The position numbers and the translations under genes were made by a program. 64,000 nucleotides of DNA, from the sequence record SRR31156797_1306. One strand, given 5' to 3'. Shown here piece after piece: positions 1-64,000 of the stretch (the stretch's first letter is position 1; each line of letters opens with the position of its first letter). The notes under the pieces are model-generated. The model was not told the DNA's origin. It made no database searches and saw only the letters and a list, made by a program, of their open reading frames with translations.

Positions 1-354
1 AAATTCTACGCTTCGGTTCGTTTGGATATCAGAAGAATTGGTCAAATTAAGGATGGCGATGAAGTAAAAGGTAACCACACCCGTGTGAAAGTTATCAAAA
101 ATAAAGTTGCTCCTCCATTCCGTAAAGCTGAATTCGACATCATGTACGGAGAAGGTATCTCAAAAACTGGTGAAATCATCGACTTGGGTGTTGAGTACAA
201 TATCATTAAAAAGTCAGGTTCATGGTTCTCTTATGGCGAAACCAAATTAGGACAAGGTCGCGAGGCTGTGAAAAACCTAATCAACGACAACCCTGAATTA
301 GCTGAAGAATTGGAAAACAAAATTATTGAAGCAATTAATGCTCCTGCTGAATAA
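1..354 (+). CDS. recA: Recombinase A, 3' part (5' end outside window)
   Basis: Frame 1 is open from base 1: [12 protein letters not shown]...[11 protein letters not shown]...IMYGEGIS...KSGSWFSY...GQGRE, the RecA C-terminal signature. Confidence 0.98.
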
Positions 355-378
355 TTTTTCAAATAAATATTTATTACG

Positions 379-410
379 AAGAGACTCTCGTTTTGCGTGG
401 GTCTTTTTTT
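379..410 (+). terminator. Intrinsic terminator after recA
   Basis: Imperfect hairpin AAGAGACTCTCG-ttttg-CGTGGGTCTTTT followed by a T run. Confidence 0.7.
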
Positions 411-529
411 ATGGTTTAACCATTCCGACAAATCTCATTTCGAAAACAGGAAAATCAATTATTAAATATTCGCGGTAATCCTTACATTTACAGAGCTGAA
501 AATAATTTATACAACAAACACATACAATC

Positions 530-2623
530 ATGAAAAACAAACACCTTTTGTTAGGATTGGCAATTGTTGCTGGCATGGCTTCTTGCCAAACACAAGCGAA
601 AGAATCAACTGATGATTCATCCTACAAAACACCGGAAACCAAATTAACTTCGGATATAATGACTCCGGAAGTTCTTTGGTCTTTCGGACGATTGGGTGGA
701 GAAAGTATCTCGCCTGACGAAAAAACGGTTCTTTACGGAGTAACCTATTTCAATAAGGAAGAAAACAAATCGTATCGCGATTTGTATACGATACCTGTTG
801 CAGGTGGCGATGCCATTCAAATTACCAATACCAAAGGTAAAGAATGGGGTGAGCGCTGGACAAAAGATGGCAAAATTGCTTTCCTTTCTGCAGAAAGCGG
901 ATCGGTTCAGGCATGGGAAATGAATGCCGATGGTACTGCTCGCAAACAATTAACTGATGTTGAAGGTGGAATTAACGACTTTAAATTCTCACCAGATGAA
1001 TCGAAGATTGTTTACTCAAAAGAAGTAAAGCTTAGAAAAGATGTACACGACAAACATCCTGATTTGAAAAAAACCAACGGTAGAGTTATTACCGACGAAT
1101 TTTATCGCCACTGGGATCATTGGGTAGAAACTTACACTCACCTTTTTGTTGCCGATTTTAATCGTGCAAGCATGTTGAAAGGTGGTAAGGATATCATGGA
1201 AGGTGAACAATGGGAAGCTCCTGTGCGCCCTTGGGGTGGAATAGAACAGGTAGGCTGGACTGTTGATGGAAAAACCATTGCTTACTCTTCTCGCAAAAAA
1301 TTTGGTGTTGAATATTCTCTTTCAACAAACACGGATATCTACTTCTACAATGTAGAGTCGGGCGAAACCAAAAACATGACCAAAGGCATGATGGGATATG
1401 ATCAAAACATCGCATTCTCGCCTGACGGAAAATACATGGCTTGGGAAAGCATGGAGCGTGATGGATACGAAGCCGATCAGATTCGTTTGTTCCTGATGGA
1501 TCTTGCAACTGGCGAGAAAAAATACATGACCAAAGGTTTCGATCAGAACGTGGGTCACCTTGCATGGACAAAAGACAGCAAGTCGATCTACTTTATTTCC
1601 AACTGGCATGCTACCGATGAGATTTACCGCATGGATATTGCCGATGGTAAAATCAATAAGATTACCGAAGGAGTTCATAACTACCAGACTGTTCATCCTG
1701 TTGGCGACAAATTGATTGCCAAGCGTGTATCGATGAGCAAGCCTGCTGAGATTTACAATGTTGATGCAAAAACTGGTGAGGCAAAAGAAATATCATTCGT
1801 TAACAAGCATATTCTTGATCAGTTAACGCTTTCTACCGTTGAAAAAAGATGGGTAAAAACTACCGATAACAAACAAATGTTGGTTTGGGTAATCAAGCCT
1901 CCTCATTTCGATGAGAACAAAAAATATCCTGCAATTCTTTACTGCCAAGGTGGTCCTCAGGGAACTGTTTCTCAGTTCTGGAGCTACCGATGGAATTTCC
2001 AGATGATGTCTGCTAACGACTATGTTGTAGTTGCTCCTAATCGTAGAGGTTTACCAGGTTTTGGTCAGGAATGGAACGAGCAAATTTCAGGTGATTACGG
2101 TGGACAGAACATGAAAGATTACCTATCGGCAATCGATAATGTAAAAGCTGAAAAGTATGTTGATGAAAATCGTTTGGGTTGTGTTGGTGCATCGTACGGT
2201 GGATTCTCAACATTCTGGATGGCAGGTCACCACAACAAGCGTTTCAAGGCATTTATTGCTCACGACGGAATGTTCAATCTTGAAGCTCAATATTTGGAAA
2301 CTGAAGAAATGTGGTTTGTAAATTGGGATCTTGGTGGTGCATACTGGGATAAAAAGAACAAGATTGCTCAGCGTTCATACGCTAATTCTCCTCACAAATT
2401 TGTTGACAAATGGGATACGCCAATCATGGTAATACATGGTGAGAAAGATTACCGTATTGTTGCTTCTCAAGGTATGCAAGCATTTAATGCAGCTCGCCTA
2501 AGAGGAATTCCTGCAAAATATCTTTACTTCCCTGAAGAAAATCACTGGGTATTGGGTTGCCAAAACGGAATTTTATGGCAGCGCGAATTTGCAAGTTGGC
2601 TAGACAAATGGTTGAAGGAATAA
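530..2623 (+). CDS. S9 family serine peptidase (DPP5-like lipoprotein)
   Basis: Lipobox-like MASC, PD40/TolB-like propeller repeats (FSPDG), GASYGG nucleophile elbow, HGEKDYR, FPEENH. Confidence 0.92.
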   Translation: MKNKHLLLGLAIVAGMASCQTQAKESTDDSSYKTPETKLTSDIMTPEVLWSFGRLGGESISPDEKTVLYGVTYFNKEENKSYRDLYTIPVAGGDAIQITNTKGKEWGERWTKDGKIAFLSAESGSVQAWEMNADGTARKQLTDVEGGINDFKFSPDESKIVYSKEVKLRKDVHDKHPDLKKTNGRVITDEFYRHWDHWVETYTHLFVADFNRASMLKGGKDIMEGEQWEAPVRPWGGIEQVGWTVDGKTIAYSSRKKFGVEYSLSTNTDIYFYNVESGETKNMTKGMMGYDQNIAFSPDGKYMAWESMERDGYEADQIRLFLMDLATGEKKYMTKGFDQNVGHLAWTKDSKSIYFISNWHATDEIYRMDIADGKINKITEGVHNYQTVHPVGDKLIAKRVSMSKPAEIYNVDAKTGEAKEISFVNKHILDQLTLSTVEKRWVKTTDNKQMLVWVIKPPHFDENKKYPAILYCQGGPQGTVSQFWSYRWNFQMMSANDYVVVAPNRRGLPGFGQEWNEQISGDYGGQNMKDYLSAIDNVKAEKYVDENRLGCVGASYGGFSTFWMAGHHNKRFKAFIAHDGMFNLEAQYLETEEMWFVNWDLGGAYWDKKNKIAQRSYANSPHKFVDKWDTPIMVIHGEKDYRIVASQGMQAFNAARLRGIPAKYLYFPEENHWVLGCQNGILWQREFASWLDKWLKE

Positions 2624-2649
2624 CTAAAAACCTAAAACAACATAAATTT

Positions 2650-2684
2650 AAAATCCCTGCCAATACTTTGGTGGGGATTTTTTT
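2650..2684 (+). terminator. Intrinsic terminator
   Basis: AAATCCCTGCCAA-tact-TTGGTGGGGATTT plus T run. Confidence 0.8.
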
Positions 2685-2754
2685 GTGATTACTTATCAGA
2701 AATCAGAATAGCTAATTTAATTTCCCTAAGTTTGCAAAAAATTTTTTGATCCCT

Positions 2755-3660
2755 ATGAAGAAATTCCTGCTATCAACCACCGTATTAGCCATATTTGCAT
2801 GCTTACTTTGGGCAACACCTTTTACAGCGATAAAAATTGGTTTACGATATTCTACACCGCTACAATTTGCAGGCATTCGTTTCTTCCTTTCAGGCTTAAT
2901 CATACTTCCCTTTATAAAGGATTTAAAATATAAAGTACTGGAATCAAAGAGCAGATGGAAGTTTATACTTTGGGTAGCCTTATTGCAAACTACTTTTTTA
3001 TATGGATTGTTTTATACAGGAATTAGTTATTTGCCTGGAGCTTTAGGAGCTATGTTAATTGGTGCCCAACCATTATTTGCTGCTATCATGGCTCATATCA
3101 TGTTAAAGAATGACAAAATGAGCTGGCAAAAAATTATGGCAATTCTTTTGGGGATGACTGGGGTTTGCATAATCAGTTTAGGAAGAGCGGATTTTGTACT
3201 AAGTACAACCATTCCACTAGGTGTTGGTATCCTGATTTTAAATAATATTGTAGGAAGTACGGGAAATGTAATCGTATCTCGCGATGCGAAGGATATGCCG
3301 CCTCGTGTATTGGCATCTTTTTCGATGATTATTGGTGGAGCTGCATTAATGCTGACTTCTATACCAATGGAAAATCCTTCATGGGACTTCAATTTGCCTT
3401 CAGAATATTGGTTTTCTTTAGCTTGGCTTGCCATGGTATCAGCATTTGCCATTACCATTTGGTTTGGACTGCTTCAAAGACCTGGCGTAAAAGTCTCCAA
3501 TCTAAATACCTGGAAGTTTATTATTCCAATATTTGGTGCTTTCTTAAGCTGGATGATACTTCCAGGAGAAAATCCAGATGCAATATCAATTATTGGAATG
3601 ATTGTAATTGCCTTCAGCTTATTGTTGGTGAATTACCTGAACAGAAGAACTGTCAAATAG
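2755..3660 (+). CDS. DMT/EamA family transporter
   Basis: About 10 hydrophobic segments in two EamA-like halves. ATG at 2755 preferred over TTG at 2746. Confidence 0.88.
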   Translation: MKKFLLSTTVLAIFACLLWATPFTAIKIGLRYSTPLQFAGIRFFLSGLIILPFIKDLKYKVLESKSRWKFILWVALLQTTFLYGLFYTGISYLPGALGAMLIGAQPLFAAIMAHIMLKNDKMSWQKIMAILLGMTGVCIISLGRADFVLSTTIPLGVGILILNNIVGSTGNVIVSRDAKDMPPRVLASFSMIIGGAALMLTSIPMENPSWDFNLPSEYWFSLAWLAMVSAFAITIWFGLLQRPGVKVSNLNTWKFIIPIFGAFLSWMILPGENPDAISIIGMIVIAFSLLLVNYLNRRTVK

Positions 3661-3698
3661 CAAAAAAGACGCAGCGATGCTGCGTCTCTACTGTATAT

Positions 3699-6600
3699 TT
3701 ATTTTCTTCGTTTCTCTCTTCTAACCAATTTAATACTCTCGAAGTAATTCATCATTCTTCTTAGCACATCTGCCCATAGTGTAAAGAACAAGAATATTGT
3801 ACCCAGCCAAACAACTGCCAAATTAAACCAATAGGTATCTATATAAACAGGTCCAACTCGTTTTACATGTGAATAAAAGTGAGAACGCCCAAATTTGGAA
3901 TCTGGCGACATAAAAATCGGATCTTTCTTTTGAATCAACTTATAGTCGATTTCTATCATTTTATTCACTTCGGTTCGATTCAAAACCAAATCGGCTAATG
4001 CCTGATTGTGATATTTCTGTTTGAATTCATAAACGCCATCACGTCCTAAGGAATCCACCAAACGAGAATACTCAAAATCTTTTTTATAACCCGATTCGCT
4101 ACTCATTCCCATATAATACAGCTCAACCTGATCCAAAAAACTTTTGGTTTGCTCTACCACATTCAAACTAAAATCATTCATATTCAGCTGCTCTAATTCT
4201 GGGAAAATATCCATCCCAGCATCCTCAGCCAATTTTGTAATTTCGTTTCTTAACATTTCAAAATGAGATCCCGTTTTTTCCACATCTTTCTCAAATTCAA
4301 CACTACGTTCACAATTCAACAATATGGATTCTATTTTAGGTATCAGAAATGAAGTCTTAAAAGATGCATCACTAATGCCTTTCTCATTTTCAAAAAAGTG
4401 TTTTTCGAATTCGTTATTCTTAAACTGCGCCACAGCTAATGCTTCATAAGTCCATCGAGTCGTCATAAAATCGCCTACAATAGGCACATACACCTTGTCG
4501 GTAACCCCATAATGCAAATCATCAAATTTTATCATAGCACCTCCCAACAACAATTGAGGAACCAGTATCAAAGGAATTAAAATATAAATGGTGATTACAG
4601 AATTCAATCCTGCCGATATATTTAAGCCAACCAAATTAGAAAAACATGCGGTTGTAAATAATACGAGCCAATAAGTTAAAGTCATGCCTTCAATTTCGAG
4701 AATAAAATTCCCTAAAATCACAAAAGTGATGGATTGTATGGCTGACAAAACAAACAAAAACATAATTTTAGATGAGAGGTAACTGATCCTGCACAAATTC
4801 AAAAACTTCTCTCGTTGTAGGAGCTTTTTATCACGTATGATTTCCTCGGCACTCACGGTTAACCCCAGAAACATGGATACCACAACAGCCATAAACAGGA
4901 AGACCGGAAAGTTTTTATTCTCACCAAACACATAAGCTCCATTGGTAGTATACTTGGTGAAGTAACCCAATATTATTGCCAAAAGTGGCGCCTCAAACAA
5001 GTTGATAATGAGATACTGCTTATTGGTCAATTTAGAAAGCACATTACGAATCCAGAAAATGGAGAATTGCTTAATTCTTCCCGGAATTTTAAAATCACTT
5101 TGCGGTAATTTTTTATCTGCTCTTAACGGTAAATGATTCGTCTCAATATTGTCTTGATATTTTTCATACCATTCCGATGGTAGCACTCGACGCTCTCTTG
5201 TTGGTTTCCCTTGATCATCAATTAATTTTGTTTCTACAATTTGTAATATCTGATCGGGATTTACATTTCCACAAGTCACACACTCACTCTCAGAAGCATT
5301 TACCTGGGAATTTTGTGTCTTAAAATAAACAATGGCATCGATTGGATTTCCATTGTAGATAGGATATCCACCTCTATCGAGAATCCAAAGCTTATCGAAC
5401 ATTTTAAAGATATCAGATGATGGCTGATGAATATTAGCAACCACCAATTTTCCTTTTAAAGTTTGCTGCTTTAAAAGATTCATTACCATTTCCGAATCCG
5501 TTGATGACAATCCCGAAGTGGGCTCATCAACCAAAAGGATTGCAGGTTCGCGCATTAATTCCAAACCTATATTCAATCTTTTTCGCTGACCTCCACTAAT
5601 GAATTTATTCAGAGGATTTCCAACTTTTAAATCTCGAGCTTCATACAAACCGAGATCCTGAAGCATTTTCAGAACCGTTTTTAAAATCTGAATTTCCGAA
5701 AAATCTTTAAAACAAAGCTTCGCATTGTAGTATAGATTCTGAAACACCGACAGCTCTTCTATCAATAAATCATCCTGAGGAACAAAACCAATTAAGCCCT
5801 GAACAGCAACCCGATTACGATGAATATCAAAATCATTAATTCTAATTTCACCATTATTAAGAGTCAAATTTCCATTCAGCACATTTAGCAAAGTAGATTT
5901 TCCAACTCCACTACCTCCCATAATTCCAATCAGCTGACCACTTTCCTCTGAAATATTGAATTTGTGAATTCCATTATTCGAATTGCGAAACTTGAACTCA
6001 ATATCCTTAGCCGTAAAAATGATTTTCTCTTGTGATTCTTCTTTTAAAAATTGCCCGGCAATATCTGAGTAATAAATTGAACGAATATTGGGCCCCTTAA
6101 TTATAGAACCATTACTCAGTTGATATGTTTTTTCTGAAATAATTTTATTCCCTTCGAGGTAAAGATTCAATTCTCCCTCGTATTTAAATACCAAAAGATT
6201 AACACTTTGGGCGTACATTACTATTATTCGACCATATAAGTTCTCGCAATATAAATGCTTGTAATCCGAATCTACTTTTTTAGGTTCTTTTTTCATAAAC
6301 CAGGAAAGATTATCCGACCACTCAGTAACCTTATTGTCTATTATCAGAAATTTACTTTTATCAAATTCATCCAATGTATCTCCCCAAACAAAAGCCAAAC
6401 AGTTGATAAATTCAGAACGTGGAATCTTAAAGTTTTCTGCAACAATACTAATAAATTCGAACTCGCTTTCACTTACAACTTTATCCTCATAAACAAACTC
6501 CAAAAGGCGCATAAGAACAATTAATCTCTCCTCCTGCACCAATTCAGCCTTAATTTTAGTACAAACTTTAGATGCCTCAGTCAGTGATAAAATATCGGTC

Positions 6601-6818
6601 TGTCGGGAATGCGCCATGGTTTGATATTCCATTTCACGTTTGTAAAATTCGGAGTAATTCTCAAACAGGTGCAAGTATTCATCCTGAATCTCAGCTTTCA
6701 CATATCGACTCAAGAAACTTTCTACAATTCTTTTTCCTTTTCCAGAAATACCTTCTTCCTTCGCATTCGCAACTATGGCAAAAAGGTGCATAAGAGCATT
6801 TAGTATCGATTCCCCCAT
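3699..6818 (-). CDS. Fused ABC exporter: TerB/DjlA-like N-terminus, ATPase and ABC-2 type membrane domain (ABCG/White-like order)
   Basis: Walker A GGSGVGKST, Q-loop VPQDD, signature ISGGQRKR, Walker B LLVDEPTSGL, IHQP switch, then about 6 TM helices. The N-terminal domain call is weaker. Confidence 0.88.
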   Translation of the reverse strand: MGESILNALMHLFAIVANAKEEGISGKGKRIVESFLSRYVKAEIQDEYLHLFENYSEFYKREMEYQTMAHSRQTDILSLTEASKVCTKIKAELVQEERLIVLMRLLEFVYEDKVVSESEFEFISIVAENFKIPRSEFINCLAFVWGDTLDEFDKSKFLIIDNKVTEWSDNLSWFMKKEPKKVDSDYKHLYCENLYGRIIVMYAQSVNLLVFKYEGELNLYLEGNKIISEKTYQLSNGSIIKGPNIRSIYYSDIAGQFLKEESQEKIIFTAKDIEFKFRNSNNGIHKFNISEESGQLIGIMGGSGVGKSTLLNVLNGNLTLNNGEIRINDFDIHRNRVAVQGLIGFVPQDDLLIEELSVFQNLYYNAKLCFKDFSEIQILKTVLKMLQDLGLYEARDLKVGNPLNKFISGGQRKRLNIGLELMREPAILLVDEPTSGLSSTDSEMVMNLLKQQTLKGKLVVANIHQPSSDIFKMFDKLWILDRGGYPIYNGNPIDAIVYFKTQNSQVNASESECVTCGNVNPDQILQIVETKLIDDQGKPTRERRVLPSEWYEKYQDNIETNHLPLRADKKLPQSDFKIPGRIKQFSIFWIRNVLSKLTNKQYLIINLFEAPLLAIILGYFTKYTTNGAYVFGENKNFPVFLFMAVVVSMFLGLTVSAEEIIRDKKLLQREKFLNLCRISYLSSKIMFLFVLSAIQSITFVILGNFILEIEGMTLTYWLVLFTTACFSNLVGLNISAGLNSVITIYILIPLILVPQLLLGGAMIKFDDLHYGVTDKVYVPIVGDFMTTRWTYEALAVAQFKNNEFEKHFFENEKGISDASFKTSFLIPKIESILLNCERSVEFEKDVEKTGSHFEMLRNEITKLAEDAGMDIFPELEQLNMNDFSLNVVEQTKSFLDQVELYYMGMSSESGYKKDFEYSRLVDSLGRDGVYEFKQKYHNQALADLVLNRTEVNKMIEIDYKLIQKKDPIFMSPDSKFGRSHFYSHVKRVGPVYIDTYWFNLAVVWLGTIFLFFTLWADVLRRMMNYFESIKLVRREKRRK

Positions 6819-6968
6819 TTACAATTAAGGATTTTATTGTTCTTTATTGAGACTGTTCTTAAAATTACAATTTATTTCCAAACAAACAGAAGCTTAACAA
6901 GCTTGTTGGCATAAAAAAACTGCCACTCAAAAAGAGAGGCAGTTCCAATATCTTAATAGTTATACAAA

Positions 6969-7793
6969 TTACTGTACAATGCCATTTCTTAATTTAGCAA
7001 CGCTAGCAATAATTTCGTTTAACTGATCTTCAGTCATTTTACCTTCTACAATCTTATCATAGCTCGCTTTCAATCCAGATAATTCTGTAATTAATGCAGC
7101 CACATTAGGATCTTTCTTTTCTGGTTCAAGAACTTGTAATAATTTTTCTAGAGATTCTTTCTGATCAAAAATTACTTTTACAATTTCAGGATTTGAATAT
7201 GTATTCTCAGAAATGTGAGTAGAAATATACAATCCTTCGATAAAACTACCACTTACAACCAAAAGGGAAAGATTAGCTTTTCCATTCTTATTTAAAAACT
7301 CATAAGTATCGTAGAAAGAGTTGGTAATGATTTTCACCAATTGATCTTTATCATCAAGATTCTGCTCTACATCTTCAACAAGAGTTTCATTATAAGAACC
7401 CGTAATTTCAAGATTATCAATTAAAGTTTTTGATGCTTTCAAAAACAACATAGTTTCTTGCTTACGATTGTATGTACTAGCATAACTTAAATCAGCACTA
7501 TACACACCTAAATTTAAAGCTCTGGCTTTTTCGGTGAAATATTTATCTGCATTTTCTGTAGAGTTCGATAATCCAAGGATATAATCAGCTCCAATTCTAT
7601 TCAACATCGATGTTAATTCGAAAGCAGTAGGAAGTGGGTAAACCACATCTTTAATTTCGCTTTCAATAGCTTTTTTAAGTAAAGGCTTAACTGTTTGCCC
7701 GTCCTTCTTTTTATCTACAGGCTTACATGCAACAAAGCCAATCGCAAGTGCGAAAAGAACAAGGGTATAACGAGAAATGGTACGTCTGTTCAT
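6969..7793 (-). CDS. Hypothetical helical lipoprotein
   Basis: Lipobox FVAC. The ALNLGVYSADLSY motif resembles uncharacterised Bacteroidota proteins. Confidence 0.75.
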   Translation of the reverse strand: MNRRTISRYTLVLFALAIGFVACKPVDKKKDGQTVKPLLKKAIESEIKDVVYPLPTAFELTSMLNRIGADYILGLSNSTENADKYFTEKARALNLGVYSADLSYASTYNRKQETMLFLKASKTLIDNLEITGSYNETLVEDVEQNLDDKDQLVKIITNSFYDTYEFLNKNGKANLSLLVVSGSFIEGLYISTHISENTYSNPEIVKVIFDQKESLEKLLQVLEPEKKDPNVAALITELSGLKASYDKIVEGKMTEDQLNEIIASVAKLRNGIVQ

Positions 7794-8038
7794 AGTTTTA
7801 AAATTTAATATTGATCGGATTCAAATTATTAAAGCCTAAATTTAACAAAAAGAGAGTAAAATCAAGCATGATTTTTACAATATCTTCTCCCTGCTCCTTC
7901 CTCACTCAGTCTATTCTGAACATAGATCAATTTATTATATTTAAAAACAAACTAAATCTTTAAGTATGAAAGTTCAGATTCATATTAATAATCAACAGCA
8001 TACTGTCTTATAAAATCCTTTCTCTAATTTATTTAAAC

Positions 8039-8076
8039 AAAAAAAAAAAGAACCGACGCTGAACTCGGTTCTTTTT
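8039..8076 (-). terminator. Intrinsic terminator after the LytTR regulator (bidirectional shape)
   Basis: A run-AGAACCGA-cgctgaac-TCGGTTCT-T run. Confidence 0.75.
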
Positions 8077-8099
8077 AAAAACAGACTTGATTATAAAAA

Positions 8100-8804
8100 C
8101 TACACAGGATGAATTCTCTGAAAGAATCCCTGTTTGTAATTATTTCCTATAGGTATGGTACCTTTCTCCATGTGCACCATATTTCCTTCTATCGATTTTA
8201 TTTTTGATAACGATACAATGTATGATTTATGAATTCTATAAAACTTTAAAGAGGGCAACAAGCGTTCAATTCCCTTTAAAGATTGATAGGTTACAACATG
8301 CCCTTCATTGGTGTAAATTTTCACATAATCGCCCAACGCTTCAACATATTGAATCGAATCCAGTTTAATATTGATCGTTTTTTTATTCGCTTTTACAAAA
8401 ATATACTCACGTTCGTCTTTTACAGTTTCTGTTGCTTCTGAAGGAGCTTTCATTTTTTCTTCAGCCTTTTGCACAGCTTGTAAAAATCGTTCAAATGAGA
8501 ATGGTTTTTTTAAATAATCCAATACATTTAGCTCATAACTCTCTAGCGCATATTCGGTATAGGCCGTAGTTATAATAACCATTGGTGGATTTTTATATGA
8601 TTTCAGGAAATTAATTCCGCTCAAACGAGGCATGTTAATATCCAAAAAAATCAAATCCATTGGCTCATCTTGAAGCACTTCCATGGCTTCAATAGCATCG
8701 CTACATTTACCCTTAAGTTCTAAATTCGACAATTCAGAGATATACTTTTCCAACACTCTTTGTGCCAGAGGCTCATCGTCAATAATCAAGCACTTCAACT
8801 TCAT
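8100..8804 (-). CDS. LytTR family response regulator
   Basis: REC domain (IIDDE, FLDINMP, TTAY, KP) and LytTR domain (YVEALGDYV, FYRIHKSYIV). Confidence 0.96.
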   Translation of the reverse strand: MKLKCLIIDDEPLAQRVLEKYISELSNLELKGKCSDAIEAMEVLQDEPMDLIFLDINMPRLSGINFLKSYKNPPMVIITTAYTEYALESYELNVLDYLKKPFSFERFLQAVQKAEEKMKAPSEATETVKDEREYIFVKANKKTINIKLDSIQYVEALGDYVKIYTNEGHVVTYQSLKGIERLLPSLKFYRIHKSYIVSLSKIKSIEGNMVHMEKGTIPIGNNYKQGFFQRIHPV

Positions 8805-8834
8805 ATATTTTTATTTTATCTTCTTAAGATAAAC

Positions 8835-9899
8835 TTAAGATAAATCAATTTTTAAAACAACCGTAAATAGATTTTCCTCTTTAGAAATATCCAAACTGTG
8901 TTTTTCCGGATACAATAACTCTAATCTTCGCTTTACATTTTTCAAGCCAATTCCTTTATTTTTTCCATCCTCTGCCTGCCAATTCTCATCATATCTATTC
9001 TGAATCGACAATTCCATACGATCTCTTTCTTCGAAATTAAAAAGAATATCTATAAAACCATTGTTATTTCTCCCATAAGCTCCATGTTTAAATGCATTTT
9101 CAATTAATGGCTCGAACAACAGGGGAGCAATCTTATTTTGAGTTGTATTGCCTTTTACATCAATTTTCACAGGAGTTGCTTCATCCAATCTTATCTTCTG
9201 AAGATCCAGATAATTCCTTACAAAATCCAATTCTTTTTCGAGCAATACATACTTATCGTTACATTCGTATAAAATATACCTCATCATATCAGATAATTTC
9301 AACACTAAATTGGGAGCCTTATCCGATTTATCTAGGGTAAGCGAGTACAAATTGTTTAATGTATTGAATAAAAAATGAGGGTTAATCTGAGATTTTAAAA
9401 CCTTCAGCTCCGCTTCCAATTTCTCCTTTTCAATCTTGTGAACCTTATCCAAAATTTTTTGAAGTACAAACCATTCTCTCATCATCGAAAAAAAGGTGGT
9501 AACACTAACATATATCAATGTGAAAATGGTAAAGTTTATCCAAACAACAAATGTCATTTCTTCAAAAATCTTTTCATTATGCACAAAACTATTGAACGGA
9601 TAAACCAGCAAGAAATCAATCACAAAAGCTGTTAATGAAACAAGACCAAGTACGGATAGAATATAGAGAAAGTACCTTTGCTTTTTAAATAAATATGGAA
9701 ACAGAATCAATAAATTTATGTAAACTGCAGAGGCAAAACACAAGTTAAAAACCAGTGTCATTAGAACTGGTTCTGGTTTTAACACATTCTTAAAATTACT
9801 TGCCACAAACATGGTAAATAAAAACAAGACTATAGCCACAACCCAAAACAGTATATGAGAAATGATCCTACTACTTGATATAGATTTTATGTTATTCAT
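8835..9899 (-). CDS. LytS/YehU-type sensor histidine kinase
   Basis: Four N-terminal TM helices, LKSQINPHFLFNTLN H-box, ENAFKHG, GIGLKNVKRRL. Confidence 0.95.
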   Translation of the reverse strand: MNNIKSISSSRIISHILFWVVAIVLFLFTMFVASNFKNVLKPEPVLMTLVFNLCFASAVYINLLILFPYLFKKQRYFLYILSVLGLVSLTAFVIDFLLVYPFNSFVHNEKIFEEMTFVVWINFTIFTLIYVSVTTFFSMMREWFVLQKILDKVHKIEKEKLEAELKVLKSQINPHFLFNTLNNLYSLTLDKSDKAPNLVLKLSDMMRYILYECNDKYVLLEKELDFVRNYLDLQKIRLDEATPVKIDVKGNTTQNKIAPLLFEPLIENAFKHGAYGRNNNGFIDILFNFEERDRMELSIQNRYDENWQAEDGKNKGIGLKNVKRRLELLYPEKHSLDISKEENLFTVVLKIDLS

Positions 9900-10089
9900 T
9901 AATTGGTGTTTTCTTTATTTCAAAATTTAAAGTAAAAAAGAAAAGGCTGGTCAGGAAACTTATTCGTTATCGATTGCAAATACCATGATAAAAAGGCATA
10001 ATTTTCCGATATAAATATTGAATACACAACTGCTTATTTTGATTTAATTTTACTCCGTTGTATTTTTACAAAAACAAAATCGCATTAAT

Positions 10090-10725
10090 ATGTTTACAAA
10101 AGACATCTTATTTTGGAATGTTGATACTCAGATAGATTTCATGAGTAAAGATGGTAAGCTTTATGCTCCAGGAGCTGAAGAGATACAAGCTACTCTTGCC
10201 AAAATAACAAGCCTGGCAGGCAAATTCAACATTCAGGTTGTAAATACTGCTGATCATCACTATAGTGATTCAAAAGAATTATCTATCAATCCAGATTTTG
10301 TGACAACATTTCCAGAACATTGCATGGCAGAGACAAAAGGAGCTGAATATGTTTCAGAAACCAATCCAAATGAAGTTTTTTCTGAAGTTTTTTGGAATAC
10401 ATTCTACAATACTTCAGAAATAAAAAACATCATCTCCAAACGCAACATCGTTATTCGCAAAGATGCTTTTAATGTTTTCGAAGGAAACCCTAATACTGAA
10501 AATATCCTACAGCAACTTTCTCAAAAAAAGATTTTTGTATATGGCGTTACCACCAATGTTTGCGTTGATCAAGCAGCTATAGGCTTGGCTATACGAAATT
10601 ATGAAGTTTACGTAATTGAAGATGCGATTAAAGAACTTCCAAACATTCCTTTGCCATTCGCCAATTGGGACAAATTAGGCATTAAGCGTATTCAATTTAA
10701 TGATTTAGAAAATCACTTACACTAA
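10090..10725 (+). CDS. Isochorismatase-family cysteine hydrolase, probable nicotinamidase
   Basis: VDTQIDF, ADHH...FPEHC metal ligands, K in IRKD, catalytic GVTTNVCV. Confidence 0.8.
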   Translation: MFTKDILFWNVDTQIDFMSKDGKLYAPGAEEIQATLAKITSLAGKFNIQVVNTADHHYSDSKELSINPDFVTTFPEHCMAETKGAEYVSETNPNEVFSEVFWNTFYNTSEIKNIISKRNIVIRKDAFNVFEGNPNTENILQQLSQKKIFVYGVTTNVCVDQAAIGLAIRNYEVYVIEDAIKELPNIPLPFANWDKLGIKRIQFNDLENHLH

Positions 10726-11636
10726 ACAGCAAACCACTCTTTAACCTGATCAATTTTTTCACCAAGTGGCATGTAGCCATCCAACCATTTAATATCACTA
10801 CCACTTCGTTCCATTTTTCGGAACCAAGTCATTTGTCGTTTTGCAAATTGATGAATAGCAATCTCTAAACCTGAATACATTTCTTCATAAGAAATTTGTC
10901 CGATAACGTATTGGGTTAAAAATTTGTATTCAAGACCATAATAAATTAGATCATCCGCCGAAACACCTGATTTTAAAAGAAATTGAACCTCGTCAATCAT
11001 ACCTTCTTTTAACCGCTGTTTTAATCTAAAACTAATTCTATCTCTTCTACTTTCCCTATCGAATTTTATCCCAACCAACAAAGGATTCATCTCGGGATAC
11101 GACATATCAATTTGTGGGTTGGAAGCATAATAGCGTTCAATTTCGATTGCTCTTATTGCTCGCTTTTTTGTTTCGATATCGCTATTGTTATGCAATTCTT
11201 TATAGGAACGCAGAATTACTTCTAATTCTTCCAATGTTTTACCTTTCATTTCCTCACGAAAAACCTCATCATTGGGCACGGCAATCAACTTATAACCTTT
11301 TAAAACAGCTTCAAGATACATACCGGTTCCGCCACAAACTACCGGCATTTTTTTGCGCTGCGTAATATCTTCAAAAGCATTTACAAAATCTCTTTGAAAT
11401 TCAAATACATTGTACTTGTATCCTGCATCCACAATATCAATCAAATGATAAGGAATTGGCGTGCCATCAACTACATACTCTTCAATATCTTTTCCGGTTC
11501 CTAAATCCATTCCACTATAAATTTGGCGCGAATCTGCACTTATAATCTCCCCACTAAACTCTTTCGCCAAATTAACCGCCAAACTTGTTTTTCCGGTAGC
11601 TGTAGCTCCCAAAACAACCAATAAATTGTATTGCAT
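10722..11636 (-). CDS. miaA: tRNA dimethylallyltransferase
   Basis: GATATGKT, IISADSRQIY..MDLGTGK, GGTGMY, FAKRQMTWF. Confidence 0.95.
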   Translation of the reverse strand: MQYNLLVVLGATATGKTSLAVNLAKEFSGEIISADSRQIYSGMDLGTGKDIEEYVVDGTPIPYHLIDIVDAGYKYNVFEFQRDFVNAFEDITQRKKMPVVCGGTGMYLEAVLKGYKLIAVPNDEVFREEMKGKTLEELEVILRSYKELHNNSDIETKKRAIRAIEIERYYASNPQIDMSYPEMNPLLVGIKFDRESRRDRISFRLKQRLKEGMIDEVQFLLKSGVSADDLIYYGLEYKFLTQYVIGQISYEEMYSGLEIAIHQFAKRQMTWFRKMERSGSDIKWLDGYMPLGEKIDQVKEWFAV

Positions 11637-11785
11637 TTCAAATATTTTTTCGGCTTGTCGTAACCTACTGACAATTACCGGTTTTTCTTTATCAAGATAA
11701 TGTTTATCTTACAATTAGTCTGAATGTAAGATTCAGCTACAAAATTACTTTAAGTTTTTTGAAATCACTAACTACATCTCAACAT

Positions 11786-12361
11786 ATGACACTGCTACAA
11801 ACCTATAAGCACGCCTTACGCCTGTTCATTACTCCTGAACAAGAGTGGAATTCAATTCTCAGTGAAGAGAATATCAGATATCAACAATTGCTTTATCAAT
11901 TACTAATTCCACTAATATTATTGATGTCGATATCGAATTATATAGGATTATATCTCTTCGAAAAAAATCCCATGGAGCACTTGCAAATGTTTCTATATTC
12001 AGCCAGCGCGACATTTGTTTTTTCGATTATTTCTATATTTTTTTCAGCATGGTTAGTAAAACAATTCACAATATTGCCAGATAACAAAGAACGCTTCAAT
12101 CGTGCATTTATACTCATAGGTTTTTCTTATACCCCTGGAATTGTATTTAATTCAATTGCTTTTTGGTTTCCAACAATTAATTATTTAACCATTTTTGGGC
12201 TTTACAGTTTTTTCATTCTTTACAAAGGAATCACGCCCATTTTAAATGTTTCTGATAACAGAAAATCAGGTTATTTTACTTTCATTTTAATAGGATTACT
12301 TTCCATTTATGCCATATTAGGAGCATTTTTTATAGGCTTTACCAGTCTCATGGGGTTTTAA
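11786..12361 (+). CDS. Yip1 family membrane protein
   Basis: PxxEW motif near the N-terminus, about 5 TM helices, FSYTP, LYKGI. ATG at 11786 preferred. Confidence 0.75.
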   Translation: MTLLQTYKHALRLFITPEQEWNSILSEENIRYQQLLYQLLIPLILLMSISNYIGLYLFEKNPMEHLQMFLYSASATFVFSIISIFFSAWLVKQFTILPDNKERFNRAFILIGFSYTPGIVFNSIAFWFPTINYLTIFGLYSFFILYKGITPILNVSDNRKSGYFTFILIGLLSIYAILGAFFIGFTSLMGF

Positions 12362-12454
12362 TTCTAAATACAATTGCAAGATAAAATCGATTTTACTCTT
12401 TCAATATTAAAAAGCTTGTTTAATTTTGATAGACAAAAACAAGACTAGGTTAAA

Positions 12455-13045
12455 ATGCAATACAAATCAAAAAGCATTCTGAATTCCATTTTCAGGCTTC
12501 GAAATTTATTCTTAACGCCTAAGCGAGAATGGGAAAGAATAACTCCTGAAGAATATAAAACAAGTGAATTATTTTTGAAATTCGCTTTTCCTATAATTGC
12601 CATTTCTTCATTAATTTCAGGAATAGGAATTTTCATACATTCAAAAAATTTACTTACTGCCATTTCTTACTTTTTTGTTGATTTTCTATCTCTTAATTTA
12701 GGACTTTACTGCGCAGCTAAAATTATAATTTTACTTACCCCAAATTTTCAATTAAAAATTAAACCTGATGTAATTTTTAAATTGGTGATTTTTAGCGCTT
12801 CGGTTCTCTGTATCTTTCATGGCTCAGCTAATTTATTTTCATCAAAATCCTTCTTAAATCAGCTTTGTTTGATTTTCGAATTGTATTTTATTCGGATATT
12901 ATGGCTCGGAACCGCTCCCCTATTACCGATAGCAGAAAACAAAAGACCAGGATTCACGATTATGGCAAGCTTATTAATTCTTGTGCTACCACTTATCTTT
13001 GAAAGGATGTTTTCCATTCTATTCAAGCTTCCGGTAACAATTTAA
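12455..13045 (+). CDS. Yip1-like membrane protein (paralogue of the upstream gene)
   Basis: LTPKREW motif, about 5 TM helices, LWLG..PLL...NKR.GF parallels LYKGI.PIL...NRKSGY upstream. Confidence 0.7.
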   Translation: MQYKSKSILNSIFRLRNLFLTPKREWERITPEEYKTSELFLKFAFPIIAISSLISGIGIFIHSKNLLTAISYFFVDFLSLNLGLYCAAKIIILLTPNFQLKIKPDVIFKLVIFSASVLCIFHGSANLFSSKSFLNQLCLIFELYFIRILWLGTAPLLPIAENKRPGFTIMASLLILVLPLIFERMFSILFKLPVTI

Positions 13046-13078
13046 ATATTAAATTTGCAAAGAAATTAAGATCACACA

Positions 13079-13525
13079 ATGCAAAAAATCAATATAAAAA
13101 ATAAACGAGCAAGTTTCGAATACGAATTTATCGAGAAATTTGTAGCCGGTATTCAACTTTTTGGAACCGAAATTAAAGCAATACGTGCAGGCAAAGCTAG
13201 TCTCGTTGATTCTTTTTGCACTTTTACCAGAAATGAACTTTATGTAGTTGGCATGCATATTTCAGAATACAAATTTGGATCCTACTACAATCACGAAGAA
13301 AAAAGAGAGCGAAAACTTTTATTAAATCGTAAAGAATTAAATAAACTTGATCGCAAAACAAAAGAATCAGGTTTAACCATTATACCTACCAAACTTTTTC
13401 TAAACGATAAAGGCTTTGCAAAAATGGAAATTGCTCTTTGCAGAGGTAAAAAACACTACGATAAAAGAGAAAGTTTAAAACAAAAAGACAGCAAGAGAGA
13501 GATAGATCGTATGATGAAGAGATAG
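13079..13525 (+). CDS. smpB: SsrA-binding protein
   Basis: [36 protein letters not shown]. Confidence 0.98.
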
Positions 13526-13594
13526 TTAGGCATTCTACTGAATTTTTCCTCAAAAAACTCGCATTTACTCTTTCAAATCACCAATATTTTATTC

Positions 13595-13626
13595 TATATT
13601 TGCAGCCCGTTTCTGAAAAGACGGGC
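13595..13626 (+). promoter_or_regulatory. Bacteroidota -7 promoter element followed by a GC hairpin
   Basis: TATATTTG (13595-13602) matches TAnnTTTG. GCCCGT...ACGGGC hairpin at 13605-13626. No CDS follows on this strand. Confidence 0.5.
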
Positions 13627-13643
13627 ATTCCTATTAATATATG

Positions 13644-13817
13644 TTTTCAACAGAATATTAACAAGTTATCAACATTGTTGACTATTTGTTAATAAACTCG
13701 TCATGCCCCATTATCAAAGGCATATAACTGTTAACAACTAAAAAATCCCGCCCTCGATCGTTAAGTAATTAACAATGAGAACAGGATGTGATATCAACAA
13801 GTTAAAAGTTATTAACA
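13644..13817. repeat. Cluster of DnaA-box-like 9-mers (TTATYAACA type)
   Basis: TTTTCAACA 13644, ATATTAACA 13655, TTATCAACA 13666, reverse TGTTGACTA 13676 and TGTTAATAA 13687, plus ATATCAACA 13791 and TTATTAACA 13809. Confidence 0.65.
13740..13787 (-). terminator. Long-stem intrinsic terminator for the uridine-kinase-like gene
   Basis: About 19-bp stem whose plus-strand C/A mismatches become G:U pairs on the minus strand, followed by U6. Confidence 0.7.
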
Positions 13818-13820
13818 AAT

Positions 13821-15488
13821 TTAATAGTCGAAAGTACTACCTCCCAGGAACTCCCGCATTAATGACGTTGGCGGAATTTCATCATCACAAATTGGTAAAA
13901 AGTAACTAAAAAACTTTAGCAAACGATTCACCTCTGAATATTCTGGTTGATTTGGCTGTACTTCTTTTAAAATTGGTTCCGCATATCTTTTCAACACTCC
14001 CAGCTCGTATGGTAAGGCCGAATTAAACATGACGTCAGCTTCTTCCTGAAAGGGAAATATATTCTTCATTTCTCCACGACGTACACTTGGCCACCTCTTA
14101 ATCGTATCAGCAGCGCTATAATTTCTATACTTGTAATCCCTAACTATTCTTCGAATCAACCTATTGTCAGTTGAAGGTATTCTATTATGTCCATCGATAG
14201 ATATAGAAGTTAGTGCCGAAATGTAAATTCTAAATTTTGCTTCATCGACAATCAGTGGTGTTAATTCCGGATTTAAGGCGTGTATTCCTTCTACAACCAA
14301 AACTTGCTTTTCACTAATTTTCAGCTTTTCACCATCGTAATACCGAGCTCCTGTCTCAAATGAAAACTTTGGCAACTCAACCTCTTCACCAGCCAACAAT
14401 GAAACCAAGTTTTTATTAAACAGATCTACATCCAATGCATTTAATGCTTCAAAATCATAATCACCATTCTCATCTAATGGTGTGTGTTCACGATTCACAA
14501 AATAGTTATCCAGGGAAAGATTTACAGGCTTTAATCCAGCTACTTTTAATTGAATAGCCAGTCGCTTGCCAAAAGTTGTTTTTCCTGATGATGAAGGACC
14601 AGAAATTAAAATCAGCTTAGTACGTTTTCTTTTTTTACGAATCTTATCCGCTATCTGAGATATCTTTTTCTCATGCAGAGCTTCTGAAATTTTAATCATT
14701 TCAGAAATGTTGTTACCTGCAACATAATTGTTCAAATCTCCAATATTCGAAATATTTAATACTTTTCCCCAGCGTTTGTATTCACTAAACACTTTAAGCA
14801 TTTTCTCCTGCTTAATCTGAGATTCTACAACTAAAGGCTCTTCTCTCTTTGGACTCATTAATAACATTCCACGATAAAAATGCACCAAATCAAATACACG
14901 CAAAACCCCAGTTGAAGGCACTAAAAACCCGTAAAAATAATCAGCATTATCACCCAATCGATAAACTGATGTATATAAGTTTCCACGAGTTTTAAACACA
15001 TCCGTTTTTTCCTTCAATCCCTGGCTTTCGAAAATTTCAATTGCTTTTTCTGTTTCAATTTCTTCACGAACAAAAGGCATATCTGCAGCAATTATTTCGT
15101 GCATTCTATTTTTAATATTTGCGATATCTTCTTCGCTTAAAACAATATTTTTATCTGTTAAACGACAATACAGACCATTGGAAATGGAGTGCTCTAAACG
15201 AAAACCAGCTCCTGGATACAAATCGTTTACAGCCTTATATAAAACAAAGCAGAGAGATCGAATATACATTCTTCTACCAGCAGGATGGGTAAGATCGATA
15301 AAACGAACATTTTTTGGCTTATAAATTTCATAGGTAAGTTCTTTTAGCTTGTTATTTACCATAGCTCCAAGCACATCACCCTTTAAATTTGGATTTACAT
15401 CTTTAAGAATTGTTTGAAGATCGGTGCCTACAGCATAAGATCTTTTTTGGTCCAGATCTTCAAAATAAATATCAATTAATTTACCCAT
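13821..15488 (-). CDS. Uridine/nucleoside kinase with N-terminal TGS and ThrRS-editing-like domains
   Basis: ThrRS-N-like region (GAMVNN, EHSISNGLY, ADMPF), P-loop SGPSSSGKTT, VEGIHALN, RLIRRIVRD. Confidence 0.88.
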   Translation of the reverse strand: MGKLIDIYFEDLDQKRSYAVGTDLQTILKDVNPNLKGDVLGAMVNNKLKELTYEIYKPKNVRFIDLTHPAGRRMYIRSLCFVLYKAVNDLYPGAGFRLEHSISNGLYCRLTDKNIVLSEEDIANIKNRMHEIIAADMPFVREEIETEKAIEIFESQGLKEKTDVFKTRGNLYTSVYRLGDNADYFYGFLVPSTGVLRVFDLVHFYRGMLLMSPKREEPLVVESQIKQEKMLKVFSEYKRWGKVLNISNIGDLNNYVAGNNISEMIKISEALHEKKISQIADKIRKKRKRTKLILISGPSSSGKTTFGKRLAIQLKVAGLKPVNLSLDNYFVNREHTPLDENGDYDFEALNALDVDLFNKNLVSLLAGEEVELPKFSFETGARYYDGEKLKISEKQVLVVEGIHALNPELTPLIVDEAKFRIYISALTSISIDGHNRIPSTDNRLIRRIVRDYKYRNYSAADTIKRWPSVRRGEMKNIFPFQEEADVMFNSALPYELGVLKRYAEPILKEVQPNQPEYSEVNRLLKFFSYFLPICDDEIPPTSLMREFLGGSTFDY

Positions 15489-15609
15489 AGAATTGCAATT
15501 TTAGTAGGTCTCATTTCTTCGAGACTGCTTTCTAAAGATAATAATTATGCTTGCTACTTTTCGCTTTTGGATGTTAAAAATTATTAAGCTCGAATAAAAT
15601 TCAGTGTAC

Positions 15610-15631
15610 AAAAAATCCCCTTTCGGGGATT
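15610..15631 (-). terminator. Intrinsic terminator after uvrA
   Basis: AATCCCC-tttc-GGGGATT (GAAA loop on the minus strand) with a U tract. Confidence 0.75.
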
Positions 15632-15647
15632 CCTATATTTTATAATT

Positions 15648-18539
15648 TTAAACCAGTTCTTCTTTGAGAAATTTGGCTGTAAAAGATTCTTTACAATTGG
15701 CAAGTTCTTCTGGAGTTCCCGTAAAGAGAACCTCTCCTCCATTTCTACCACCTTCTTTTCCTATATCAATTACATGATCCGCAACCTTAATTACATCCAT
15801 ATTGTGCTCAATTACAATCACAGTATTTCCCTTGTCAACCAATCGGTTTAAAACCTCGAGTAACACTCTGATATCTTCAAAATGCAAACCTGTTGTTGGC
15901 TCATCAAGAATATACATTGTTTTTCCTGTATCTCTTTTTGCCAGTTCGGTAGCTAATTTAACACGCTGCGATTCACCTCCTGATAAAGTTGTTGAAGGTT
16001 GCCCTAAGGTAATATATCCCAAACCAACATCTTGAAGAACTTTTAATTTCACCAATATTGACGGAATATTTTCAAAGAAATCAACAGCCTGATTAATGGT
16101 CATATTCAACACATCACCAATTGATTTTCCTTTGTAACGAACCTCTAAAGTTTCGCGATTGTAACGTTTCCCATTACATTCATCGCAATGCACATAAACA
16201 TCAGGTAAAAAGTTCATTTCGATGGAACGAACTCCAGCTCCCTGGCAAGTTTCACAACGTCCGCCTTTTACATTAAACGAAAAACGACCAGCTTTATAGC
16301 CTCGAATTTGAGATTCAGGCAATTTCTCGTAAAGTTTTCGAATATCGCCAAAAACATTGGTATAAGTTGCAGGATTAGATCTTGGTGTTTTTCCCAAAGG
16401 TGCCTGATTAACCTCAACAACTTTATCTATATTCTTTATTCCTTTTAAATCTTTATAAGGTAAGGGATCTTTAACAGATCGATAGAAATACTGCGATAAA
16501 ATTGGCTGTAAAGTTCCATTAATCAAACTTGATTTTCCACTTCCAGAAACACCCGAAACACAAATAAATTTTCCCAATGGAAATGTAACATCTACATTTT
16601 TTAGGTTATTTCCCGTGCATCCAATCAGTTTAATATCTATTTCTTTGCCTTTTCTTCGCTCTGATGGAACCTCAATTTTACGATCTCCATTTAAATACTG
16701 AGCGGTTAAACTTTCCCCTTTCTCAATATCCTCCGGGTTTCCGGCAACAACAATTTCACCACCATGTTTACCGGCAAAAGGTCCCATATCTACGACATAA
16801 TCTGCCGATTTTATCATATCCTTATCGTGCTCCACAACTATTACCGAGTTACCTGAATCACGCAATTGTTGCAAAGAATGAATCAATCGTTCATTATCGC
16901 GTTGATGCAAACCAATACTTGGTTCATCAAGAATATAAAGAACATTTACCAACTGAGAACCTATCTGAGTTGCTAATCTGATTCGCTGCGATTCACCTCC
17001 TGAAAGAGTTACAGAACTTCTGTTAAGTGATAAATATTCCAACCCAACATCTAAAAGAAAACCCAGACGGGAGCGAATCTCTTTCAATATTTCGGTTGCA
17101 ATGGTTTTTTGTCTTTCACTTAAATATTGCTCTACATTTGAGAACCACTCACCCAACAAGCTCAGATCCATTGCTGCCAATTCCGCAATGTTCTTATCAT
17201 GAATTCGAAAATGTAAAGCTTCTCTCTTGAGTCTCTGACCTCCACAAGATGCACAGTCCATCGTTTTTACAAATTGCTCCGCCCATTTTTTAGCTTTCTT
17301 CGAAGTCGTATTACTTTCCTGATTCGAGATGTATTTGATAACACCATCGAAACTTAAAAAATAGTTTGAAGAAGAACCCAATGGTGTATTTTCTAGCTTG
17401 AAAGTTTCACTTGATCCATCTAAAATAATACTTAAAGCTTCTTCTGGAATATCTTGTATTGGAGTCGCCATCTCAAAATTGTACTTTCGACCGATCGCTT
17501 CCAATTGCCAAAAAATAAGACTATTCTTGTATTTTCCCAATGGAACAATTCCACCTTCTTTAATGCTCAATTTCTGATCTGGAATAATCTTTTCCATATC
17601 AATAGCATTAATTCTACCTAGACCTTTACATTTAGGACAAGCTCCGTGTGGTGAATTAAATGAAAAACTATGTGGTGCTGGTGTATTGTATGAAATTCCT
17701 GTGCTTGGACACATTAACAAACGACTATAGTACTTCACCTCATCGCTGTCTTTATCCAAAATCATGGTAATTCCCTTACCATGTTTCATAGCAGTCTGAA
17801 CCGATTCCTTCAATCGTTTGTCTCCAACTTCTTCAACAACTAATTTATCAATCAGAATTTCAATATCATGATTTTTATATCTGTCCACCTTAAAACCATG
17901 AAGTAATTCTACAATTTCTCCATCAACACGAGCATATAAAAAACCTTTTCTTCTGATCTGTTCGAACAATTCTTTATAATGCCCTTTACGACCTTTAACA
18001 ACTGGAGCCAAAATCAATATTCTCTTTTCACAAAACTTTTCGTGAATCAGATTAATAATCTGTTCATCGGTGTATTTCACCATTTTCTCACCTGTTTCAT
18101 ATGAATAAGCAACACCTGCTCTTGCATATAAAAGTCTCAAGAAATCGTATAGCTCGGTAATGGTACCAACTGTTGATCGTGGATTTTTATTGGTAGTTTT
18201 TTGCTCGATTGAAATTACCGGACTTAAACCTGTAATTTTATCCACGTCAGGTCGCTCCATGCCACCAAGGAACTGTCTGGCATAAGCTGAAAACGTTTCA
18301 ATATATCTTCGCTGACCTTCCGCATAAATGGTATCGAAAGCCAAGGATGATTTTCCACTTCCACTTAATCCGGTTATCACCGAAAGTTGGTTTCGTGGAA
18401 TACTAATATCTATATTTTTTAAGTTGTGAACGCGAGCACCAAAAACATCAATGCTTCCGGTTTCCAATTGTTCTACACCTTCTGTATTTTTCTTATCAAT
18501 CGAACTCAAACTACAATCTCCTTTTAGCAATTCTGACAA
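15648..18539 (-). CDS. uvrA: Excinuclease ABC subunit A
   Basis: GARVHNLKN, GLSGSGKSSLAFDTIYAEGQRRY, two ABC modules (LSGGESQR), Zn-finger CxxC pairs. The exact TTG start is uncertain. Confidence 0.98.
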   Translation of the reverse strand: MSELLKGDCSLSSIDKKNTEGVEQLETGSIDVFGARVHNLKNIDISIPRNQLSVITGLSGSGKSSLAFDTIYAEGQRRYIETFSAYARQFLGGMERPDVDKITGLSPVISIEQKTTNKNPRSTVGTITELYDFLRLLYARAGVAYSYETGEKMVKYTDEQIINLIHEKFCEKRILILAPVVKGRKGHYKELFEQIRRKGFLYARVDGEIVELLHGFKVDRYKNHDIEILIDKLVVEEVGDKRLKESVQTAMKHGKGITMILDKDSDEVKYYSRLLMCPSTGISYNTPAPHSFSFNSPHGACPKCKGLGRINAIDMEKIIPDQKLSIKEGGIVPLGKYKNSLIFWQLEAIGRKYNFEMATPIQDIPEEALSIILDGSSETFKLENTPLGSSSNYFLSFDGVIKYISNQESNTTSKKAKKWAEQFVKTMDCASCGGQRLKREALHFRIHDKNIAELAAMDLSLLGEWFSNVEQYLSERQKTIATEILKEIRSRLGFLLDVGLEYLSLNRSSVTLSGGESQRIRLATQIGSQLVNVLYILDEPSIGLHQRDNERLIHSLQQLRDSGNSVIVVEHDKDMIKSADYVVDMGPFAGKHGGEIVVAGNPEDIEKGESLTAQYLNGDRKIEVPSERRKGKEIDIKLIGCTGNNLKNVDVTFPLGKFICVSGVSGSGKSSLINGTLQPILSQYFYRSVKDPLPYKDLKGIKNIDKVVEVNQAPLGKTPRSNPATYTNVFGDIRKLYEKLPESQIRGYKAGRFSFNVKGGRCETCQGAGVRSIEMNFLPDVYVHCDECNGKRYNRETLEVRYKGKSIGDVLNMTINQAVDFFENIPSILVKLKVLQDVGLGYITLGQPSTTLSGGESQRVKLATELAKRDTGKTMYILDEPTTGLHFEDIRVLLEVLNRLVDKGNTVIVIEHNMDVIKVADHVIDIGKEGGRNGGEVLFTGTPEELANCKESFTAKFLKEELV

Positions 18540-19532
18540 TTATTTCACTGGAAGTGATTTATCAGGGGTTTTATAATCAGAAAATGCAAAATTAATATAT
18601 CCTTTGGCAGGAAGAGTAATTTCGTATTCTTTTTTATATTTATTTGTCAGATAAGCTTTTCTTAGCCAAGGATTAAAATTCTTTAGAACTTTGTAATTAA
18701 CCCCATTCTGCTTGGCAAAAACAGCAAAATTCTTCACCTGAGATTTAATTTTAATTTTTCGCGTTGGAATTTCTGGATACAAGTCAGAAGCTCTGTATTT
18801 GAATCCAAAACCTGCAGGATCCTCCATTATCATTTTAATGGCTAAAATTCTATACACATATCTACCTGTTTCTTCTCCCAATAACAAGTCGTAATACTCT
18901 CCAGCATCTTGTAACTTTAGTTGCTTATCAACAAATCTTCTTCCTGCATTATACGATGCAGCAACTAAAGTCCAGGTACCATATTTTTTATAAGACTGCT
19001 TTAAATACTTACATGCTGCAATTGTCGATTTTTCAATATTGTATCTTTCATCAACTTCAGTAGATACTTCCAAACCATAATCTTTAGCTGTTCCGCTCAT
19101 GAATTGCCAAACACCCACAGCTCCGGCAGGAGATTTTATTGTTGGTACAAATCCACTTTCTATTAAGGCTAAATACTTAAAATCATCGGGCACACCTTGC
19201 TCTTTTAAAATGGGTTCGATAATAGGAAAATATCGATTCGATCGCTTTAAAAACAAAAGTGTTTGAGATTGCCAATAGGTATTTACCAACAATTCTCTAT
19301 CTAAAGATTCTTTCACATCCCACCTTTGCAAAGGCACAATCTCACCTCCAAATGTCACTTTATCAGGAGTTTTAAGTGCATACACATTATAGCGACTCAT
19401 GTATTCGCTATTATCCGGATCTTTATCTCTGTCCGTCACTTTCGAGTAATTAAACAATTGAGCGATTAGGTAAACAGCTCCTAGAGCAACAATTAAAACA
19501 ATTGCTTTTTTAAATGATTGATATATGGTCAC
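18540..19532 (-). CDS. Lytic transglycosylase (SLT, MltD-like)
   Basis: LALIESGF, AGAVGVWQFM, ASYNAG, EETGRYV, NPWL. Confidence 0.92.
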   Translation of the reverse strand: MTIYQSFKKAIVLIVALGAVYLIAQLFNYSKVTDRDKDPDNSEYMSRYNVYALKTPDKVTFGGEIVPLQRWDVKESLDRELLVNTYWQSQTLLFLKRSNRYFPIIEPILKEQGVPDDFKYLALIESGFVPTIKSPAGAVGVWQFMSGTAKDYGLEVSTEVDERYNIEKSTIAACKYLKQSYKKYGTWTLVAASYNAGRRFVDKQLKLQDAGEYYDLLLGEETGRYVYRILAIKMIMEDPAGFGFKYRASDLYPEIPTRKIKIKSQVKNFAVFAKQNGVNYKVLKNFNPWLRKAYLTNKYKKEYEITLPAKGYINFAFSDYKTPDKSLPVK

Positions 19533-19704
19533 GGTTGATCTTTTTTAAAAAGGTTATCAAAAGTAAAAGATTCTACTCTAATTCTTATACAAAAGCTTTC
19601 TTTTAACATCTCTTTACACCATTAAAAATCTATCTTTCATCAAGATTCTATTAAGTAATAGAAATACTATTCTCTATTTTACCTTTATTTCTTAAACAAA
19701 TCGT

Positions 19705-19731
19705 TGTAACTTACTACAACAAAACTTGTCT
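19705..19731 (+). promoter_or_regulatory. Putative ECF sigma promoter
   Basis: TGTAAC-N17-GTCT about 70 bp upstream of the 19800 CDS. Confidence 0.4.
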
Positions 19732-19799
19732 TTTTACGTTATAAAAATTAATCGAAAAAGATAAAATTCACGGACCTGACCAGTCTCTAACTTTAATCT

Positions 19800-20543
19800 A
19801 TGAAATACCGCAACCTGCTTATTCTTATAATCGGGGCATATCTACTATATGCATGTGACAGTGAGACAACTGCGGATTTTCCTACACTAATAATTCAAGA
19901 TTCAAGAGTTTCCGATTCCATTTTTGAGATTCTATTAGATGATGCCAAATTGATGTGCATTAATTACTATACCAATGAAGAAATGGAAGAATTACGCAAT
20001 ATTGATATCCAGGAAATTCATATTGCCCCAATATTAGCAGCTCTTCAAATGGTTTATATTGATTCCATTTCAGTGCCAGCTTTAGAAATCAAAAAGTATG
20101 ATGTTCATTCGCTTTGCAAGGATCAATTGTATAATTCTTATATCTGGATTGATACACTAAGCTTGTATCCAATAAATTGGTATCAATATGGTTTTTCGAA
20201 TTATCTGGAATTAGATCAGGTAATCGACAGATACGATTTAAAATTAGATTCTCTTAAAAAAGGAAGTTATTTGGTTTATTCTCTTGATGGAATTAACCAA
20301 TTGGCTCTAGCGAACCAACTTGGAAAATTTCCATTTATACATGGATCTGAAGCCTATAATTGCGAAGGAGATGGTTCACAAATTGAAATCTCATCTCTCT
20401 CATCTGATTATATTCATCTTATTTATAGTTACGGGTGGGGAGATTGTTATTCTGGTTGTATTAATCGTCACTATTGGGAACTAGGAATACATGGTTCAGG
20501 ATTAATCGAAATTCTTTCAGAATCAGGAAAAGACCTTCCATAA
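19800..20543 (+). CDS. Hypothetical lipoprotein
   Basis: Lipobox LYAC followed by acidic residues. C-terminal YGWGDCYSGC..RHYW motif. Confidence 0.72.
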   Translation: MKYRNLLILIIGAYLLYACDSETTADFPTLIIQDSRVSDSIFEILLDDAKLMCINYYTNEEMEELRNIDIQEIHIAPILAALQMVYIDSISVPALEIKKYDVHSLCKDQLYNSYIWIDTLSLYPINWYQYGFSNYLELDQVIDRYDLKLDSLKKGSYLVYSLDGINQLALANQLGKFPFIHGSEAYNCEGDGSQIEISSLSSDYIHLIYSYGWGDCYSGCINRHYWELGIHGSGLIEILSESGKDLP

Positions 20544-20578
20544 AAAAAAGCACCACCTTACGTGATACTTCCGAATAA

Positions 20579-21682
20579 TTAAAACTGACTAAAATATTTT
20601 TTGAATTTTTCGGGTGGAACCGACACACATATTCGTGCATAATTTGAGGCATATTCTTTCTTATCCCGGGTAAAGTAACTTAGGGAAACACTCCCTATTC
20701 CGGCATCAAACAATTCTTCTTCCGATTTATTTACGATTACAAAAATCCCTATTGGTTTTGAGTTTACATAAAACTCGCCTGCCAAAAGTTTTCTTTCCTT
20801 TAAGTATTCAATATTTTTACGAATTCCTTTTGTAGTTTCCGTCTTAAAATCATTCATTACTCTCCTCCCTTTTTCAGAATCAAGTAATTTGGCAACCAAT
20901 AGTTGAGAAAAAGCATTTATTCCATTCGTTGCATACATCAATCGAATGCCCAATTCATTCATGAAATCTTTATTAATACTGTGAACAAATCCAAGACGTT
21001 GTCCACTTAATCCGACCGATTTACTAAAACTTTCAATGATAATAACATTTTCAATTTTACCCAGTTTTTGAAAAAACATATCCTCTTCTCCACAAAAAAT
21101 CCTTCTGTACGGACAATCAATAATCACAACCGCACCTTTATCACTTAATGATTGAGCGGTATGAATGATTGCCTCATCTTCCTGTTTATTTCCAATTGGA
21201 TTATTTGGATCGCAAATTACAACGGCAGAATTACTATACAACTCACTATTCTCTTGTAATATTTGCAAATTCTCATAAGTTTCCGATTCAACATCTCTAA
21301 TGGTCATCACCTGAACATAGGATCCCCAATAGTAATCTGGCAAACAAATCTTTTCAACATTAATGGTCTGAAAAACCAAATCGAGAGCAGACATTCCACC
21401 TCCACAAACAGCAATATTCTCAACAGAAGAATTATTTGCAAAATAGTGATGATTAATTGCAATTCTTAACTCCTTTCTTCCCTGTGCTGGAGGATAAACC
21501 TGCATTTCATTTGTATTAAAATCAATATCCTTAGCAAGTACATTCAATTCGATATTACAAACAGAATTCACTCCTCTATTCAACAAGAGAAATTCTTTTC
21601 CAGTTTTCTGACTAATTTTTCTAATTCGCTCACCAATTCCTACAATTGCTGAATATTTAGCACCACTTTTATTGATTTTCAT
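20579..21682 (-). CDS. PLP-dependent aminotransferase class I/II
   Basis: DPNNPIG, IIDCPY, ESFSKSVGLSGQRLG. Confidence 0.88.
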   Translation of the reverse strand: MKINKSGAKYSAIVGIGERIRKISQKTGKEFLLLNRGVNSVCNIELNVLAKDIDFNTNEMQVYPPAQGRKELRIAINHHYFANNSSVENIAVCGGGMSALDLVFQTINVEKICLPDYYWGSYVQVMTIRDVESETYENLQILQENSELYSNSAVVICDPNNPIGNKQEDEAIIHTAQSLSDKGAVVIIDCPYRRIFCGEEDMFFQKLGKIENVIIIESFSKSVGLSGQRLGFVHSINKDFMNELGIRLMYATNGINAFSQLLVAKLLDSEKGRRVMNDFKTETTKGIRKNIEYLKERKLLAGEFYVNSKPIGIFVIVNKSEEELFDAGIGSVSLSYFTRDKKEYASNYARICVSVPPEKFKKYFSQF

Positions 21683-21798
21683 CTTTCTATTAGTTTTTTG
21701 CTAATTAAATCAGCTTGAGCCTGAATAGCAAATTTTTCTTACTGCTTTAGAGAATCTACAATTTTTTATAAATTCACCTTTCTCTAAAATATTAAAAA

Positions 21799-22968
21799 AT
21801 GAAATACAATTTCGACGAAATAATAAACCGTAAAAATACCAATTCGGTAAAATACGATATGCTTAAGCAGTACTTTGGAAAGGATGACCTGCTTCCTTTT
21901 TGGGTGGCTGATACCGATTTTAAAGTACCGACATGCATCTCAGATGCAATTATAAAGCGTGCCAATCATGAGATTTATGGCTATTCGTTTCGTGGAGATG
22001 ATTGTATTAAAAGTGTGCAATCCTGGCTTAAAAAAAGACACGATTGGAATGTTCCTTCAAATTGGATTTCATCAAGCCCTGGCGTTGTTACTGCTCTTTC
22101 ACTTTTATTAATGAGCTTAACTGAAAAAGGAGATAAAATTGCAGTTCAACCTCCTGTTTATCATCCATTTTTTCATGTTGTAAATGACACTGAAAGAAAC
22201 CTGGTATACAATCCTTTAATTAGAACAGAAAGTTCTTACGAAATGGATTTTGAAAATTTAAAGCAATTGGCTAAAAATGGGTTGAAAGCTTTATTAATAA
22301 GCAATCCTCACAATCCGGTAGGAAGAGTTTGGAATAAAAATGAACTTCTTCGCTTAGGAGAAATAGCTAGAAAATATGATTTCTTAATCATTTCAGATGA
22401 AATTCATCAAGATTTAATTTACTCGGATTACAAACACATTCCTCTTGCCTCATTATCCGAAGATTTAGCTCAACGTACAATTACCTGCATTGCTCCTTCA
22501 AAAACATTTAATGTAGCTGGTTTAGCCAGTTCCGTTATTATTATTCCAAATCAGAAATTAAAAAAACAGTATGAAAAACTATTATCTGCAATGCATCTCG
22601 ATTCGGGAAATTTATTTGGACACATTGCTATGCAAGCTGGATATGAAAATGGTAAAGAATGGTTAGAGCAATTAATGGATTACCTGGAATCTAATGTCAA
22701 TTTTGTAAAAAAATACCTAAAAAATAATATTCCAGAAATAAAATTGGTTGAACCTGAAGCAACGTATCTGCTTTGGCTTGATTGCAGAGAACTTGAAATT
22801 AGTACCGAAAAATTGAATAAAATCTTGATTGATTCTGCTAAAGTTGCTTTAAATAAGGGCACTACATTCGGCAAAGAAGGTGAAGGCTATATGAGATTAA
22901 ACATTGGATGCCCAAAATCAGTTTTACTAGAGGGATTAAGTAAAATTAAACAAGTAATAAAAAAGTAA
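21799..22968 (+). CDS. patB: MalY/PatB family C-S lyase (cystathionine beta-lyase)
   Basis: WVADTDF, NPHNPVGRVW, SDEIH, APSKTFNVAGL, EATYLLWLD, RLNIGCP. Confidence 0.9.
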   Translation: MKYNFDEIINRKNTNSVKYDMLKQYFGKDDLLPFWVADTDFKVPTCISDAIIKRANHEIYGYSFRGDDCIKSVQSWLKKRHDWNVPSNWISSSPGVVTALSLLLMSLTEKGDKIAVQPPVYHPFFHVVNDTERNLVYNPLIRTESSYEMDFENLKQLAKNGLKALLISNPHNPVGRVWNKNELLRLGEIARKYDFLIISDEIHQDLIYSDYKHIPLASLSEDLAQRTITCIAPSKTFNVAGLASSVIIIPNQKLKKQYEKLLSAMHLDSGNLFGHIAMQAGYENGKEWLEQLMDYLESNVNFVKKYLKNNIPEIKLVEPEATYLLWLDCRELEISTEKLNKILIDSAKVALNKGTTFGKEGEGYMRLNIGCPKSVLLEGLSKIKQVIKK

Positions 22969-23111
22969 AAAAACTTTGAATTGTAGGGTTACCTTTTGCC
23001 TATTTCAAGTATTAAGGAGTAGAAGATTACTCTGAATTGGAAATCGCCCTATAAATTTATCAATCGAAGTTGATTTTCTGCAAAAAAAACAACAGTCCGT
23101 TTTTCACACAC

Positions 23112-23142
23112 AAAAACCCCGGTTCTACTACACCGGGGTTTT
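23112..23142. terminator. Strong hairpin or terminator in the patB-EamA intergenic region
   Basis: AAAACCCCGGT-tctactac-ACCGGGGTTTT. Confidence 0.75.
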
Positions 23143-23266
23143 GTTATTTAAATTTTCAAACCGAATTTCTTAAATTCACTATCGCATTGATCCATAAACG
23201 AGTCGAATAAGTCACTTTGTTCTCAAATATATTTCAAGTACATTCGAGCACTCAATATCACTCACT

Positions 23267-24142
23267 ATGGATTGGAAAAAACCTTGGTTTCAGTTTTCTA
23301 TATTATTACTACTCGCCTTTGTTTGGGGAAGTTCATTCATATTAATGAAAATCGGGTTAAAAAGTTTTAGTAGCGAGCAAGCTGCTGGAATCAGAATGTT
23401 ACTGGCTTCTGTTGTTTTACTTCCCTATTCCATAAAAAATCTAAAATTACTTAAGCGAAAAGATTTAAAAAGTTTATTAATTGCAGGATTCATCGGAAGT
23501 TTTATACCTGCCTTTTTATTTACAAAAGCTCAAACGCAAATAGACAGTGCACTTGCCGGCATGTTGAATTCATTAACCCCAATCTTTACATTAGTAATAG
23601 GTTTACTTTTCCACAAAACTAAATTTAGGTGGCTACAAATTGCAGGTTTGATAATTGGTTTATTGGGCGCACTAGGTTTAATTACTTCGGGAGAAGATTT
23701 ATCATTTCAGAATATAAATAGCTATGCATTATTAATTGTATTGGCAACAATATTTTACGGAATAAATATCAATGAAATAAAAGCCAGATTATCTCATTTA
23801 ACAGGAGTACAAATCACATCTTTGGCATTTTTCTTTACCGGACCTGCAGCACTAATCTATCTGCTAACAACAGATTTTGAACCCGTTTTCGCTTCCCAAG
23901 GATGGGCAATTCACTTTCTTGCATTAGCTGCATTAGGAATCATTGGCACTGCCTTAGCCATGCTATTAATGAACAGCTTAATTCGTCATATCTCAGCGGT
24001 TTATGCCTCATCTGTAACGTATATTATTCCAATCTTTGCTATCTTTTGGGGAGTTATTGATGGCGAAAAAATTACATCTTTACACGTAATTTGTATGACT
24101 TGCATCTTATTAGGCGTATATCTTATAAACAAGAAAAAGTAG
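23267..24142 (+). CDS. DMT/EamA family transporter
   Basis: WGSSF, AGMLNSLTPIF, VTYIIPIFA and about 10 TM helices. Confidence 0.9.
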   Translation: MDWKKPWFQFSILLLLAFVWGSSFILMKIGLKSFSSEQAAGIRMLLASVVLLPYSIKNLKLLKRKDLKSLLIAGFIGSFIPAFLFTKAQTQIDSALAGMLNSLTPIFTLVIGLLFHKTKFRWLQIAGLIIGLLGALGLITSGEDLSFQNINSYALLIVLATIFYGININEIKARLSHLTGVQITSLAFFFTGPAALIYLLTTDFEPVFASQGWAIHFLALAALGIIGTALAMLLMNSLIRHISAVYASSVTYIIPIFAIFWGVIDGEKITSLHVICMTCILLGVYLINKKK

Positions 24143-24144
24143 AT

Positions 24145-25497
24145 TTATTCCGAATCAATTCTAAGTGTAAATCTCACGGTTGATTCTACAAAATTGCCAT
24201 TAGATTTAGCTGCAGTCCAATTTTCTCCTTGCTCTATTAATAGCTTAACTCTATTTATAAGACCTTTATCTGTAGTACCTTTTACTTTAATTTTTTCAAT
24301 TCTACCACTCGAACTTAAATGGAATGAAATTTTCAGCTTCACTCTCTTATTGATGATTTCTGTATTCTTTATCTCAGCAATTAATAATTTCTTATACTCT
24401 TTTAAGTTTTTGGAAACAGAAGGCTTGGCTTTGTCCCAGGATCTTCCCGACTCTTCCATTTTCACTTCAGCAGCCGAACCTGTTACAAATTTTTCTTTTT
24501 TAGTTCCATAAGCTGTCACCACAACCTCATTCATAGACACATTATCCTGTTCCAAAACAACCAAAAGAGAATCTGCTATATCCATTTCTTTAGGCTTTAA
24601 ACCGATAAAGGATGCAGTCAATTTATAGTTTGGATTTGTATCCGTTAAACTCATCTCAAATTTTCCATCAATATCAGTAAGAACTCCCTGATTTGTTCCT
24701 TTTACAACAATACTTGCACCTGGTAATGGCATATTCTCTTCATCAAGTACTATTCCCTTAATTTGACGAATTCCAGCACTTTTAGACAAACTCGCAATTC
24801 CTCTTATTTGAATAGAATCATCTCTTTTATTCACTACAAGTCCCGCTACCTTACCAGACAATTCCTTTTCAACTGGCTCAGCTTTTAAGTTCGAATCACT
24901 CATCATCTGCGATTCACGTTGCACTTTAGCAATTAAAGATTTAGCCTTCGTGATACTTTCAACCCTAACCAATTCAACATCTTCCTGTCTATCTTCCTCT
25001 AACATTACAGGCATCTCCTCAGAAATATCAGAACCATCTCTAACATGTTCTGATTCTGGCACTTCCTCGATATTATCATCAGATTCTTGCTTTTTTAATA
25101 CCTGCTTTTCTAAAGTATCCGAATAAACTTTAGTTTTTGGAACAAGGTTTTCTTCCTCCTTTATTTCCTGACTTACAAACTCATCCAATGGAGGATTTTG
25201 ATTGATATAGAGTAGAACTGCGCTTAATCCAAGTAATACAATTATACTCGCAGCATAAGGAAGCCAGATTGCAATCCGTCTCTTTTTTGATTTTATTCTA
25301 GATTGTAATCCCAAATCTAGTTCCTGTAAATCTATTTCAAGTTGATGTTCTTCCAATTTCGATAATCCATCATAAGCCTCACTTTCAAAATCATCCTGCA
25401 TCATCGATTTCTCAAAATCATAGGCTTCCTTATTCGGCATTTTATTACCAAAATAGGCTAAAAATCGATGATATTTAGTATTGCGCTTAAGCTTCAT
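24145..25497 (-). CDS. Probable anti-sigma factor with TM helix, CarboxypepD_reg-like domain and TonB-C-like tail
   Basis: Overlaps the end of the ECF gene. FEKSMMQDDFESEAYDGL N-domain, TM (YAASIIVLLGL), PLPGASIVVKGT...TDIDGKF, C-terminal W.AAK.NG..VES.V. Confidence 0.75.
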   Translation of the reverse strand: MKLKRNTKYHRFLAYFGNKMPNKEAYDFEKSMMQDDFESEAYDGLSKLEEHQLEIDLQELDLGLQSRIKSKKRRIAIWLPYAASIIVLLGLSAVLLYINQNPPLDEFVSQEIKEEENLVPKTKVYSDTLEKQVLKKQESDDNIEEVPESEHVRDGSDISEEMPVMLEEDRQEDVELVRVESITKAKSLIAKVQRESQMMSDSNLKAEPVEKELSGKVAGLVVNKRDDSIQIRGIASLSKSAGIRQIKGIVLDEENMPLPGASIVVKGTNQGVLTDIDGKFEMSLTDTNPNYKLTASFIGLKPKEMDIADSLLVVLEQDNVSMNEVVVTAYGTKKEKFVTGSAAEVKMEESGRSWDKAKPSVSKNLKEYKKLLIAEIKNTEIINKRVKLKISFHLSSSGRIEKIKVKGTTDKGLINRVKLLIEQGENWTAAKSNGNFVESTVRFTLRIDSE

Positions 25498-26077
25498 TTT
25501 GTTTTTCAAATTGTTCCAAACAAATTTTCAAATTTCTTTTTCCGTTTTGTATATAGCTTTTTACTTTGTTTACCGGCAAATCTAATATTTCCGAAATCTC
25601 CTTGTAACATTTCTCTTCATAATAAAAAGATAGGATACATTTCTGTTGTTGTTCTTTTAGTCGATCAATGCATTTTTTCAAATTCTCTTGCAGCATTAAA
25701 TTCGGGCTCTCATCAATAGGATGCAAATATTCTTTCGATTCCATATTTTGAGCATGTGAAAATTTGTCTGTTTGATTTTTACGGCTCTTTTGTTTACGGA
25801 TTTCCATCAAACAAAAATTCTTACAAACCACAAACAACCAACTCTTAAAATTCTTTATCTCAAATTTAGGGATTTCAATTATAAGATGTTCAAAAATCAT
25901 GTTCACAGCATCTTTTGCACTTTCTCTATCCTTCAGATATTTTAAGCATACACCATAAACCAGGTGCATATAACGAGAATAAAGTACACCCAAATGTTCC
26001 AAATCACCAGCAGTAATAAAACTATCCAGCAACTCATGATCATTATATTTTTCAGGATTTTTTTTAGACCGGAACAT
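25487..26077 (-). CDS. ECF RNA polymerase sigma-70 factor
   Basis: Region 2 (LYSRY..LVYGVC, AKDAV, FKSWL) and region 4 (YKEISEIL..PVNKVKSYIQNGKRNL). ATG at 26077 preferred. Confidence 0.93.
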   Translation of the reverse strand: MFRSKKNPEKYNDHELLDSFITAGDLEHLGVLYSRYMHLVYGVCLKYLKDRESAKDAVNMIFEHLIIEIPKFEIKNFKSWLFVVCKNFCLMEIRKQKSRKNQTDKFSHAQNMESKEYLHPIDESPNLMLQENLKKCIDRLKEQQQKCILSFYYEEKCYKEISEILDLPVNKVKSYIQNGKRNLKICLEQFEKQNEA

Positions 26078-26154
26078 GTACTCTTTGAGCGTAATTATCA
26101 AATTAAATCTTAATGCTAGTTAACCATTTCTTAAAAAAGATGAAAATATTTTAT

Positions 26155-26177
26155 GGAATTTATTCTTCCCTCGCATC
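26155..26177 (+). promoter_or_regulatory. Possible ECF-type promoter for the vWA gene
   Basis: GGAAT followed after 14 nt by CATC, about 45 bp upstream of ATG 26221 and divergent from the ECF gene. Confidence 0.3.
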
Positions 26178-26220
26178 CTAGTGATAAAAGCAAAACAATT
26201 TTATCATTAAAATAAAAGCT

Positions 26221-28131
26221 ATGAAAACAAAAGTATTATTAATCAGTCTTATTGGAGTATTTATTTCATTTTCCTTATCTGCGAAAAGCATTACAGGTAC
26301 AGTAACAGGCGAAGACAAACTGATAATACCTGGAGTAAGTGTTATTATTAAAGGAACAACTACTGGTGCATCAACAAATATAGAAGGTAAATATTCTATT
26401 GAGGCAGAAAAAGGCGACATATTAATCTACTCATTCGTGGGAATGAGATCACAACAAATTAAAGTTGAAGATCAAACTGTAATTAATGTGGAATTAAAAT
26501 CTGAGTCAATTGGTATGGATGAAGTGATAGTTTGCGCTTATGGAGTTCAAAAAAAGCAATCTGTAACGGGCAGTGCTATACAAATAAGAGGATGTAGCAG
26601 TCTACAGGGACAAGTTACTGGAGTACAAGTAAAGGGCAGACGAAACAAAAGAAGAAAAAACAAAGATTCTCAATTATTATTCCAGATGAAACATAATGAT
26701 TCGAATGCTTACTTTGATATGGATCACAATACTGAAGGTTATTCAACAATTAGAGAAAACCGATTTCGAAATGCAGTAAAAAGCCCGGTTTCTACATTTT
26801 CTATTGATGTAGATGCTGCTTCGTACAGCAATGTTCGCCACTTTTTAACTAATGGTCGCACACCTCCTGTTGATGCCGTTCGAATCGAGGAAATGGTCAA
26901 CTATTTCAATTACAACTACGATCAACCAAACGATGAACATCCTTTCGCTATTCACAATGAAATATCAGAGTGTCCATGGAACAAGGATAATTTATTATTG
27001 CATATTGGATTACAAGGTAAAAAAGTAGAAACAGAAGAATTACCTGCTTCCAACCTGGTATTTTTGTTAGACGTTTCAGGTTCTATGAATTCTCCAAACA
27101 AACTTCCATTGCTTAAAAAGGCTTTTAAACTATTGGTAAATCAACTTCGACCAGAAGATAGAGTAGCAATTGTAGTTTATGCTGGTAATTCTGGTTTGGT
27201 TCTTCCATCAACAAAAGGAAGCAATAAGGAAAAAATACTAAACTCCTTAAACCTATTAAATGCCGGAGGTTCAACTGCAGGAGCTGCTGGACTAAAACAA
27301 GCCTATAAAGTTGCTCGTGAAAATTTTATTGATGGAGGCAACAACAGAATCATTTTGGCTACCGATGGCGATTTTAATGTAGGTATTTCTAGTAATGCCG
27401 AAATGGAAAGATTGATTGAAAAGGAGAGAAACAATGGTGTTTTTATCTCCGTTTTAGGTTTTGGAATGGGAAATTACAAGGATGACAAAATGGAAATAAT
27501 TGCAGATAAAGGCAATGGAAATTATTCATACATTGATAATATTCTTGAGGCAAAGAAAGTATTGGTAAATGAATTTGAAGGAACTCTTTTTACAATAGCC
27601 AAAGATGTGAAAATTCAAATTGAGTTCAATCCAGCAGTTGTTGCTGAATATCGATTAATTGGATATGAAAACAGAATGCTTACTAAGGAAGATTTTGATG
27701 ACGATAAAAAGGATGCAGGTGAATTGGGATCTGGTCATACGGTAACAGCTTTATATGAGATTAAACTGAACAAACGAAAGAATAAGAAAGATCAGGATTT
27801 AAAGTATCAGAGTACCCAATTAAATTCGAAAGCTTTAATTAAGGATGAAATTGCCACAGTAAAATTCAGGTACAAAAAGCCTGATGAGAATAAAAGCCAA
27901 CTACTAATTAAAGAAATTCCAATGCAAGTAATCGATTCTGATTATTTATCAAACAATTATAAGTTTTCAGCCGCCGTTGCCGGATTCGGAATGCTTTTAA
28001 GAGAATCGGAACACAAGGGGAAATGCAATTACAAAATGTTAATTAATTTAGCTCAAAACTCAAAAGGTGAAGATAAAGAAGGATACAGAAGTGAATTTAT
28101 AAGATTAATGAAACTTGCCAAACATCTTTAG
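26221..28131 (+). CDS. YfbK-like vWA domain protein with N-terminal CarboxypepD_reg-like domain
   Basis: Signal peptide, PGVSVIIKGT, PVSTFSIDVD.ASY, MIDAS DVSGSM, LATDGDFNVG, IAKDVKIQIEFNP, DAGELGSGH. Confidence 0.92.
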   Translation: MKTKVLLISLIGVFISFSLSAKSITGTVTGEDKLIIPGVSVIIKGTTTGASTNIEGKYSIEAEKGDILIYSFVGMRSQQIKVEDQTVINVELKSESIGMDEVIVCAYGVQKKQSVTGSAIQIRGCSSLQGQVTGVQVKGRRNKRRKNKDSQLLFQMKHNDSNAYFDMDHNTEGYSTIRENRFRNAVKSPVSTFSIDVDAASYSNVRHFLTNGRTPPVDAVRIEEMVNYFNYNYDQPNDEHPFAIHNEISECPWNKDNLLLHIGLQGKKVETEELPASNLVFLLDVSGSMNSPNKLPLLKKAFKLLVNQLRPEDRVAIVVYAGNSGLVLPSTKGSNKEKILNSLNLLNAGGSTAGAAGLKQAYKVARENFIDGGNNRIILATDGDFNVGISSNAEMERLIEKERNNGVFISVLGFGMGNYKDDKMEIIADKGNGNYSYIDNILEAKKVLVNEFEGTLFTIAKDVKIQIEFNPAVVAEYRLIGYENRMLTKEDFDDDKKDAGELGSGHTVTALYEIKLNKRKNKKDQDLKYQSTQLNSKALIKDEIATVKFRYKKPDENKSQLLIKEIPMQVIDSDYLSNNYKFSAAVAGFGMLLRESEHKGKCNYKMLINLAQNSKGEDKEGYRSEFIRLMKLAKHL

Positions 28132-28241
28132 GCATGCAGTCAGACATATAAAAAATGTGTCTGGCTTCCTTTTTCTTGAATTTAGTTAATTGCACAATTA
28201 TTTTTAAATTTGCGCAATCAAACTAAATTCAATTCATTACA

Positions 28242-28856
28242 ATGTTCTTAAAAAAATTAGATCCGCATTTACTGGAAGCACTTGAAGAAGCTGGCTTCGA
28301 ATCTCCTAAAAAAGTTCAGAAATCGAGTATCTCTAAAATAAAAAGTGGAGCCGATTTAATTGTAAGAGCTGACGAAAAAAGCGGAAAATCAAGTACAATT
28401 GTAATTAGTGTAATTCAGCAATTAAAATCTGAATTTGAAGATGTTCCAAGGGCTATTATCGTTGTTGCAACCAGAGAAAAGGCCATTGAAATGAAGGAAC
28501 AGTTTCTAATTCTTGGTAAAAATACCGACTTGCGTGTTTTTAGTGAAGGAGACGCTGGCAATTTAATGGATCTTCGTGATAAAGTTTACGCAGGATCGGA
28601 TGTAGTTATCGCTACAGCCAAGAAATTTAATGAATTGTACTGTAACAGTGGAATCAACCTAAACAGTTTAAAAATGTTTATTGTTGATGATGCAGAACAG
28701 ATTATGAGAGATCAAATTTTATCGGAAATCAACCGGTTATCACCATATATTCCAAAATCTCAAAGAATTGTTTTTTGCAATAGAATAACCAAGCAAATGG
28801 ATGATTTCAGTGAAGAATACATGAATTTTCCTCCAATTCTTGATATTGAAGAATAA
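28242..28856 (+). CDS. Stand-alone, degenerate DEAD-box helicase N-terminal domain
   Basis: GF..P..VQ Q-motif, SGKS, VATRE, VDDAE instead of DEAD. No second RecA-like domain. Confidence 0.75.
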   Translation: MFLKKLDPHLLEALEEAGFESPKKVQKSSISKIKSGADLIVRADEKSGKSSTIVISVIQQLKSEFEDVPRAIIVVATREKAIEMKEQFLILGKNTDLRVFSEGDAGNLMDLRDKVYAGSDVVIATAKKFNELYCNSGINLNSLKMFIVDDAEQIMRDQILSEINRLSPYIPKSQRIVFCNRITKQMDDFSEEYMNFPPILDIEE

Positions 28857-28865
28857 ATACAAAAT

Positions 28866-28891
28866 AAAAGCCTCCGAATAATCGGAGGCTT
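28866..28891. terminator. Terminator between the convergent helicase-like gene and dps
   Basis: AAGCCTCCGA-ataa-TCGGAGGCTT. Confidence 0.75.
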
Positions 28892-28910
28892 CTCATTTTC
28901 AGATATTCTT

Positions 28911-29390
28911 TTACTTTAGATAAGCTTTAAACATCCAATTCATTTTCTCTAAGTAAGAAACATAGGCAGGTAATATATCTAATGTTCCTTCATCATCATT
29001 TTCGTTTGCACTTGCAATTACATCTTTAACTTTAAGAATAATTGTATTATGAGCTTCGATCACTTGTTCTACCATCTCATTTCCTGAGCAATTCGAATTT
29101 GCTTCAGTAATACTTGAAATAGCCACATAATCAGAAAAATTACCGAGCGGATGTCCATCCAATGTTAAGATTCTCTCAGCAATTTCATCTACTTTATCAC
29201 TAGCATCATTATATAATTCTTCAAATTTAACATGCAGCTCGAAGAATGAATTTCCGCGTACATTCCAATGAAAATTTCTTAAATTTTGATAATACAATTG
29301 ATAATTTGCCAACAAAATTTGCAATTGTTCTATTTCTCTTTCTTTTGCTGTTAACTCTAAAGTTTCTTGATTACTCTTTACATTCTTCAT
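28911..29390 (-). CDS. dps: Dps DNA-protecting ferritin-like protein
   Basis: HWNVRG..FFELHVKFEELY, DEIAERIL, EK..WM. Confidence 0.96.
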   Translation of the reverse strand: MKNVKSNQETLELTAKEREIEQLQILLANYQLYYQNLRNFHWNVRGNSFFELHVKFEELYNDASDKVDEIAERILTLDGHPLGNFSDYVAISSITEANSNCSGNEMVEQVIEAHNTIILKVKDVIASANENDDEGTLDILPAYVSYLEKMNWMFKAYLK

Positions 29391-29451
29391 GATATTTGTT
29401 TTTTAAAATTGATTTGTTTCTTATTTCTGTTACAAATATCCATATGTTCAA

Positions 29452-29487
29452 ATTATATTTTCTTATCGATCCATAAGATTAACTTAT
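29452..29487 (-). promoter_or_regulatory. OxyR-like operator upstream of dps
   Basis: Minus strand reads ATAA-N7-TTAT-N6-ATAA-N7-TAAT, similar to ATAG-N7-CTAT-N7-ATAG-N7-CTAT. Confidence 0.45.
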
Positions 29488-29643
29488 ATCATTTTTTTGG
29501 CACCATTGTTGAGTAAGCAAAAGCTCAAAACAAAAAACTTAACACAAAAGAATATGTTTATAATTCTGTTGTATAAATAATTTTTATAGTTTAGAGTTAA
29601 AATAATTATCTACTATTTTATTAATAATCAAATCACAAAAAAA

Positions 29644-30099
29644 ATGAAAAAGTTTGTTTTATTACTAATTATTGCCTGCGGTTTAATCATTGAAGTTAAT
29701 GCACAATCAGTTGAGTACAAAGTAATCACAACTGTAGAATCAATTGTTCCAATGGGAATTGGACGTTCAAGAATTATTGAGGAAAAATCTCCAATTGATG
29801 CTGAAGCATTCACAACTGACAGAACCGATGGTAAAAAAAGTAAGCAAAAAGATGTAAAAAGAAAAGATGCTAAGGTGAGTCTATTTGCTGAAACTAAGTT
29901 GTTAAACTTTTACAGTATTGCAGGTATCAACTTCCAAAATATTGCTTCGAACGATGCTTTAATCTCTTCGAAAATTAACAAATTAACAGAACAAGGATAC
30001 GAACTTGCTTTTATTACCAGTGGTGTAGAAAGTGATAGTGGTAAAGGTGATGGCAAAGGAATCTTTATTACCCGTTTTGTATTTAAACGTTTAAAATAA
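29644..30099 (+). CDS. Hypothetical secreted protein
   Basis: Signal peptide ending VNA-Q, clean ORF with its own terminator. Confidence 0.8.
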   Translation: MKKFVLLLIIACGLIIEVNAQSVEYKVITTVESIVPMGIGRSRIIEEKSPIDAEAFTTDRTDGKKSKQKDVKRKDAKVSLFAETKLLNFYSIAGINFQNIASNDALISSKINKLTEQGYELAFITSGVESDSGKGDGKGIFITRFVFKRLK

Positions 30100-30122
30100 T
30101 ACAAAAAACAATTTATCAAATT

Positions 30123-30153
30123 AGCCTCGAACTATGTTCGGGGCTTTTTTTTT
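30123..30153 (+). terminator. Intrinsic terminator
   Basis: AGCCTCGAAC-tat-GTTCGGGGCT plus T run. Confidence 0.8.
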
Positions 30154-30242
30154 ATCTAATTATCAGCAAATTAAAAAGGTAGGGTAAGTATAATCAGTTT
30201 TCGGTTTATTAACAAAAGCATATTGTTTCACTAATACTTAGA

Positions 30243-30701
30243 ATGATGATTCACAACAAGCTCGACAAACTATTCGGACAAGCAGGATCCGTGTTAGGAT
30301 GGCTTCTTTTGCTTGTCGGATTGTTTATTAACAAAACTGAAATTGCCATATTATTCTTCATTTCTGGTTCATTTATGGCTTTATCCTATTCCGCGATACA
30401 AATCGATTCAAACAATAATCGATATAAGTTTTACTATTCATTATTTGGATTCATTTCCTTAGGTAAATGGAAAAGTTTGAATGGTATTGATGGTATTGCA
30501 GGCATCTCTCCTATAATTAATCGTTCATCGTATTTACCTACAAATAAAAATCATCAAATCGAATCGGATGACTGTTTTGTGGTTCTATTCAGAAATAATC
30601 CCAAAAGAAAGATTCCTTTAAAAAGATGTAAAGATTTGATTGAGGCAAAATTAGAAGCTAGAAAAGCGAGTCAATTGCTTAATCTTAAAATTATTCATTA
30701 A
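30243..30701 (+). CDS. Hypothetical membrane protein
   Basis: Two N-terminal TM helices and a soluble beta-rich C-terminal part. Confidence 0.7.
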   Translation: MMIHNKLDKLFGQAGSVLGWLLLLVGLFINKTEIAILFFISGSFMALSYSAIQIDSNNNRYKFYYSLFGFISLGKWKSLNGIDGIAGISPIINRSSYLPTNKNHQIESDDCFVVLFRNNPKRKIPLKRCKDLIEAKLEARKASQLLNLKIIH

Positions 30702-30736
30702 ACAAAGCGCTTATTGGTAGACTCTACTCCTAAAAC

Positions 30737-30766
30737 AAAAAAGAACCTCAAAATTGAGGTTCTTTT
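30737..30766. terminator. Bidirectional terminator
   Basis: AAAAGAACCTCAA-aa-TTGAGGTTCTTTT between convergent genes. Confidence 0.75.
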
Positions 30767-30788
30767 CATATTTCATTTGATTCAAAAC

Positions 30789-32177
30789 TTAAAACATATA
30801 ATCCCAAACTGGCAGTTGAACCGGTTTGGTTTTAAATGCCTTCTTCGCTTTTTCATTTAAATACTTCTTGTTGATGACCACACGGAACATGTAAGCATCG
30901 AACCACTCATCAGTAAAAGTTAAATATCCACCGTTACCAGCACTTTTCCCCCATGAGTTTTCAAACTCCCATTTAACTGGTTTTTCATTTTCATCAACAT
31001 CAACTCCGATAAGAGTCATCGCATGAGAAGAACCTGATTGACGAGTTAATACTCTTGCTTTTTTATCCATATCAAATTCAACACCCATTAAAGAAGCATA
31101 ATCGTATGTATTTACATCCATTACCCCAGCTTTACGATTGTGCTGCTTACCTACATCACAAGATGCATACATTGCCTCATTGTTCTTGATAGAAGCCATT
31201 GCAAATTTCTTGATCTCTTCGTTCGGCAAGTTCAAGTATGTCCAATTGATTCCTTCTGAAACATTTCTGTAGTTCTTAATTTCATATACTTTGTAAAACT
31301 CTCTGGTAGGATCATTCATGATCATTACCATCTCTACATTAGCATATCCAGGAGCAATTTCTTCTAAAAATTGAAGAGGTGTATAGTTTTTGCTTTCGCT
31401 GATATTTCCATCTGAATCCTTAAATCTCCAAGAAAATTCTACTGGTGGCTCACCTAAACTTAAGGCTAACATTCTATAAATAGCTTTCAAAGACTCAACT
31501 TTTGCAGCTTTAATTTTCTTAGCTGAAGCCTTCTCTGCCACCAACTGACGAAGCTTATATCCTTCACCTCTTAATTTTACATTTAATAAACTCCCGATTT
31601 CACGAGTCTTGTTACTCACTTTTGTTTCCGGCATAATTTCAGCAGGAACAACTCCATATTTCTTCGCTACGTTATAGAATGAATTCCAAACCCCACCATC
31701 ATTTACCGGAGCTTTAAAATAAGTTACTACTTCACGATCACCCATATCGCGATCAGCTGTAACTATGATATTTTCAAGGAAATGGTTCGATTTTTCGAAC
31801 ATATCCCAGAAATAATTGTAATTGTGAGAAAAGTCAAAAGCATTCAAATTGAATTGCTTCATTACATTTGGACGCATGGTATTCATCGATGTAAACATCC
31901 AACATCTTCCTGAACTTTCCTGATCGGTAATTCCCTTTACGTCAACGCGATATTTAAAATAATGATCAACCTGACCAACTTTCTCTCTGTTAAGAGATAA
32001 TTCTCTGATACTTCCAGAGTTGGTAATTGCATTTTGAATTGCTTTTGTAGATGCATCTAAGGTAAAGCTAGAACGAATTTCGTCCAGAGTTTTAGCATCA
32101 ACCGAACCCGATTTTTGAGCATTTGCTGTTCCTAAAAACGCCAATGCCAAAGCAGGTACCAATAGTAACTTCTTCAT
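30789..32177 (-). CDS. C1B cysteine aminopeptidase (PepC/bleomycin hydrolase-like), secreted
   Basis: QESSGRCW, HAM, ENSWG and a signal peptide. Confidence 0.93.
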   Translation of the reverse strand: MKKLLLVPALALAFLGTANAQKSGSVDAKTLDEIRSSFTLDASTKAIQNAITNSGSIRELSLNREKVGQVDHYFKYRVDVKGITDQESSGRCWMFTSMNTMRPNVMKQFNLNAFDFSHNYNYFWDMFEKSNHFLENIIVTADRDMGDREVVTYFKAPVNDGGVWNSFYNVAKKYGVVPAEIMPETKVSNKTREIGSLLNVKLRGEGYKLRQLVAEKASAKKIKAAKVESLKAIYRMLALSLGEPPVEFSWRFKDSDGNISESKNYTPLQFLEEIAPGYANVEMVMIMNDPTREFYKVYEIKNYRNVSEGINWTYLNLPNEEIKKFAMASIKNNEAMYASCDVGKQHNRKAGVMDVNTYDYASLMGVEFDMDKKARVLTRQSGSSHAMTLIGVDVDENEKPVKWEFENSWGKSAGNGGYLTFTDEWFDAYMFRVVINKKYLNEKAKKAFKTKPVQLPVWDYMF

Positions 32178-32259
32178 CTGTTTTGTTTAAATTTTAGTGG
32201 TTGTCAATTGTCGACACAAACTTAAAAATTATTGAAAGAAACAAAGTATAAAACACAAG

Positions 32260-32287
32260 AAAAGCCATCCCAAATTAGGATGGCTTT
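32260..32287 (-). terminator. Terminator after lpdA
   Basis: AAAGCCATCC-caaatta-GGATGGCTTT. Confidence 0.75.
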
Positions 32288-32308
32288 GAGATATAAAATA
32301 CCTATTTC

Positions 32309-33700
32309 TTATATGTGAATTACCTCGTCGTATGCAGCAGCTGCAGCTTCCATAACCGCTTCGGACATGGTTGGATGAGGGTGAATTGCTTTAATTAATT
32401 CATGACCTGTAGTTTCCAATTTTCGAGCTGTAATCAATTCTGCAATCATTTCAGTTACATTAGCACCAATCATATGAGCACCTAATAACTCTCCATATTT
32501 CGCATCAAAAATCAATTTCACAAAACCTTCGTTTGCTCCGGCAGCACTAGCTTTACCAGATGCTGAGAATGGGAATTTACCAATCTTAACTTCATAACCG
32601 GCTTCTTTAGCCGCCTTTTCAGTCATACCCATCGATGCCACTTCAGGAACTGTATAAGTACATCCTGGAATTGTAGTATAATCGATTGGTTCAACATTCA
32701 TTCCTGCAATTTTCTCTACACAACAAATACCTTCAGCAGAAGCAACGTGTGCCAAGGCAGGACCTTTAACGATATCACCAATAGCGTAAACGCCTTCAAC
32801 ATTGGTTTTGTAATAATCGTCAACCACTACTTTTCCATTATCTGTAGCAACACCTTGTTCTTCAAGACCAATTCCTTCAGTATTTGGAGCAATACCAACA
32901 GCCGAAAGTACAATCTCACATTCGTGAACTTCCATTTCGCCTTTCTTGTTCTTGATATTTACCTTAAGATTTCCTTCTTCTCCTTCTACCGACTCTACAG
33001 TAGAGTGAGTCATCACCTTAATTTTATTTTTCTTAAATGAGCGTCCCATTTGCTTTGAAACCTCCTCATCTTCAACTGGAAGAATAGTAGGCATAAACTC
33101 AACCAAAGTCACCTTAGTTCCCATCGTTGAATAGAAGTAAGCAAACTCAGATCCAATAGCACCAGAACCAACAACAATCATTGATTTTGGTAATTTTTCT
33201 AAAGTTAATGCCTTACGATAACCTATTATTCTCTTACCATCTTGTGGAAGACTTGGCAATTCGCGAGAACGAGCTCCTGTTGCTAATATAATATGCTTGG
33301 CTTCGTGAGTTGATTTGCTTCCATCTTCAGCAGTAACTTCTACCGATTTATTTCCAACAAGTTTACCGAAACCATTAATTACTTCAATTTTATTCTTTTT
33401 TAAAAGATACTGAATACCACCGCTCATTTTTTCCGCAACACCTCTACTTCGTGCTACAACTTTTTCAAAATCAGCTTTAACTCCGTCAACACTTAAACCG
33501 TAATCATCAGCATGTTTCATGTATTCAAACACCTGTGCCGATTTCAATAACGACTTAGTTGGGATACATCCCCAGTTCAAACAAATACCACCCAATTCTG
33601 CGCGTTCAACAACCGCAACATTCATTCCTAATTGTGAAGCACGAATGGCAGCAACGTAACCGCCCGGACCGCTTCCCACTACTATTAAATCGTAAGCCAT
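32309..33700 (-). CDS. lpdA: Dihydrolipoyl dehydrogenase
   Basis: GSGPGGY, GGICLNWGCIPTK, C-terminal HPHPTMSE. Confidence 0.97.
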   Translation of the reverse strand: MAYDLIVVGSGPGGYVAAIRASQLGMNVAVVERAELGGICLNWGCIPTKSLLKSAQVFEYMKHADDYGLSVDGVKADFEKVVARSRGVAEKMSGGIQYLLKKNKIEVINGFGKLVGNKSVEVTAEDGSKSTHEAKHIILATGARSRELPSLPQDGKRIIGYRKALTLEKLPKSMIVVGSGAIGSEFAYFYSTMGTKVTLVEFMPTILPVEDEEVSKQMGRSFKKNKIKVMTHSTVESVEGEEGNLKVNIKNKKGEMEVHECEIVLSAVGIAPNTEGIGLEEQGVATDNGKVVVDDYYKTNVEGVYAIGDIVKGPALAHVASAEGICCVEKIAGMNVEPIDYTTIPGCTYTVPEVASMGMTEKAAKEAGYEVKIGKFPFSASGKASAAGANEGFVKLIFDAKYGELLGAHMIGANVTEMIAELITARKLETTGHELIKAIHPHPTMSEAVMEAAAAAYDEVIHI

Positions 33701-33794
33701 TTTTATTTTGTTGTTTATGTTAGTACAAATTTCGCTTTGCTAATTTATATAAATCAATGATTTAAGAAATCATTATTTCTAATTATTCTACTTT

Positions 33795-34640
33795 TTAATT
33801 TGATATTGATTTTTGCCTTCTTTTTATTGCCACCATACTGATTTGAACCAATTTAGCCACAATAAACAGCATCACAAAAGAAAATATAATGGTCGCTCCT
33901 GATGGAGCATTTATTTCATAGGCAACCAATAAGCCTAAAAATGAGCCAAGAATTCCAAATCCAATAGACCCAAGAATCATCTTTTTAAAGTCCTGAGTAA
34001 ACATGTTCGCAATAGTCTGTGGTATAGTTAAAAACGAAATAACCAATATAATTCCCACAACTCGGATGTTTAAAACAATTGCCAAAGCCACCAGAGCTAT
34101 CATTAGATAGTTTAAAAATTGTACCGGCGTCTTTTGAGTTCTCGCATATTCCTCATCGAAAGCCATAAATAAAATGGGTCTCAACATGAGTGAGAAAATC
34201 AAACCAGTCAGCAAACAAAGTCCAAGTAAAAGATACAAATCCAAGACGCCAACAGTTAAAATATTTCCAAATAAGTAACTCATTAAATTTGGTGCATAAC
34301 CAGGAGTCATGTAGATAAATATGATACCTACTGCCATTCCAAATGCCCAAAGTATTCCAATTACGGAATCCTGTCGCACATCTGTTTTTTTTGACAGCCA
34401 TTCGATTCCCAGTGCTGAACACACACCAAACACAGCAGCTCCCAACACAGGATTTAAACCTAAAAACCAAGCAATACCAATTCCTCCGAACGAAGCATGG
34501 GTTATTCCTCCACTAATAAATACAATTCGTCTGGCGACAATATATGATCCAATAATTCCACAAGAGATGCTTGCCAAAAGAGCGGCTCCAACCCCATTTA
34601 GGAAAAACTGGTAATTAAATAATTCTAGTAATTCATTCAT
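33795..34640 (-). CDS. Zn/Mn ABC transporter permease (ZnuB-like)
   Basis: THASFGG, YLFGNIL, VVGIILV, PSGATI. ATG at 34640, just after the stop of the ATPase gene. Confidence 0.92.
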   Translation of the reverse strand: MNELLELFNYQFFLNGVGAALLASISCGIIGSYIVARRIVFISGGITHASFGGIGIAWFLGLNPVLGAAVFGVCSALGIEWLSKKTDVRQDSVIGILWAFGMAVGIIFIYMTPGYAPNLMSYLFGNILTVGVLDLYLLLGLCLLTGLIFSLMLRPILFMAFDEEYARTQKTPVQFLNYLMIALVALAIVLNIRVVGIILVISFLTIPQTIANMFTQDFKKMILGSIGFGILGSFLGLLVAYEINAPSGATIIFSFVMLFIVAKLVQISMVAIKRRQKSISN

Positions 34641-34642
34641 AA

Positions 34643-35383
34643 TTAATGGTGGTGCTTCAAAACTCGGTGAGGAACTTCGCCATGGGTAATTAAATCCAAC
34701 GGACAATTATATGCTTTCAATTGTTCTTCCGAAATCACATTAGAATCGTGATAGCACAAGGTTTTATTTACGCAAGCAATGGTTTTAACGTGAGAACAAA
34801 TGGTTCCAACATCGTGTGATACCACAACAATTGCCATTTTTTGATTCAACCCATCTAAAATATCATACAATTCACCTTCAAAGCTACTATCTACATAGGT
34901 TTCCGGCTCATCCAATATCAACAACTGAGGGTCAGAAATTATTGCTCTACACAAAAATACTCGTTGCAATTGTCCTCCCGATAATTCTCCAATATTCTTT
35001 CCTTTTAAATGAAGAATACCCATTTGTTTCATTAAAGAATTAGCTCGTTTTTTATTCTCAGAACTATAACGACCAAATATTCCTTTCTGAGACATTAATC
35101 CTGAAAGTACAACTTCACGAACAGATATAGGAAATTTCTTATCAATACGATTTACCTGTGGTAAATAACCAATTGAACAGGTCTCATTCCCATTGGAATT
35201 AATTTGTCCGCTCACCGGTTTTAATGTACCTAAGATCACCTTTAACAGCGTTGTTTTACCTCCCCCGTTCGGACCAATTATGCCAAGAAAATCTCTTTCC
35301 TTAACAAGTAGGTCAACGTCTTTCAATACAACATTATCATCGTAGGCAGCCGTAACGGATTTTAATTCCAAAAGAGTATTCAT
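34643..35383 (-). CDS. Zn/Mn ABC transporter ATPase (ZnuC-like)
   Basis: GPNGGGKTT, LSGGQLQR, LILDEP, His-rich C-terminus. Confidence 0.92.
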   Translation of the reverse strand: MNTLLELKSVTAAYDDNVVLKDVDLLVKERDFLGIIGPNGGGKTTLLKVILGTLKPVSGQINSNGNETCSIGYLPQVNRIDKKFPISVREVVLSGLMSQKGIFGRYSSENKKRANSLMKQMGILHLKGKNIGELSGGQLQRVFLCRAIISDPQLLILDEPETYVDSSFEGELYDILDGLNQKMAIVVVSHDVGTICSHVKTIACVNKTLCYHDSNVISEEQLKAYNCPLDLITHGEVPHRVLKHHH

Positions 35384-35411
35384 TCCTTATCTATATTAGG
35401 AAAACCAAATA

Positions 35412-36278
35412 TTAATTGGTTCGTAATAGTTCAATTATTCTATTCATTTCAGCCGACCAATTTTCACTTAAGGGATCAATCTGCTCGACTCTTGCACCTA
35501 TTTCTTTTGCTATTGCCTCAGCATTATCCATATTAAATTGCTTCTGAATAAATACAACTTTAATGTGATGCTCTTTTGCCTTTAGTACTAAATTTTTCAT
35601 TTGTGCAGGCGATGGATCTTTTCCATCCACCTCAATGGCAATTTGCTCCAATCCGTAATCTCTTGCCAGATATGATAAGGCAGGGTGAAATATCATAAAA
35701 GCTTTATGTCCGGAACTATCAATTACATTTTTTCCAACTTGATTCAAGTTTTCCAATTCGGATAAAAACCGATTATAATTCGCTTGATATTTCATCCTTT
35801 CCTTCGGATTCATCTGAATCAATTCTTTATAGATATTTTCTGCTACAATTCTCATTGATTTCGGAGAAGACCAAATATGAGGATCAATTCCTCCTTTATG
35901 AAAATGATCTCCATGACGAACTTCAGGACCGCGAATCAATTCAATTCCTTTTGATAGGTCTATAACTTTTATCTCTCCAGCACCTTCAATTAAATTATTT
36001 AACCAAGCATATTCAAATGGAATATGACCAATTTTAAAATAAGCTATCGATTTCGCAACTCCTTTCATTTGTGAAGGAGTAGGCTCATAAGTAGCTGGAC
36101 TGGCTCCGGGAGGAATCAATACATTAATATTAAAGTCATCCCCAGCTATTTTCTCTATAAAATATTTCTGAGGTAATATACTAACCGATATTTGATTCTC
36201 ATTTTTATCAACTTTGCCTGATTGACAAGAGACAATAGAAAGCATCAGAAAGAGAGTAATAATGTTTACTAATCGCAT
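35412..36278 (-). CDS. Zn/Mn ABC substrate-binding lipoprotein (ZnuA-like)
   Basis: Lipobox IVSC, PPGASPATYEP, HGDHFH loop, DPHIW, FHPALSYLARDY. Confidence 0.92.
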   Translation of the reverse strand: MRLVNIITLFLMLSIVSCQSGKVDKNENQISVSILPQKYFIEKIAGDDFNINVLIPPGASPATYEPTPSQMKGVAKSIAYFKIGHIPFEYAWLNNLIEGAGEIKVIDLSKGIELIRGPEVRHGDHFHKGGIDPHIWSSPKSMRIVAENIYKELIQMNPKERMKYQANYNRFLSELENLNQVGKNVIDSSGHKAFMIFHPALSYLARDYGLEQIAIEVDGKDPSPAQMKNLVLKAKEHHIKVVFIQKQFNMDNAEAIAKEIGARVEQIDPLSENWSAEMNRIIELLRTN

Positions 36279-36491
36279 TTGTTTTATGATTATTTTATTT
36301 AGATCTATTTTAAATAGCAAAAGTATATAATTTTTTCAATCAACAATAGAAAACGACTTGAAATGTGCGGTAAATTTCTACTAATTTAATACATACTTTC
36401 AACAATTGAATTTAGTCAAAATCAACCTACAAACAAAAAGCCCGACAGATATTAATCCATCGGGCTTCCTTAATATTTTAATTTGCTGGTA

Positions 36492-37574
36492 TTACAACAA
36501 TTTTTCAATCTCTGCTTTTAGTTCAGCACCAAAAACTCTTTTTGCAGCAATATTTCCACTTTTATCTAAAACAATAGTAAAAGGTATAGACTCAACTCCA
36601 TACTTATTTGCAGCTTTTCCCTCTACATCAAATACCTGAGACCAAATTAGTCCATCAGCATCAATAGCCTCTAACCACTTATCTTTATTTCTATCTAAAG
36701 ATACTCCTAAAAACTCAACACCATTTTCATGTACTTCATTGTACATTTCAACCATATGAGGGTTTTCTCTTCTACAAGGACCACACCATGAAGCCCAAAA
36801 ATCAATAACCACAACTTTTCCTTTTAATGAAGATAAGCTGAATGGAGTTCCTTCAGGAGTATTTAAAGTAAAATCTGGAGCTGGTTGTCCAACTACTACA
36901 CTTTTTAATACATCAATTTTCTCCTTAATCATTGCACCATAAATAGAGGTTTTAACATTTTCTCCAAGAGCATTATAAGTTTCTTCCATTTCTGGAATTT
37001 CCATACCTGAAATTAATCTATATGCTAAATATCCCGCTACAACAGAATTAGAATTACTTGCTACAAACTCTTTTGTTATAGCAGTTTTTTCCTCTTCCAT
37101 TTTCATGGCTACATTACGAATTGAATCAACAGCAGTTTGATTTCCCGCTTTTGCTGCAGCTTGATAATCTTTATAAAGTGTCTCATTTTTCTCTTGAAAT
37201 ACTTTTTGAGTATCATTATAAGCTACAAAAACATCATTATTCGCAGAACCTGTAACTACAGCTTCCTGAAGTTTCTCAATGTCAGCGGCAATACTAATAT
37301 CCGAATTTTCTACAAAAAATTTCATAGCAGCTCTTTGTCCTTCTAGTTGAATAAAGTATAACTCTGGAGCGTCAACAGACCCAATAAATTCAAAACCACC
37401 TTCAGTTAAAACAGTAGAATCTATTTTTACCAATTTATTATCAGCTACTTTTGAAAGGTAAACTTTACCTTCAAATTGACCTTCTACTTTTCCGTTTAGC
37501 TTAAATTGATCTCCAGAAGTACATGAAGCAAAAAACAAGCCCATCGCAGCAACTGCGATTAATAATTTTCTCAT
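36492..37574 (-). CDS. TlpA/ResA-like thiol-disulfide oxidoreductase lipoprotein (DUF4369-type N-terminus)
   Basis: Lipobox FASC, APDFTL, FWASWCGPCR, SIP. Confidence 0.92.
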   Translation of the reverse strand: MRKLLIAVAAMGLFFASCTSGDQFKLNGKVEGQFEGKVYLSKVADNKLVKIDSTVLTEGGFEFIGSVDAPELYFIQLEGQRAAMKFFVENSDISIAADIEKLQEAVVTGSANNDVFVAYNDTQKVFQEKNETLYKDYQAAAKAGNQTAVDSIRNVAMKMEEEKTAITKEFVASNSNSVVAGYLAYRLISGMEIPEMEETYNALGENVKTSIYGAMIKEKIDVLKSVVVGQPAPDFTLNTPEGTPFSLSSLKGKVVVIDFWASWCGPCRRENPHMVEMYNEVHENGVEFLGVSLDRNKDKWLEAIDADGLIWSQVFDVEGKAANKYGVESIPFTIVLDKSGNIAAKRVFGAELKAEIEKLL

Positions 37575-37667
37575 GAGTACAGTATTTTATGTGTATTTTG
37601 ATTGATTAATTGCTAAATCTACTAAATAATAAACTGTGAACGAAAATTTTTCGATGAAGCTTATGAA

Positions 37668-38801
37668 TTACTCCTTGTTCTTAATCTCGCCAAAATAAGC
37701 ATCTAGTAATTTATAAGCTGCAACAAAAGAACTCATTTCATCATTTAAAACTTTTTCTTCAAACTCAGGAATTTGTTCTTTTACCAAATGTTGCTGATAA
37801 AAACCATCTTTCAATTGCTCATTAATGGTTTCGTACATCCAATATTTGGCTTGTTCGCTTCTTCTCTGCTCAAAGTAACCATTCTGCTGTGTATGGCTGC
37901 AATACTCCAAAATATTATCCCAAATGGTATCAATTCCTGTTTTCTCTAATGAAGAACAAGTTAATACCTTTGGCGTCCAACCTGATGGCGATTGTGGAAA
38001 CAAGTGCAACGCATTCTCGAATTGAACACGAGCCAACTGAGCTTTGTGTACATTATTTCCATCTGCCTTATTAATCGAAATCGCATCAGCCATTTCCATA
38101 ATACCGCGTTTTATTCCCTGCAATTCATCTCCTGCACCTGCAATCTTAATTAGCAAGAAAAAATCCACCATAGAATGCACTGCAGTTTCAGATTGACCTA
38201 CACCAACTGTTTCAATTAAAATGGTATCAAATCCTGCAGCTTCACAAAGAATTAAACTTTCTCTAGTTTTTCGAGCAACACCACCAAGCGATCCTGCTGA
38301 AGGAGAAGGTCGAATATATGCATTTGCATCAACCGATAATTCCTCCATTCTTGTTTTATCTCCCAAAATACTTCCCTTACTTCGCTCACTACTTGGATCT
38401 ATAGCAAGTACCGCAAGTTTATTTCCCTGACCAGTAACATGCTTTCCAAAAGCTTCTATAAAAGTACTTTTACCTGCACCAGGAACACCGGTTATACCAA
38501 TTCTTACTGATTTACCTGAATATGGAAGGCAATGCTCAATAATTTCCTGTGCTATTTTCTGATGCTCGTATTTAGAGCTTTCGATTAATGTAATTGCCTG
38601 ACTCAAGATACCTCTATCTCCAGCCAAAATACCCTTCACATAATCCTCTATCGAATACTTACGTCTCTTATTCTTTTTCAATCGCTCCGCAATTTTAGGA
38701 TTAATTGATGGTGGCTGACTAATTCCTGAATTTACCTTTAATCCTTTATAGGAAGGATTATTTTCTATATGACCGTTATTTTTCTTTTTATTATCTGACA
38801 T
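37668..38801 (-). CDS. meaB: Methylmalonyl-CoA mutase-associated GTPase
   Basis: GVPGAGKST, AIDPSS, GSILGDKTRM, ETVGVGQSE, GDELQGIKRG, NKAD. Confidence 0.96.
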   Translation of the reverse strand: MSDNKKKNNGHIENNPSYKGLKVNSGISQPPSINPKIAERLKKNKRRKYSIEDYVKGILAGDRGILSQAITLIESSKYEHQKIAQEIIEHCLPYSGKSVRIGITGVPGAGKSTFIEAFGKHVTGQGNKLAVLAIDPSSERSKGSILGDKTRMEELSVDANAYIRPSPSAGSLGGVARKTRESLILCEAAGFDTILIETVGVGQSETAVHSMVDFFLLIKIAGAGDELQGIKRGIMEMADAISINKADGNNVHKAQLARVQFENALHLFPQSPSGWTPKVLTCSSLEKTGIDTIWDNILEYCSHTQQNGYFEQRRSEQAKYWMYETINEQLKDGFYQQHLVKEQIPEFEEKVLNDEMSSFVAAYKLLDAYFGEIKNKE

Positions 38802-38913
38802 GACTCAATTTTTCAAATAAGTTCTGAATGCGAAGTTATAAATTTAGAAAGTAAAGGTTGACTAAACATCTCGAAAAGTATATATGTTTGTGAACAACAA
38901 TATTCTAATCTAC

Positions 38914-38945
38914 AAAAAAAGCCCTCCTAATTAGGAGAGCTTTTT
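38914..38945 (-). terminator. Terminator after the DUF1573 gene
   Basis: AAAGCCCTCCTAATTAGGAGAGCTTT hairpin with A and T flanks. Confidence 0.7.
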
Positions 38946-38968
38946 AATATCGATAAATAATTCGTTTT

Positions 38969-40069
38969 TTAATTCAATGTTGGCATAACTACGTTACCTC
39001 GAACTCTCAAATTAACTTCAGAGTGGACTGGATCATTTGTAATTACCACTATTGATTTATTTTGACGACCTCTTTTCCCACGTGAATTGAAAACAACTTT
39101 GATTTCAGTTTCTTCACCTGACTTAACAACTTTTGCTTGAGGAGCAATAGCTGTACAACCACATGAAGCTTTAGTTTTTCTAATAATCAGATCGGATTCA
39201 CCTTTATTTCTCATAATAAAAACATATTCAGCTTTTTCTCCTTGAGTCAATTCTCCAAAATCAAAAATTTTCTGTTCAAATTCTACAATCGGGGCCTTAG
39301 CTTTTTCAGCATCAGACAGACGGGCAAAATCTTCCGTAATATTAGCACTTACAGTCAACCTTTGTCCTGGTTTATGCTGTTGATTTACCAACATATCCAA
39401 ATAGTCTACTACAAATCCCCAATCGTTCTTTTTAGATGCATCGTAAAAAGCAACAATTTTACCTTTCTGTTTTGGCTGCAAAGTTTCAGGAACCATTTTA
39501 ATTTTAAGATGAGCTGGCATTCTCTTGAAAGCAATATTGATTGGTCCGTCACTATCATTAACAACTTCAACACTTGCTTCTTTAACTTCTGTATTTTTAA
39601 CTTTAGTGAACATTAAATGATTGTTCCTCATTCTTAAACCAGATAAATTCCTAGGATACAAATCTGCAATAGTCTTTTCACGTTCAATTACTTTACCTCT
39701 AATTCTTAATATTGTAATTGCCGGATTTGTATTTGCTGTTACAGTTACAGATTTATTGAATTGTCCCGGACGATTTTTAGGGTCAAATGTAGCCTTGATA
39801 AAACCTTTTTTACCGGGTGCAACTGGTTGCTTAGACCAATCAGGGGAAGTACATCCACATGATGAACGAACCTGATTAATAATTATTGGTTGCTTACCAG
39901 TATTTACAAATTCAAATGAATGAACAATTTTGCCATCCTCTTCCTTAAAAGTTCCAAAATCATGATCCTTTGAATCGAATTTCATTACTGGTTTAGTATT
40001 TTGTGCATTCGCGAATAAAGCATTTCCACAAATAAAAGCCACCAACAAAAAAATCATTTTTTTACTCAT
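38969..40069 (-). CDS. DUF1573 multi-domain secreted protein
   Basis: Signal peptide, two SCGCT Ig-like domains flanking a third without Cys. Confidence 0.88.
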   Translation of the reverse strand: MSKKMIFLLVAFICGNALFANAQNTKPVMKFDSKDHDFGTFKEEDGKIVHSFEFVNTGKQPIIINQVRSSCGCTSPDWSKQPVAPGKKGFIKATFDPKNRPGQFNKSVTVTANTNPAITILRIRGKVIEREKTIADLYPRNLSGLRMRNNHLMFTKVKNTEVKEASVEVVNDSDGPINIAFKRMPAHLKIKMVPETLQPKQKGKIVAFYDASKKNDWGFVVDYLDMLVNQQHKPGQRLTVSANITEDFARLSDAEKAKAPIVEFEQKIFDFGELTQGEKAEYVFIMRNKGESDLIIRKTKASCGCTAIAPQAKVVKSGEETEIKVVFNSRGKRGRQNKSIVVITNDPVHSEVNLRVRGNVVMPTLN

Positions 40070-40378
40070 AACTATCTAATATTTTAAAATCAGTTTTTGA
40101 TTATTACGGTAAAGTAACAAAAGAGTTTAATTTTTCTCCTAAAAAATTACAAACCATACAAAACTAAGCATTTTTACGGAAAATAATCTTGCACTATCGT
40201 TAAATACTTGTTAATGCTTTTCAATACACTTCTGAAAAGTTATTATTCATATTCATACAATAATTAAACCAATAAGGTCAAAAAATAATATCCATAAAAT
40301 CTCCAAACAATTCTTAAATTTGTAATTACCAACTTAAAAAGATATTTGATATTAAATAAACCACATCATTAAGCAAGT

Positions 40379-41560
40379 ATGATTGATTTAAAAAGTGCCT
40401 TAAGTAAATATGCAAAAACTATAGTTTCAGAAATAACCCAGATACGGACCCATTTACACAAGAATCCGGAACTATCGTTTCAAGAGTTTGAAACTTCTAA
40501 ATTTATCCAATCTAAACTTGACGATTTTGGTATTTCCTATACAAATGGCTTTGTAAAAACAGGTATTGTTGGTAAAATAGAAGGTGAAAATCCAAGCAAA
40601 AAAGTAATTGCATTGCGTGCAGATATGGATGCATTGCCAATAAAAGAAAATCCAAACAATAAGCACTGTTCCATCAATGATGGAGTAATGCATGCTTGTG
40701 GTCATGATATGCACATGGCAAGTTTATTGGGTACTGCTAAAATATTAAATGAATTTAAAGCCAATTGGGAAGGCACAATACTACTCATATTTCAACCCGG
40801 AGAAGAATTGTTACCAGGCGGCGCTAGATTAATGATGGAGGAAGGAGCTCTTACCCCCGAACCAGAATGGATCTTAGGTCAACATGTTTTACCTGATATG
40901 CCAACAGGTACTGTAGGGTTCCGTTCGGGAATGTATATGGCATCGGGTGATGAAATTTATCTTACAGTTAAAGGAAAAGGAGGTCATGCAGCCATGCCAC
41001 ACCGATGTACAGATAATGTTCTTATTGCTTCACATATTATAGTGGCACTTCAACAAATCGTTAGCAGACATTGCGATGCTCGTATCCCAACGGTATTGTC
41101 ATTTGGAAAAATTGAAGCCAAAGGAGCGACCAATATCATTCCTGATGAAGTTAAAATTGCTGGAACCTTCAGAACTATGAACGAAGAATGGAGAGCCAAA
41201 GCAAAGCAATTGATTACAGATATTGCTCAATCAACAGCTAAAGGAATGGGTGCAGAATGTGATGTTAATATCAAACACGGTTATCCATTTTTGATAAACG
41301 ATGATAAATTAACTGATGAAGCCAAACAAAATGCCATTGATTTAATTGGAGCGAAACGTGTAACAAACATGGATATTAGAATGACTACAGAAGATTTTGG
41401 ATTCTATTCTCAAAAGTATCCTGTTACATTTTATCGTTTCGGAGTAAAATCAGATAAAGATGGATCACTACACACATCTAATTTCGAAGCAAATGAAAAT
41501 GCGTTGGAAACTTCAATGAGTGTAATGGCTTGGCTGGCTATCTCATTTCTAAACAAGTAA
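40379..41560 (+). CDS. M20D family amidohydrolase
   Basis: HKNPELS, LRADMDALP, HACGHD, FQPGEE, GGHAA, EDF. Confidence 0.93.
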   Translation: MIDLKSALSKYAKTIVSEITQIRTHLHKNPELSFQEFETSKFIQSKLDDFGISYTNGFVKTGIVGKIEGENPSKKVIALRADMDALPIKENPNNKHCSINDGVMHACGHDMHMASLLGTAKILNEFKANWEGTILLIFQPGEELLPGGARLMMEEGALTPEPEWILGQHVLPDMPTGTVGFRSGMYMASGDEIYLTVKGKGGHAAMPHRCTDNVLIASHIIVALQQIVSRHCDARIPTVLSFGKIEAKGATNIIPDEVKIAGTFRTMNEEWRAKAKQLITDIAQSTAKGMGAECDVNIKHGYPFLINDDKLTDEAKQNAIDLIGAKRVTNMDIRMTTEDFGFYSQKYPVTFYRFGVKSDKDGSLHTSNFEANENALETSMSVMAWLAISFLNK

Positions 41561-41760
41561 CACAATTTGGCATCTTCAGATTACAAATAAAAGAGTCAAT
41601 TCTCTTTATTTCTGTAATTTATATCCCATTTTATTGCTAAGTATTGTTATTGTTTATTATTTAATCTGTTTCAAAATAGAGTATTTACTACGAAATTTGT
41701 TTCACCATTAAAAATATGATATTACATTTGTACAAGTATTAACACTAAAATTAAAATAAA

Positions 41761-41931
41761 ATGGCTTACGTTATTAACGACGACTGTATTTCTTGCGGTT
41801 CTTGTGAAGGAGAATGTCCTGTTGAAGCTATCTCTATGGGTGATGAGCGCTATGTAATCGACGCAGATCTTTGTACTGATTGTGGTACTTGTGTTGACGC
41901 TTGCCCGGTAGAAGCTATTCACGCTGAATAA
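41761..41931 (+). CDS. 2[4Fe-4S] ferredoxin, 56 aa (absent from the ORF track)
   Basis: Translates to MAYVINDDCISCGSCEGECPVEAISMGDERYVIDADLCTDCGTCVDACPVEAIHAE, with two CxxCxxCxxxCP motifs. TACATTTG promoter element upstream and a terminator downstream. Confidence 0.97.
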   Translation: MAYVINDDCISCGSCEGECPVEAISMGDERYVIDADLCTDCGTCVDACPVEAIHAE

Positions 41932-41949
41932 TCGCAACTAACCGATATT

Positions 41950-41981
41950 AAAAAGCCAGTGATCAGATCACTGGCTTTTTT
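41950..41981 (+). terminator. Ferredoxin terminator
   Basis: AAAAGCCAGTGATC-a-GATCACTGGCTTTTT. Confidence 0.85.
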
Positions 41982-41994
41982 ATTGGGGTAAACT

Positions 41995-42030
41995 AAAAAA
42001 ATCCAGCAAGGGTAAACCTTACTGGATTTT
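41995..42030 (-). terminator. Curlin gene terminator
   Basis: AAAATCCAGCAAGG-gtaaa-CCTTACTGGATTTT. The C/A mismatch is a G:U pair on the minus strand, followed by a U run. Confidence 0.8.
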
Positions 42031-42055
42031 ATTATTAATTTAAAACCTAATTAAA

Positions 42056-43699
42056 TTACGGAGTTACCATACCATTCGATTGAGAAACAATCGCTGTATT
42101 TCCGTTACCAAATTGTTCCACTACAGACTCATGTCCAAGACCTGACTGGTATACATTTACATCATTATAACTACCAACTTGTAAAGTATATGAAGAATTA
42201 TCTTCACCTAACTGAACTGTTTTAGCAATATTTCCTTCGCCAAATGCCTGAATAGAAAGAGCTGAATTGTCATCACCTTCCTGAAGGATTAAAGCAGAAC
42301 TATTTGCAACGAAATATTGTCCAATTCCTGCTTCGTTACCAACACCTTCTTGTCCAATTCCTGCATAAGAATAAGCAGTATAAGCTTGCTCAACAAGTGC
42401 TAAATTATCAGTACCAATCTGTACGATTTCAGCTGTACTACCATAATTTTCAACTTGTGCAATTTCTGCTACATTATCAACACCATCTTGTCCGATGTAA
42501 GCAGTAGCATACATGTTATCTTCCTGATAGATATAAGCTTCGTTTGAAGCATTGTATTGCTCAACTAAAGCTCTATTGAATTCACCACCTATTTGCTTAA
42601 TTTCAGCAACTTGTCCATTTCCATATTGCTCAGCAATTGCAGTATTGTAAAAACCATCTTCCTGATTAATTTTTGCATCGTGGTTTTCACCTACTTGCAA
42701 TACACCTACATAATTTAATTCACCTCTTTCCTGGAATACATTTGCATCATTGTTATCACCAATTTGGAAAACCTGTGTTGCATTGTTTTTACCAAAATAT
42801 TGCTTGGTGAAAGCATAGTTAGAATTACCTACTTGTTGAGTTTCGCTATAGTTATAAGAACCATAATATTGAGAAGATCCTACATAGTTATTATCTCCAT
42901 TTTGCTTAATAAAGATCTCATTATTTTCGGTAGTACTTTGAGAACCGTAAGCATAATTATTGTTACCGCTTTGCTTAATCAATAAATCATTGTCAGTACC
43001 ATACCACTGATATACGTCTGCATCATTTTCATCTCCATTTTGGAAAACTTCAGCATTATTATCACCACCTAATTTCTGATCGATCATTGCATCATTCGAT
43101 GTACCAATTTGAGATACAAGTGCATAATCATTAGTAGTGATGTATTGCTTGATATTAGACAAGTTAGATTCACCAAACTGACTTACAATAGCTCTATCTT
43201 CACGTCCTTCTTGAGTAACGTACGACTGATTTAATCCACCAAATTGCAATACGAAAGCAGACTCTTTAGTCGCGTGCAATTGATCTACCTTAGACATATT
43301 AAGCATACCCGTTTGAAGAACAGTTGCTGAATTTTCGGCTCCTCCAATTTGATTAACCAATGAAATATTCAACAATCCAAATTGATTCACATAAGCTGAA
43401 TGTTCTTTACCTCTTTGAGCTAGTAAAGAAATATTTGAAGTACGATTCTGAACTAATGTATAATCATTTGATTTTCCTCTTTGATCTGATAAAGAGATAT
43501 TACCAAAACCATTTTGTTTTACATCTAATTCATTCCCATTTCCTTTTTGGTTATTATCATTGAAATTTAACATGCCAACCTGGTTAACTTTGGCAGTGTG
43601 GTTTTTTCCTTTTTGATTTACATCTGATTTATTGATTTGTGCTACTAGCATTCCACTAAAGCATAAACTTGCCATTGCGGTAAATAATAATTTTTTCAT
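42056..43699 (-). CDS. Long curlin-repeat (CsgA/CsgB-like) secreted protein
   Basis: Signal peptide, then continuous N-x-[AS]-x-[VIL]-x-Q-x-G-x-x-N repeats to the C-terminus. Q/N/G-rich. Confidence 0.88.
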   Translation of the reverse strand: MKKLLFTAMASLCFSGMLVAQINKSDVNQKGKNHTAKVNQVGMLNFNDNNQKGNGNELDVKQNGFGNISLSDQRGKSNDYTLVQNRTSNISLLAQRGKEHSAYVNQFGLLNISLVNQIGGAENSATVLQTGMLNMSKVDQLHATKESAFVLQFGGLNQSYVTQEGREDRAIVSQFGESNLSNIKQYITTNDYALVSQIGTSNDAMIDQKLGGDNNAEVFQNGDENDADVYQWYGTDNDLLIKQSGNNNYAYGSQSTTENNEIFIKQNGDNNYVGSSQYYGSYNYSETQQVGNSNYAFTKQYFGKNNATQVFQIGDNNDANVFQERGELNYVGVLQVGENHDAKINQEDGFYNTAIAEQYGNGQVAEIKQIGGEFNRALVEQYNASNEAYIYQEDNMYATAYIGQDGVDNVAEIAQVENYGSTAEIVQIGTDNLALVEQAYTAYSYAGIGQEGVGNEAGIGQYFVANSSALILQEGDDNSALSIQAFGEGNIAKTVQLGEDNSSYTLQVGSYNDVNVYQSGLGHESVVEQFGNGNTAIVSQSNGMVTP

Positions 43700-44271
43700 G
43701 GTTATGATTTTAAGTTTAAAATGAATAGTCAGGTTTCCCCGCTTTTTATTATGTGTTTATTTTCAGTTTGTTTGTCAATTGTAAAATTAAATAGATCATA
43801 TTAATTGAAAACTATTTTTACATTAAACTTAAAATTAGATTGACAGAAAATAGATTTTCATTTACGAATCCTCAACCCCCTCATAACCACACCACAATTA
43901 GTTAAATAAAATTAAACAAGAACTAAAATACTATTATATCTAAGATTAGCCTAGTAAATATAAAACTAGAAAAACCTTTATCGTACCAATTGGTGTTTTA
44001 ATGATAATTAAATGGCATTTAGGCAGTTTTTTTATGTATTTAATGGAAACAAAAGAAAAGTGTTATATGAAATAATAGATTCTAAAAAGAAGATTCATAC
44101 TTTTAAAACATATCGATAATCCTATTGTATTGAGCAAAGAGTGCACTTTATATGATCTCCTCAGTAACTATTTTGTATTTTAAATAAAAATGCAAAAATA
44201 AAGTGCGAAGCTATCTAGCCACGCACTTACATTAATTACATATTGATAATTCTATTTAGTCAGTCAGAAAA

Positions 44272-44826
44272 TCAATATATTATTTTGTTCATTTTTATAT
44301 CATGCTCATCAACTGGCACTTTATCTAACACCTGAAAATCGAAACAAATGCCAACTTTAAAGGCGCTTAAAGAAAGTAACAATCGATCGTAATAAGCTTT
44401 TCCTCTTCCCATCCTATTATTTTCCTTATCGAAGGCAACACCTGGAATCAAAATTAAATCAATTTCATCCTCAGCCATAAAAATGGGTCCATCAGGTTCC
44501 GGAATACCATAACTCTCTCCTTCAACAAGAGATTCCTTTCCTTCAAAAACCTTTAGGTCTAAAGTAGATCCTTTTACACAAGGAAGAATTACTCTTTTCT
44601 TCTTCGCCCATTTACATACAAACTCATGAGAAAACACCTCATCCTTCATCGACCAATACAGCATAACAGTACGAGCTTGAATAAATTCAGGCATCTCCTC
44701 CAATTTCTTCAAAATAGGTTCGGATAAATCCATTTTCTGCAAATCAGAATATCCTTGCTTAAGCAATTTTATTTCTTTACGAATTTTTCTTTTCTCTTCG
44801 TCGATATTGGTATTTGATGTATTCAT
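44272..44826 (-). CDS. 5-formyltetrahydrofolate cyclo-ligase
   Basis: KRKIRK, YGIPEP, LIPGVAFD...RMGRGKAYYDR, DEHDI. ATG at 44826. Confidence 0.93.
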   Translation of the reverse strand: MNTSNTNIDEEKRKIRKEIKLLKQGYSDLQKMDLSEPILKKLEEMPEFIQARTVMLYWSMKDEVFSHEFVCKWAKKKRVILPCVKGSTLDLKVFEGKESLVEGESYGIPEPDGPIFMAEDEIDLILIPGVAFDKENNRMGRGKAYYDRLLLSLSAFKVGICFDFQVLDKVPVDEHDIKMNKIIY

Positions 44827-44830
44827 AAGT

Positions 44831-45604
44831 TTATTCGTATATGTCGGTTCTTCTGTCTTTAAAGGCATCGTTTAATGGCGTAATCATTTTATTTCTTGAC
44901 AATTTTGGATCGATTTCAACCATTAGAATTTCTTCGTTCAAACCTGCTCTTACCAAAATTTCACCTTTAGGATTGACAATTATAGATTGACCAGTAAATG
45001 TTAGTTCCTTTTCCGTTCCAATTCTATTTGATGTAACAATGAAAGTTCTATTTACCAATGCATAGGAAGGAATCACCGATTGTGCATATGGCAATACCAA
45101 ATTAGAAGGATGTAAAATAACATCCACCCCTTTCAAAGCCAACTTTCGCCATACTTCCGGAAACATCCAATCGAAGCAAATCAACATTCCAATTTTTACA
45201 TTATCCACTTCAAAAATTGGCAGAGCAAGATTTCCAGGACTAAAAAACTTCTTTTCATTCATAAATAAATGAAGCTTTCTGTATTTTCCTATTACTCCCA
45301 TTTTATCGATTAACAATGACGAATTGTACAATTGATTTCCTTCTAATTCAGAAAATCCAGTAGCAATTTTAAATTGATATAATTCACATTGCGCTCTCAA
45401 AAATTCAACAAATACACTATTATTCGTATTTTCAGACAAACTCTTTGCCTCTTCAAGAGATCCAAAATTATAACCGGAATTTGCCAATTCTGGTAATACC
45501 ACAATATCAGCCTCTTCCGATTTTTTAAAAAGAGGTTTTAATTTTTCGATAGTAAAACTTAAATTTCCAAAAACTGGAGCAAATTGTATTGTGGCAATTT
45601 TCAT
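44831..45604 (-). CDS. Carbon-nitrogen hydrolase (nitrilase superfamily)
   Basis: LPEL, YRKLHLF, ICFDWMFPE (E-K-C triad). Confidence 0.92.
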   Translation of the reverse strand: MKIATIQFAPVFGNLSFTIEKLKPLFKKSEEADIVVLPELANSGYNFGSLEEAKSLSENTNNSVFVEFLRAQCELYQFKIATGFSELEGNQLYNSSLLIDKMGVIGKYRKLHLFMNEKKFFSPGNLALPIFEVDNVKIGMLICFDWMFPEVWRKLALKGVDVILHPSNLVLPYAQSVIPSYALVNRTFIVTSNRIGTEKELTFTGQSIIVNPKGEILVRAGLNEEILMVEIDPKLSRNKMITPLNDAFKDRRTDIYE

Positions 45605-45616
45605 TATAAGTAAATA

Positions 45617-46636
45617 TTATTCTGGCTGAAAAGATGATTTTCTTAAGATCATACCATAATCATTTTCTTTCATCAACTTCTCTAAGGTATAATCCTTATT
45701 CTTTTTCATGAATTCCTTTACAATTTGTAAACCTATCCAAATTCCGGTTCTCGAAGGAGATTCCTGAGGCATTCCTGATGTATTTGGTCCATCATTTATG
45801 TACTTGATAATAGTTCTATGCTGTGTATTGAACAAATGTTTTTGCTCTATAATATATCCCCAAATCAAATCTTCACTCTCCTGACACCAAGCCAAATCTT
45901 CTTTTGAATATTTCATGATATCCGCTTCAGATTTATCCGGCATAACTTGTTGAAGAAAGTATCTTATTTTTCCTTGATATATCATATTACTAATCAAGTC
46001 ATCCTTTTTTGGCAGGAAAGGAAACTCGGTTAATCCATAAGCCAAAATCACATCCTGAGCCACTCGTTTGGGAATCATATTTTTCCTGGCATACATTGGT
46101 GTTCTTAAAAGAGAATAGTATTCACATTCTTCACCCAAATATTTATCCAAACTAATGCCAACAATATCCTTTGCTACCACAATAGATTGATTAAAACCTG
46201 AAACTTGGGCATAAAATTTAGGCAATCGGTGATCAGGAAAATAATATTTTAAATATTTAAAAGCTTCCGTCAGTTCCGTTTCTTCTTTTTCGAGAGTAGG
46301 GAAAACTTCAAGAACCGTTACACTAACCTGCGTCATGGTGGTATCAAACAAGAATTTATTCAAATATTCCATATAATTAGGAACATCTGTATTTCCCAAG
46401 CCAATTACTTTGTTACTATACATGGAGAGATATTCACCATACTTTTCTTTAAATTTTTCAAGATTAGGATCCTCTTTCAAATCAAAAAGATCCTTATCGA
46501 ATCGATTGATTTTCACCTCAAGTTTAATATCCGAAATATCGGGGCGTTTTGAATTCGTATTGCAAGAGAAGAGTGTGAATACACACAATAGTAATATCTG
46601 AATGTTAGTACTTTTCTTCAAAAATGTCATCAACAT
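45617..46636 (-). CDS. gldB: GldB-like gliding motility lipoprotein
   Basis: Lipobox LFSC, RFDKDLF, ISLDKYLG, MIYQGK, ESPSRTGIWIGLQIV. Confidence 0.82.
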   Translation of the reverse strand: MLMTFLKKSTNIQILLLCVFTLFSCNTNSKRPDISDIKLEVKINRFDKDLFDLKEDPNLEKFKEKYGEYLSMYSNKVIGLGNTDVPNYMEYLNKFLFDTTMTQVSVTVLEVFPTLEKEETELTEAFKYLKYYFPDHRLPKFYAQVSGFNQSIVVAKDIVGISLDKYLGEECEYYSLLRTPMYARKNMIPKRVAQDVILAYGLTEFPFLPKKDDLISNMIYQGKIRYFLQQVMPDKSEADIMKYSKEDLAWCQESEDLIWGYIIEQKHLFNTQHRTIIKYINDGPNTSGMPQESPSRTGIWIGLQIVKEFMKKNKDYTLEKLMKENDYGMILRKSSFQPE

Positions 46637-46823
46637 GTATTTTAAATCTAATTTTTATCAAGTGAAACTCAAAAATAAACAAAGCATAATTCTTAGAAAA
46701 CATTTTCTGTACTTATAATGCCAGCTTTTTCGCTTCAGGCACAATTCATTTCCTTTTTATAACTAAATTTGCCTATCGCCGAAAAGGCTTCAATTTAGAT
46801 TATTCGAGACAATACAATAGAAG

Positions 46824-48470
46824 ATGAAAATAGCATTAGCCCAATTGAATTACCATATTGGCAATTTCGAAAGCAATACTGAGAAGATTATTTCAACAAT
46901 AGAAAAATCGCGAAACGAGAAAGTAGATCTTGTTGTTTTTTCGGAACTAGCCATTTGTGGGTATCCTCCAAAAGATTTATTGGAAAGAAAAGACTTTATC
47001 GAACGTGCACAATCTGCTTTGCAAAAAGTTGCTGATTCTTGTATAGATATAGCCGCAGTGGTTGGCGGACCTTCAATCAATCCACATGCAAAGGGGAAAA
47101 ATTTATACAATTCGGCTTATTTTATCTCTAATGGTAAAGTGGAAAGCATACACAACAAAACCTTGCTTCCCAATTACGATATTTTCGATGAATACAGATA
47201 TTTTGAACCCAACACCGAATTCTCATTGGTTGAGTTTAAAGGAAAGAAGATTGCCTTAACAGTTTGTGAAGATTTATGGGAGAAACAGCCTGTAGATAAT
47301 AATTTTTCGAAATCGGAATTGTACAACATTTCTCCAATGGAGGAGTTGAGCAAGTTGAATCCTGATTTTGTAGTTAATATTGCAGCCTCACCTTTTTCAT
47401 ACAATCAGCAGGATCACAGAACCAATATTTTGAAGTCGTGTACTCAAAAGTACCAATTACCAGTTTTCTACGTGAATCAAATTGGTGCTCATACCGAATT
47501 GATTTTCGATGGAGATTCAATGGCTTTGAATTCGAAAGGAGAAGTAGCTTGTCGCTTAAAATATTTTGAAGAAGATTATCAGGTTGTTGATTTGAATGAA
47601 ATTGAAAACACCAAAATAGAGAGTGAAGAGGTTGATTATATCGAAAAAATTCATGATGCTTTGGTTCTTGGACTAAAAGATTACTTCGGTAAAATGGGTT
47701 TCAAGCAAGCAACATTAGGCTTATCGGGAGGAATTGATTCCGCTGTAACTGTTGTTTTAGCTGAACGAGCGTTGGGAAAAGAAAATGTAAGAGTTTTATT
47801 ATTGCCATCTGAATTCTCATCGGATCATTCGGTAAATGATGCGGTTGCTTTAGCCGAGAATCTGGGTATTCAGTACGAAATAGTAGCAATTCAGGATATC
47901 TTTAATGAATTTCAAAAATCATTGGCTCCGATATTTGGCGATTTGCCTTTTAACGTAGCTGAAGAAAACATACAAGCACGAGTTCGTGGAACTTTAATGA
48001 TGGGCTTATCGAATAAGTTCGGACACATTCTTTTAAATACATCAAACAAGAGTGAAGCTGCAGTTGGATACGGAACTCTTTATGGAGATATGAATGGTGG
48101 CTTATCGGTATTGGGCGATGTTTACAAAACAGATGTCTTTAAAATGGCTTGGTTTATGAACAAGGATGCCGAAGTGATTCCAGAAAATACCATCGTGAAA
48201 CCACCATCGGCTGAGTTGCGTCCAGATCAGAAAGATTCTGATTCATTACCCGATTATGACATTTTAGATGGTATTTTGTACCGATATATAGAAAAAAATA
48301 TGTCTTCTGAAGAAATTATTGCAGAAGGTTTCGAGAAAGAAACGGTAAATAAAGCAATTCGTTTGGTAAACATGAATGAGTACAAAAGATTCCAGACTCC
48401 GCCTATATTGCGCGTTTCATCTAAGGCTTTTGGCTTCGGTCGTAAAATTCCATTGGTAGCAAAACACTAG
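46824..48470 (+). CDS. nadE: Glutamine-dependent NAD+ synthetase
   Basis: Glutaminase domain (SEL..CGYPP, K.LLPNY, CEDLW) and synthetase domain (GLSGGIDS, ENIQAR, NKSE, PSAEL). Confidence 0.97.
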   Translation: MKIALAQLNYHIGNFESNTEKIISTIEKSRNEKVDLVVFSELAICGYPPKDLLERKDFIERAQSALQKVADSCIDIAAVVGGPSINPHAKGKNLYNSAYFISNGKVESIHNKTLLPNYDIFDEYRYFEPNTEFSLVEFKGKKIALTVCEDLWEKQPVDNNFSKSELYNISPMEELSKLNPDFVVNIAASPFSYNQQDHRTNILKSCTQKYQLPVFYVNQIGAHTELIFDGDSMALNSKGEVACRLKYFEEDYQVVDLNEIENTKIESEEVDYIEKIHDALVLGLKDYFGKMGFKQATLGLSGGIDSAVTVVLAERALGKENVRVLLLPSEFSSDHSVNDAVALAENLGIQYEIVAIQDIFNEFQKSLAPIFGDLPFNVAEENIQARVRGTLMMGLSNKFGHILLNTSNKSEAAVGYGTLYGDMNGGLSVLGDVYKTDVFKMAWFMNKDAEVIPENTIVKPPSAELRPDQKDSDSLPDYDILDGILYRYIEKNMSSEEIIAEGFEKETVNKAIRLVNMNEYKRFQTPPILRVSSKAFGFGRKIPLVAKH

Positions 48471-48627
48471 GTGTTGGGTATAAACACCTACAAAATAGCA
48501 TGTTGTCGAACATTGACGAAATAATGAATTTTTTCTCTATTCATTTTCTCGTTTAATATCATTTATATACTTTTGAACTGTTTTAAAACATGCAAGTATA
48601 TTTTTTAAACCATATTCCGCTTTAGGT

Positions 48628-49344
48628 ATGATTGAGAATGAAAGAAAGTCAAGGGAGACTATTTGTGGAGAAGTGATAAACAATCCAAACTCTGTTTTTA
48701 ATGTTCTTACTCCTGTAGAAAAGGAAGAATTAAAGTCGAATATGACTTGTTCTTTTTTTAAGAAGGGAGAATACATTTACAAAGAAGGGGAAAGACCAAT
48801 TGGTCTGATTTGTTTGTCGGAAGGAAAAGTTAAGATTTTTAAAGAAGGTGTTGGCGGACGAGAGCAGATTGTTCGTATGGCAAAGCCTATTGGATTTATT
48901 GGATATCGAGCACTATTTGCCGAAGAAAATAATATCGCCTCGGCAGTGGCAATCGAAGATTCGATTACCTGTACTGTAAGTTACGATCTGATTCTTAAGT
49001 TGCTTCGTTCGAATCCTGAATTGGCACTTTGCATCATTCGATCTCTTTCTACAGAGCTTGGTTTCTCGAACAACAGAACCATTACGCTTACACAGAAGCA
49101 CATTCGCGGACGTTTGGCTGAATCCTTACTATTCCTTCGCGATACTTATGGATTTGAAGACGACGAGGCAACCATTAAGGTTTACCTGTCGAGAGAAGAT
49201 ATTGCAAACTTATCGAACATGACAACTTCCAACGCAATTCGTACATTATCTACTTTTGCAAGCGAAGGTGTAATTGCGATTGACGGAAGAAAAATAAAAA
49301 TACTAGACAAGGTTCGCCTTGATCGAATTAGTAAATTAGGATAA
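48628..49344 (+). CDS. Crp/Fnr family transcriptional regulator
   Basis: cNMP-binding-like domain and C-terminal HTH (LSREDIANL..MTTSNAIRTLS). Confidence 0.95.
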   Translation: MIENERKSRETICGEVINNPNSVFNVLTPVEKEELKSNMTCSFFKKGEYIYKEGERPIGLICLSEGKVKIFKEGVGGREQIVRMAKPIGFIGYRALFAEENNIASAVAIEDSITCTVSYDLILKLLRSNPELALCIIRSLSTELGFSNNRTITLTQKHIRGRLAESLLFLRDTYGFEDDEATIKVYLSREDIANLSNMTTSNAIRTLSTFASEGVIAIDGRKIKILDKVRLDRISKLG

Positions 49345-49365
49345 CTTTTAAGAACAATATTGAAG

Positions 49366-49398
49366 AAAGAGACATTGCTTGCAGTGTCTCTTTTTTTT
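49366..49398 (+). terminator. Intrinsic terminator
   Basis: AAAGAGACATTGC-tt-GCAGTGTCTCTTT plus T run. Confidence 0.8.
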
Positions 49399-49409
49399 AT
49401 TCGTTCATA

Positions 49410-49613
49410 TTACTTCTTGCCTTCTCGCAATGATTTGTTGGTAAATATCAAAAAAATAGAAACAAAACCACCTATAATAATAGCATCTACAATCTCCTTT
49501 CGAATACTTTCTCTAGCTGACGAAAGTACATAGTCTAACAACCATTCACCAATAAACATACCCAAACTAAATACACAGAATAGAATAAGAAAATTTTTAA
49601 ATATTAATTTCAT
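49410..49613 (-). CDS. Small hypothetical two-TM membrane protein
   Basis: ATG start, two hydrophobic helices, basic tail, sits in an otherwise empty gap. Confidence 0.6.
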   Translation of the reverse strand: MKLIFKNFLILFCVFSLGMFIGEWLLDYVLSSARESIRKEIVDAIIIGGFVSIFLIFTNKSLREGKK

Positions 49614-49817
49614 AAATTTCTAAATTACATTTTTCTCTGATTGAAAATTAAACCATAACACTTTAACATACAAATGATATTAGTTCTAATTATACTTAAT
49701 TAAAGTAACGAGAATCAATTTGCTTCTAATAAGAACATATTTTAAAGATATCACGGCAAGAAAATATTTATTTGAACCAACCATTTTTTTTGTGAATGTT
49801 GGAAATAGCAGAATTAA

Positions 49818-52289
49818 TTATTCCTGTAAATAAACACGCTTAACGCGACGGGAAACGGTAGTAAGAATTTCGTAGGGAATTGTATCGAGTTGTTGAGCCA
49901 GCTCGCTAACCGGATGTTCGTCGCCAAATATAATAACTGCATCGCCTTCGTGAGCAGTCACACCAGTAAGGTCTATCATGCTCATGTCCATACAAACATT
50001 GCCTACAACAGGACATAATCTGCCATTTACCAACACCTTTCCGACTCCATTGCTAAGTCTACGACTAAAACCATCGGCATAACCAATTGGAATAATTCCA
50101 ATGCGAGTATCCTCACTTAAAACACCCATGCGACCATAACCAACGGTATTTTCTTTAGAAACTTCCTTAATTTGCGATATGGTAGTTTTAAGAGTACTCA
50201 CATTCATCAATTTGTCCTGATGAACCGGACTTATTCCATACAAGCCAATGCCCAGGCGGACCATTTCGAATTGTGCGTGCGAAAATCGTTCTATACCAGC
50301 AGAATTCAGCACATGGCGATCTATTTTGTAATCGAATTGAGATCTTATTTTATCACTCCACTTGCTAAACAATTCAATTTGCTGAGTGGTATAATTGTCG
50401 TGTTGTTCTTCGTCGGCACCTGCCAAATGTGAAAATACCGATCGTAGATAAAAGAACTCATTATCATGAGTGGCTTCAATTAATTCGTCCAAATCATCCT
50501 GCATAAAACCCATTCGATGCATTCCTGTATCCAGCTTGATGTGAATAGGATAATTCTTTACCAAATTCTGTCGCAATGCTTTTTGGAATTCTTTAAGGAT
50601 TTTGATGTTGTAGATTTCGGGTTCGAGCCTGTACTCTATCATGGTTTCGAAAGAGTGCGGTTCTGGATTCATCACAATGATAGGAATGTTGATTCCAGCA
50701 TTTCGCAACTCCACACCCTCATCGGCAATGGCAACAGCCAGGTAATCTACCCTGTGATATTGCAGTAGATTGGCTATTTCTGTTGATCCACTTCCATAAG
50801 AGAATGCCTTTACCATTACGGTAAGCTTTGTCTCTGGTTTAAGCAAGGATCTAAAATAATTCAGATTGTGCACCATGGCGGTTAAATCGACCTCTAAAAC
50901 CGTTCGATGCGCCTTAAATTGCAATGCTTTTGATATTCTTTCGAAGTGAAAATCACGAGCTCCTTTAATCAGAATTAATTCATCGTTAAACTGATTTCGA
51001 TTTAGATCGGATAGAAAAATATCGGTTGATGGGTAAAAAGAAGCCTCGCCCTCAAACAATTCAGCTAGCGATGATATTCTTTCTCCAATTCCAACGAGTC
51101 GATCAAGTTTCTTTTTTTCGATTAGCTTAGCTACTAGTTTATATAGTTTCCGGTCTGAAACACCCGCCTGATAAATATCTGATAAAATGAGCGTCTTTTT
51201 TTTATCATGTTGCTGGCGATTCATTAAATCAAGAGCAATTTCGAGGGAACCCAAATCAGAATTGTAGTAATCGTTTATTAAAGTACAGTTTCCAAAACCT
51301 TCCTTTATTTCCAATCGCATTGCAATTGGTTCCAGCTTAATCATTGCCTTTTTTAAAACCTCAATATCTACATCCAATATCATTGCTGTAACATAGGCAG
51401 TAATAGCATTGTTAACAGAAGCACGATCGGTAAACGGAATCACAATTTCGTTTTCGATACAATTGACTTTATAAATGATTCGCGTAAAGTTTTCTTCAAC
51501 TTTTTCCTTAAGGATCATAAAATAAGCATACTTATTTCTTGACCAGTTAATGTGTTCCTGCTTACGCTCCAATCCCTGTACAAAGGAACGTTCAACCAAT
51601 GAATCGTCGGAACAATAAACCACTTTTTCACAACTTGAGAACAAATTGATCTTCTCGTAAATAAGATGCAGTTTTCCTGTAAAATTTTCGCGATGTGCTT
51701 CTCCCAGGTGCGTAAATACGCCAATGTTTGGCTGTATGATCTCTGCAAGTCGCGACATTTCATTCGGCTGAGAAATTCCGGCTTCTATAATTGCCAGGTT
51801 AGCCTCCTTGTTCATGTTCCACAAAGATAAAGGAACACCAACCTGCGAATTGTAACTCTTTGGGCTTCGAACAATAGTAAATGATTCATTCAATAACTGA
51901 TACAACCACTCTTTTACGATGGTTTTTCCGTTACTTCCCGTTATTCCAACTACCGGATAAGAAAATTGTTCCCTATGATATTTACTTAGTTGCTGAAGTG
52001 CATCCAGGGTATTTTCAACCAGTACAAATCCCGCTTCCGGGTAATTTTGAATTTCTACCTCAGTATTGCTGATCACAAAAGCTCTTACGCCTTTTTTATA
52101 CAAATCAGCTATATAAGTATGTCCATTGTGGCGTTCACCAACAAGGGCAAAAAATAGCGTTTGCTCTGCAATTAATAAAGATCTGCTATCGATAGACAAT
52201 GATCGTACACAAATAGAAGAATCACCCAAAAGTTTCCCTTCAGTAATTCTGGCAATCGATTCAATTGAATAGCTATTATCAGATCTCAT
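49818..52289 (-). CDS. alr: Bifunctional MurF-like ligase / alanine racemase
   Basis: MurF-like part (DSR, ITGSNGKT, SYNSQVG, NDYYN) fused to Alr (MVKAFSYG, HIKLDTGMHRMG, VRLGIGLYG, GYADG, CMD, TIPYE). Confidence 0.95.
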   Translation of the reverse strand: MRSDNSYSIESIARITEGKLLGDSSICVRSLSIDSRSLLIAEQTLFFALVGERHNGHTYIADLYKKGVRAFVISNTEVEIQNYPEAGFVLVENTLDALQQLSKYHREQFSYPVVGITGSNGKTIVKEWLYQLLNESFTIVRSPKSYNSQVGVPLSLWNMNKEANLAIIEAGISQPNEMSRLAEIIQPNIGVFTHLGEAHRENFTGKLHLIYEKINLFSSCEKVVYCSDDSLVERSFVQGLERKQEHINWSRNKYAYFMILKEKVEENFTRIIYKVNCIENEIVIPFTDRASVNNAITAYVTAMILDVDIEVLKKAMIKLEPIAMRLEIKEGFGNCTLINDYYNSDLGSLEIALDLMNRQQHDKKKTLILSDIYQAGVSDRKLYKLVAKLIEKKKLDRLVGIGERISSLAELFEGEASFYPSTDIFLSDLNRNQFNDELILIKGARDFHFERISKALQFKAHRTVLEVDLTAMVHNLNYFRSLLKPETKLTVMVKAFSYGSGSTEIANLLQYHRVDYLAVAIADEGVELRNAGINIPIIVMNPEPHSFETMIEYRLEPEIYNIKILKEFQKALRQNLVKNYPIHIKLDTGMHRMGFMQDDLDELIEATHDNEFFYLRSVFSHLAGADEEQHDNYTTQQIELFSKWSDKIRSQFDYKIDRHVLNSAGIERFSHAQFEMVRLGIGLYGISPVHQDKLMNVSTLKTTISQIKEVSKENTVGYGRMGVLSEDTRIGIIPIGYADGFSRRLSNGVGKVLVNGRLCPVVGNVCMDMSMIDLTGVTAHEGDAVIIFGDEHPVSELAQQLDTIPYEILTTVSRRVKRVYLQE

Positions 52290-52298
52290 ATAAAGTTT

Positions 52299-52886
52299 TT
52301 ACTGGGCTGAATCAGAGTATATTTTTGTGTAACATGAACGACAAAGTGGTTCATATTCCTGTTTTTCACCTAAAAGAACCAATTTATCACCTTCTGATAA
52401 ACGATGAGAATAATTCGCCAGATTTCCACAACGCATGCAAACAGCATGAACCTTTGTGACATACTCTGCCGTTGCCATTAAACTTGGAATTGGTCCGAAA
52501 GGATTGCCTTTAAAATCCATATCTAAACCAGCAACAATAACACGTACGCCTTGATTTGCCAATTCGTTGCAAACATCGGATAAACCATTATCGAAAAACT
52601 GAGCCTCATCAATCCCAACCACATCAACATTACTTGCTAACAGAAGGATATTTGCAGAAGTTTCAACAGGTGTAGAACGAATTGAGTTTGCATTGTGCGA
52701 TACCACTTCATCTTCGGAATAACGAACATCAATATGAGGTTTAAAAATTTCAACCTTTTGCTTTGCTATTTTTGCTCGATTTAATCTACGAATTAATTCT
52801 TCCGTTTTACCCGAAAACATTGATCCCACAATAACTTCTACCCAACCTTGACGTCCGGCTCTGCTTATATCATTCTCAAGAAACAT
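52299..52886 (-). CDS. tdk: Thymidine kinase
   Basis: [25 protein letters not shown], two CxxC motifs. Confidence 0.97.
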
Positions 52887-53141
52887 TTATATCAGTTTAA
52901 GTGATTTTACATAGATATACAAAAATAGGAAAACTGATTAATTTATGGCAATCCTATTTCGAATTGTGAATAATCTTCGACAAACAGATTCGTTCTCCTC
53001 GTCAGCAACATATTTCTTCTTGTAAAGTGGAAGAGTGAAGAGCAATCAAATCAAAAATTTCTCGTTTCTTTGTATAGATTATTATTTGTAGAAAAATAAG
53101 ACAAGGAAAGTCATTCTTTCAAACAGGAAAAAAGCTCGAAA

Positions 53142-53774
53142 ATGGATAAAAAATTAATGCTTCAGCTACTCCAAAATAAAACAGGAGAAATTCAAAGTCT
53201 GTTAGAACATTTCAAAAATACACCTAACGAATTAGAGGAAGGAATTTCACTCTTATCGGATAGGATAGAAAGTTTAAGTAAGGAGTTTGAAATTCTGAAT
53301 GCAAATTTTTCATCTATTAATAAAGTTATAAAGGAAGAAAAAAAAATTTCTGCAGAACCTGTAATTACAAAGCCTGAATTAAAAATAGAAGAAGCAAAAA
53401 TTGAGATTCCTGAAGAAATCAAAGTAAAAATCTCCGAAGAAGTTAAGGAAACTGTTTCAATTCAAAATGAAAAAGTTGAAGAAAGTTCGACCTTAAATGA
53501 TCAGTTACATTCCCCGGGAAATGAAGTTCTTGGCGAGAAATTTTATTCAAATTCCATTACTGATATTCGATCAGCCATTGGAATTAACGATCGTTTCCTA
53601 TTTATTCGAGAGCTTTTCAATAATGATAATGACAAATACAATTCAACTATAGAATTCATCAATAATACCAATGAATTTAGTACTGTAGAAGAACATTTTA
53701 AATTGAAGCAGAATTGGGATTTTGAGAATCCAACAGTTGTTCAATTTTTAGAAATTACAAAGAGAAAATTTTAA
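53142..53774 (+). CDS. Hypothetical protein
   Basis: Coiled-coil N-terminus, E/K-rich linker, conserved-looking C-domain AIGINDRFLFIRELF. Two bp upstream of rsmI. Confidence 0.8.
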   Translation: MDKKLMLQLLQNKTGEIQSLLEHFKNTPNELEEGISLLSDRIESLSKEFEILNANFSSINKVIKEEKKISAEPVITKPELKIEEAKIEIPEEIKVKISEEVKETVSIQNEKVEESSTLNDQLHSPGNEVLGEKFYSNSITDIRSAIGINDRFLFIRELFNNDNDKYNSTIEFINNTNEFSTVEEHFKLKQNWDFENPTVVQFLEITKRKF

Positions 53775-53776
53775 GC

Positions 53777-54490
53777 ATGTCAAAATTATACTTAGTTCCG
53801 ACTCCAATCGGAAATCTAGAAGATATTACCCTAAGAGCAATTAATGTATTAAAGAGCGTTGATCTCATTTTAGCTGAAGATACAAGAACTTCAGGCTTTC
53901 TTTTAAAGCATTACGAGATCAGCAAACCATTGATGTCTCACCATAAATTTAACGAGCACAAAACCTCCGAAAATATCGTAAAACGTATTTTAGCGGGTGA
54001 AACCATTGCTCTTATTTCTGATGCTGGAACTCCCGGTATTTCTGATCCTGGATTCTTTTTAGTAAAGCATTGTGCAGAACAAGGAATTGAAGTGGAATGT
54101 CTTCCTGGAGCTACAGCTTTTGTACCTGCCCTGGTTAATTCTGGTTTACCTTGTGATCGATTTTGCTTTGAAGGTTTTCTACCTCAAAAAAAGGGTCGTC
54201 AAACCAAACTGAACGAATTAGCAGAAGAAACACGCACTATGATTTTCTATGAGTCACCTCATCGCTTGGTAAAAACTTTACAGCAATTAGCTGAAGTTAT
54301 GGGTGAAAACAGAAAAGCTTCTGTATCGAGAGAATTGACAAAATTGCATGAGGAAAATGTCAGAGGTACACTTACCGAATTAGCAAATCACTTCAATTCA
54401 AAAACTGTTAAAGGCGAAATTGTACTTATTGTAGAAGGTAAAGTATTCGAAAAAAAGAGGAAAGAATACATTAAGAAAGACAGACAGTAG
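53777..54490 (+). CDS. rsmI: 16S rRNA C1402 2'-O-methyltransferase
   Basis: PTPIGNLEDITLRA, AEDTR, SDAGTPGISDPG, FEGFLP, YESPHR, RELTKLHEE. Confidence 0.97.
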   Translation: MSKLYLVPTPIGNLEDITLRAINVLKSVDLILAEDTRTSGFLLKHYEISKPLMSHHKFNEHKTSENIVKRILAGETIALISDAGTPGISDPGFFLVKHCAEQGIEVECLPGATAFVPALVNSGLPCDRFCFEGFLPQKKGRQTKLNELAEETRTMIFYESPHRLVKTLQQLAEVMGENRKASVSRELTKLHEENVRGTLTELANHFNSKTVKGEIVLIVEGKVFEKKRKEYIKKDRQ

Positions 54491-54559
54491 CAGTTAGCGC
54501 AAAAATCGGAGTTTGGGTTTAGGGTTACAATATTATGCTATCCTTTATACTTGTAATTT

Positions 54560-55618
54560 TTAATCTTCGTGTGAGAATTTCGGACATGAGATTGCTTTAT
54601 CTCCAAGTTTCTTAACTTTTTGACGACGTTTAAGCTTACGTATTTCTCTTGGATTGGAGTAATTGTAATTGTAGGTTAAAGAGATCTCCAAGCCACCTCG
54701 ATTTGAAGATGCAGTTTGTAAATCGGATACATTAATATCGTAGGAAATTAATACTTTCAAACGCTTTTTTTCGTATCCGAAAACCGGAATAATATCCTGA
54801 GAAAAACGATACCACATACCATAATGCAAGATGGTTCCTTTTTCACCAAATAACATCATTGCATTTGCACCGGCAATCCATTCGTTTGCATCCTTCTCGG
54901 TGGTATGCATAATTTCAGGTTTGATATACATTCTGGAACTAATACGGCTTTCGAAACCTCCATGCCAGGCAAATTTACGCTTTAAGTTATTGGTAATTTC
55001 ATAAAACGATTCGTTGGGCTGATTGATATGACTCACTGCAGTTCCCATAAAATATTTGGTTTTCCCACGAAAATAGGTCATCATCATACCTGCCGAGAAA
55101 TCGGCATAAAATAGCGATTGAGTACCCAATGGTTCACCTGATTGATAATTGGGATCGAATATGGTTCCATCCCACTGATCATCGAAAACAAGCTTATTGT
55201 AATCAACCGACTTATTAACCATTTCAACACCAATTCCGGCGTGCAAGAACAAAGTATTTCCAGCATTTAGACTTTTGTTTAAAGAACCCGCAAACATTAC
55301 CTGTGTGGTTTTTAAACTACCCTCACCCGCTTTATCATTAAATACCATTCCTCCAACTCCAATCCAGGAAGAACTTAGCAACTGTGTTGATAATTTACCA
55401 TCAACAAAAACAGCTTGAGATACAAAAGGTGTCGTAACACTGTTCCATTGGTTACGATAATTCATTCCTCCACGAAGGTTATAATCTGAATTTCCAGTAA
55501 GCGCAGGATTTAACAATAATGGGATAGAATAGAACTGAGAAGAGTGTACACGCTGAGCCGAGAGCTTAAAAACTCCCAATAAAAAAATCGGCAATAAAAT
55601 CAGAATATACTTTCTCAT
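54560..55618 (-). CDS. PorP/SprF family T9SS outer-membrane protein
   Basis: Signal peptide, SQFY..PLLLNPALTG, YRNQW, amphipathic beta-strands, SYD...S.L...GGLEISL, terminal CPKF. Lies next to a type B CTD gene. Confidence 0.92.
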   Translation of the reverse strand: MRKYILILLPIFLLGVFKLSAQRVHSSQFYSIPLLLNPALTGNSDYNLRGGMNYRNQWNSVTTPFVSQAVFVDGKLSTQLLSSSWIGVGGMVFNDKAGEGSLKTTQVMFAGSLNKSLNAGNTLFLHAGIGVEMVNKSVDYNKLVFDDQWDGTIFDPNYQSGEPLGTQSLFYADFSAGMMMTYFRGKTKYFMGTAVSHINQPNESFYEITNNLKRKFAWHGGFESRISSRMYIKPEIMHTTEKDANEWIAGANAMMLFGEKGTILHYGMWYRFSQDIIPVFGYEKKRLKVLISYDINVSDLQTASSNRGGLEISLTYNYNYSNPREIRKLKRRQKVKKLGDKAISCPKFSHED

Positions 55619-55830
55619 AAACACTTTCAAAGGGTTATCCGATTTTCAACATCACGATCAACAAGAAAGATAAAACCCCCAAACAAAAATATGAAAATGG
55701 GTAATATTATTGTATTACCCAAACATAAAATATCTATTTGATATTAAATATAGTCGCCTTTTTTGGCGGTTTAAATATAATTAATCGTATTTAATTTAAA
55801 TATTAAAATATCCTTAATTCATCAAATATC

Positions 55831-58359
55831 TTAGTAGAGTAGTGTAACATTACCTCTTTTCTGCATAGATGCGCCATCAAGTAAGGTCACTTTCAAGAAA
55901 TAAACATATACATCCATGTCCTGCTTCTGTCCACGATAAGTTCCATCCCATCCTACATCCTGACGATTGGATTGGAAAATTTTATGTCCTAATCTGTTGT
56001 AAATAATCAAGCTCATAGAAGCTATATTATTTCCCCTTACAAAAAGAACATCATTCTTTCCATCACCATTTGGAGAGAACCCTGTTGGTAATCCCACAAA
56101 TTGGTCACCTTCCGGATAAGATACATTTACAGTATCTCTTCCCATACAACTTTGTTGATTGGTCACCTCTACCCAGTATTCACCTGCCTGATCGACAATA
56201 ATTTTCTGAGAAATCTCATCATTCGACCAACGATAGAATGAACCATCATTCTGAGCGTCTAATTCCGCTGTTTCACCTGCTGATAAAACCAAATCATCAC
56301 CTAAATCAACAATTGGAGAAGCATTTACAATTAATTCGATACAATCACCTTCAGTATTTCCAAAAGGATCGGTTACTTCTACACAATATTTACCAGTTTG
56401 ATCAACAAAAATACCTTTATCTGTTGATTCTGATGGAATCCAACTATAAGTAGGCTCAGCACTAAATGTACGGTCAATAGTTGGTTCAAGGTATACTCTA
56501 TCACCTTCACAAATTTGAATGTCACCACCTAAATCAACAGAGAATTTATGACCATCTTTTCTTATCACGCTTACTTCATCACTATTGGTACAACCAAATT
56601 CTGATGTCACAAGAACTGAATATACATTCTCATCGCTCACTGTGATCGTTTGTGTTACATCGCCAGTATTCCATTCGTAAGAACCAGTTAAACCTTCTGG
56701 TCCGGCATCTAATGTAGCTGTTTCTCCATCGTACAATACAATATCTTCACCCAAATCAACAATTGGCAATGGATGAACATCTACAAGAATTTCATCCGTT
56801 TTCTCATTTCCAATTCCATCTCTTACAATTACTGAATAGTTTCCTGATTCCGTAACTGTTAAAGTAGATGTATTTGCTCCATTAGACCACAAATAAGTGT
56901 AATCCTGTGTTATTGTAGGATTTGGATTCAATACAATTTCATCACCTTCACAAATATCTTTATCATCACCAAGGTTAATCGCAAATACATCATTAACACT
57001 TGATATTACAATTTCATCACTAGCCGAACATCCATTTGAGTTGGTTACCGTAACACTGTAAGTATTACTTGTACTTACCTGAATGGTTTGAGTAGTTTCT
57101 CCAGTAGACCATTCATAATCGTTACCGGCATTTTGTGCATCAAGTGTAAGAATTTCCCCTTCTGCTAACTGATAGTCATCTCCTAAATCGACAACAGGAG
57201 CTGACCAAACTGTTACATTAACAACGGCTGATGATTGTTTACCCGTATTTTTATCTGTAGCAGTTACAGAATAAATTCCAGTTTCACTTACCGTTAAAGT
57301 TGACCCTACTGATCCGTCAGACCACAAGTAAGAGTAATCACCATCAAAATCGATAACAGGTGTTAGAACTCTTGTTTCTCCAGAACAGAAGGCGATATCA
57401 TCACCTAAACTTACAACAAATGATTCTACCACTTTGATATCAGCATAAATTGTATCTCCAGCACAATCAAATGCACTACGTTCTATCAATTTAATTTTAT
57501 AATCACCTGGTGTATTTCCCCATTGAACATCAAAACTTAGTTCGCTATGGAAGTTATCACTCATTCTTGTGGTACTTTCATTCAATACTGTTGCATCTGC
57601 AGGAACAAAAATTTCATAATTTTCATTCTTCTCAATGGTTGCAGTATATGCCTGAATTGTACCTGCCTGAATAACCGGATTGTAATCGCCAAATACCGTA
57701 TTTGGTAATGCCATCACATCCACCTCTAAGGTTTGATTGGCTAAATCCTCTTCAACCGGAATTCCTGATAATGTTTTGGCTTCAACCAATAAAATTTCCG
57801 CTCTGTGAGTCTTACCTGAAGTATTAGGTATCTCCAATTCAAACTCAAACTTATTGGTATAAATTTCATTCGCACCAGTAGGCATTTCTGCAGGTGCTCT
57901 ATCAACAGAGTATTTAAATGTCCAAGGTTTTGGTCCGGTATAATTTACCGTCACATTAACCATACCATTGGCATCTCCACCATTATTTTGAGCACAAACA
58001 TAAGGCACTTCTAAATCTTCAAATACAGCTGTTGGCGCTGATTCATCAACTATAACTAGCATAGTTAACCCTTCACCAAAACAGTGCGTTCCTAAATCCT
58101 CAGGATACACTTTTACTTCATAAGTTCCAGCGTTTACAAACTGATAATCTCCAGATTCGAATGTTTTAGAAGCCAAATACGCTACAGCACCCGTTGATGT
58201 ATTGGTAACAGACCAATGATACTTGTAAGCTGCATTCTCATCCACTTTAAAATTAAGTGTTGTTCCCTTAACTACATACTGCTGCGACACAGCCGCCAAT
58301 CCTCCTAAAAGGATCAGCAGTGCGCTTAGAAGTGTTTTATGTAGTAAGGTTCTTATCAT
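55831..58359 (-). CDS. T9SS type B CTD cargo with tandem Ig/PKD-like domains
   Basis: Signal peptide, six (V/I)xLGxD repeats, C-terminal PTGFSPNGDGKND...IYNRLG...GWDG...KRGNVTLLY (CHU_C/TIGR04131-type). Confidence 0.93.
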   Translation of the reverse strand: MIRTLLHKTLLSALLILLGGLAAVSQQYVVKGTTLNFKVDENAAYKYHWSVTNTSTGAVAYLASKTFESGDYQFVNAGTYEVKVYPEDLGTHCFGEGLTMLVIVDESAPTAVFEDLEVPYVCAQNNGGDANGMVNVTVNYTGPKPWTFKYSVDRAPAEMPTGANEIYTNKFEFELEIPNTSGKTHRAEILLVEAKTLSGIPVEEDLANQTLEVDVMALPNTVFGDYNPVIQAGTIQAYTATIEKNENYEIFVPADATVLNESTTRMSDNFHSELSFDVQWGNTPGDYKIKLIERSAFDCAGDTIYADIKVVESFVVSLGDDIAFCSGETRVLTPVIDFDGDYSYLWSDGSVGSTLTVSETGIYSVTATDKNTGKQSSAVVNVTVWSAPVVDLGDDYQLAEGEILTLDAQNAGNDYEWSTGETTQTIQVSTSNTYSVTVTNSNGCSASDEIVISSVNDVFAINLGDDKDICEGDEIVLNPNPTITQDYTYLWSNGANTSTLTVTESGNYSVIVRDGIGNEKTDEILVDVHPLPIVDLGEDIVLYDGETATLDAGPEGLTGSYEWNTGDVTQTITVSDENVYSVLVTSEFGCTNSDEVSVIRKDGHKFSVDLGGDIQICEGDRVYLEPTIDRTFSAEPTYSWIPSESTDKGIFVDQTGKYCVEVTDPFGNTEGDCIELIVNASPIVDLGDDLVLSAGETAELDAQNDGSFYRWSNDEISQKIIVDQAGEYWVEVTNQQSCMGRDTVNVSYPEGDQFVGLPTGFSPNGDGKNDVLFVRGNNIASMSLIIYNRLGHKIFQSNRQDVGWDGTYRGQKQDMDVYVYFLKVTLLDGASMQKRGNVTLLY

Positions 58360-58371
58360 TTATTTAAACGT

Positions 58372-59046
58372 TTAGTTTAATGTTAGATTCGTAATAACTG
58401 GTTTAGGATATACTACGATATTTTTATCGTCATCAGTAGCATTTACAACAACATCATCAGCCGATTTTGCTGAGTTAATTACAACTTTCCAATTCTGAAC
58501 TGTTGATTCATTATTAACAAATGTATGAGCTACATCAATAGTATGATCCCCATTTATATCTGCAACTTCGATATTATCAAAACCTGGAACTACAACATCG
58601 TTGTTATCCATAATTGAGTAAGTCAAAGTCCATGGTTGTGCACCGGTATAAGTTACGATAACTGGTGTGCTTCCATTATCAGCAATGGTTGTAGCGGCTG
58701 AACAAACCCCAAGTACATCACCTGCATCAGCAAATTCAACAGTTGGTGTACCCAACACTTTCACTCTTTGCTCAAACGGTTCACTCTTACAACCATTTAC
58801 ATCAGTTGTAACTACACTTATTGTGTACATATCAGCAACCGTTGGCCAAGTAAACGTAATTGCGCTTGTTGTTTCTGCAATAGCTACAGTTGTTCCGCCA
58901 TCGCCTACAACTGTCCATGCAAACGTACTTCCGTGCGTATGAACCGCTGTTAAATTTTGACTTGTTCCACCTGTTACTTCTGTTTGAGCATTTGCAAGCC
59001 CAATAAAAGTAAAGGCAAAAATGAGTAATGATAGTATTTTTTTCAT
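58372..59046 (-). CDS. Secreted two-domain Ig-like protein (array member 1)
   Basis: Signal peptide ANA-Q, NGC and GVC cysteines, YTGAQPW shared with the cargo N-terminus, tail VYPKPVITNLTLN. Confidence 0.85.
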   Translation of the reverse strand: MKKILSLLIFAFTFIGLANAQTEVTGGTSQNLTAVHTHGSTFAWTVVGDGGTTVAIAETTSAITFTWPTVADMYTISVVTTDVNGCKSEPFEQRVKVLGTPTVEFADAGDVLGVCSAATTIADNGSTPVIVTYTGAQPWTLTYSIMDNNDVVVPGFDNIEVADINGDHTIDVAHTFVNNESTVQNWKVVINSAKSADDVVVNATDDDKNIVVYPKPVITNLTLN

Positions 59047-59067
59047 AGTACTATAATTTAGTTTCTA

Positions 59068-59829
59068 CTAAAACTGAATATCGTCAACAGTTGGAAGTGC
59101 ATGAGAAGTTCTTGTATGAATATGTGTTGTCTCATCCAAATCCTTTTCCACACCAGTACCATTTTTAGCTTTAAACAAACGAATTACATAATTTTGTTCT
59201 GCTAATGGATTAAGGTCAATTAAATCAATATTAGGTATTGTGATAAAATAACTTCCATCTTCCTGTGTTGTACTTACGGATAACTCAACAGCTTCAGCTT
59301 CAACAAGGCTATTTACCGTATACCACACACTAACAGCTTTACCAGCTTCATGAACTAGACCTAAACCGCTTAAAGTAACCGGAATTTTCACATTATCACC
59401 AGTTAAATTAACAGAACAATCATCTGAAACATTAGATGCAAATACAACATCCATATCATTAGTAGCTTTAAGAATTACATGCAAAATTTTAAAGTTAGGA
59501 CAGCCATCAACCTTACTGGTTTTTGTAAGCTTTAGATAGTAATCCTTATCTGCTACAGGTGAAGGACCATCCCAAGTGATACTAACAGAAGCCGTATTCT
59601 TTGCCCCATTGAAAGTTACCTCTCCACCAGCTTCATTACCAGGTGTACAGTCTTCATCTGTATATACTTCCCATTCAAAATCAAAATTTGCATCTGGTGT
59701 AACATCATAAACATTCGTCGATCCTGCATAAACTGTTTGTGTTGTAGCCATCGTAACTCCAACTTCCTGTGCCATTGTACTGCTCAAGAAACCAAAACAG
59801 ATTGTAAGTAATAGTATAAGTTTTTTCAT
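59068..59829 (-). CDS. Secreted two-domain Ig-like protein (array member 2)
   Basis: Signal peptide TMA-Q, VYAGSTNVY, SITW, DGC, DDC, tail HALPTVDDIQF. Confidence 0.85.
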   Translation of the reverse strand: MKKLILLLTICFGFLSSTMAQEVGVTMATTQTVYAGSTNVYDVTPDANFDFEWEVYTDEDCTPGNEAGGEVTFNGAKNTASVSITWDGPSPVADKDYYLKLTKTSKVDGCPNFKILHVILKATNDMDVVFASNVSDDCSVNLTGDNVKIPVTLSGLGLVHEAGKAVSVWYTVNSLVEAEAVELSVSTTQEDGSYFITIPNIDLIDLNPLAEQNYVIRLFKAKNGTGVEKDLDETTHIHTRTSHALPTVDDIQF

Positions 59830-59853
59830 GTCGTATAATTATTTATTGTTTTT

Positions 59854-60576
59854 TTAATAGTTTATATCATCAACGATAGGAATACCATACAGTGTTCTTG
59901 TATGAATATTTACTCCTCCTGTTAGTGTCACTTTTATATCTCCTCCGTACTTGTCCTTAGCAGAGAGGATGGTAATTATTTGGTTTTTATCTGTATGTTC
60001 TGGTATAATGGCAAGATCATTAAAAACTAAACTCTTGCTCTCTGTTACAGTTATTGGAGTTGCCTCAGGCGCACCATCAATACTGTAGTAGACTTGTATT
60101 GGATAAAATTTACTATCAACTATCCCACTCGTCTCAATTGTTACTTCTGTCTCAAACGTATTTCCTACATTCGAACAATCATTCGATGCCAATTCTTTAA
60201 ATTCAATCGTGGCACTTTCGATCACTTCTATTGCAAATGCTCTTCTTGTTGAACATCCACCCAAACCATCATTGAATTCCTCAACGATTAAATAATATTT
60301 ACCAGGTTTCTCCCAGGTAATATCAACATTTGCCGCATTGTCAATTCCATCCTTAAACGTGAATTCGTCGGCTGCAGCAGGATTTGCATCTTTCTGATCT
60401 GCAAAATCCAACACCTTGTAAATTTTCCATTCACATGCATTACCAGCATGCAAGGCTAAAGTTGCCTTATGAGTACTCCCATGCAAAAACACAGCATCCT
60501 GTGCACTCGCTGTTGCAAGCACAAACACTCCTAATATGAGCGTAAGCAGAATTCTATGGATGAGAGATTTTTTCAA
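59854..60576 (-). CDS. Secreted two-domain Ig-like protein (array member 3, TTG start)
   Basis: Signal peptide ASA-Q, HGSTH, DITW, GGCSTRR, NDC, tail YGIPIVDDINY. Confidence 0.85.
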   Translation of the reverse strand: MKKSLIHRILLTLILGVFVLATASAQDAVFLHGSTHKATLALHAGNACEWKIYKVLDFADQKDANPAAADEFTFKDGIDNAANVDITWEKPGKYYLIVEEFNDGLGGCSTRRAFAIEVIESATIEFKELASNDCSNVGNTFETEVTIETSGIVDSKFYPIQVYYSIDGAPEATPITVTESKSLVFNDLAIIPEHTDKNQIITILSAKDKYGGDIKVTLTGGVNIHTRTLYGIPIVDDINY

Positions 60577-60618
60577 TTAATTGTATTTAAATTCTAAAAT
60601 TCTTGTTTGACTTTTATA

Positions 60619-60643
60619 ACCTTCCCGACAATGTCGGGAAGGT
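60619..60643. promoter_or_regulatory. Perfect intergenic hairpin inside the array
   Basis: ACCTTCCCGACA-A-TGTCGGGAAGGT. No U tract follows on the coding (minus) strand. Confidence 0.7.
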
Positions 60644-60674
60644 ATTTTTAGCCTTATAATTTATTCTTTAAGAA

Positions 60675-61742
60675 TTAATCAACAGATATTATCATTTGAG
60701 TATCTGGCGAAGCCTTTATTACAAAATCTGTTGCCTCTTTATTGCCAGTAACATTATTGAATGTTTCAAACTGATCTGCAGAAGCAGTTGTTATGTAGGC
60801 TGTAGTATTGCCAGTTGTTACACCTGAATTTTTCTCACTAAGGTTAAACGTGATATCAGCATCAGTACTTGTTCCTAATACATTTTGGAAAGTAACTTTC
60901 AAATAAGCTACAGGATTACCTGTATTCACAGTAATTTTACCAGTTCCAGTATCTGAAGTTCCAGCTGAACCTCCACCTATCGCATCAAGTACTTCTATTG
61001 CTAAATCAGTTCCATTCGCATTGGTCAAATTATAATCAAATCCCCAAGCTCCATTCCATGGTTGAGTTCCAGTCTTCATACTAATTTGATAGTAAACGGA
61101 TGTAGTTCCAAGCGCTGCTTTCTTCGCTGTAGCATCTAAACCATTAGCAAGAATACTACCTGAGAAAGAATTACATGTTGCTAAACTTTGATCTGCAGCA
61201 CCAGTATAAACTACATTATCCTCAGGATTAATCGCAGCAAGAATAAAGTCAACACCCCCTGAAGTTACTGAAACAAAGTACCTTCTTCTTGCAGAACAAA
61301 AGGTTGCGTCAGCTCCATTATATTCTTCCACTTCAACCGCATAAACACCAGCATCAGGAGTATCCAACCATTGTACACCAATAGAATGAGCACTCTGTGC
61401 AGAATATTCTCCAGCCGTACCTAAATTCCCACCAGGAAATTTAGTTGCAAAATCAGCTCCCCCTGGAGCATAATTCACAAATTGAAATTTAGTAAAATCT
61501 GTTAATAGAGTACTAGTACCTCCACTAACAGTAAAAACTCGCCATGTGTAATAAGTATTTTCATGTCCTGTAATTGGAGTATTTGCACCATCCAAGTTTA
61601 CTTTAAAACCATGAAAAGAACCTACTGAATGATCAATAGCATTCGCCTCTGTTGATCCATCATTTGTACCAATAGCCATTACTGCATTGGTAGAAAGCAT
61701 TATGCAAAAGCACAATCCGATTGACATTAATATTTTTTTCAT
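60675..61742 (-). CDS. Secreted two-domain Ig-like protein (array member 4, longest)
   Basis: ATG at 61742 (MKKILMSIG), VGSFHGF, YTW, VQW, VEEY..TFCSARRR, ATCNS, tail IKASPDTQMIISVD. Confidence 0.85.
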   Translation of the reverse strand: MKKILMSIGLCFCIMLSTNAVMAIGTNDGSTEANAIDHSVGSFHGFKVNLDGANTPITGHENTYYTWRVFTVSGGTSTLLTDFTKFQFVNYAPGGADFATKFPGGNLGTAGEYSAQSAHSIGVQWLDTPDAGVYAVEVEEYNGADATFCSARRRYFVSVTSGGVDFILAAINPEDNVVYTGAADQSLATCNSFSGSILANGLDATAKKAALGTTSVYYQISMKTGTQPWNGAWGFDYNLTNANGTDLAIEVLDAIGGGSAGTSDTGTGKITVNTGNPVAYLKVTFQNVLGTSTDADITFNLSEKNSGVTTGNTTAYITTASADQFETFNNVTGNKEATDFVIKASPDTQMIISVD

Positions 61743-61778
61743 AAGGCTATATATTATTTTATTAAGCATTAACTAATT

Positions 61779-62660
61779 TTAATTTGTTTGAATCTCAGTT
61801 GTTGTTGGCACTGACCAAACAATAGAAGTTGCTGTTCCTGCAAATTCTGCCCCACCTGCTTCTTCTGACTCAAGGGTTCCGTAAAGAACATCTTCACCAG
61901 CATCAATATTAAATGTAATAGTTACATCTTCGTCAATCCAAAGATTAGTCACAGATGCTGTAGCATTAACTGTAGTAACACCAGTTGGAACAATTATATA
62001 TCCATCTCCATCTACAGTTAATGTATGATCCGTACCATCATTATACTTATAAGTAGCATTTACAGTAGCAGTTTTATCGGCAGAAACAACCGGCTTAAAC
62101 TTCCAACTATTAACTGTACCTGTCATGGTAATGTTGAAATCTCTTGGAGTAGAACCCAACTGAGCGGCATCTGGAGTATTACCTGTAAATAAAGTACCTG
62201 AAGCTGTATTACAACCATCAGCTGTAACAGCAGCAATCTGAATATCGAATGCATTAGGAATTACATCAATTTGAATTCTTCGCTTACTAATACAACGATT
62301 TGCAGAGTATTCTTCAACAAATAAATAGTATGTTTTTCCACTCGCTGCTGCATTCCAAGTTATATTAATCCTGAACAAATTAGCAACATCAGTACTTTTA
62401 TCCCAAGCATTATCTGCATTATCAACCTTTGTTACAGCATAATCACCATCGGTAGCCGCTATATCTCCAGCTTCATTTGTTGCTAAATACCATTTATAAG
62501 TATTACCCACATGTACTGCTTCTTGAGTAGCTCCATTATCTGCAGAGTTCACAAAATAAATATGAGTACCTCCAACGTATGGATTTGTTCCTGATTGGGC
62601 AAACACATTAATTCCTACAACCAGAAATAAAACAGTTATTATCCCTTTTAATAATTTCAT
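61779..62660 (-). CDS. Secreted two-domain Ig-like protein (array member 5)
   Basis: Signal peptide VFA-Q, PYVGGTHIY, YKW, NITW, VEEY..NRCISKRR, DGCNT, tail VWSVPTTTEIQTN. Confidence 0.85.
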   Translation of the reverse strand: MKLLKGIITVLFLVVGINVFAQSGTNPYVGGTHIYFVNSADNGATQEAVHVGNTYKWYLATNEAGDIAATDGDYAVTKVDNADNAWDKSTDVANLFRINITWNAAASGKTYYLFVEEYSANRCISKRRIQIDVIPNAFDIQIAAVTADGCNTASGTLFTGNTPDAAQLGSTPRDFNITMTGTVNSWKFKPVVSADKTATVNATYKYNDGTDHTLTVDGDGYIIVPTGVTTVNATASVTNLWIDEDVTITFNIDAGEDVLYGTLESEEAGGAEFAGTATSIVWSVPTTTEIQTN

Positions 62661-62682
62661 AATATTTAATTTTTACTAGTTA

Positions 62683-63498
62683 CTAATTAAAACGAATATT
62701 CGATGTATTCGGAAGTGCATCAATTGTAAGCATTTGCTCTTTATTTCCAGTTCCATTATCTGGAGTAACAATTGAACCTATTTTGGCTTTACCATCTGAA
62801 ATTTCTAATGTTACACTTTGAGCTATTGCAACAGGTCCCGATAATTCAACTTCAATCGTCACACTTTTTTTATTTCCTGGAATCGAAATCCCATTGTAAT
62901 CGGTAACTCCACTAACTCCATTCACTGTTACATTATCAATTGAATAATCTACACTTGTTTTTGCTAGAGTAAAATCAAACTCCCAAGTATCAACTGGTAA
63001 AGCATATGTTACATCATCGAGGGTAACAGTAAATTGAACTGTTGTTGTTGCAGAAGCACCTTGAGCTAAAATATGGTTATCTTCATCATGACATTCATTA
63101 GCATTATCACCTGCTATTAAGAAGAAAGTATTACCCTTAACTGTAATATCCGCCGATCTTACAGAGATACAACCGCCAGCTGGTTTTGATTCCTTAAATT
63201 GAATCGTAAAATTAGGATTACCATCAGGACTAATAGAAGCCCAATCTTTATTCCAGGTAATAACCAGCTTTGCTTCATTTCCAACTTTTGTTTCAGCCAT
63301 AAAGACAGTAGGTTGAGAAGTTAAAGCAACCCCTGATGCATCAGCAACTATCCAAGATGCTGTATTATTTGTCCCATCTTCCATGGTAACCAAATATGTT
63401 TGCTGAGAGTTTTGATATGGATTTTGTGCATCCTGAGCAAATAGATTACTCGTCAAACCAATCAAAGTGGCAATAAGTACAATCTTAAATATTTTCAT
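62683..63498 (-). CDS. Secreted two-domain Ig-like protein (array member 6)
   Basis: Signal peptide LFA-Q, PYQNSQQTY, VITW, GGCISVR, NECHD, TWEFDF, tail IDALPNTSNIRFN. Confidence 0.85.
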   Translation of the reverse strand: MKIFKIVLIATLIGLTSNLFAQDAQNPYQNSQQTYLVTMEDGTNNTASWIVADASGVALTSQPTVFMAETKVGNEAKLVITWNKDWASISPDGNPNFTIQFKESKPAGGCISVRSADITVKGNTFFLIAGDNANECHDEDNHILAQGASATTTVQFTVTLDDVTYALPVDTWEFDFTLAKTSVDYSIDNVTVNGVSGVTDYNGISIPGNKKSVTIEVELSGPVAIAQSVTLEISDGKAKIGSIVTPDNGTGNKEQMLTIDALPNTSNIRFN

Positions 63499-63526
63499 GA
63501 TATATAGTTTTGTCGTTTTCAGTCAA

Positions 63527-64000
63527 TTAAAAAGTAATACCAGACGCAGCAGGTAGAGCTTTAACTATAGTAGAAGCAGTGTTCGTATTAGTGTCAGGAG
63601 TACCTTCAGCAGTTTTAGTTACACCATTTACGGCAAAAGCTTCTGATAATACAAGCTCTACTGTAACCTGTTCGTTCGCATTACCTGTAACATCAACTTC
63701 AATAGTACGTGTATCACCAACAGAAACACCCAAATCTGCATATTTTCCACCTGATTCAGTAAGAGTACTAGCTCCGATTCGCACTGCAGAAACTGAAGGA
63801 GAACCAGCTCCGGTAAGGTTTACTGCGAATTTATACTCCCATGTATCTATTGTCCATGCAGCATCCTTAGTCATACTAACGTCAAATGTCACAGTTGTAG
63901 TTGCATTATCATTCAAATTAGAAACCAAGTCATGCAATGCATTACATTGAGTTGAATTTCCTTCTGCAATTGTTACATCGAAAGAATTATTGGTCTTATA
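63527..64000 (-). CDS. Array member 7, 5' end outside window
   Basis: The frame is open to base 64000: YKTNNSFDVTIAEGNSTQCNALHD...TWEYKF... with tail VKALPAASGITF. Confidence 0.85.
   Translation of the reverse strand, partial: YKTNNSFDVTIAEGNSTQCNALHDLVSNLNDNATTTVTFDVSMTKDAAWTIDTWEYKFAVNLTGAGSPSVSAVRIGASTLTESGGKYADLGVSVGDTRTIEVDVTGNANEQVTVELVLSEAFAVNGVTKTAEGTPDTNTNTASTIVKALPAASGITF

Follow-up and report, generated by a model that had tools for sequence, protein, structure and literature searches.

How a row of small secreted proteins that carry no CTD of their own relates to the single T9SS cargo encoded beside them is the question raised by an operon on the minus strand of a 64,000-nucleotide stretch of DNA (the window) from Marinifilum, a marine member of the Bacteroidota. 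Between positions 54560 and 64000 an array of small-protein genes is followed by the gene for a larger protein, here called the anchor, and then by porP/sprF. We propose with moderate confidence that these genes specify a 'split SprB-like' heteromeric fibre, assembled tail-to-head in gene order, and exported and anchored via the one subunit that bears a CTD.

All features of the locus lie on the minus strand. The array enters at the window end with the C-terminal 157 residues of a small subunit (63527-64000), which has 269 residues in a 97%-identical locus, L001, and continues with the genes for p271 (62683-63498, 271 aa), p293 (61779-62660, 293 aa), p355/364 (60675-61742/61769), which is the largest small subunit and has insertions in both domains, p240 (59854-60576, 240 aa), p253 (59068-59829, 253 aa) and, nearest the anchor, p224 (58372-59046, 224 aa). 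The anchor, or base subunit, of 842 residues (55831-58359) and the carrier gene, porP/sprF (54560-55630, 356 aa from a TTG start, with the true start possibly a few codons later), complete the locus. The original prediction had counted at least seven co-oriented, divergent paralogues; there are six complete genes and one cut by the window end, all encoding unannotated two-domain secreted proteins. The size range that it gave, 224-355 aa, applies to the complete genes, except that an alternative upstream start would extend the largest from 355 to 364 aa.

From the end of porP to the window end the intergenic gaps measure 200, 12, 21, 24, 98, 36, 22 and 28 bp. The 200-bp gap between anchor and porP contains a terminator-like hairpin (55698-55721, from a consensus scan only), and the 98-bp gap that follows the p355-type gene contains a GC-rich 11-bp stem-loop inside the operon (60619-60643), which is found at the same position in the window and in L001-L006, with compensatory change in two of the 11 pairs across the six sequences compared; it matched no Rfam family. 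RNA-library contigs from two studies cover parts of every gene, an indication of presence only. GldB is also encoded within the window.

Related loci indicate that the array runs past the window end, up to a large lectin-type adhesin. In L001 the 269-residue subunit is preceded by an 801-residue adhesin with HYR, F5/8 type C and SprB repeat regions, the C terminus of which is the same kind of short tail as that of the small proteins; upstream PA14 and choice-of-anchor L proteins end in a tail of related type, P-x-P-x-G-I-F-F. The tip is more likely such a large adhesin of lectin type, whose gene lies upstream, beyond the window, than one of the small proteins, among which it had originally been sought.

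The small proteins are related, but distantly. Significant pairwise similarity within the window is confined to p253 with p240 (1.5e-16) and p224 with the anchor (1.3e-8), and it is once the orthologues from six related loci are added that one transitive phmmer network joins all of them, revealing deep paralogy. In an alignment of 34 sequences W50, W88, C108, C134 and P233 (p240 numbering) are invariant, which recovers the predicted plan of Y-x-W, I-T-W, GC hairpin, early Cys and P-containing tail, and an A-Q at the end of the signal peptide is near-invariant. Each small protein consists of a Sec/SPase-I signal, present in every protein of the locus, an Ig/PKD-like domain 1, a Calx-beta-like domain 2 and a tail of the form P-x4-I-x-hydrophobic. 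An [AGSV]-Q site follows the hydrophobic region in 163 of 170 family members.

As a description of the fold, 'pilin-like' is not supported. The AF2 model of p240 (pLDDT 81.3, pTM 0.70), for which 17 orthologues were found, comprises two β-sandwich domains and an unstructured tail (coil, block pLDDT 61); domain 1 resembles an intact sandwich from which no strand is obviously missing. Structural neighbours include PKD (Z 7.3-7.5) and Calx-beta (Z 8.0) domains, and the folds listed by the searches are generic ones (Ig, PKD and Calx-beta), a listing that does not itself exclude other families. Of 34 scanned members of the arrays, none reaches the cut-off of a Pfam family (the best PKD match, at E 0.0012, lies below gathering), and none gives a fimbrillin hit at E <= 0.1. 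The seven small proteins of the window match no NCBIfam model and, at E <= 0.1, none of them hits a CTD model of either type, A or B; a type B CTD profile built here matched none of 85 small representatives. The nearest ESM Atlas clusters to p271 are unnamed Bacteroidota proteins.

The anchor alone among the proteins of the locus has a type B sorting domain for the T9SS, and it lacks a terminal tail. A signal peptide is followed by a family module (residues ~26-225), the part homologous to p224, by several Ig/PKD-like repeats with weak PKD/Ig_7 matches, and by the sorting domain at residues 756-840 (TIGR04131, 49 bits, cut-off 35; CHU_C, PF13585, 58 bits, cut-off 27), the architecture that had been predicted. 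The neighbouring gene is a PorP/SprF gene, again as predicted, with 195.3 bits against TIGR03519 (cut-off 90.55) over profile positions 1-291 of 292 and 148.5 bits against PF11751. Its product has a basic C-terminal tail with a single conserved Cys (…SCPKF…), a motif that is kept in the anchor-adjacent PorP of all the Marinifilaceae-type loci listed and absent in L006, L033 and L034; the SprF-type Cys-x-Cys motif is absent from the tail. Three whole genomes with the locus (G002-G004) encode GldJ and six to 10 PorP proteins each, and in G002 the locus PorP is the weakest-scoring of nine paralogues.

The association of array, anchor and carrier extends well beyond the window. Wherever the downstream end of a locus could be seen, in 30 of 30 cases, the gene after the array encodes a family module joined to a type B CTD, and PorP/SprF adjoins the anchor in 26 of the 30, in agreement with the linkage that was foreseen. 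Six distant loci have a minimal anchor of one module plus CTD (331-348 aa), and in four of these an adjacent PorP/SprF is missing; orphan type B cargos served by a shuttle encoded elsewhere are known (PMC12618676). In each of the three whole genomes the family is confined to this one locus. This linkage bears on the idea that the array arose by tandem duplication of secreted Ig-like proteins that act independently and are merely co-transcribed, without co-assembly, with a T9SS adhesin. Arrays of tandem paralogues occur commonly in Bacteroidota and the direct evidence of binding, considered below, is weak, both of which suit that idea; it is very unlikely, in our judgement, given the constant presence of the module-CTD gene, the single locus per genome, the conserved tail in 80 of the 85 small representatives and the ordered junction in a fusion model.

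Within the arrays orthologue groups follow one another in a conserved order, and array blocks are reshuffled between genomes. Divergent paralogues beside a conserved anchor, together with such reshuffling, might recall a reservoir of variable cassettes that would serve the antigenic or phase variation of a single expressed adhesin. Each gene, however, has its own start, signal peptide and short gap to the next, and the orthologue groups keep their order, which makes a cassette store scarcely credible.

Whether the small proteins leave the periplasm is a question on which their larger relatives are informative. The family profile finds 2154 representative clusters, and among large relatives with tandem domain 1 repeats 14 of 15 have a T9SS CTD (six type A, eight type B). 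Domain 1 is thus the repeat unit of exported T9SS adhesins, an observation that tells against a periplasmic role in which the small proteins would serve as chaperone-like or assembly factors for the adhesin or anchor and remain outside the exported structure. Such helpers would be expected to have Sec signals without a known outer-membrane export signal, as here, and seven of 50 structural neighbours of domain 1 are pilus-chaperone N-domains, at Z 6.8-8.2, a range that the search tool rates as common. Five to eight distinct helpers per adhesin would, however, be unusual, the module and tail are common to small proteins, adhesin and anchor, and the small proteins diverge fast, like surface proteins, while the N-terminal module of the anchor is far more conserved; we consider helpers quite unlikely.

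If the small proteins do form part of the exported structure, the tail is the candidate connector. The tail motif is terminal in the 80 small representatives noted above versus none of 34 giants, and it matches the sequence that links the repeats of single-chain T9SS adhesins: in P0025 and P0093 the stretch joining tandem repeats carries the motif. The C terminus of P0093 is itself a tail, cut off immediately ahead of the Cys of what would be the next repeat, and the mature N termini of the small proteins begin just past that cut point. Sixteen aligned two-module proteins retain the tail at the module junction, and in an AF2 model of a fusion (overall pLDDT 82.4, pTM 0.68) the junction is ordered, with pLDDT 90-96 compared with 37-50 for the free terminal tail, the tail being mostly not β-strand.

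The identity of the partner is suggested by comparison of tails between loci. For p240-type bodies from 19 loci, which are phylogenetically related and have few tail classes, the tails have a similarity of 0.76 if the next gene is of the same type and of 0.29 if it is different, an effect reached in none of 10000 label shuffles; with respect to the previous gene the values at the same loci are 0.48 and 0.40 (874 of 10000 shuffles). The pattern can also arise without function, since recombination in the conserved p240-type body would move the 3' end along with the block downstream of it. Across the full set of 157 neighbour pairs the correlation of tail with the next domain 1 is weak (rho 0.13) and no better than that with the protein's own domains (0.17 and 0.20). 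The p224 tail type, …KPVITNLTLN, lies upstream of the anchor in many loci.

A different use of the same tails would have every tail-bearing protein, small or large, bind singly to the N-terminal module of the anchor, giving a menu of alternative surface proteins, displayed by one type of CTD-bearing anchor, and no chain. One core motif is indeed common to all tails, the PA14 and choice-of-anchor L proteins have related tails, as if cargos competed for one acceptor, and the N-terminal module of anchor orthologues from Marinifilum, Labilibaculum and Ancylomarina keeps 46-98% identity (43 of 44 hits), as would be expected of a common docking site. Yet this arrangement leaves unexplained why the domain 1 invariants are kept in every small protein if only the anchor copy accepts a tail, and the conserved order of orthologue groups, the variation of tail classes along the array in step with the next gene and the occurrence of two-module fusions all tell against it; we regard single docking as unlikely.

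Modelling of subunit-anchor pairs, which the original prediction had called for, gave a result that stands apart from its controls, albeit in a weak score range. For the anchor module with p224 the median score was 0.56 (0.67, 0.56 and 0.55) and the best of three controls scored 0.00; contacts agreed between runs to at least 91%, with partner pLDDT of at least 80. Of 78 solved complexes 51 reached the mark applied, as did two of 108 mismatched pairs; at scores of 0.60 or below it was reached by only five of the 78 and by all four passing mismatches of 180. The predictor rates this score range as more often wrong than right unless the pairing was likely beforehand, and it returned no interface for the pair. 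In an older blind test of the complex predictor seven of 44 neighbouring genes passed. Evidence for direct subunit binding, which comes from this one prediction, is weak.

Returning to the gene-ordered fibre, the tail of each protein would dock on domain 1 of the protein that the next gene encodes, giving a chain from the adhesin (tip) through seven distinct stalk subunits in gene order to the anchor (base). Only the tail-to-next-gene direction connects every protein with the one CTD. The CTD of the anchor would carry the chain through the T9SS translocon and hold it on the PorP/SprF carrier, with the CTD-less subunits riding along; such a ride is plausible because the T9SS transports folded proteins, and we found no precedent in the T9SS literature for co-export of CTD-less partners. 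The conserved cysteine in the C-terminal tail of the carrier may link it to GldK/PorK in the way that SprF is linked; a fibre held like this could move as a gliding adhesin. Differing amounts of the distal and proximal parts are probably set by the stem-loop that follows the p355-type gene. Assembly from separately made bead-like proteins would be a new way to build cell-surface fibres. More tentatively, and at a level of confidence that falls short of probable, the locus may represent a new class of surface fibre, i.e. a gene-ordered heteropolymer of CTD-less Ig-like subunits, each with a single gene, with a swappable lectin tip, T9SS piggy-back export and a carrier cysteine-tied to GldK/PorK. 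If so, neither T9SS piggy-back export nor a 'modular' fibre for gliding or adhesion would have an earlier example.

We found no published description of this system, consistent with the view that its layout has no described counterpart. It would share with chaperone-usher pili Ig-like subunits, a lectin-domain tip adhesin and ordered minor subunits, and domain 1 resembles chaperone N-domains (Z up to 8.2); some pilus operons also contain a stem-loop, as does this locus. In contrast to chaperone-usher pili, the putative donor here is C-terminal and export would go via the T9SS; no usher or chaperone was found among the locus genes scanned or, at E <= 1e-10, among the window's 43 further ORFs that are 150 aa or longer, as the original prediction had stated.

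Type V pili polymerise by strand exchange, and their pilins are lipoproteins matured by proteolysis. The predicted distinction from them is upheld, a lipobox-like motif occurring in only two of 170 family members and the base carrying a T9SS CTD instead of a lipoprotein anchor; the scan of 34 members above gave no Pfam fimbrillin hit. The likeness lies in an operon that encodes tip proteins, several subunits and an anchor at the base, as set out, along with terminal-strand polymerisation of FimA/Mfa1, in portions of PMC8512630.

With SprB/SprF of Flavobacterium johnsoniae gliding the locus has in common a type B CTD cargo with Ig-like repeats, an adjacent cognate PorP/SprF, and gliding-related genes, i.e. 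GldJ in the genomes of relatives and GldB in the window; the large domain 1 relatives are, like SprB, single-chain T9SS cargos. Compared by description, SprB is one chain of 6497 aa (from part of PMC9251779), whereas the putative stalk here consists of seven or more separately secreted CTD-less proteins. The carrier's periplasmic C-terminal tail resembles, again by description, that of SprF in having cysteine, but has one Cys in …SCPKF… where SprF has Cys-x-Cys; sections of PMC12635249 report that the SprF twin-cysteine motif bonds Cys343 of GldK and that Porphyromonas gingivalis PorG has a single-Cys tail. Anchoring of type B cargo by association with a PorP-like protein is described in parts of PMC9143113 and PMC12618676. 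The systems in those parts of PMC12618676 have a single cargo per shuttle, with CTD-less partners unmentioned there, whereas the present locus has many. Fjoh_3952/3951/3950 of F. johnsoniae and PG1035-PorP of P. gingivalis likewise pair a type B adhesin with a PorP-like shuttle, together with a PorE-like protein, and the triad of type B cargo, PorP-like and PorE-like proteins is also present in L006 and L033.

The simplest account of the locus (minus strand, 54560-64000) is that it is a split form of an SprB-type adhesin. The components named in the original prediction, i.e. tandem co-oriented small genes, an anchor whose C-terminal domain (CTD) is of type B and a PorP/SprF gene, are all present on the minus strand. 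In transcription order, a small gene cut by the window end (63527-64000) comes first, followed by six complete small genes encoding secreted two-domain proteins of 271, 293, 355/364, 240, 253 and 224 aa (named p271 and so on by length), the anchor gene (842 aa; 55831-58359) and the PorP/SprF gene (356 aa; 54560-55630), with intergenic gaps of 28, 22, 36, 98, 24, 21 and 12 bp from the cut gene to the anchor and of 200 bp between the anchor and PorP/SprF genes. The anchor matches TIGR04131 (49 bits, cut-off 35, residues 756-840) and CHU_C (58 bits), and the PorP/SprF protein matches TIGR03519 (195.3 bits, cut-off 90.55) and PF11751 (148.5 bits). None of the seven small proteins reaches a curated Pfam cut-off or matches an NCBIfam family, and a scan of 34 array members, taken from seven loci, likewise gave no Pfam score at the gathering level.

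Within the window, phmmer finds significant similarity for just two pairs, namely the anchor N terminus with p224 (1.3e-8) and p253 with p240 (1.5e-16). When orthologues from six related loci are added, all of the small proteins fall into one transitive phmmer network, which bears out the claim that they are divergent paralogues, and in the window as in the six loci the orthologue groups follow one another in a constant order. The sequence motifs originally picked out correspond to the invariant columns of a 34-sequence alignment (W50, W88, C108, C134 and P233, p240 numbering) and to a near-invariant Ala-Gln at the signal-peptide end. An N-terminal Gln is typical of Bacteroidota signal peptidase I substrates. 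Since an Ala-Gln-like site is present in 163 of the 170 family members of the fetched homologous loci and a lipobox-like motif in two, the small proteins are signal peptidase I substrates and not lipoproteins, in agreement with their proposed distinction from lipoprotein pilins.

The description 'pilin-like', if taken to mean a fold, is not supported, because Foldseek searches against the PDB yielded no specific fold but generic tandem Ig proteins only (TM 0.22-0.36), and a wide VIA search gave scores (all Z ≤ 8.2) in a range (Z under 8) that the tool rates as common. VIA splits the p240 model into domain 1 (27-121; Ig/PKD-like, best Z 8.2) and domain 2 (120-234; Calx-beta-like, Z 8.0). Pilus-chaperone N-domains account for 7 of the 50 VIA rows for domain 1, a likeness that we discounted given the same common range of scores. 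The ESM Atlas search returned unnamed Bacteroidota clusters first and then PKD_6 at 0.79, and the best match of p240 (98% identity) is a hypothetical protein of Marinifilum sp. N1E240. Two finer structural features were considered and set aside: a C108-C134 hairpin disulfide, whose register fits (108 + 134 = 2 × 121) by arithmetic on modelled secondary structure that we do not rely upon, and a domain 1 lacking the A strand, which fits the sequence phasing and is not confirmed by the model.

A profile of the 34 small proteins retrieved, from 1.84 billion representatives, 2154 clusters at 50% identity with E ≤ 1e-3, 952 with E ≤ 1e-10 and 140 with E ≤ 1e-30. Among the best 148 representative matches, the 85 small proteins (≤ 400 aa) include 80 with the tail motif, i.e. 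the short Pro-containing C-terminal end, and none matching the type B CTD profile built for this analysis; the 29 of middle size (401-900 aa), mostly two-module proteins, include 20 and 4, respectively, and the 34 giants (> 900 aa), with 6-27 copies of domain 1, include 0 and 8. A T9SS sorting domain was found in 14 of 15 large relatives scanned with NCBIfam (6 type A, 8 type B), implying that single-chain surface proteins of the T9SS use domain 1 as a repeat unit. This kinship is to be weighed against a rival reading of the small proteins as periplasmic helpers, which has on its side their signal peptides and the lack of a CTD of their own.

In two single-chain tandem-repeat relatives from the profile search (P0025 and P0093), the stretch between the 'GC' hairpin of one repeat and the opening Cys of the next carries the tail motif (V-x-V-x-P-x-P-x-I-S/T). 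The C terminus of P0093 is a tail-like stretch that stops a few residues short of the expected next Cys, and the mature N termini of the small proteins start just past a cut point of this type, so that gene borders are offset from repeat borders. As judged by sequence, the end of each gene corresponds to the connector into the next repeat of the single-chain relatives. The tail is retained at the junction of 16 natural two-module proteins, where it is followed by what seems to be left over from a signal-peptide end. One such fusion was modelled with AF2 (pLDDT 82.4, pTM 0.68); its junction residues 291-330 have pLDDT values of 90-96, whereas the free C-terminal tail has values of 50 and 37; in the p240 AF2 monomer (pLDDT 81.3, pTM 0.70) the tail is a coil at ~61. 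The models thus suggest that the tail is ordered when the next module is present. Because the tail in the fusion model is mostly not β-strand, they do not point to a strict 'donor strand' arrangement.

Over 157 neighbor pairs, the tail correlates weakly with the next domain 1 (rho 0.13), and no better than with its own two domains (0.17 and 0.20); a global match between tail and next domain 1 was rejected on account of these weak and unspecific correlations, and single-linkage clustering of the tails, which collapsed to one class, was also set aside. The informative comparison was the one inside a single orthologue group: the p240-type body occurs in 19 loci and is followed by varied genes (p253-type, a 242-aa type and others, or at once the last subunit). 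Within this group, mean tail similarity is 0.76 with the same next gene type and 0.29 with a different one, a difference matched in 0 of 10000 label shuffles, compared with 0.48 and 0.40 for the previous gene (874 of 10000), the shuffles ignoring relatedness. Each of the three main tail classes is present on two different distal backgrounds, which indicates that several events were involved. Recombination in the conserved body, carrying the 3' end together with the downstream block, would produce the tail/next-gene pattern without functional need. A rival view takes the genes for variation cassettes. The last subunit before the anchor shows a single broad type of tail throughout the Marinifilaceae-type loci.

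Complex prediction with anchor residues 26-245 and mature p224, which yields a score without an interface and did not use the supplied alignments, gave a median of 0.56 (runs 0.67, 0.56 and 0.55) with the best of three controls at 0.00, i.e. weak support. Of 78 solved complexes, 51 passed the mark, as did 2 of 108 mismatched pairs; passes at 0.60 or under were those of 5 of the 78 solved complexes and of all 4 mismatches (of 180) that passed. The runs show at least 91% contact agreement and a partner pLDDT of at least 80. The small proteins may instead be unassembled secreted paralogues, a rival reading to which the weakness of this support lends itself, and against which stands the modelled order of the tail at the fusion junction.

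Scanning species genomes turned up six loci, from an uncultured Marinifilum (97% identity; L001), M. flexuosum (the cultured strain DSM 21950; L002), a Marinifilaceae MAG, Labilibaculum, Marinifilum sp. RC60d5 and Puteibacter; the same GTDB family supplied a further 20, and the order's other families 6. In all 30 loci with the downstream end on the contig, the array leads directly into a protein with the family module and a type B CTD, and a PorP/SprF gene adjoins that protein in 26, in line with the expected co-occurrence of homologous arrays with both partners. The six distant loci have a minimal anchor of 331-348 aa, consisting of one module and the CTD, with PorP/SprF next to it in two of them; in L033 and L006, PorP/SprF has a PorE-like OmpA protein behind it. 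There are known cases of orphan type B cargos whose shuttle is encoded at another place (PMC12618676). After the minimal anchor of L036 there is, instead of PorP/SprF, a small β-barrel protein (5120-5839) with a weak TDE1717-family score of 33 bits, below the cut-off. In the window, a Mur ligase-alanine racemase fusion (823 aa; 49818-52289, minus strand) is followed by a thymidine kinase gene, and L001-L003, L005 and many family loci have these neighbors next to the array as well, indicating that the array occupies a fixed chromosomal place.

The family is confined to this one locus in three whole genomes (G002-G004) and is present in 35 of 96 genomes of the GTDB family holding M. flexuosum, mostly as 3-9 tandem copies. 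A sample of 401 genomes from the order contained it in 20 (the reference, G002, and 19 others) and a phylum sample had any match in 8 of 401 (the array in the reference only, giant-ORF matches in seven others), counts that are too low since six candidates were scored per genome, such that the phylum sample is no evidence of absence. The anchor N-terminal module is 46-98% identical among Marinifilum, Labilibaculum and Ancylomarina orthologues (43 of 44 hits), and is far better conserved than the small proteins.

The upstream end of the array, beyond the window, was read from the relatives' loci. In L001 the cut gene encodes 269 aa, and upstream of it is a secreted protein of 801 aa that matches HYR, F5/8 type C (lectin-like) and SprB repeat and has a domain-1-like start and, at its end, a short tail of the small-protein kind; its counterparts in other loci have 714-1260 aa with Laminin_G_3, PKD_6 or HYR. 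Further upstream, past larger gaps, are large secreted PA14 or choice-of-anchor L proteins (L001:57-3062, L002:170-1815, L003:33-3803 and L005:678-5033), which end in a related P-x-P-x-G-I-F-F tail and may be alternative tips for the same fiber.

In the proposed split adhesin, seven different stalk modules would follow a lectin-type tip, all linked tail-to-head in the order of their genes, and a base subunit, the sole bearer of a T9SS signal, would be seated on its own PorP/SprF carrier. Joining of each tail to the next protein is the only direction that would link every protein to the single CTD; at the tip, the domain 1 of the adhesin itself would then stay unoccupied, and no tail would be required on the anchor. 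Hub-and-spoke display of the small proteins on the anchor is a rival arrangement, to be weighed with the strong conservation of the anchor module on one side and with the next-gene dependence of the p240-group tails on the other.

The type B cargos known to date consist of one chain each, often a giant one, which a PorP/SprF carrier holds, and T9SS cargo is generally considered to require its own C-terminal sorting domain. SprB is one chain of 6497 aa, whereas the stalk proposed here is split into separate CTD-less proteins. As the T9SS transports folded proteins, including SprB with its 6497 aa (PMC9251779), co-export of a thin pre-assembled chain is conceivable; in the full-text literature searched, no precedent for such piggyback co-export by the T9SS was found, and one T9SS article that contains the word 'piggyback' uses it of other systems. 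In line with the view that no described system has this layout, we found, in full-text literature that includes few subscription journals, no account of subunits that bear a tail, lack a CTD and go with a type B anchor, or of a T9SS-anchored multi-subunit fiber. The type B CTD, PorP/SprF and the Ig-repeat adhesin are already known; we know of no earlier record of the split architecture with its linking tails or of the large family without annotation. That the locus represents a truly new class of fiber and export mode is a real possibility, although we lean slightly against it. If the split-adhesin account is true, non-covalent assemblies would also be within reach of T9SS export and display, adhesin stalk and tip could be exchanged gene by gene, and a large family (2154 clusters), the scanned members of which have no curated Pfam or NCBIfam model, would be accounted for. 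The locus would then also provide a small tractable model for the passage of long Ig-repeat adhesins through the SprA translocon and for the coupling of the carrier to the GldK track.

The C terminus of the PorP/SprF protein (3' end, 54560-54660) is a basic extension, the single Cys of which belongs to a conserved …SCPKF… motif that is present in the anchor-adjoining PorP of every Marinifilaceae-type locus listed, including L001-L005 and L038-L057, and absent from the PorP of L006, L033 and L034. This single-Cys C-tail recalls the Cys-bearing tails of SprF and PorG: the Cys-x-Cys of the periplasmic C-tail of Flavobacterium johnsoniae SprF forms a disulfide with Cys343 of GldK, and Porphyromonas gingivalis PorG has a single Cys (PMC12635249). 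Analogy with these proteins suggests that the present carrier, too, may form a bond with GldK/PorK. In L057 (13826-16172), two tandem PorP/SprF genes follow the anchor, each with a Cys-bearing C-tail, and the last stalk protein is a two-module fusion of 453 aa. The mobile or static behavior of a type B cargo is set by the CTD-shuttle pair (PMC12618676). The three whole genomes G002, G003 and G004 have 9, 10 and 6 PorP/SprF genes, each with GldJ above the cut-off, and a GldB gliding-motility lipoprotein gene in the window (45617-46636, minus strand; PF25594, 341.9 bits) indicates that the organism has at least part of the gliding/T9SS gene set.

The array has a single long gap, just behind the p355-type gene, where a GC-rich 11-bp stem-loop (60619-60643, minus strand) lies at the same place in the window and L001-L006, is preceded by a conserved ATAAGGCTAAAAA stretch and shows compensatory change in 2 of its 11 stem pairs. 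There is no Rfam match in 54300-64000, the stem-loop included. Given that there is no U-run on the coding strand, the stem-loop may serve either in partial termination or in RNA stability, setting unequal distal and proximal amounts; pilus operons use elements of this sort. A promoter scan was not above shuffles (35 found, 40.0 expected). RNA-library contigs from two studies (three samples at most) contain parts of every gene at ≥ 95% identity, one spanning the p293/p271 border; being assemblies, they carry no transcript ends, strand or level, their uncovered parts are uninformative, and they do not amount to proof of transcription or of a single transcript. Elsewhere on the minus strand of the window are a curli-like 547-aa protein with curlin-associated repeats (42056-43699; PF07012, 219.5 bits) and a 366-aa protein (38969-40069) with two DUF1573 and two HYDIN/VesB-like Ig domains.

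Follow-up and report, generated by a model that had tools for sequence, protein, structure and literature searches.

Small separate proteins of a marine Bacteroidota operon seem to form a cell-surface fibre with a T9SS protein as its base

Near the end of the window, by which is meant the whole stretch of 64,000 nucleotides analysed here, the minus strand carries seven small genes (subunits A to G), a longer gene for a protein called here the anchor, and a gene for an outer-membrane protein of the PorP/SprF family (Table 1). A to G are paralogous secreted two-domain proteins with identities of 15-30%, and a scan of all seven against Pfam and NCBIfam gave no family above cut-off. A full-length orthologue of A (269 aa, 5492-6301) is present in the syntenic locus L003, from which, together with the related genome G002, the genes upstream of the window's end were read. 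The first 217 or so residues of the anchor can be aligned with A to G, and its C-terminal domain was recognized by CHU_C (Pfam; E 1e-15, 58 bits against a cut-off of 27) and by TIGR04131 (NCBIfam; 49 bits against a cut-off of 35). The PorP/SprF gene follows 200 bases downstream of the anchor.

Table 1. Genes and features of the locus, with positions in the window
Feature	Position	Strand	Remarks
Subunit A, 3' part only (gene cut by the window end)	63527..64000	-	Tail PAASGITF at 63530-63553, counted from Pro
Subunit B, 271 aa	62683..63498	-	Signal peptide, mature N-terminal Gln, two Ig-like domains; tail PNTSNIRFN at 62686-62712
Subunit C, 293 aa	61779..62660	-	Tail PTTTEIQTN at 61782-61808
Subunit D, 364 aa	60675..61769	-	Longer N-terminal segment; tail PDTQMIISVD at 60678-60707
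Subunit E, 240 aa	59854..60576	-	Tail PIVDDINY at 59857-59880
Subunit F, 253 aa	59068..59829	-	Tail PTVDDIQF at 59071-59094
Subunit G, 224 aa	58372..59046	-	Tail PVITNLTLN at 58375-58401; closest paralogue of the anchor N-terminal module
Anchor, 842 aa	55831..58359	-	N-terminal subunit-like two-domain module, more Ig/PKD-like repeats, type B T9SS sorting domain
Anchor N-terminal module, residues 26-217	57709-58284	-	Alignment with the subunits
Anchor joined tail-plus-next-domain motif	57646-57717	-	Translation
Anchor type B T9SS sorting domain, residues about 757-838	55846-56091	-	CHU_C, TIGR04131
PorP/SprF-family outer-membrane protein	54560..55630	-	PF11751 E 3.6e-43; TIGR03519 1.5e-57

This gene order recurs in nine loci, with a shared architecture in L001, L002, L003, L016 and L018-L021, two to seven subunits per locus, and the association with an anchor and a PorP/SprF gene conserved across loci. 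Searches with narrower alignments gave three genome loci and one metagenome locus. CHU_C was found in every anchor scanned (7/7, including 6/6 from other loci), and a PorP/SprF gene stands beside the anchor in L001, L016 and L019 as well; at the same position L018 has an OMP_b-brl_2 protein. SprA was found in G002. Upstream of the subunits, the related loci encode candidate tip proteins with three HYR domains, an F5/8-C domain, no sorting domain and a tail of the subunit type, to which LamG is added in the candidate of L002.

The tail begins at a conserved proline that is followed by seven residues in A, E and F, eight in B, C and G, and nine in D. The preliminary description of this DNA, made from its letters, had placed such a proline 7-9 residues from the end of all seven subunits and had quoted motifs from the mature N-termini; these C-termini and N-terminal motifs are present in the open reading frames. 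At the other end of the chain, the first strand begins 9-11 residues past the predicted signal cleavage in most subunits, with segments in D and F that are 6-9 residues longer than in the others.

A profile search over 1.84 billion representatives returned 528 proteins at E<=1e-3, of which 213 reach <=1e-10 and 13 reach <=1e-30, and most among the 150 matches listed are 230-310 aa long and align through their last residue. In an alignment of 125 rows with a mean column identity of 15%, the tail proline is kept in 124 rows (99%), which makes it the third best conserved position, exceeded solely by two cysteines (100%). The isoleucine at Pro+5 (90%) ranks eighth, threonine occurs at Pro+2 in 63%, and Gln is the first mature residue by alignment in 98% of the 125 sequences. 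The chain ends 7-9 residues past the proline in 118 of 124 sequences, the six exceptions ending 4, 5, 10, 10, 12 and 37 residues past it. Among seven orthologues of F with identities of 56-98%, L245, P246, T247 and I251 of the tail are invariant. Judged on these alignments, the tail pattern is far above chance expectation. Three unrelated open reading frames of the window were matched as well by a crude regular expression written for the tail, so that the evidence for the tail lies in aligned conservation and not in the expression. Beyond the family itself, a profile search of the PDB gave nothing under E 0.3, and the ESM Atlas gave only Bacteroidota clusters labelled 'hypothetical protein'. 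Foldseek against the PDB gave only generic tandem-Ig matches (TM 0.18-0.36), among which CfaB donor-strand fusions stood at ranks 24 and 49.

Some of these tails recall sortase substrates. The LPNTS of one tail, the LPNTG, LPDTG and LPQTG of relatives and the frequent threonine at Pro+2 are close to LPxTG, and the tail could be read as a sortase-like transpeptidation motif, since many tails fit (L/I/V)PxT(S/G); covalent links like those of Gram-positive pili would then connect the subunits. However, only 4-6 residues follow the threonine, and the hydrophobic segment and charged end that accompany LPxTG in sortase-assembled pili are absent. Moreover, past the proline no tail residue is better conserved than the isoleucine at +5, which would fall in the leaving group, and a sortase (PF04203) was not found in the 5.9-Mb genome G002, with control genomes positive, although G002, as a MAG, may lack genes. 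Covalent joining of this kind is therefore regarded as very improbable.

A different origin for the tail is suggested by covalent relatives of the subunits, since repeats within proteins of 1000-4200 aa are homologues of domain 1 of the subunits. In three tandem arrays the motif P.{3,4}[ILV] stands upstream of the homologous repeats (P0009, 14/14; P0026, 14/15; P0149, 13/14), 16-19 residues ahead of profile position 39 in P0009 and P0026 and more scattered in P0149. In the window, a tail plus the next mature N-terminus amounts to 17-20 residues at five of the seven junctions, those into D and F being longer (26-29 residues). The agreement of sequence and spacing supports the view, already put forward in the preliminary description, that the free tail is equivalent to strand A of a covalent-array domain and thus to strand A of the next Ig domain. 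The anchor has both pieces in one chain: its joined motif translates, as had been claimed, to VMALPNTVFGDYNPVIQAGTIQAY, and the sequence ALPNTVFGDY-NPVIQAGTIQAY resembles a tail followed by the mature N-terminus of C, QSGT-NPYVGGTHIY. The tail is also retained between modules in two natural fusions (P0022 and P0035). In a model of the P0022 fusion the tail between the modules is ordered (pLDDT about 93), with a DSSP strand at 298-299 only, and the terminal tail has a low pLDDT (43-64). The earlier wording that the subunits are 'circularly permuted' is loose; what holds is that the chain boundary is offset by one strand from the domain boundary.

In the AlphaFold2 model of subunit B (pLDDT 93.3, pTM 0.85), domain 1 consists of six strands, beginning with one at residues 11-17, and domain 2 has N-terminal strands of its own. 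The tail (residues 240-250) forms no strand within its own chain, which fits the prediction of an open first domain. AlphaFold2 nevertheless gives the tail a definite placement in the monomer (pLDDT about 93), and it may be packed in cis on its own domain 2; with 43-64 for the free tail of the P0022 model, the two pLDDT values conflict and do not decide the matter. The longer N-terminal segments of D and F could likewise fill the grooves of their own chains, which counts against strand donation there.

Insertion of the tail in trans, also foreseen in the preliminary description, was modelled for one pair, G with anchor residues 26-217, using ESMFold2 without the alignments made in this analysis. 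Three runs gave ipSAE values of 0.71, 0.69 and 0.68 against 0.00 for the best control, with at least 96% of contacts in agreement and a partner pLDDT of at least 83. The ipSAE mark applied is passed by solved complexes in 51 of 78 cases, by mismatched pairs in 2 of 108 and by neighbouring gene pairs drawn blindly in 7 of 44; the value is the model's own confidence, and a pass does not single out which family member binds. The predicted interface involves residues 193-204 (mature numbering) and 95-103 of G and residues 2, 10-15, 17, 19-20, 22, 43-45, 57-63 and 66-75 of the anchor, all in domain 1. The G tail (193-204) is predicted to run antiparallel along the first domain 1 strand of the anchor, in contact with 10-15, 57-63 and 66-75, so that in silico a C-terminal donor strand occupies the groove of a neighbour.

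These results bear on whether the tail has a present role at all. It could be a relic of gene fission, a linker with the first strand of a lost domain, left on subunits that are independent soluble or periplasmic Ig-like proteins. Such an origin would suit both its correspondence to the junctions between domains in covalent arrays and its order in the B monomer, where no partner is present. A relic would be expected to decay, yet the proline, the isoleucine and the length of 7-9 residues persist at the low column identity given above; the predicted docking on anchor domain 1 and the conserved gene order with anchor and PorP/SprF also argue against it. We consider this explanation quite unlikely.

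On the computational evidence given above, the small separate proteins of this operon seem instead to build a fibre. The locus probably encodes a 'split' T9SS adhesin, a giant multi-Ig adhesin cut into separate polypeptides that are concatenated non-covalently by C-terminal strand donation. Each subunit would enter the periplasm by means of a Sec signal peptide and begin, when mature, at the conserved Gln. Its first Ig-like domain would be without the edge strand A, and the missing strand would be the tail of 8-10 residues past domain 2, composed of Pro, four residues, Ile/Leu and two to four more. By C-terminal donor-strand complementation, this tail would pair antiparallel with the first domain 1 strand of the next chain, its Ile/Leu buried in the core. 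The anchor would only accept tails: with a type B sorting domain at its C-terminus it has none to donate, and it would therefore form the base of the fibre. The large lectin/HYR proteins encoded upstream in related loci, which have a tail only, would be the distal adhesive heads.

The PorP/SprF protein encoded next to the anchor would hold it on the cell surface, presumably as the cognate partner that shuttles the type B sorting domain and anchors it there, judging from two reports (PMC9143113, PMC12618676).

Subunits without a sorting domain would leave the cell through the T9SS attached to the anchor. We know of no established route through the T9SS for proteins that lack such a domain. If the proposal holds, this would be the first case of such proteins carried by the T9SS, and it raises the question of export of cargo without a sorting domain as a non-covalent passenger. 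Alternatively, the tail itself could serve as a short signal for export or sorting that is recognized by a T9SS component, PorP/SprF or another outer-membrane factor, with the subunits exported or displayed singly. The subunits and tips look extracellular (lectin, HYR and Ig domains) without having a T9SS sorting domain, and the tail is the sole C-terminal feature that they have in common. Known T9SS signals, however, are folded domains of about 80 residues like that of the anchor, and a mere signal would leave aside that the tail agrees in sequence and spacing with strand A of covalent arrays and is predicted in domain 1. The signal is thus an unlikely explanation of the tail taken by itself, but could be compatible with strand donation.

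Within the proposed fibre, the chain would follow the genes, from the tip through A to G to the anchor. Head-to-tail polymerisation, as proposed in the preliminary description, is in keeping with the G tail on the anchor, the one pair modelled; the homopolymer 'ladders' expected there are unsupported, and a hetero-chain fits better. Strand donation could also be real with a product other than an ordered single-file chain, namely a homopolymer shaft, or heads that compete for few grooves in short heterogeneous assemblies. The varying number of subunits per locus and the close paralogy of A, B and C, with their similar tails, point in this direction, as does the failure of complex prediction to discriminate among family members. 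In addition, G002 has nine tails for six grooves, an excess that leaves some proteins unaccounted for in a simple one-to-one chain. On the other side, the window and L002 share the order C-D-E-F-G-anchor, with the same type of tail on each subunit (F 57% identical), and G002 has, in a single locus, one copy per subunit type and no obvious major subunit; neither observation is decisive. Assemblies other than an ordered chain are thus possible, though judged less likely.

Donor-strand complementation is known from chaperone-usher pili (type 1, P, CFA/I), whose Ig-like subunits each lack an edge strand, receive it from a neighbour and so line up in a linear, ordered fibre that carries a tip adhesin. 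In those pili an N-terminal extension acts as donor, and what the acceptor lacks is its C-terminal strand, G. The proposed fibre is alike in that a strand from a neighbouring subunit completes an Ig-like subunit, but its polarity would be reversed according to the model, with a C-terminal donor and the first strand missing. Families of PapD-like periplasmic chaperones and outer-membrane ushers were not found in 23 locus proteins (nine of the window, four upstream in L002/L003, ten of other loci).

Type V pili (FimA/Mfa1) of Porphyromonas gingivalis, a member of the same phylum, have a C-terminal donor strand in the neighbour's groove, a dedicated base anchor and accessory tips, all of which are proposed here too (PMC8512630). 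Their pilins are described as lipoprotein precursors cleaved by signal peptidase II, whose groove is opened when Arg-gingipain removes an N-terminal segment (PMC8512630). In contrast, A to G have no lipobox and no Cys after the signal peptide, in accordance with the Gln start of the family, and their groove would open on removal of the signal peptide alone. The anchor is a T9SS type B cargo accompanied by PorP/SprF and not a lipoprotein pilin. None of the seven subunits matched a FimA/Mfa fimbrillin family of Pfam (E<=1) or had a sequence relative in the PDB (E<=0.1).

Giant T9SS type B adhesins of the SprB type, anchored by SprF, share with this locus the type B sorting domain and the adjacent PorP/SprF (PMC9143113, PMC12618676). 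They are single polypeptides, whereas the chain here would be divided among up to nine or more genes, with every break falling after strand A and not between domains.

No T9SS-linked donor-strand fibre was found in the open-access literature searched. A more ambitious claim is put forward tentatively: that the locus encodes an undescribed Gram-negative surface filament, a heteropolymer of up to at least eight Ig-like proteins in a genetically fixed order, held together by C-terminal strand-A donation with no chaperone, usher, protease or sortase, assembled in the periplasm and pulled through the T9SS by the sorting domain of its base. If true, this would be a third, unrelated donor-strand family beside chaperone-usher and type V pili, linked to the T9SS and opposite in polarity to the former, in which the principle would have re-arisen when a tandem-Ig adhesin was split one strand away from its domain borders. 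Adhesive heads might then be swapped on a common stalk, a function would be offered for at least 528 cluster representatives now without annotation, and short, genetically encoded tail-and-groove pairs would become available for ordered protein chains.

In a phylum sample centred on G002, with up to eight candidates scored per genome, 9 of 301 genomes matched at E<=1e-8, and in an order sample 9 of 201 matched at E<=1e-15. Among the nine matching genomes of the phylum sample, free-standing subunits occur in G002 only; in the other eight, domain-1-like matches lie inside giant proteins. Parts of the locus are covered by contigs assembled from RNA (four libraries, three studies), a weak sign of its transcription; the gaps in this cover carry no information.

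The product of the locus is read as a giant T9SS adhesin made in pieces, which would be re-joined through C-terminal strand donation. Its genes form a tight minus-strand row in which 9-98 bases separate those of the seven paralogous subunits, A-G. Each subunit has a signal peptide without lipobox, and no Pfam or NCBIfam match to any of them passed the cut-off of the family. The first ~217 residues of the anchor protein align with the subunits, G being closest, and its C-terminus is a type B T9SS sorting domain (CHU_C 58 bits, cut-off 27; TIGR04131 49, cut-off 35). Two papers describe type B cargo as bound, shuttled and anchored by a neighbouring PorP/SprF protein (PMC9143113; PMC12618676), which would make the anchor the cell-bound end of whatever gets built. 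RNA-library contigs (four libraries, three marine-sediment studies) cover parts of the locus, a weak sign of transcription.

Features of the window and of related loci in other genomes or metagenomes (L-numbers)
Feature	Location	Strand	Remarks
Subunit genes A-G	window 64000 down to 58372	minus	Seven paralogues; A cut by window end
Subunit F	window 59068-59829	minus	6-9 added residues ahead of first strand (EVGVTMAT...)
Subunit D	window 60675-61769	minus	6-9 added residues ahead of first strand
Subunits with invariant Cys pair	window 58372-63498	minus	Pair also in anchor
Anchor, 842 aa	window 55831-58359	minus	After G
PorP/SprF-family outer-membrane protein	window 54560-55630	minus	200 bases beyond anchor gene
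801-aa secreted protein	L003, before A		Three HYR and one F5/8-C domain, no sorting domain; ends ...KPNPNPSEITF (same tail)
Further large protein	L003, before 801-aa gene		Tail-like end QPKPVGIFFQLNP
Proteins with second tail flavour	L002 2-742, 1580-3040; L017 13084-15984, 16810-19461; L003 3-2315		One with C-type lectin domain
OMP_b-brl_2 beta-barrel, 239 aa	L018 8520-9239		After CHU_C anchor; not PorP/SprF
Stretch of 2.9 kb	L020 5659-8555		Directly downstream of anchor gene

The strings and coordinates quoted in the preliminary description all agreed with the ORFs and translation of the window. Searched against 1.84 billion representatives, the paralogue profile matches 528 proteins (E<=1e-3), and most of the 150 matches listed are 230-310 aa long and matched through the last residue. 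In a family alignment of 125 rows (mean column identity 15%), the Pro that opens the C-terminal tail is kept in 124 rows, Ile stands five residues past it in 90%, and the chain ends 7-9 residues after the Pro in 118 of 124. Only two Cys are better conserved, near the end of domain 1 and early in domain 2 (the two Ig-like domains of each subunit); they are invariant in 125/125 members (C89 and C115 in mature B) and probably form an inter-domain disulfide fixing both domains. Gln is the first mature residue in 98%, in keeping with the N-terminal pyroglutamate common in Bacteroidota. The LPxT-like tails are unlikely to be sortase motifs, given their conservation pattern and no sortase being found in G002, a related MAG.

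The domain-1-type domain also occurs in giant proteins, repeated in tandem within a single covalent chain, and there P.{3,4}[ILV] lies upstream of 14/14 repeats in P0009, 14/15 in P0026 and 13/14 in P0149, 16-19 residues before profile position 39 in the first two and more scattered in P0149. Junction length in the window, counted as the residues after the tail Pro plus those that lead from the mature Gln of the following gene up to position 39 (cleavage sites being placed at a conserved Ala-Gln), is 17-20 residues at five of seven junctions; those into D and F are longer (26-29) because of extra N-terminal residues. These residues could occupy the subunit's own groove, the domain-1 site for the missing strand A, until displaced, and would then resemble the type V pilin prosegment. 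The polypeptide boundary thus falls inside a domain, past strand one, and next to no residues are lost or added there. The anchor holds the uncut form, ALPNTVFGDY then NPVIQAGTIQAY (compare the mature start of C, QSGT-NPYVGGTHIY), and natural two-module fusions retain the tail at the joint. The earlier proposal that the tail is strand A of the next Ig domain is thus supported by the same motif and spacing in covalent arrays and by this uncut form. The fusion subfamily (~555-620 aa; P0022, P0032, P0036, P0045, P0053, P0056 and others) carries a different tail, MPQ.G.LAGV[DE], at its free end, and one of its members is encoded in the genome of a named isolate, Roseimarinus sediminis.

An AlphaFold2 model of B with family alignment (pLDDT 93.3, pTM 0.85) has six strands in domain 1, the first at residues 11-17, as expected of a monomer with domain 1 left open. 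Domain 2, which ends at 233-239, starts with strands that belong to it (106-108 and 112-115). The tail (240-250) forms no strand, and pLDDT 93 in the last block speaks against its being simply 'floppy'. Without A, a seven-strand Ig sandwich retains a two-stranded B-E sheet, and from general Ig topology we infer that this sheet is the 'open groove'. The P0022 fusion model (pLDDT 84.8) shows order in the internal tail, with a strand at 298-299 only, but a pLDDT of 43-64 for the free terminal tail, so the two monomer models conflict over a free tail, which may lie on domain 2 of its own chain. For the complex, mature G was folded with anchor residues 26-217 (ending ahead of the anchor's own Pro) by ESMFold2 without family alignments; the runs gave ipSAE 0.71, 0.69 and 0.68 (best control 0.00), a mark reached by 51/78 solved complexes and 2/108 mismatched pairs; a passing score cannot say which family member binds, and 7/44 blindly drawn neighbouring pairs passed too. 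The runs share at least 96% of contacts, with partner pLDDT of at least 83. The confident interface comprises G 193-204 (tail) and 95-103, and anchor 2, 10-15, 17, 19-20, 22, 43-45, 57-63 and 66-75, all in domain 1; Leu201 of G, at the conserved Ile/Leu position, contacts anchor 12-14, 57, 59 and 73-75. Anchor 14 pairs with G 198-201, 12 with 201-203 and 10 with 203, and in the model the G tail is antiparallel to the first strand of anchor domain 1, as strand A pairs with B. Tail insertion in trans, anticipated for dimers, is therefore predicted for this one pair (0.69 against 0.00).

L003 is syntenic with the window (F 89% identical) and shows genes past the window end, including full-length A. 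In G002 (L002/L017), the order is four large adhesin-like proteins (966, 883, 486 and 1181 aa) with C-type lectin, LamG, F5/8-C and HYR domains, five subunits, anchor and PorP/SprF; all four have a tail with Ile at Pro+5, and the subunit family is confined to this single locus. Upstream of the tip gene lie several more large adhesin-like proteins whose tails are of a second flavour, P.P.GI[FY].., with equal Pro-to-Ile spacing; these proteins may be alternative heads for a common stalk. The anchor would be a tail acceptor only and the subunits both donors and acceptors; the lectin/HYR proteins seem to be donors only, and their N-termini in G002 gave no family-profile match at E<=1e-3. The window and L002 agree in subunit order and tail type, a hint in the sequences that the chain may follow gene order. 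Nine tails face six grooves in G002, which makes it likely that there are alternative heads or a degree of homopolymerisation. Chains without a sorting domain would assemble on the anchor and then cross the translocon together with it; such co-export is the simplest idea, and one that we infer.

Type V and chaperone-usher pili work similarly, but the window system lacks the defining features of both: the lipoprotein signal and fimbrillin family of the former are absent from the subunits, no chaperone or usher turned up among the 23 proteins scanned from the window and related loci, and the polarity of strand donation is reversed compared with chaperone-usher pili. A search of openly accessible papers returned no description of such a system.

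A matching layout with 2-7 subunits is present in L001, L016 and L018-L021. CHU_C was detected in 7/7 anchors scanned, and PorP/SprF was confirmed beside the anchor in the window, L001, L016 and L019. In L018, a different beta-barrel gene follows the anchor. The stretch downstream of the L020 anchor gave no tblastn trace of PorP/SprF; it contains no N and no ORF of at least 120 aa, and its stop-to-stop frames do not exceed 98 aa. The spread of the family is patchy: 9/301 genomes of the phylum sample match at E<=1e-8, with free-standing subunits in G002 only, the other eight having domain-1-like matches just within giant proteins, and 9/201 genomes of the order sample match at E<=1e-15.
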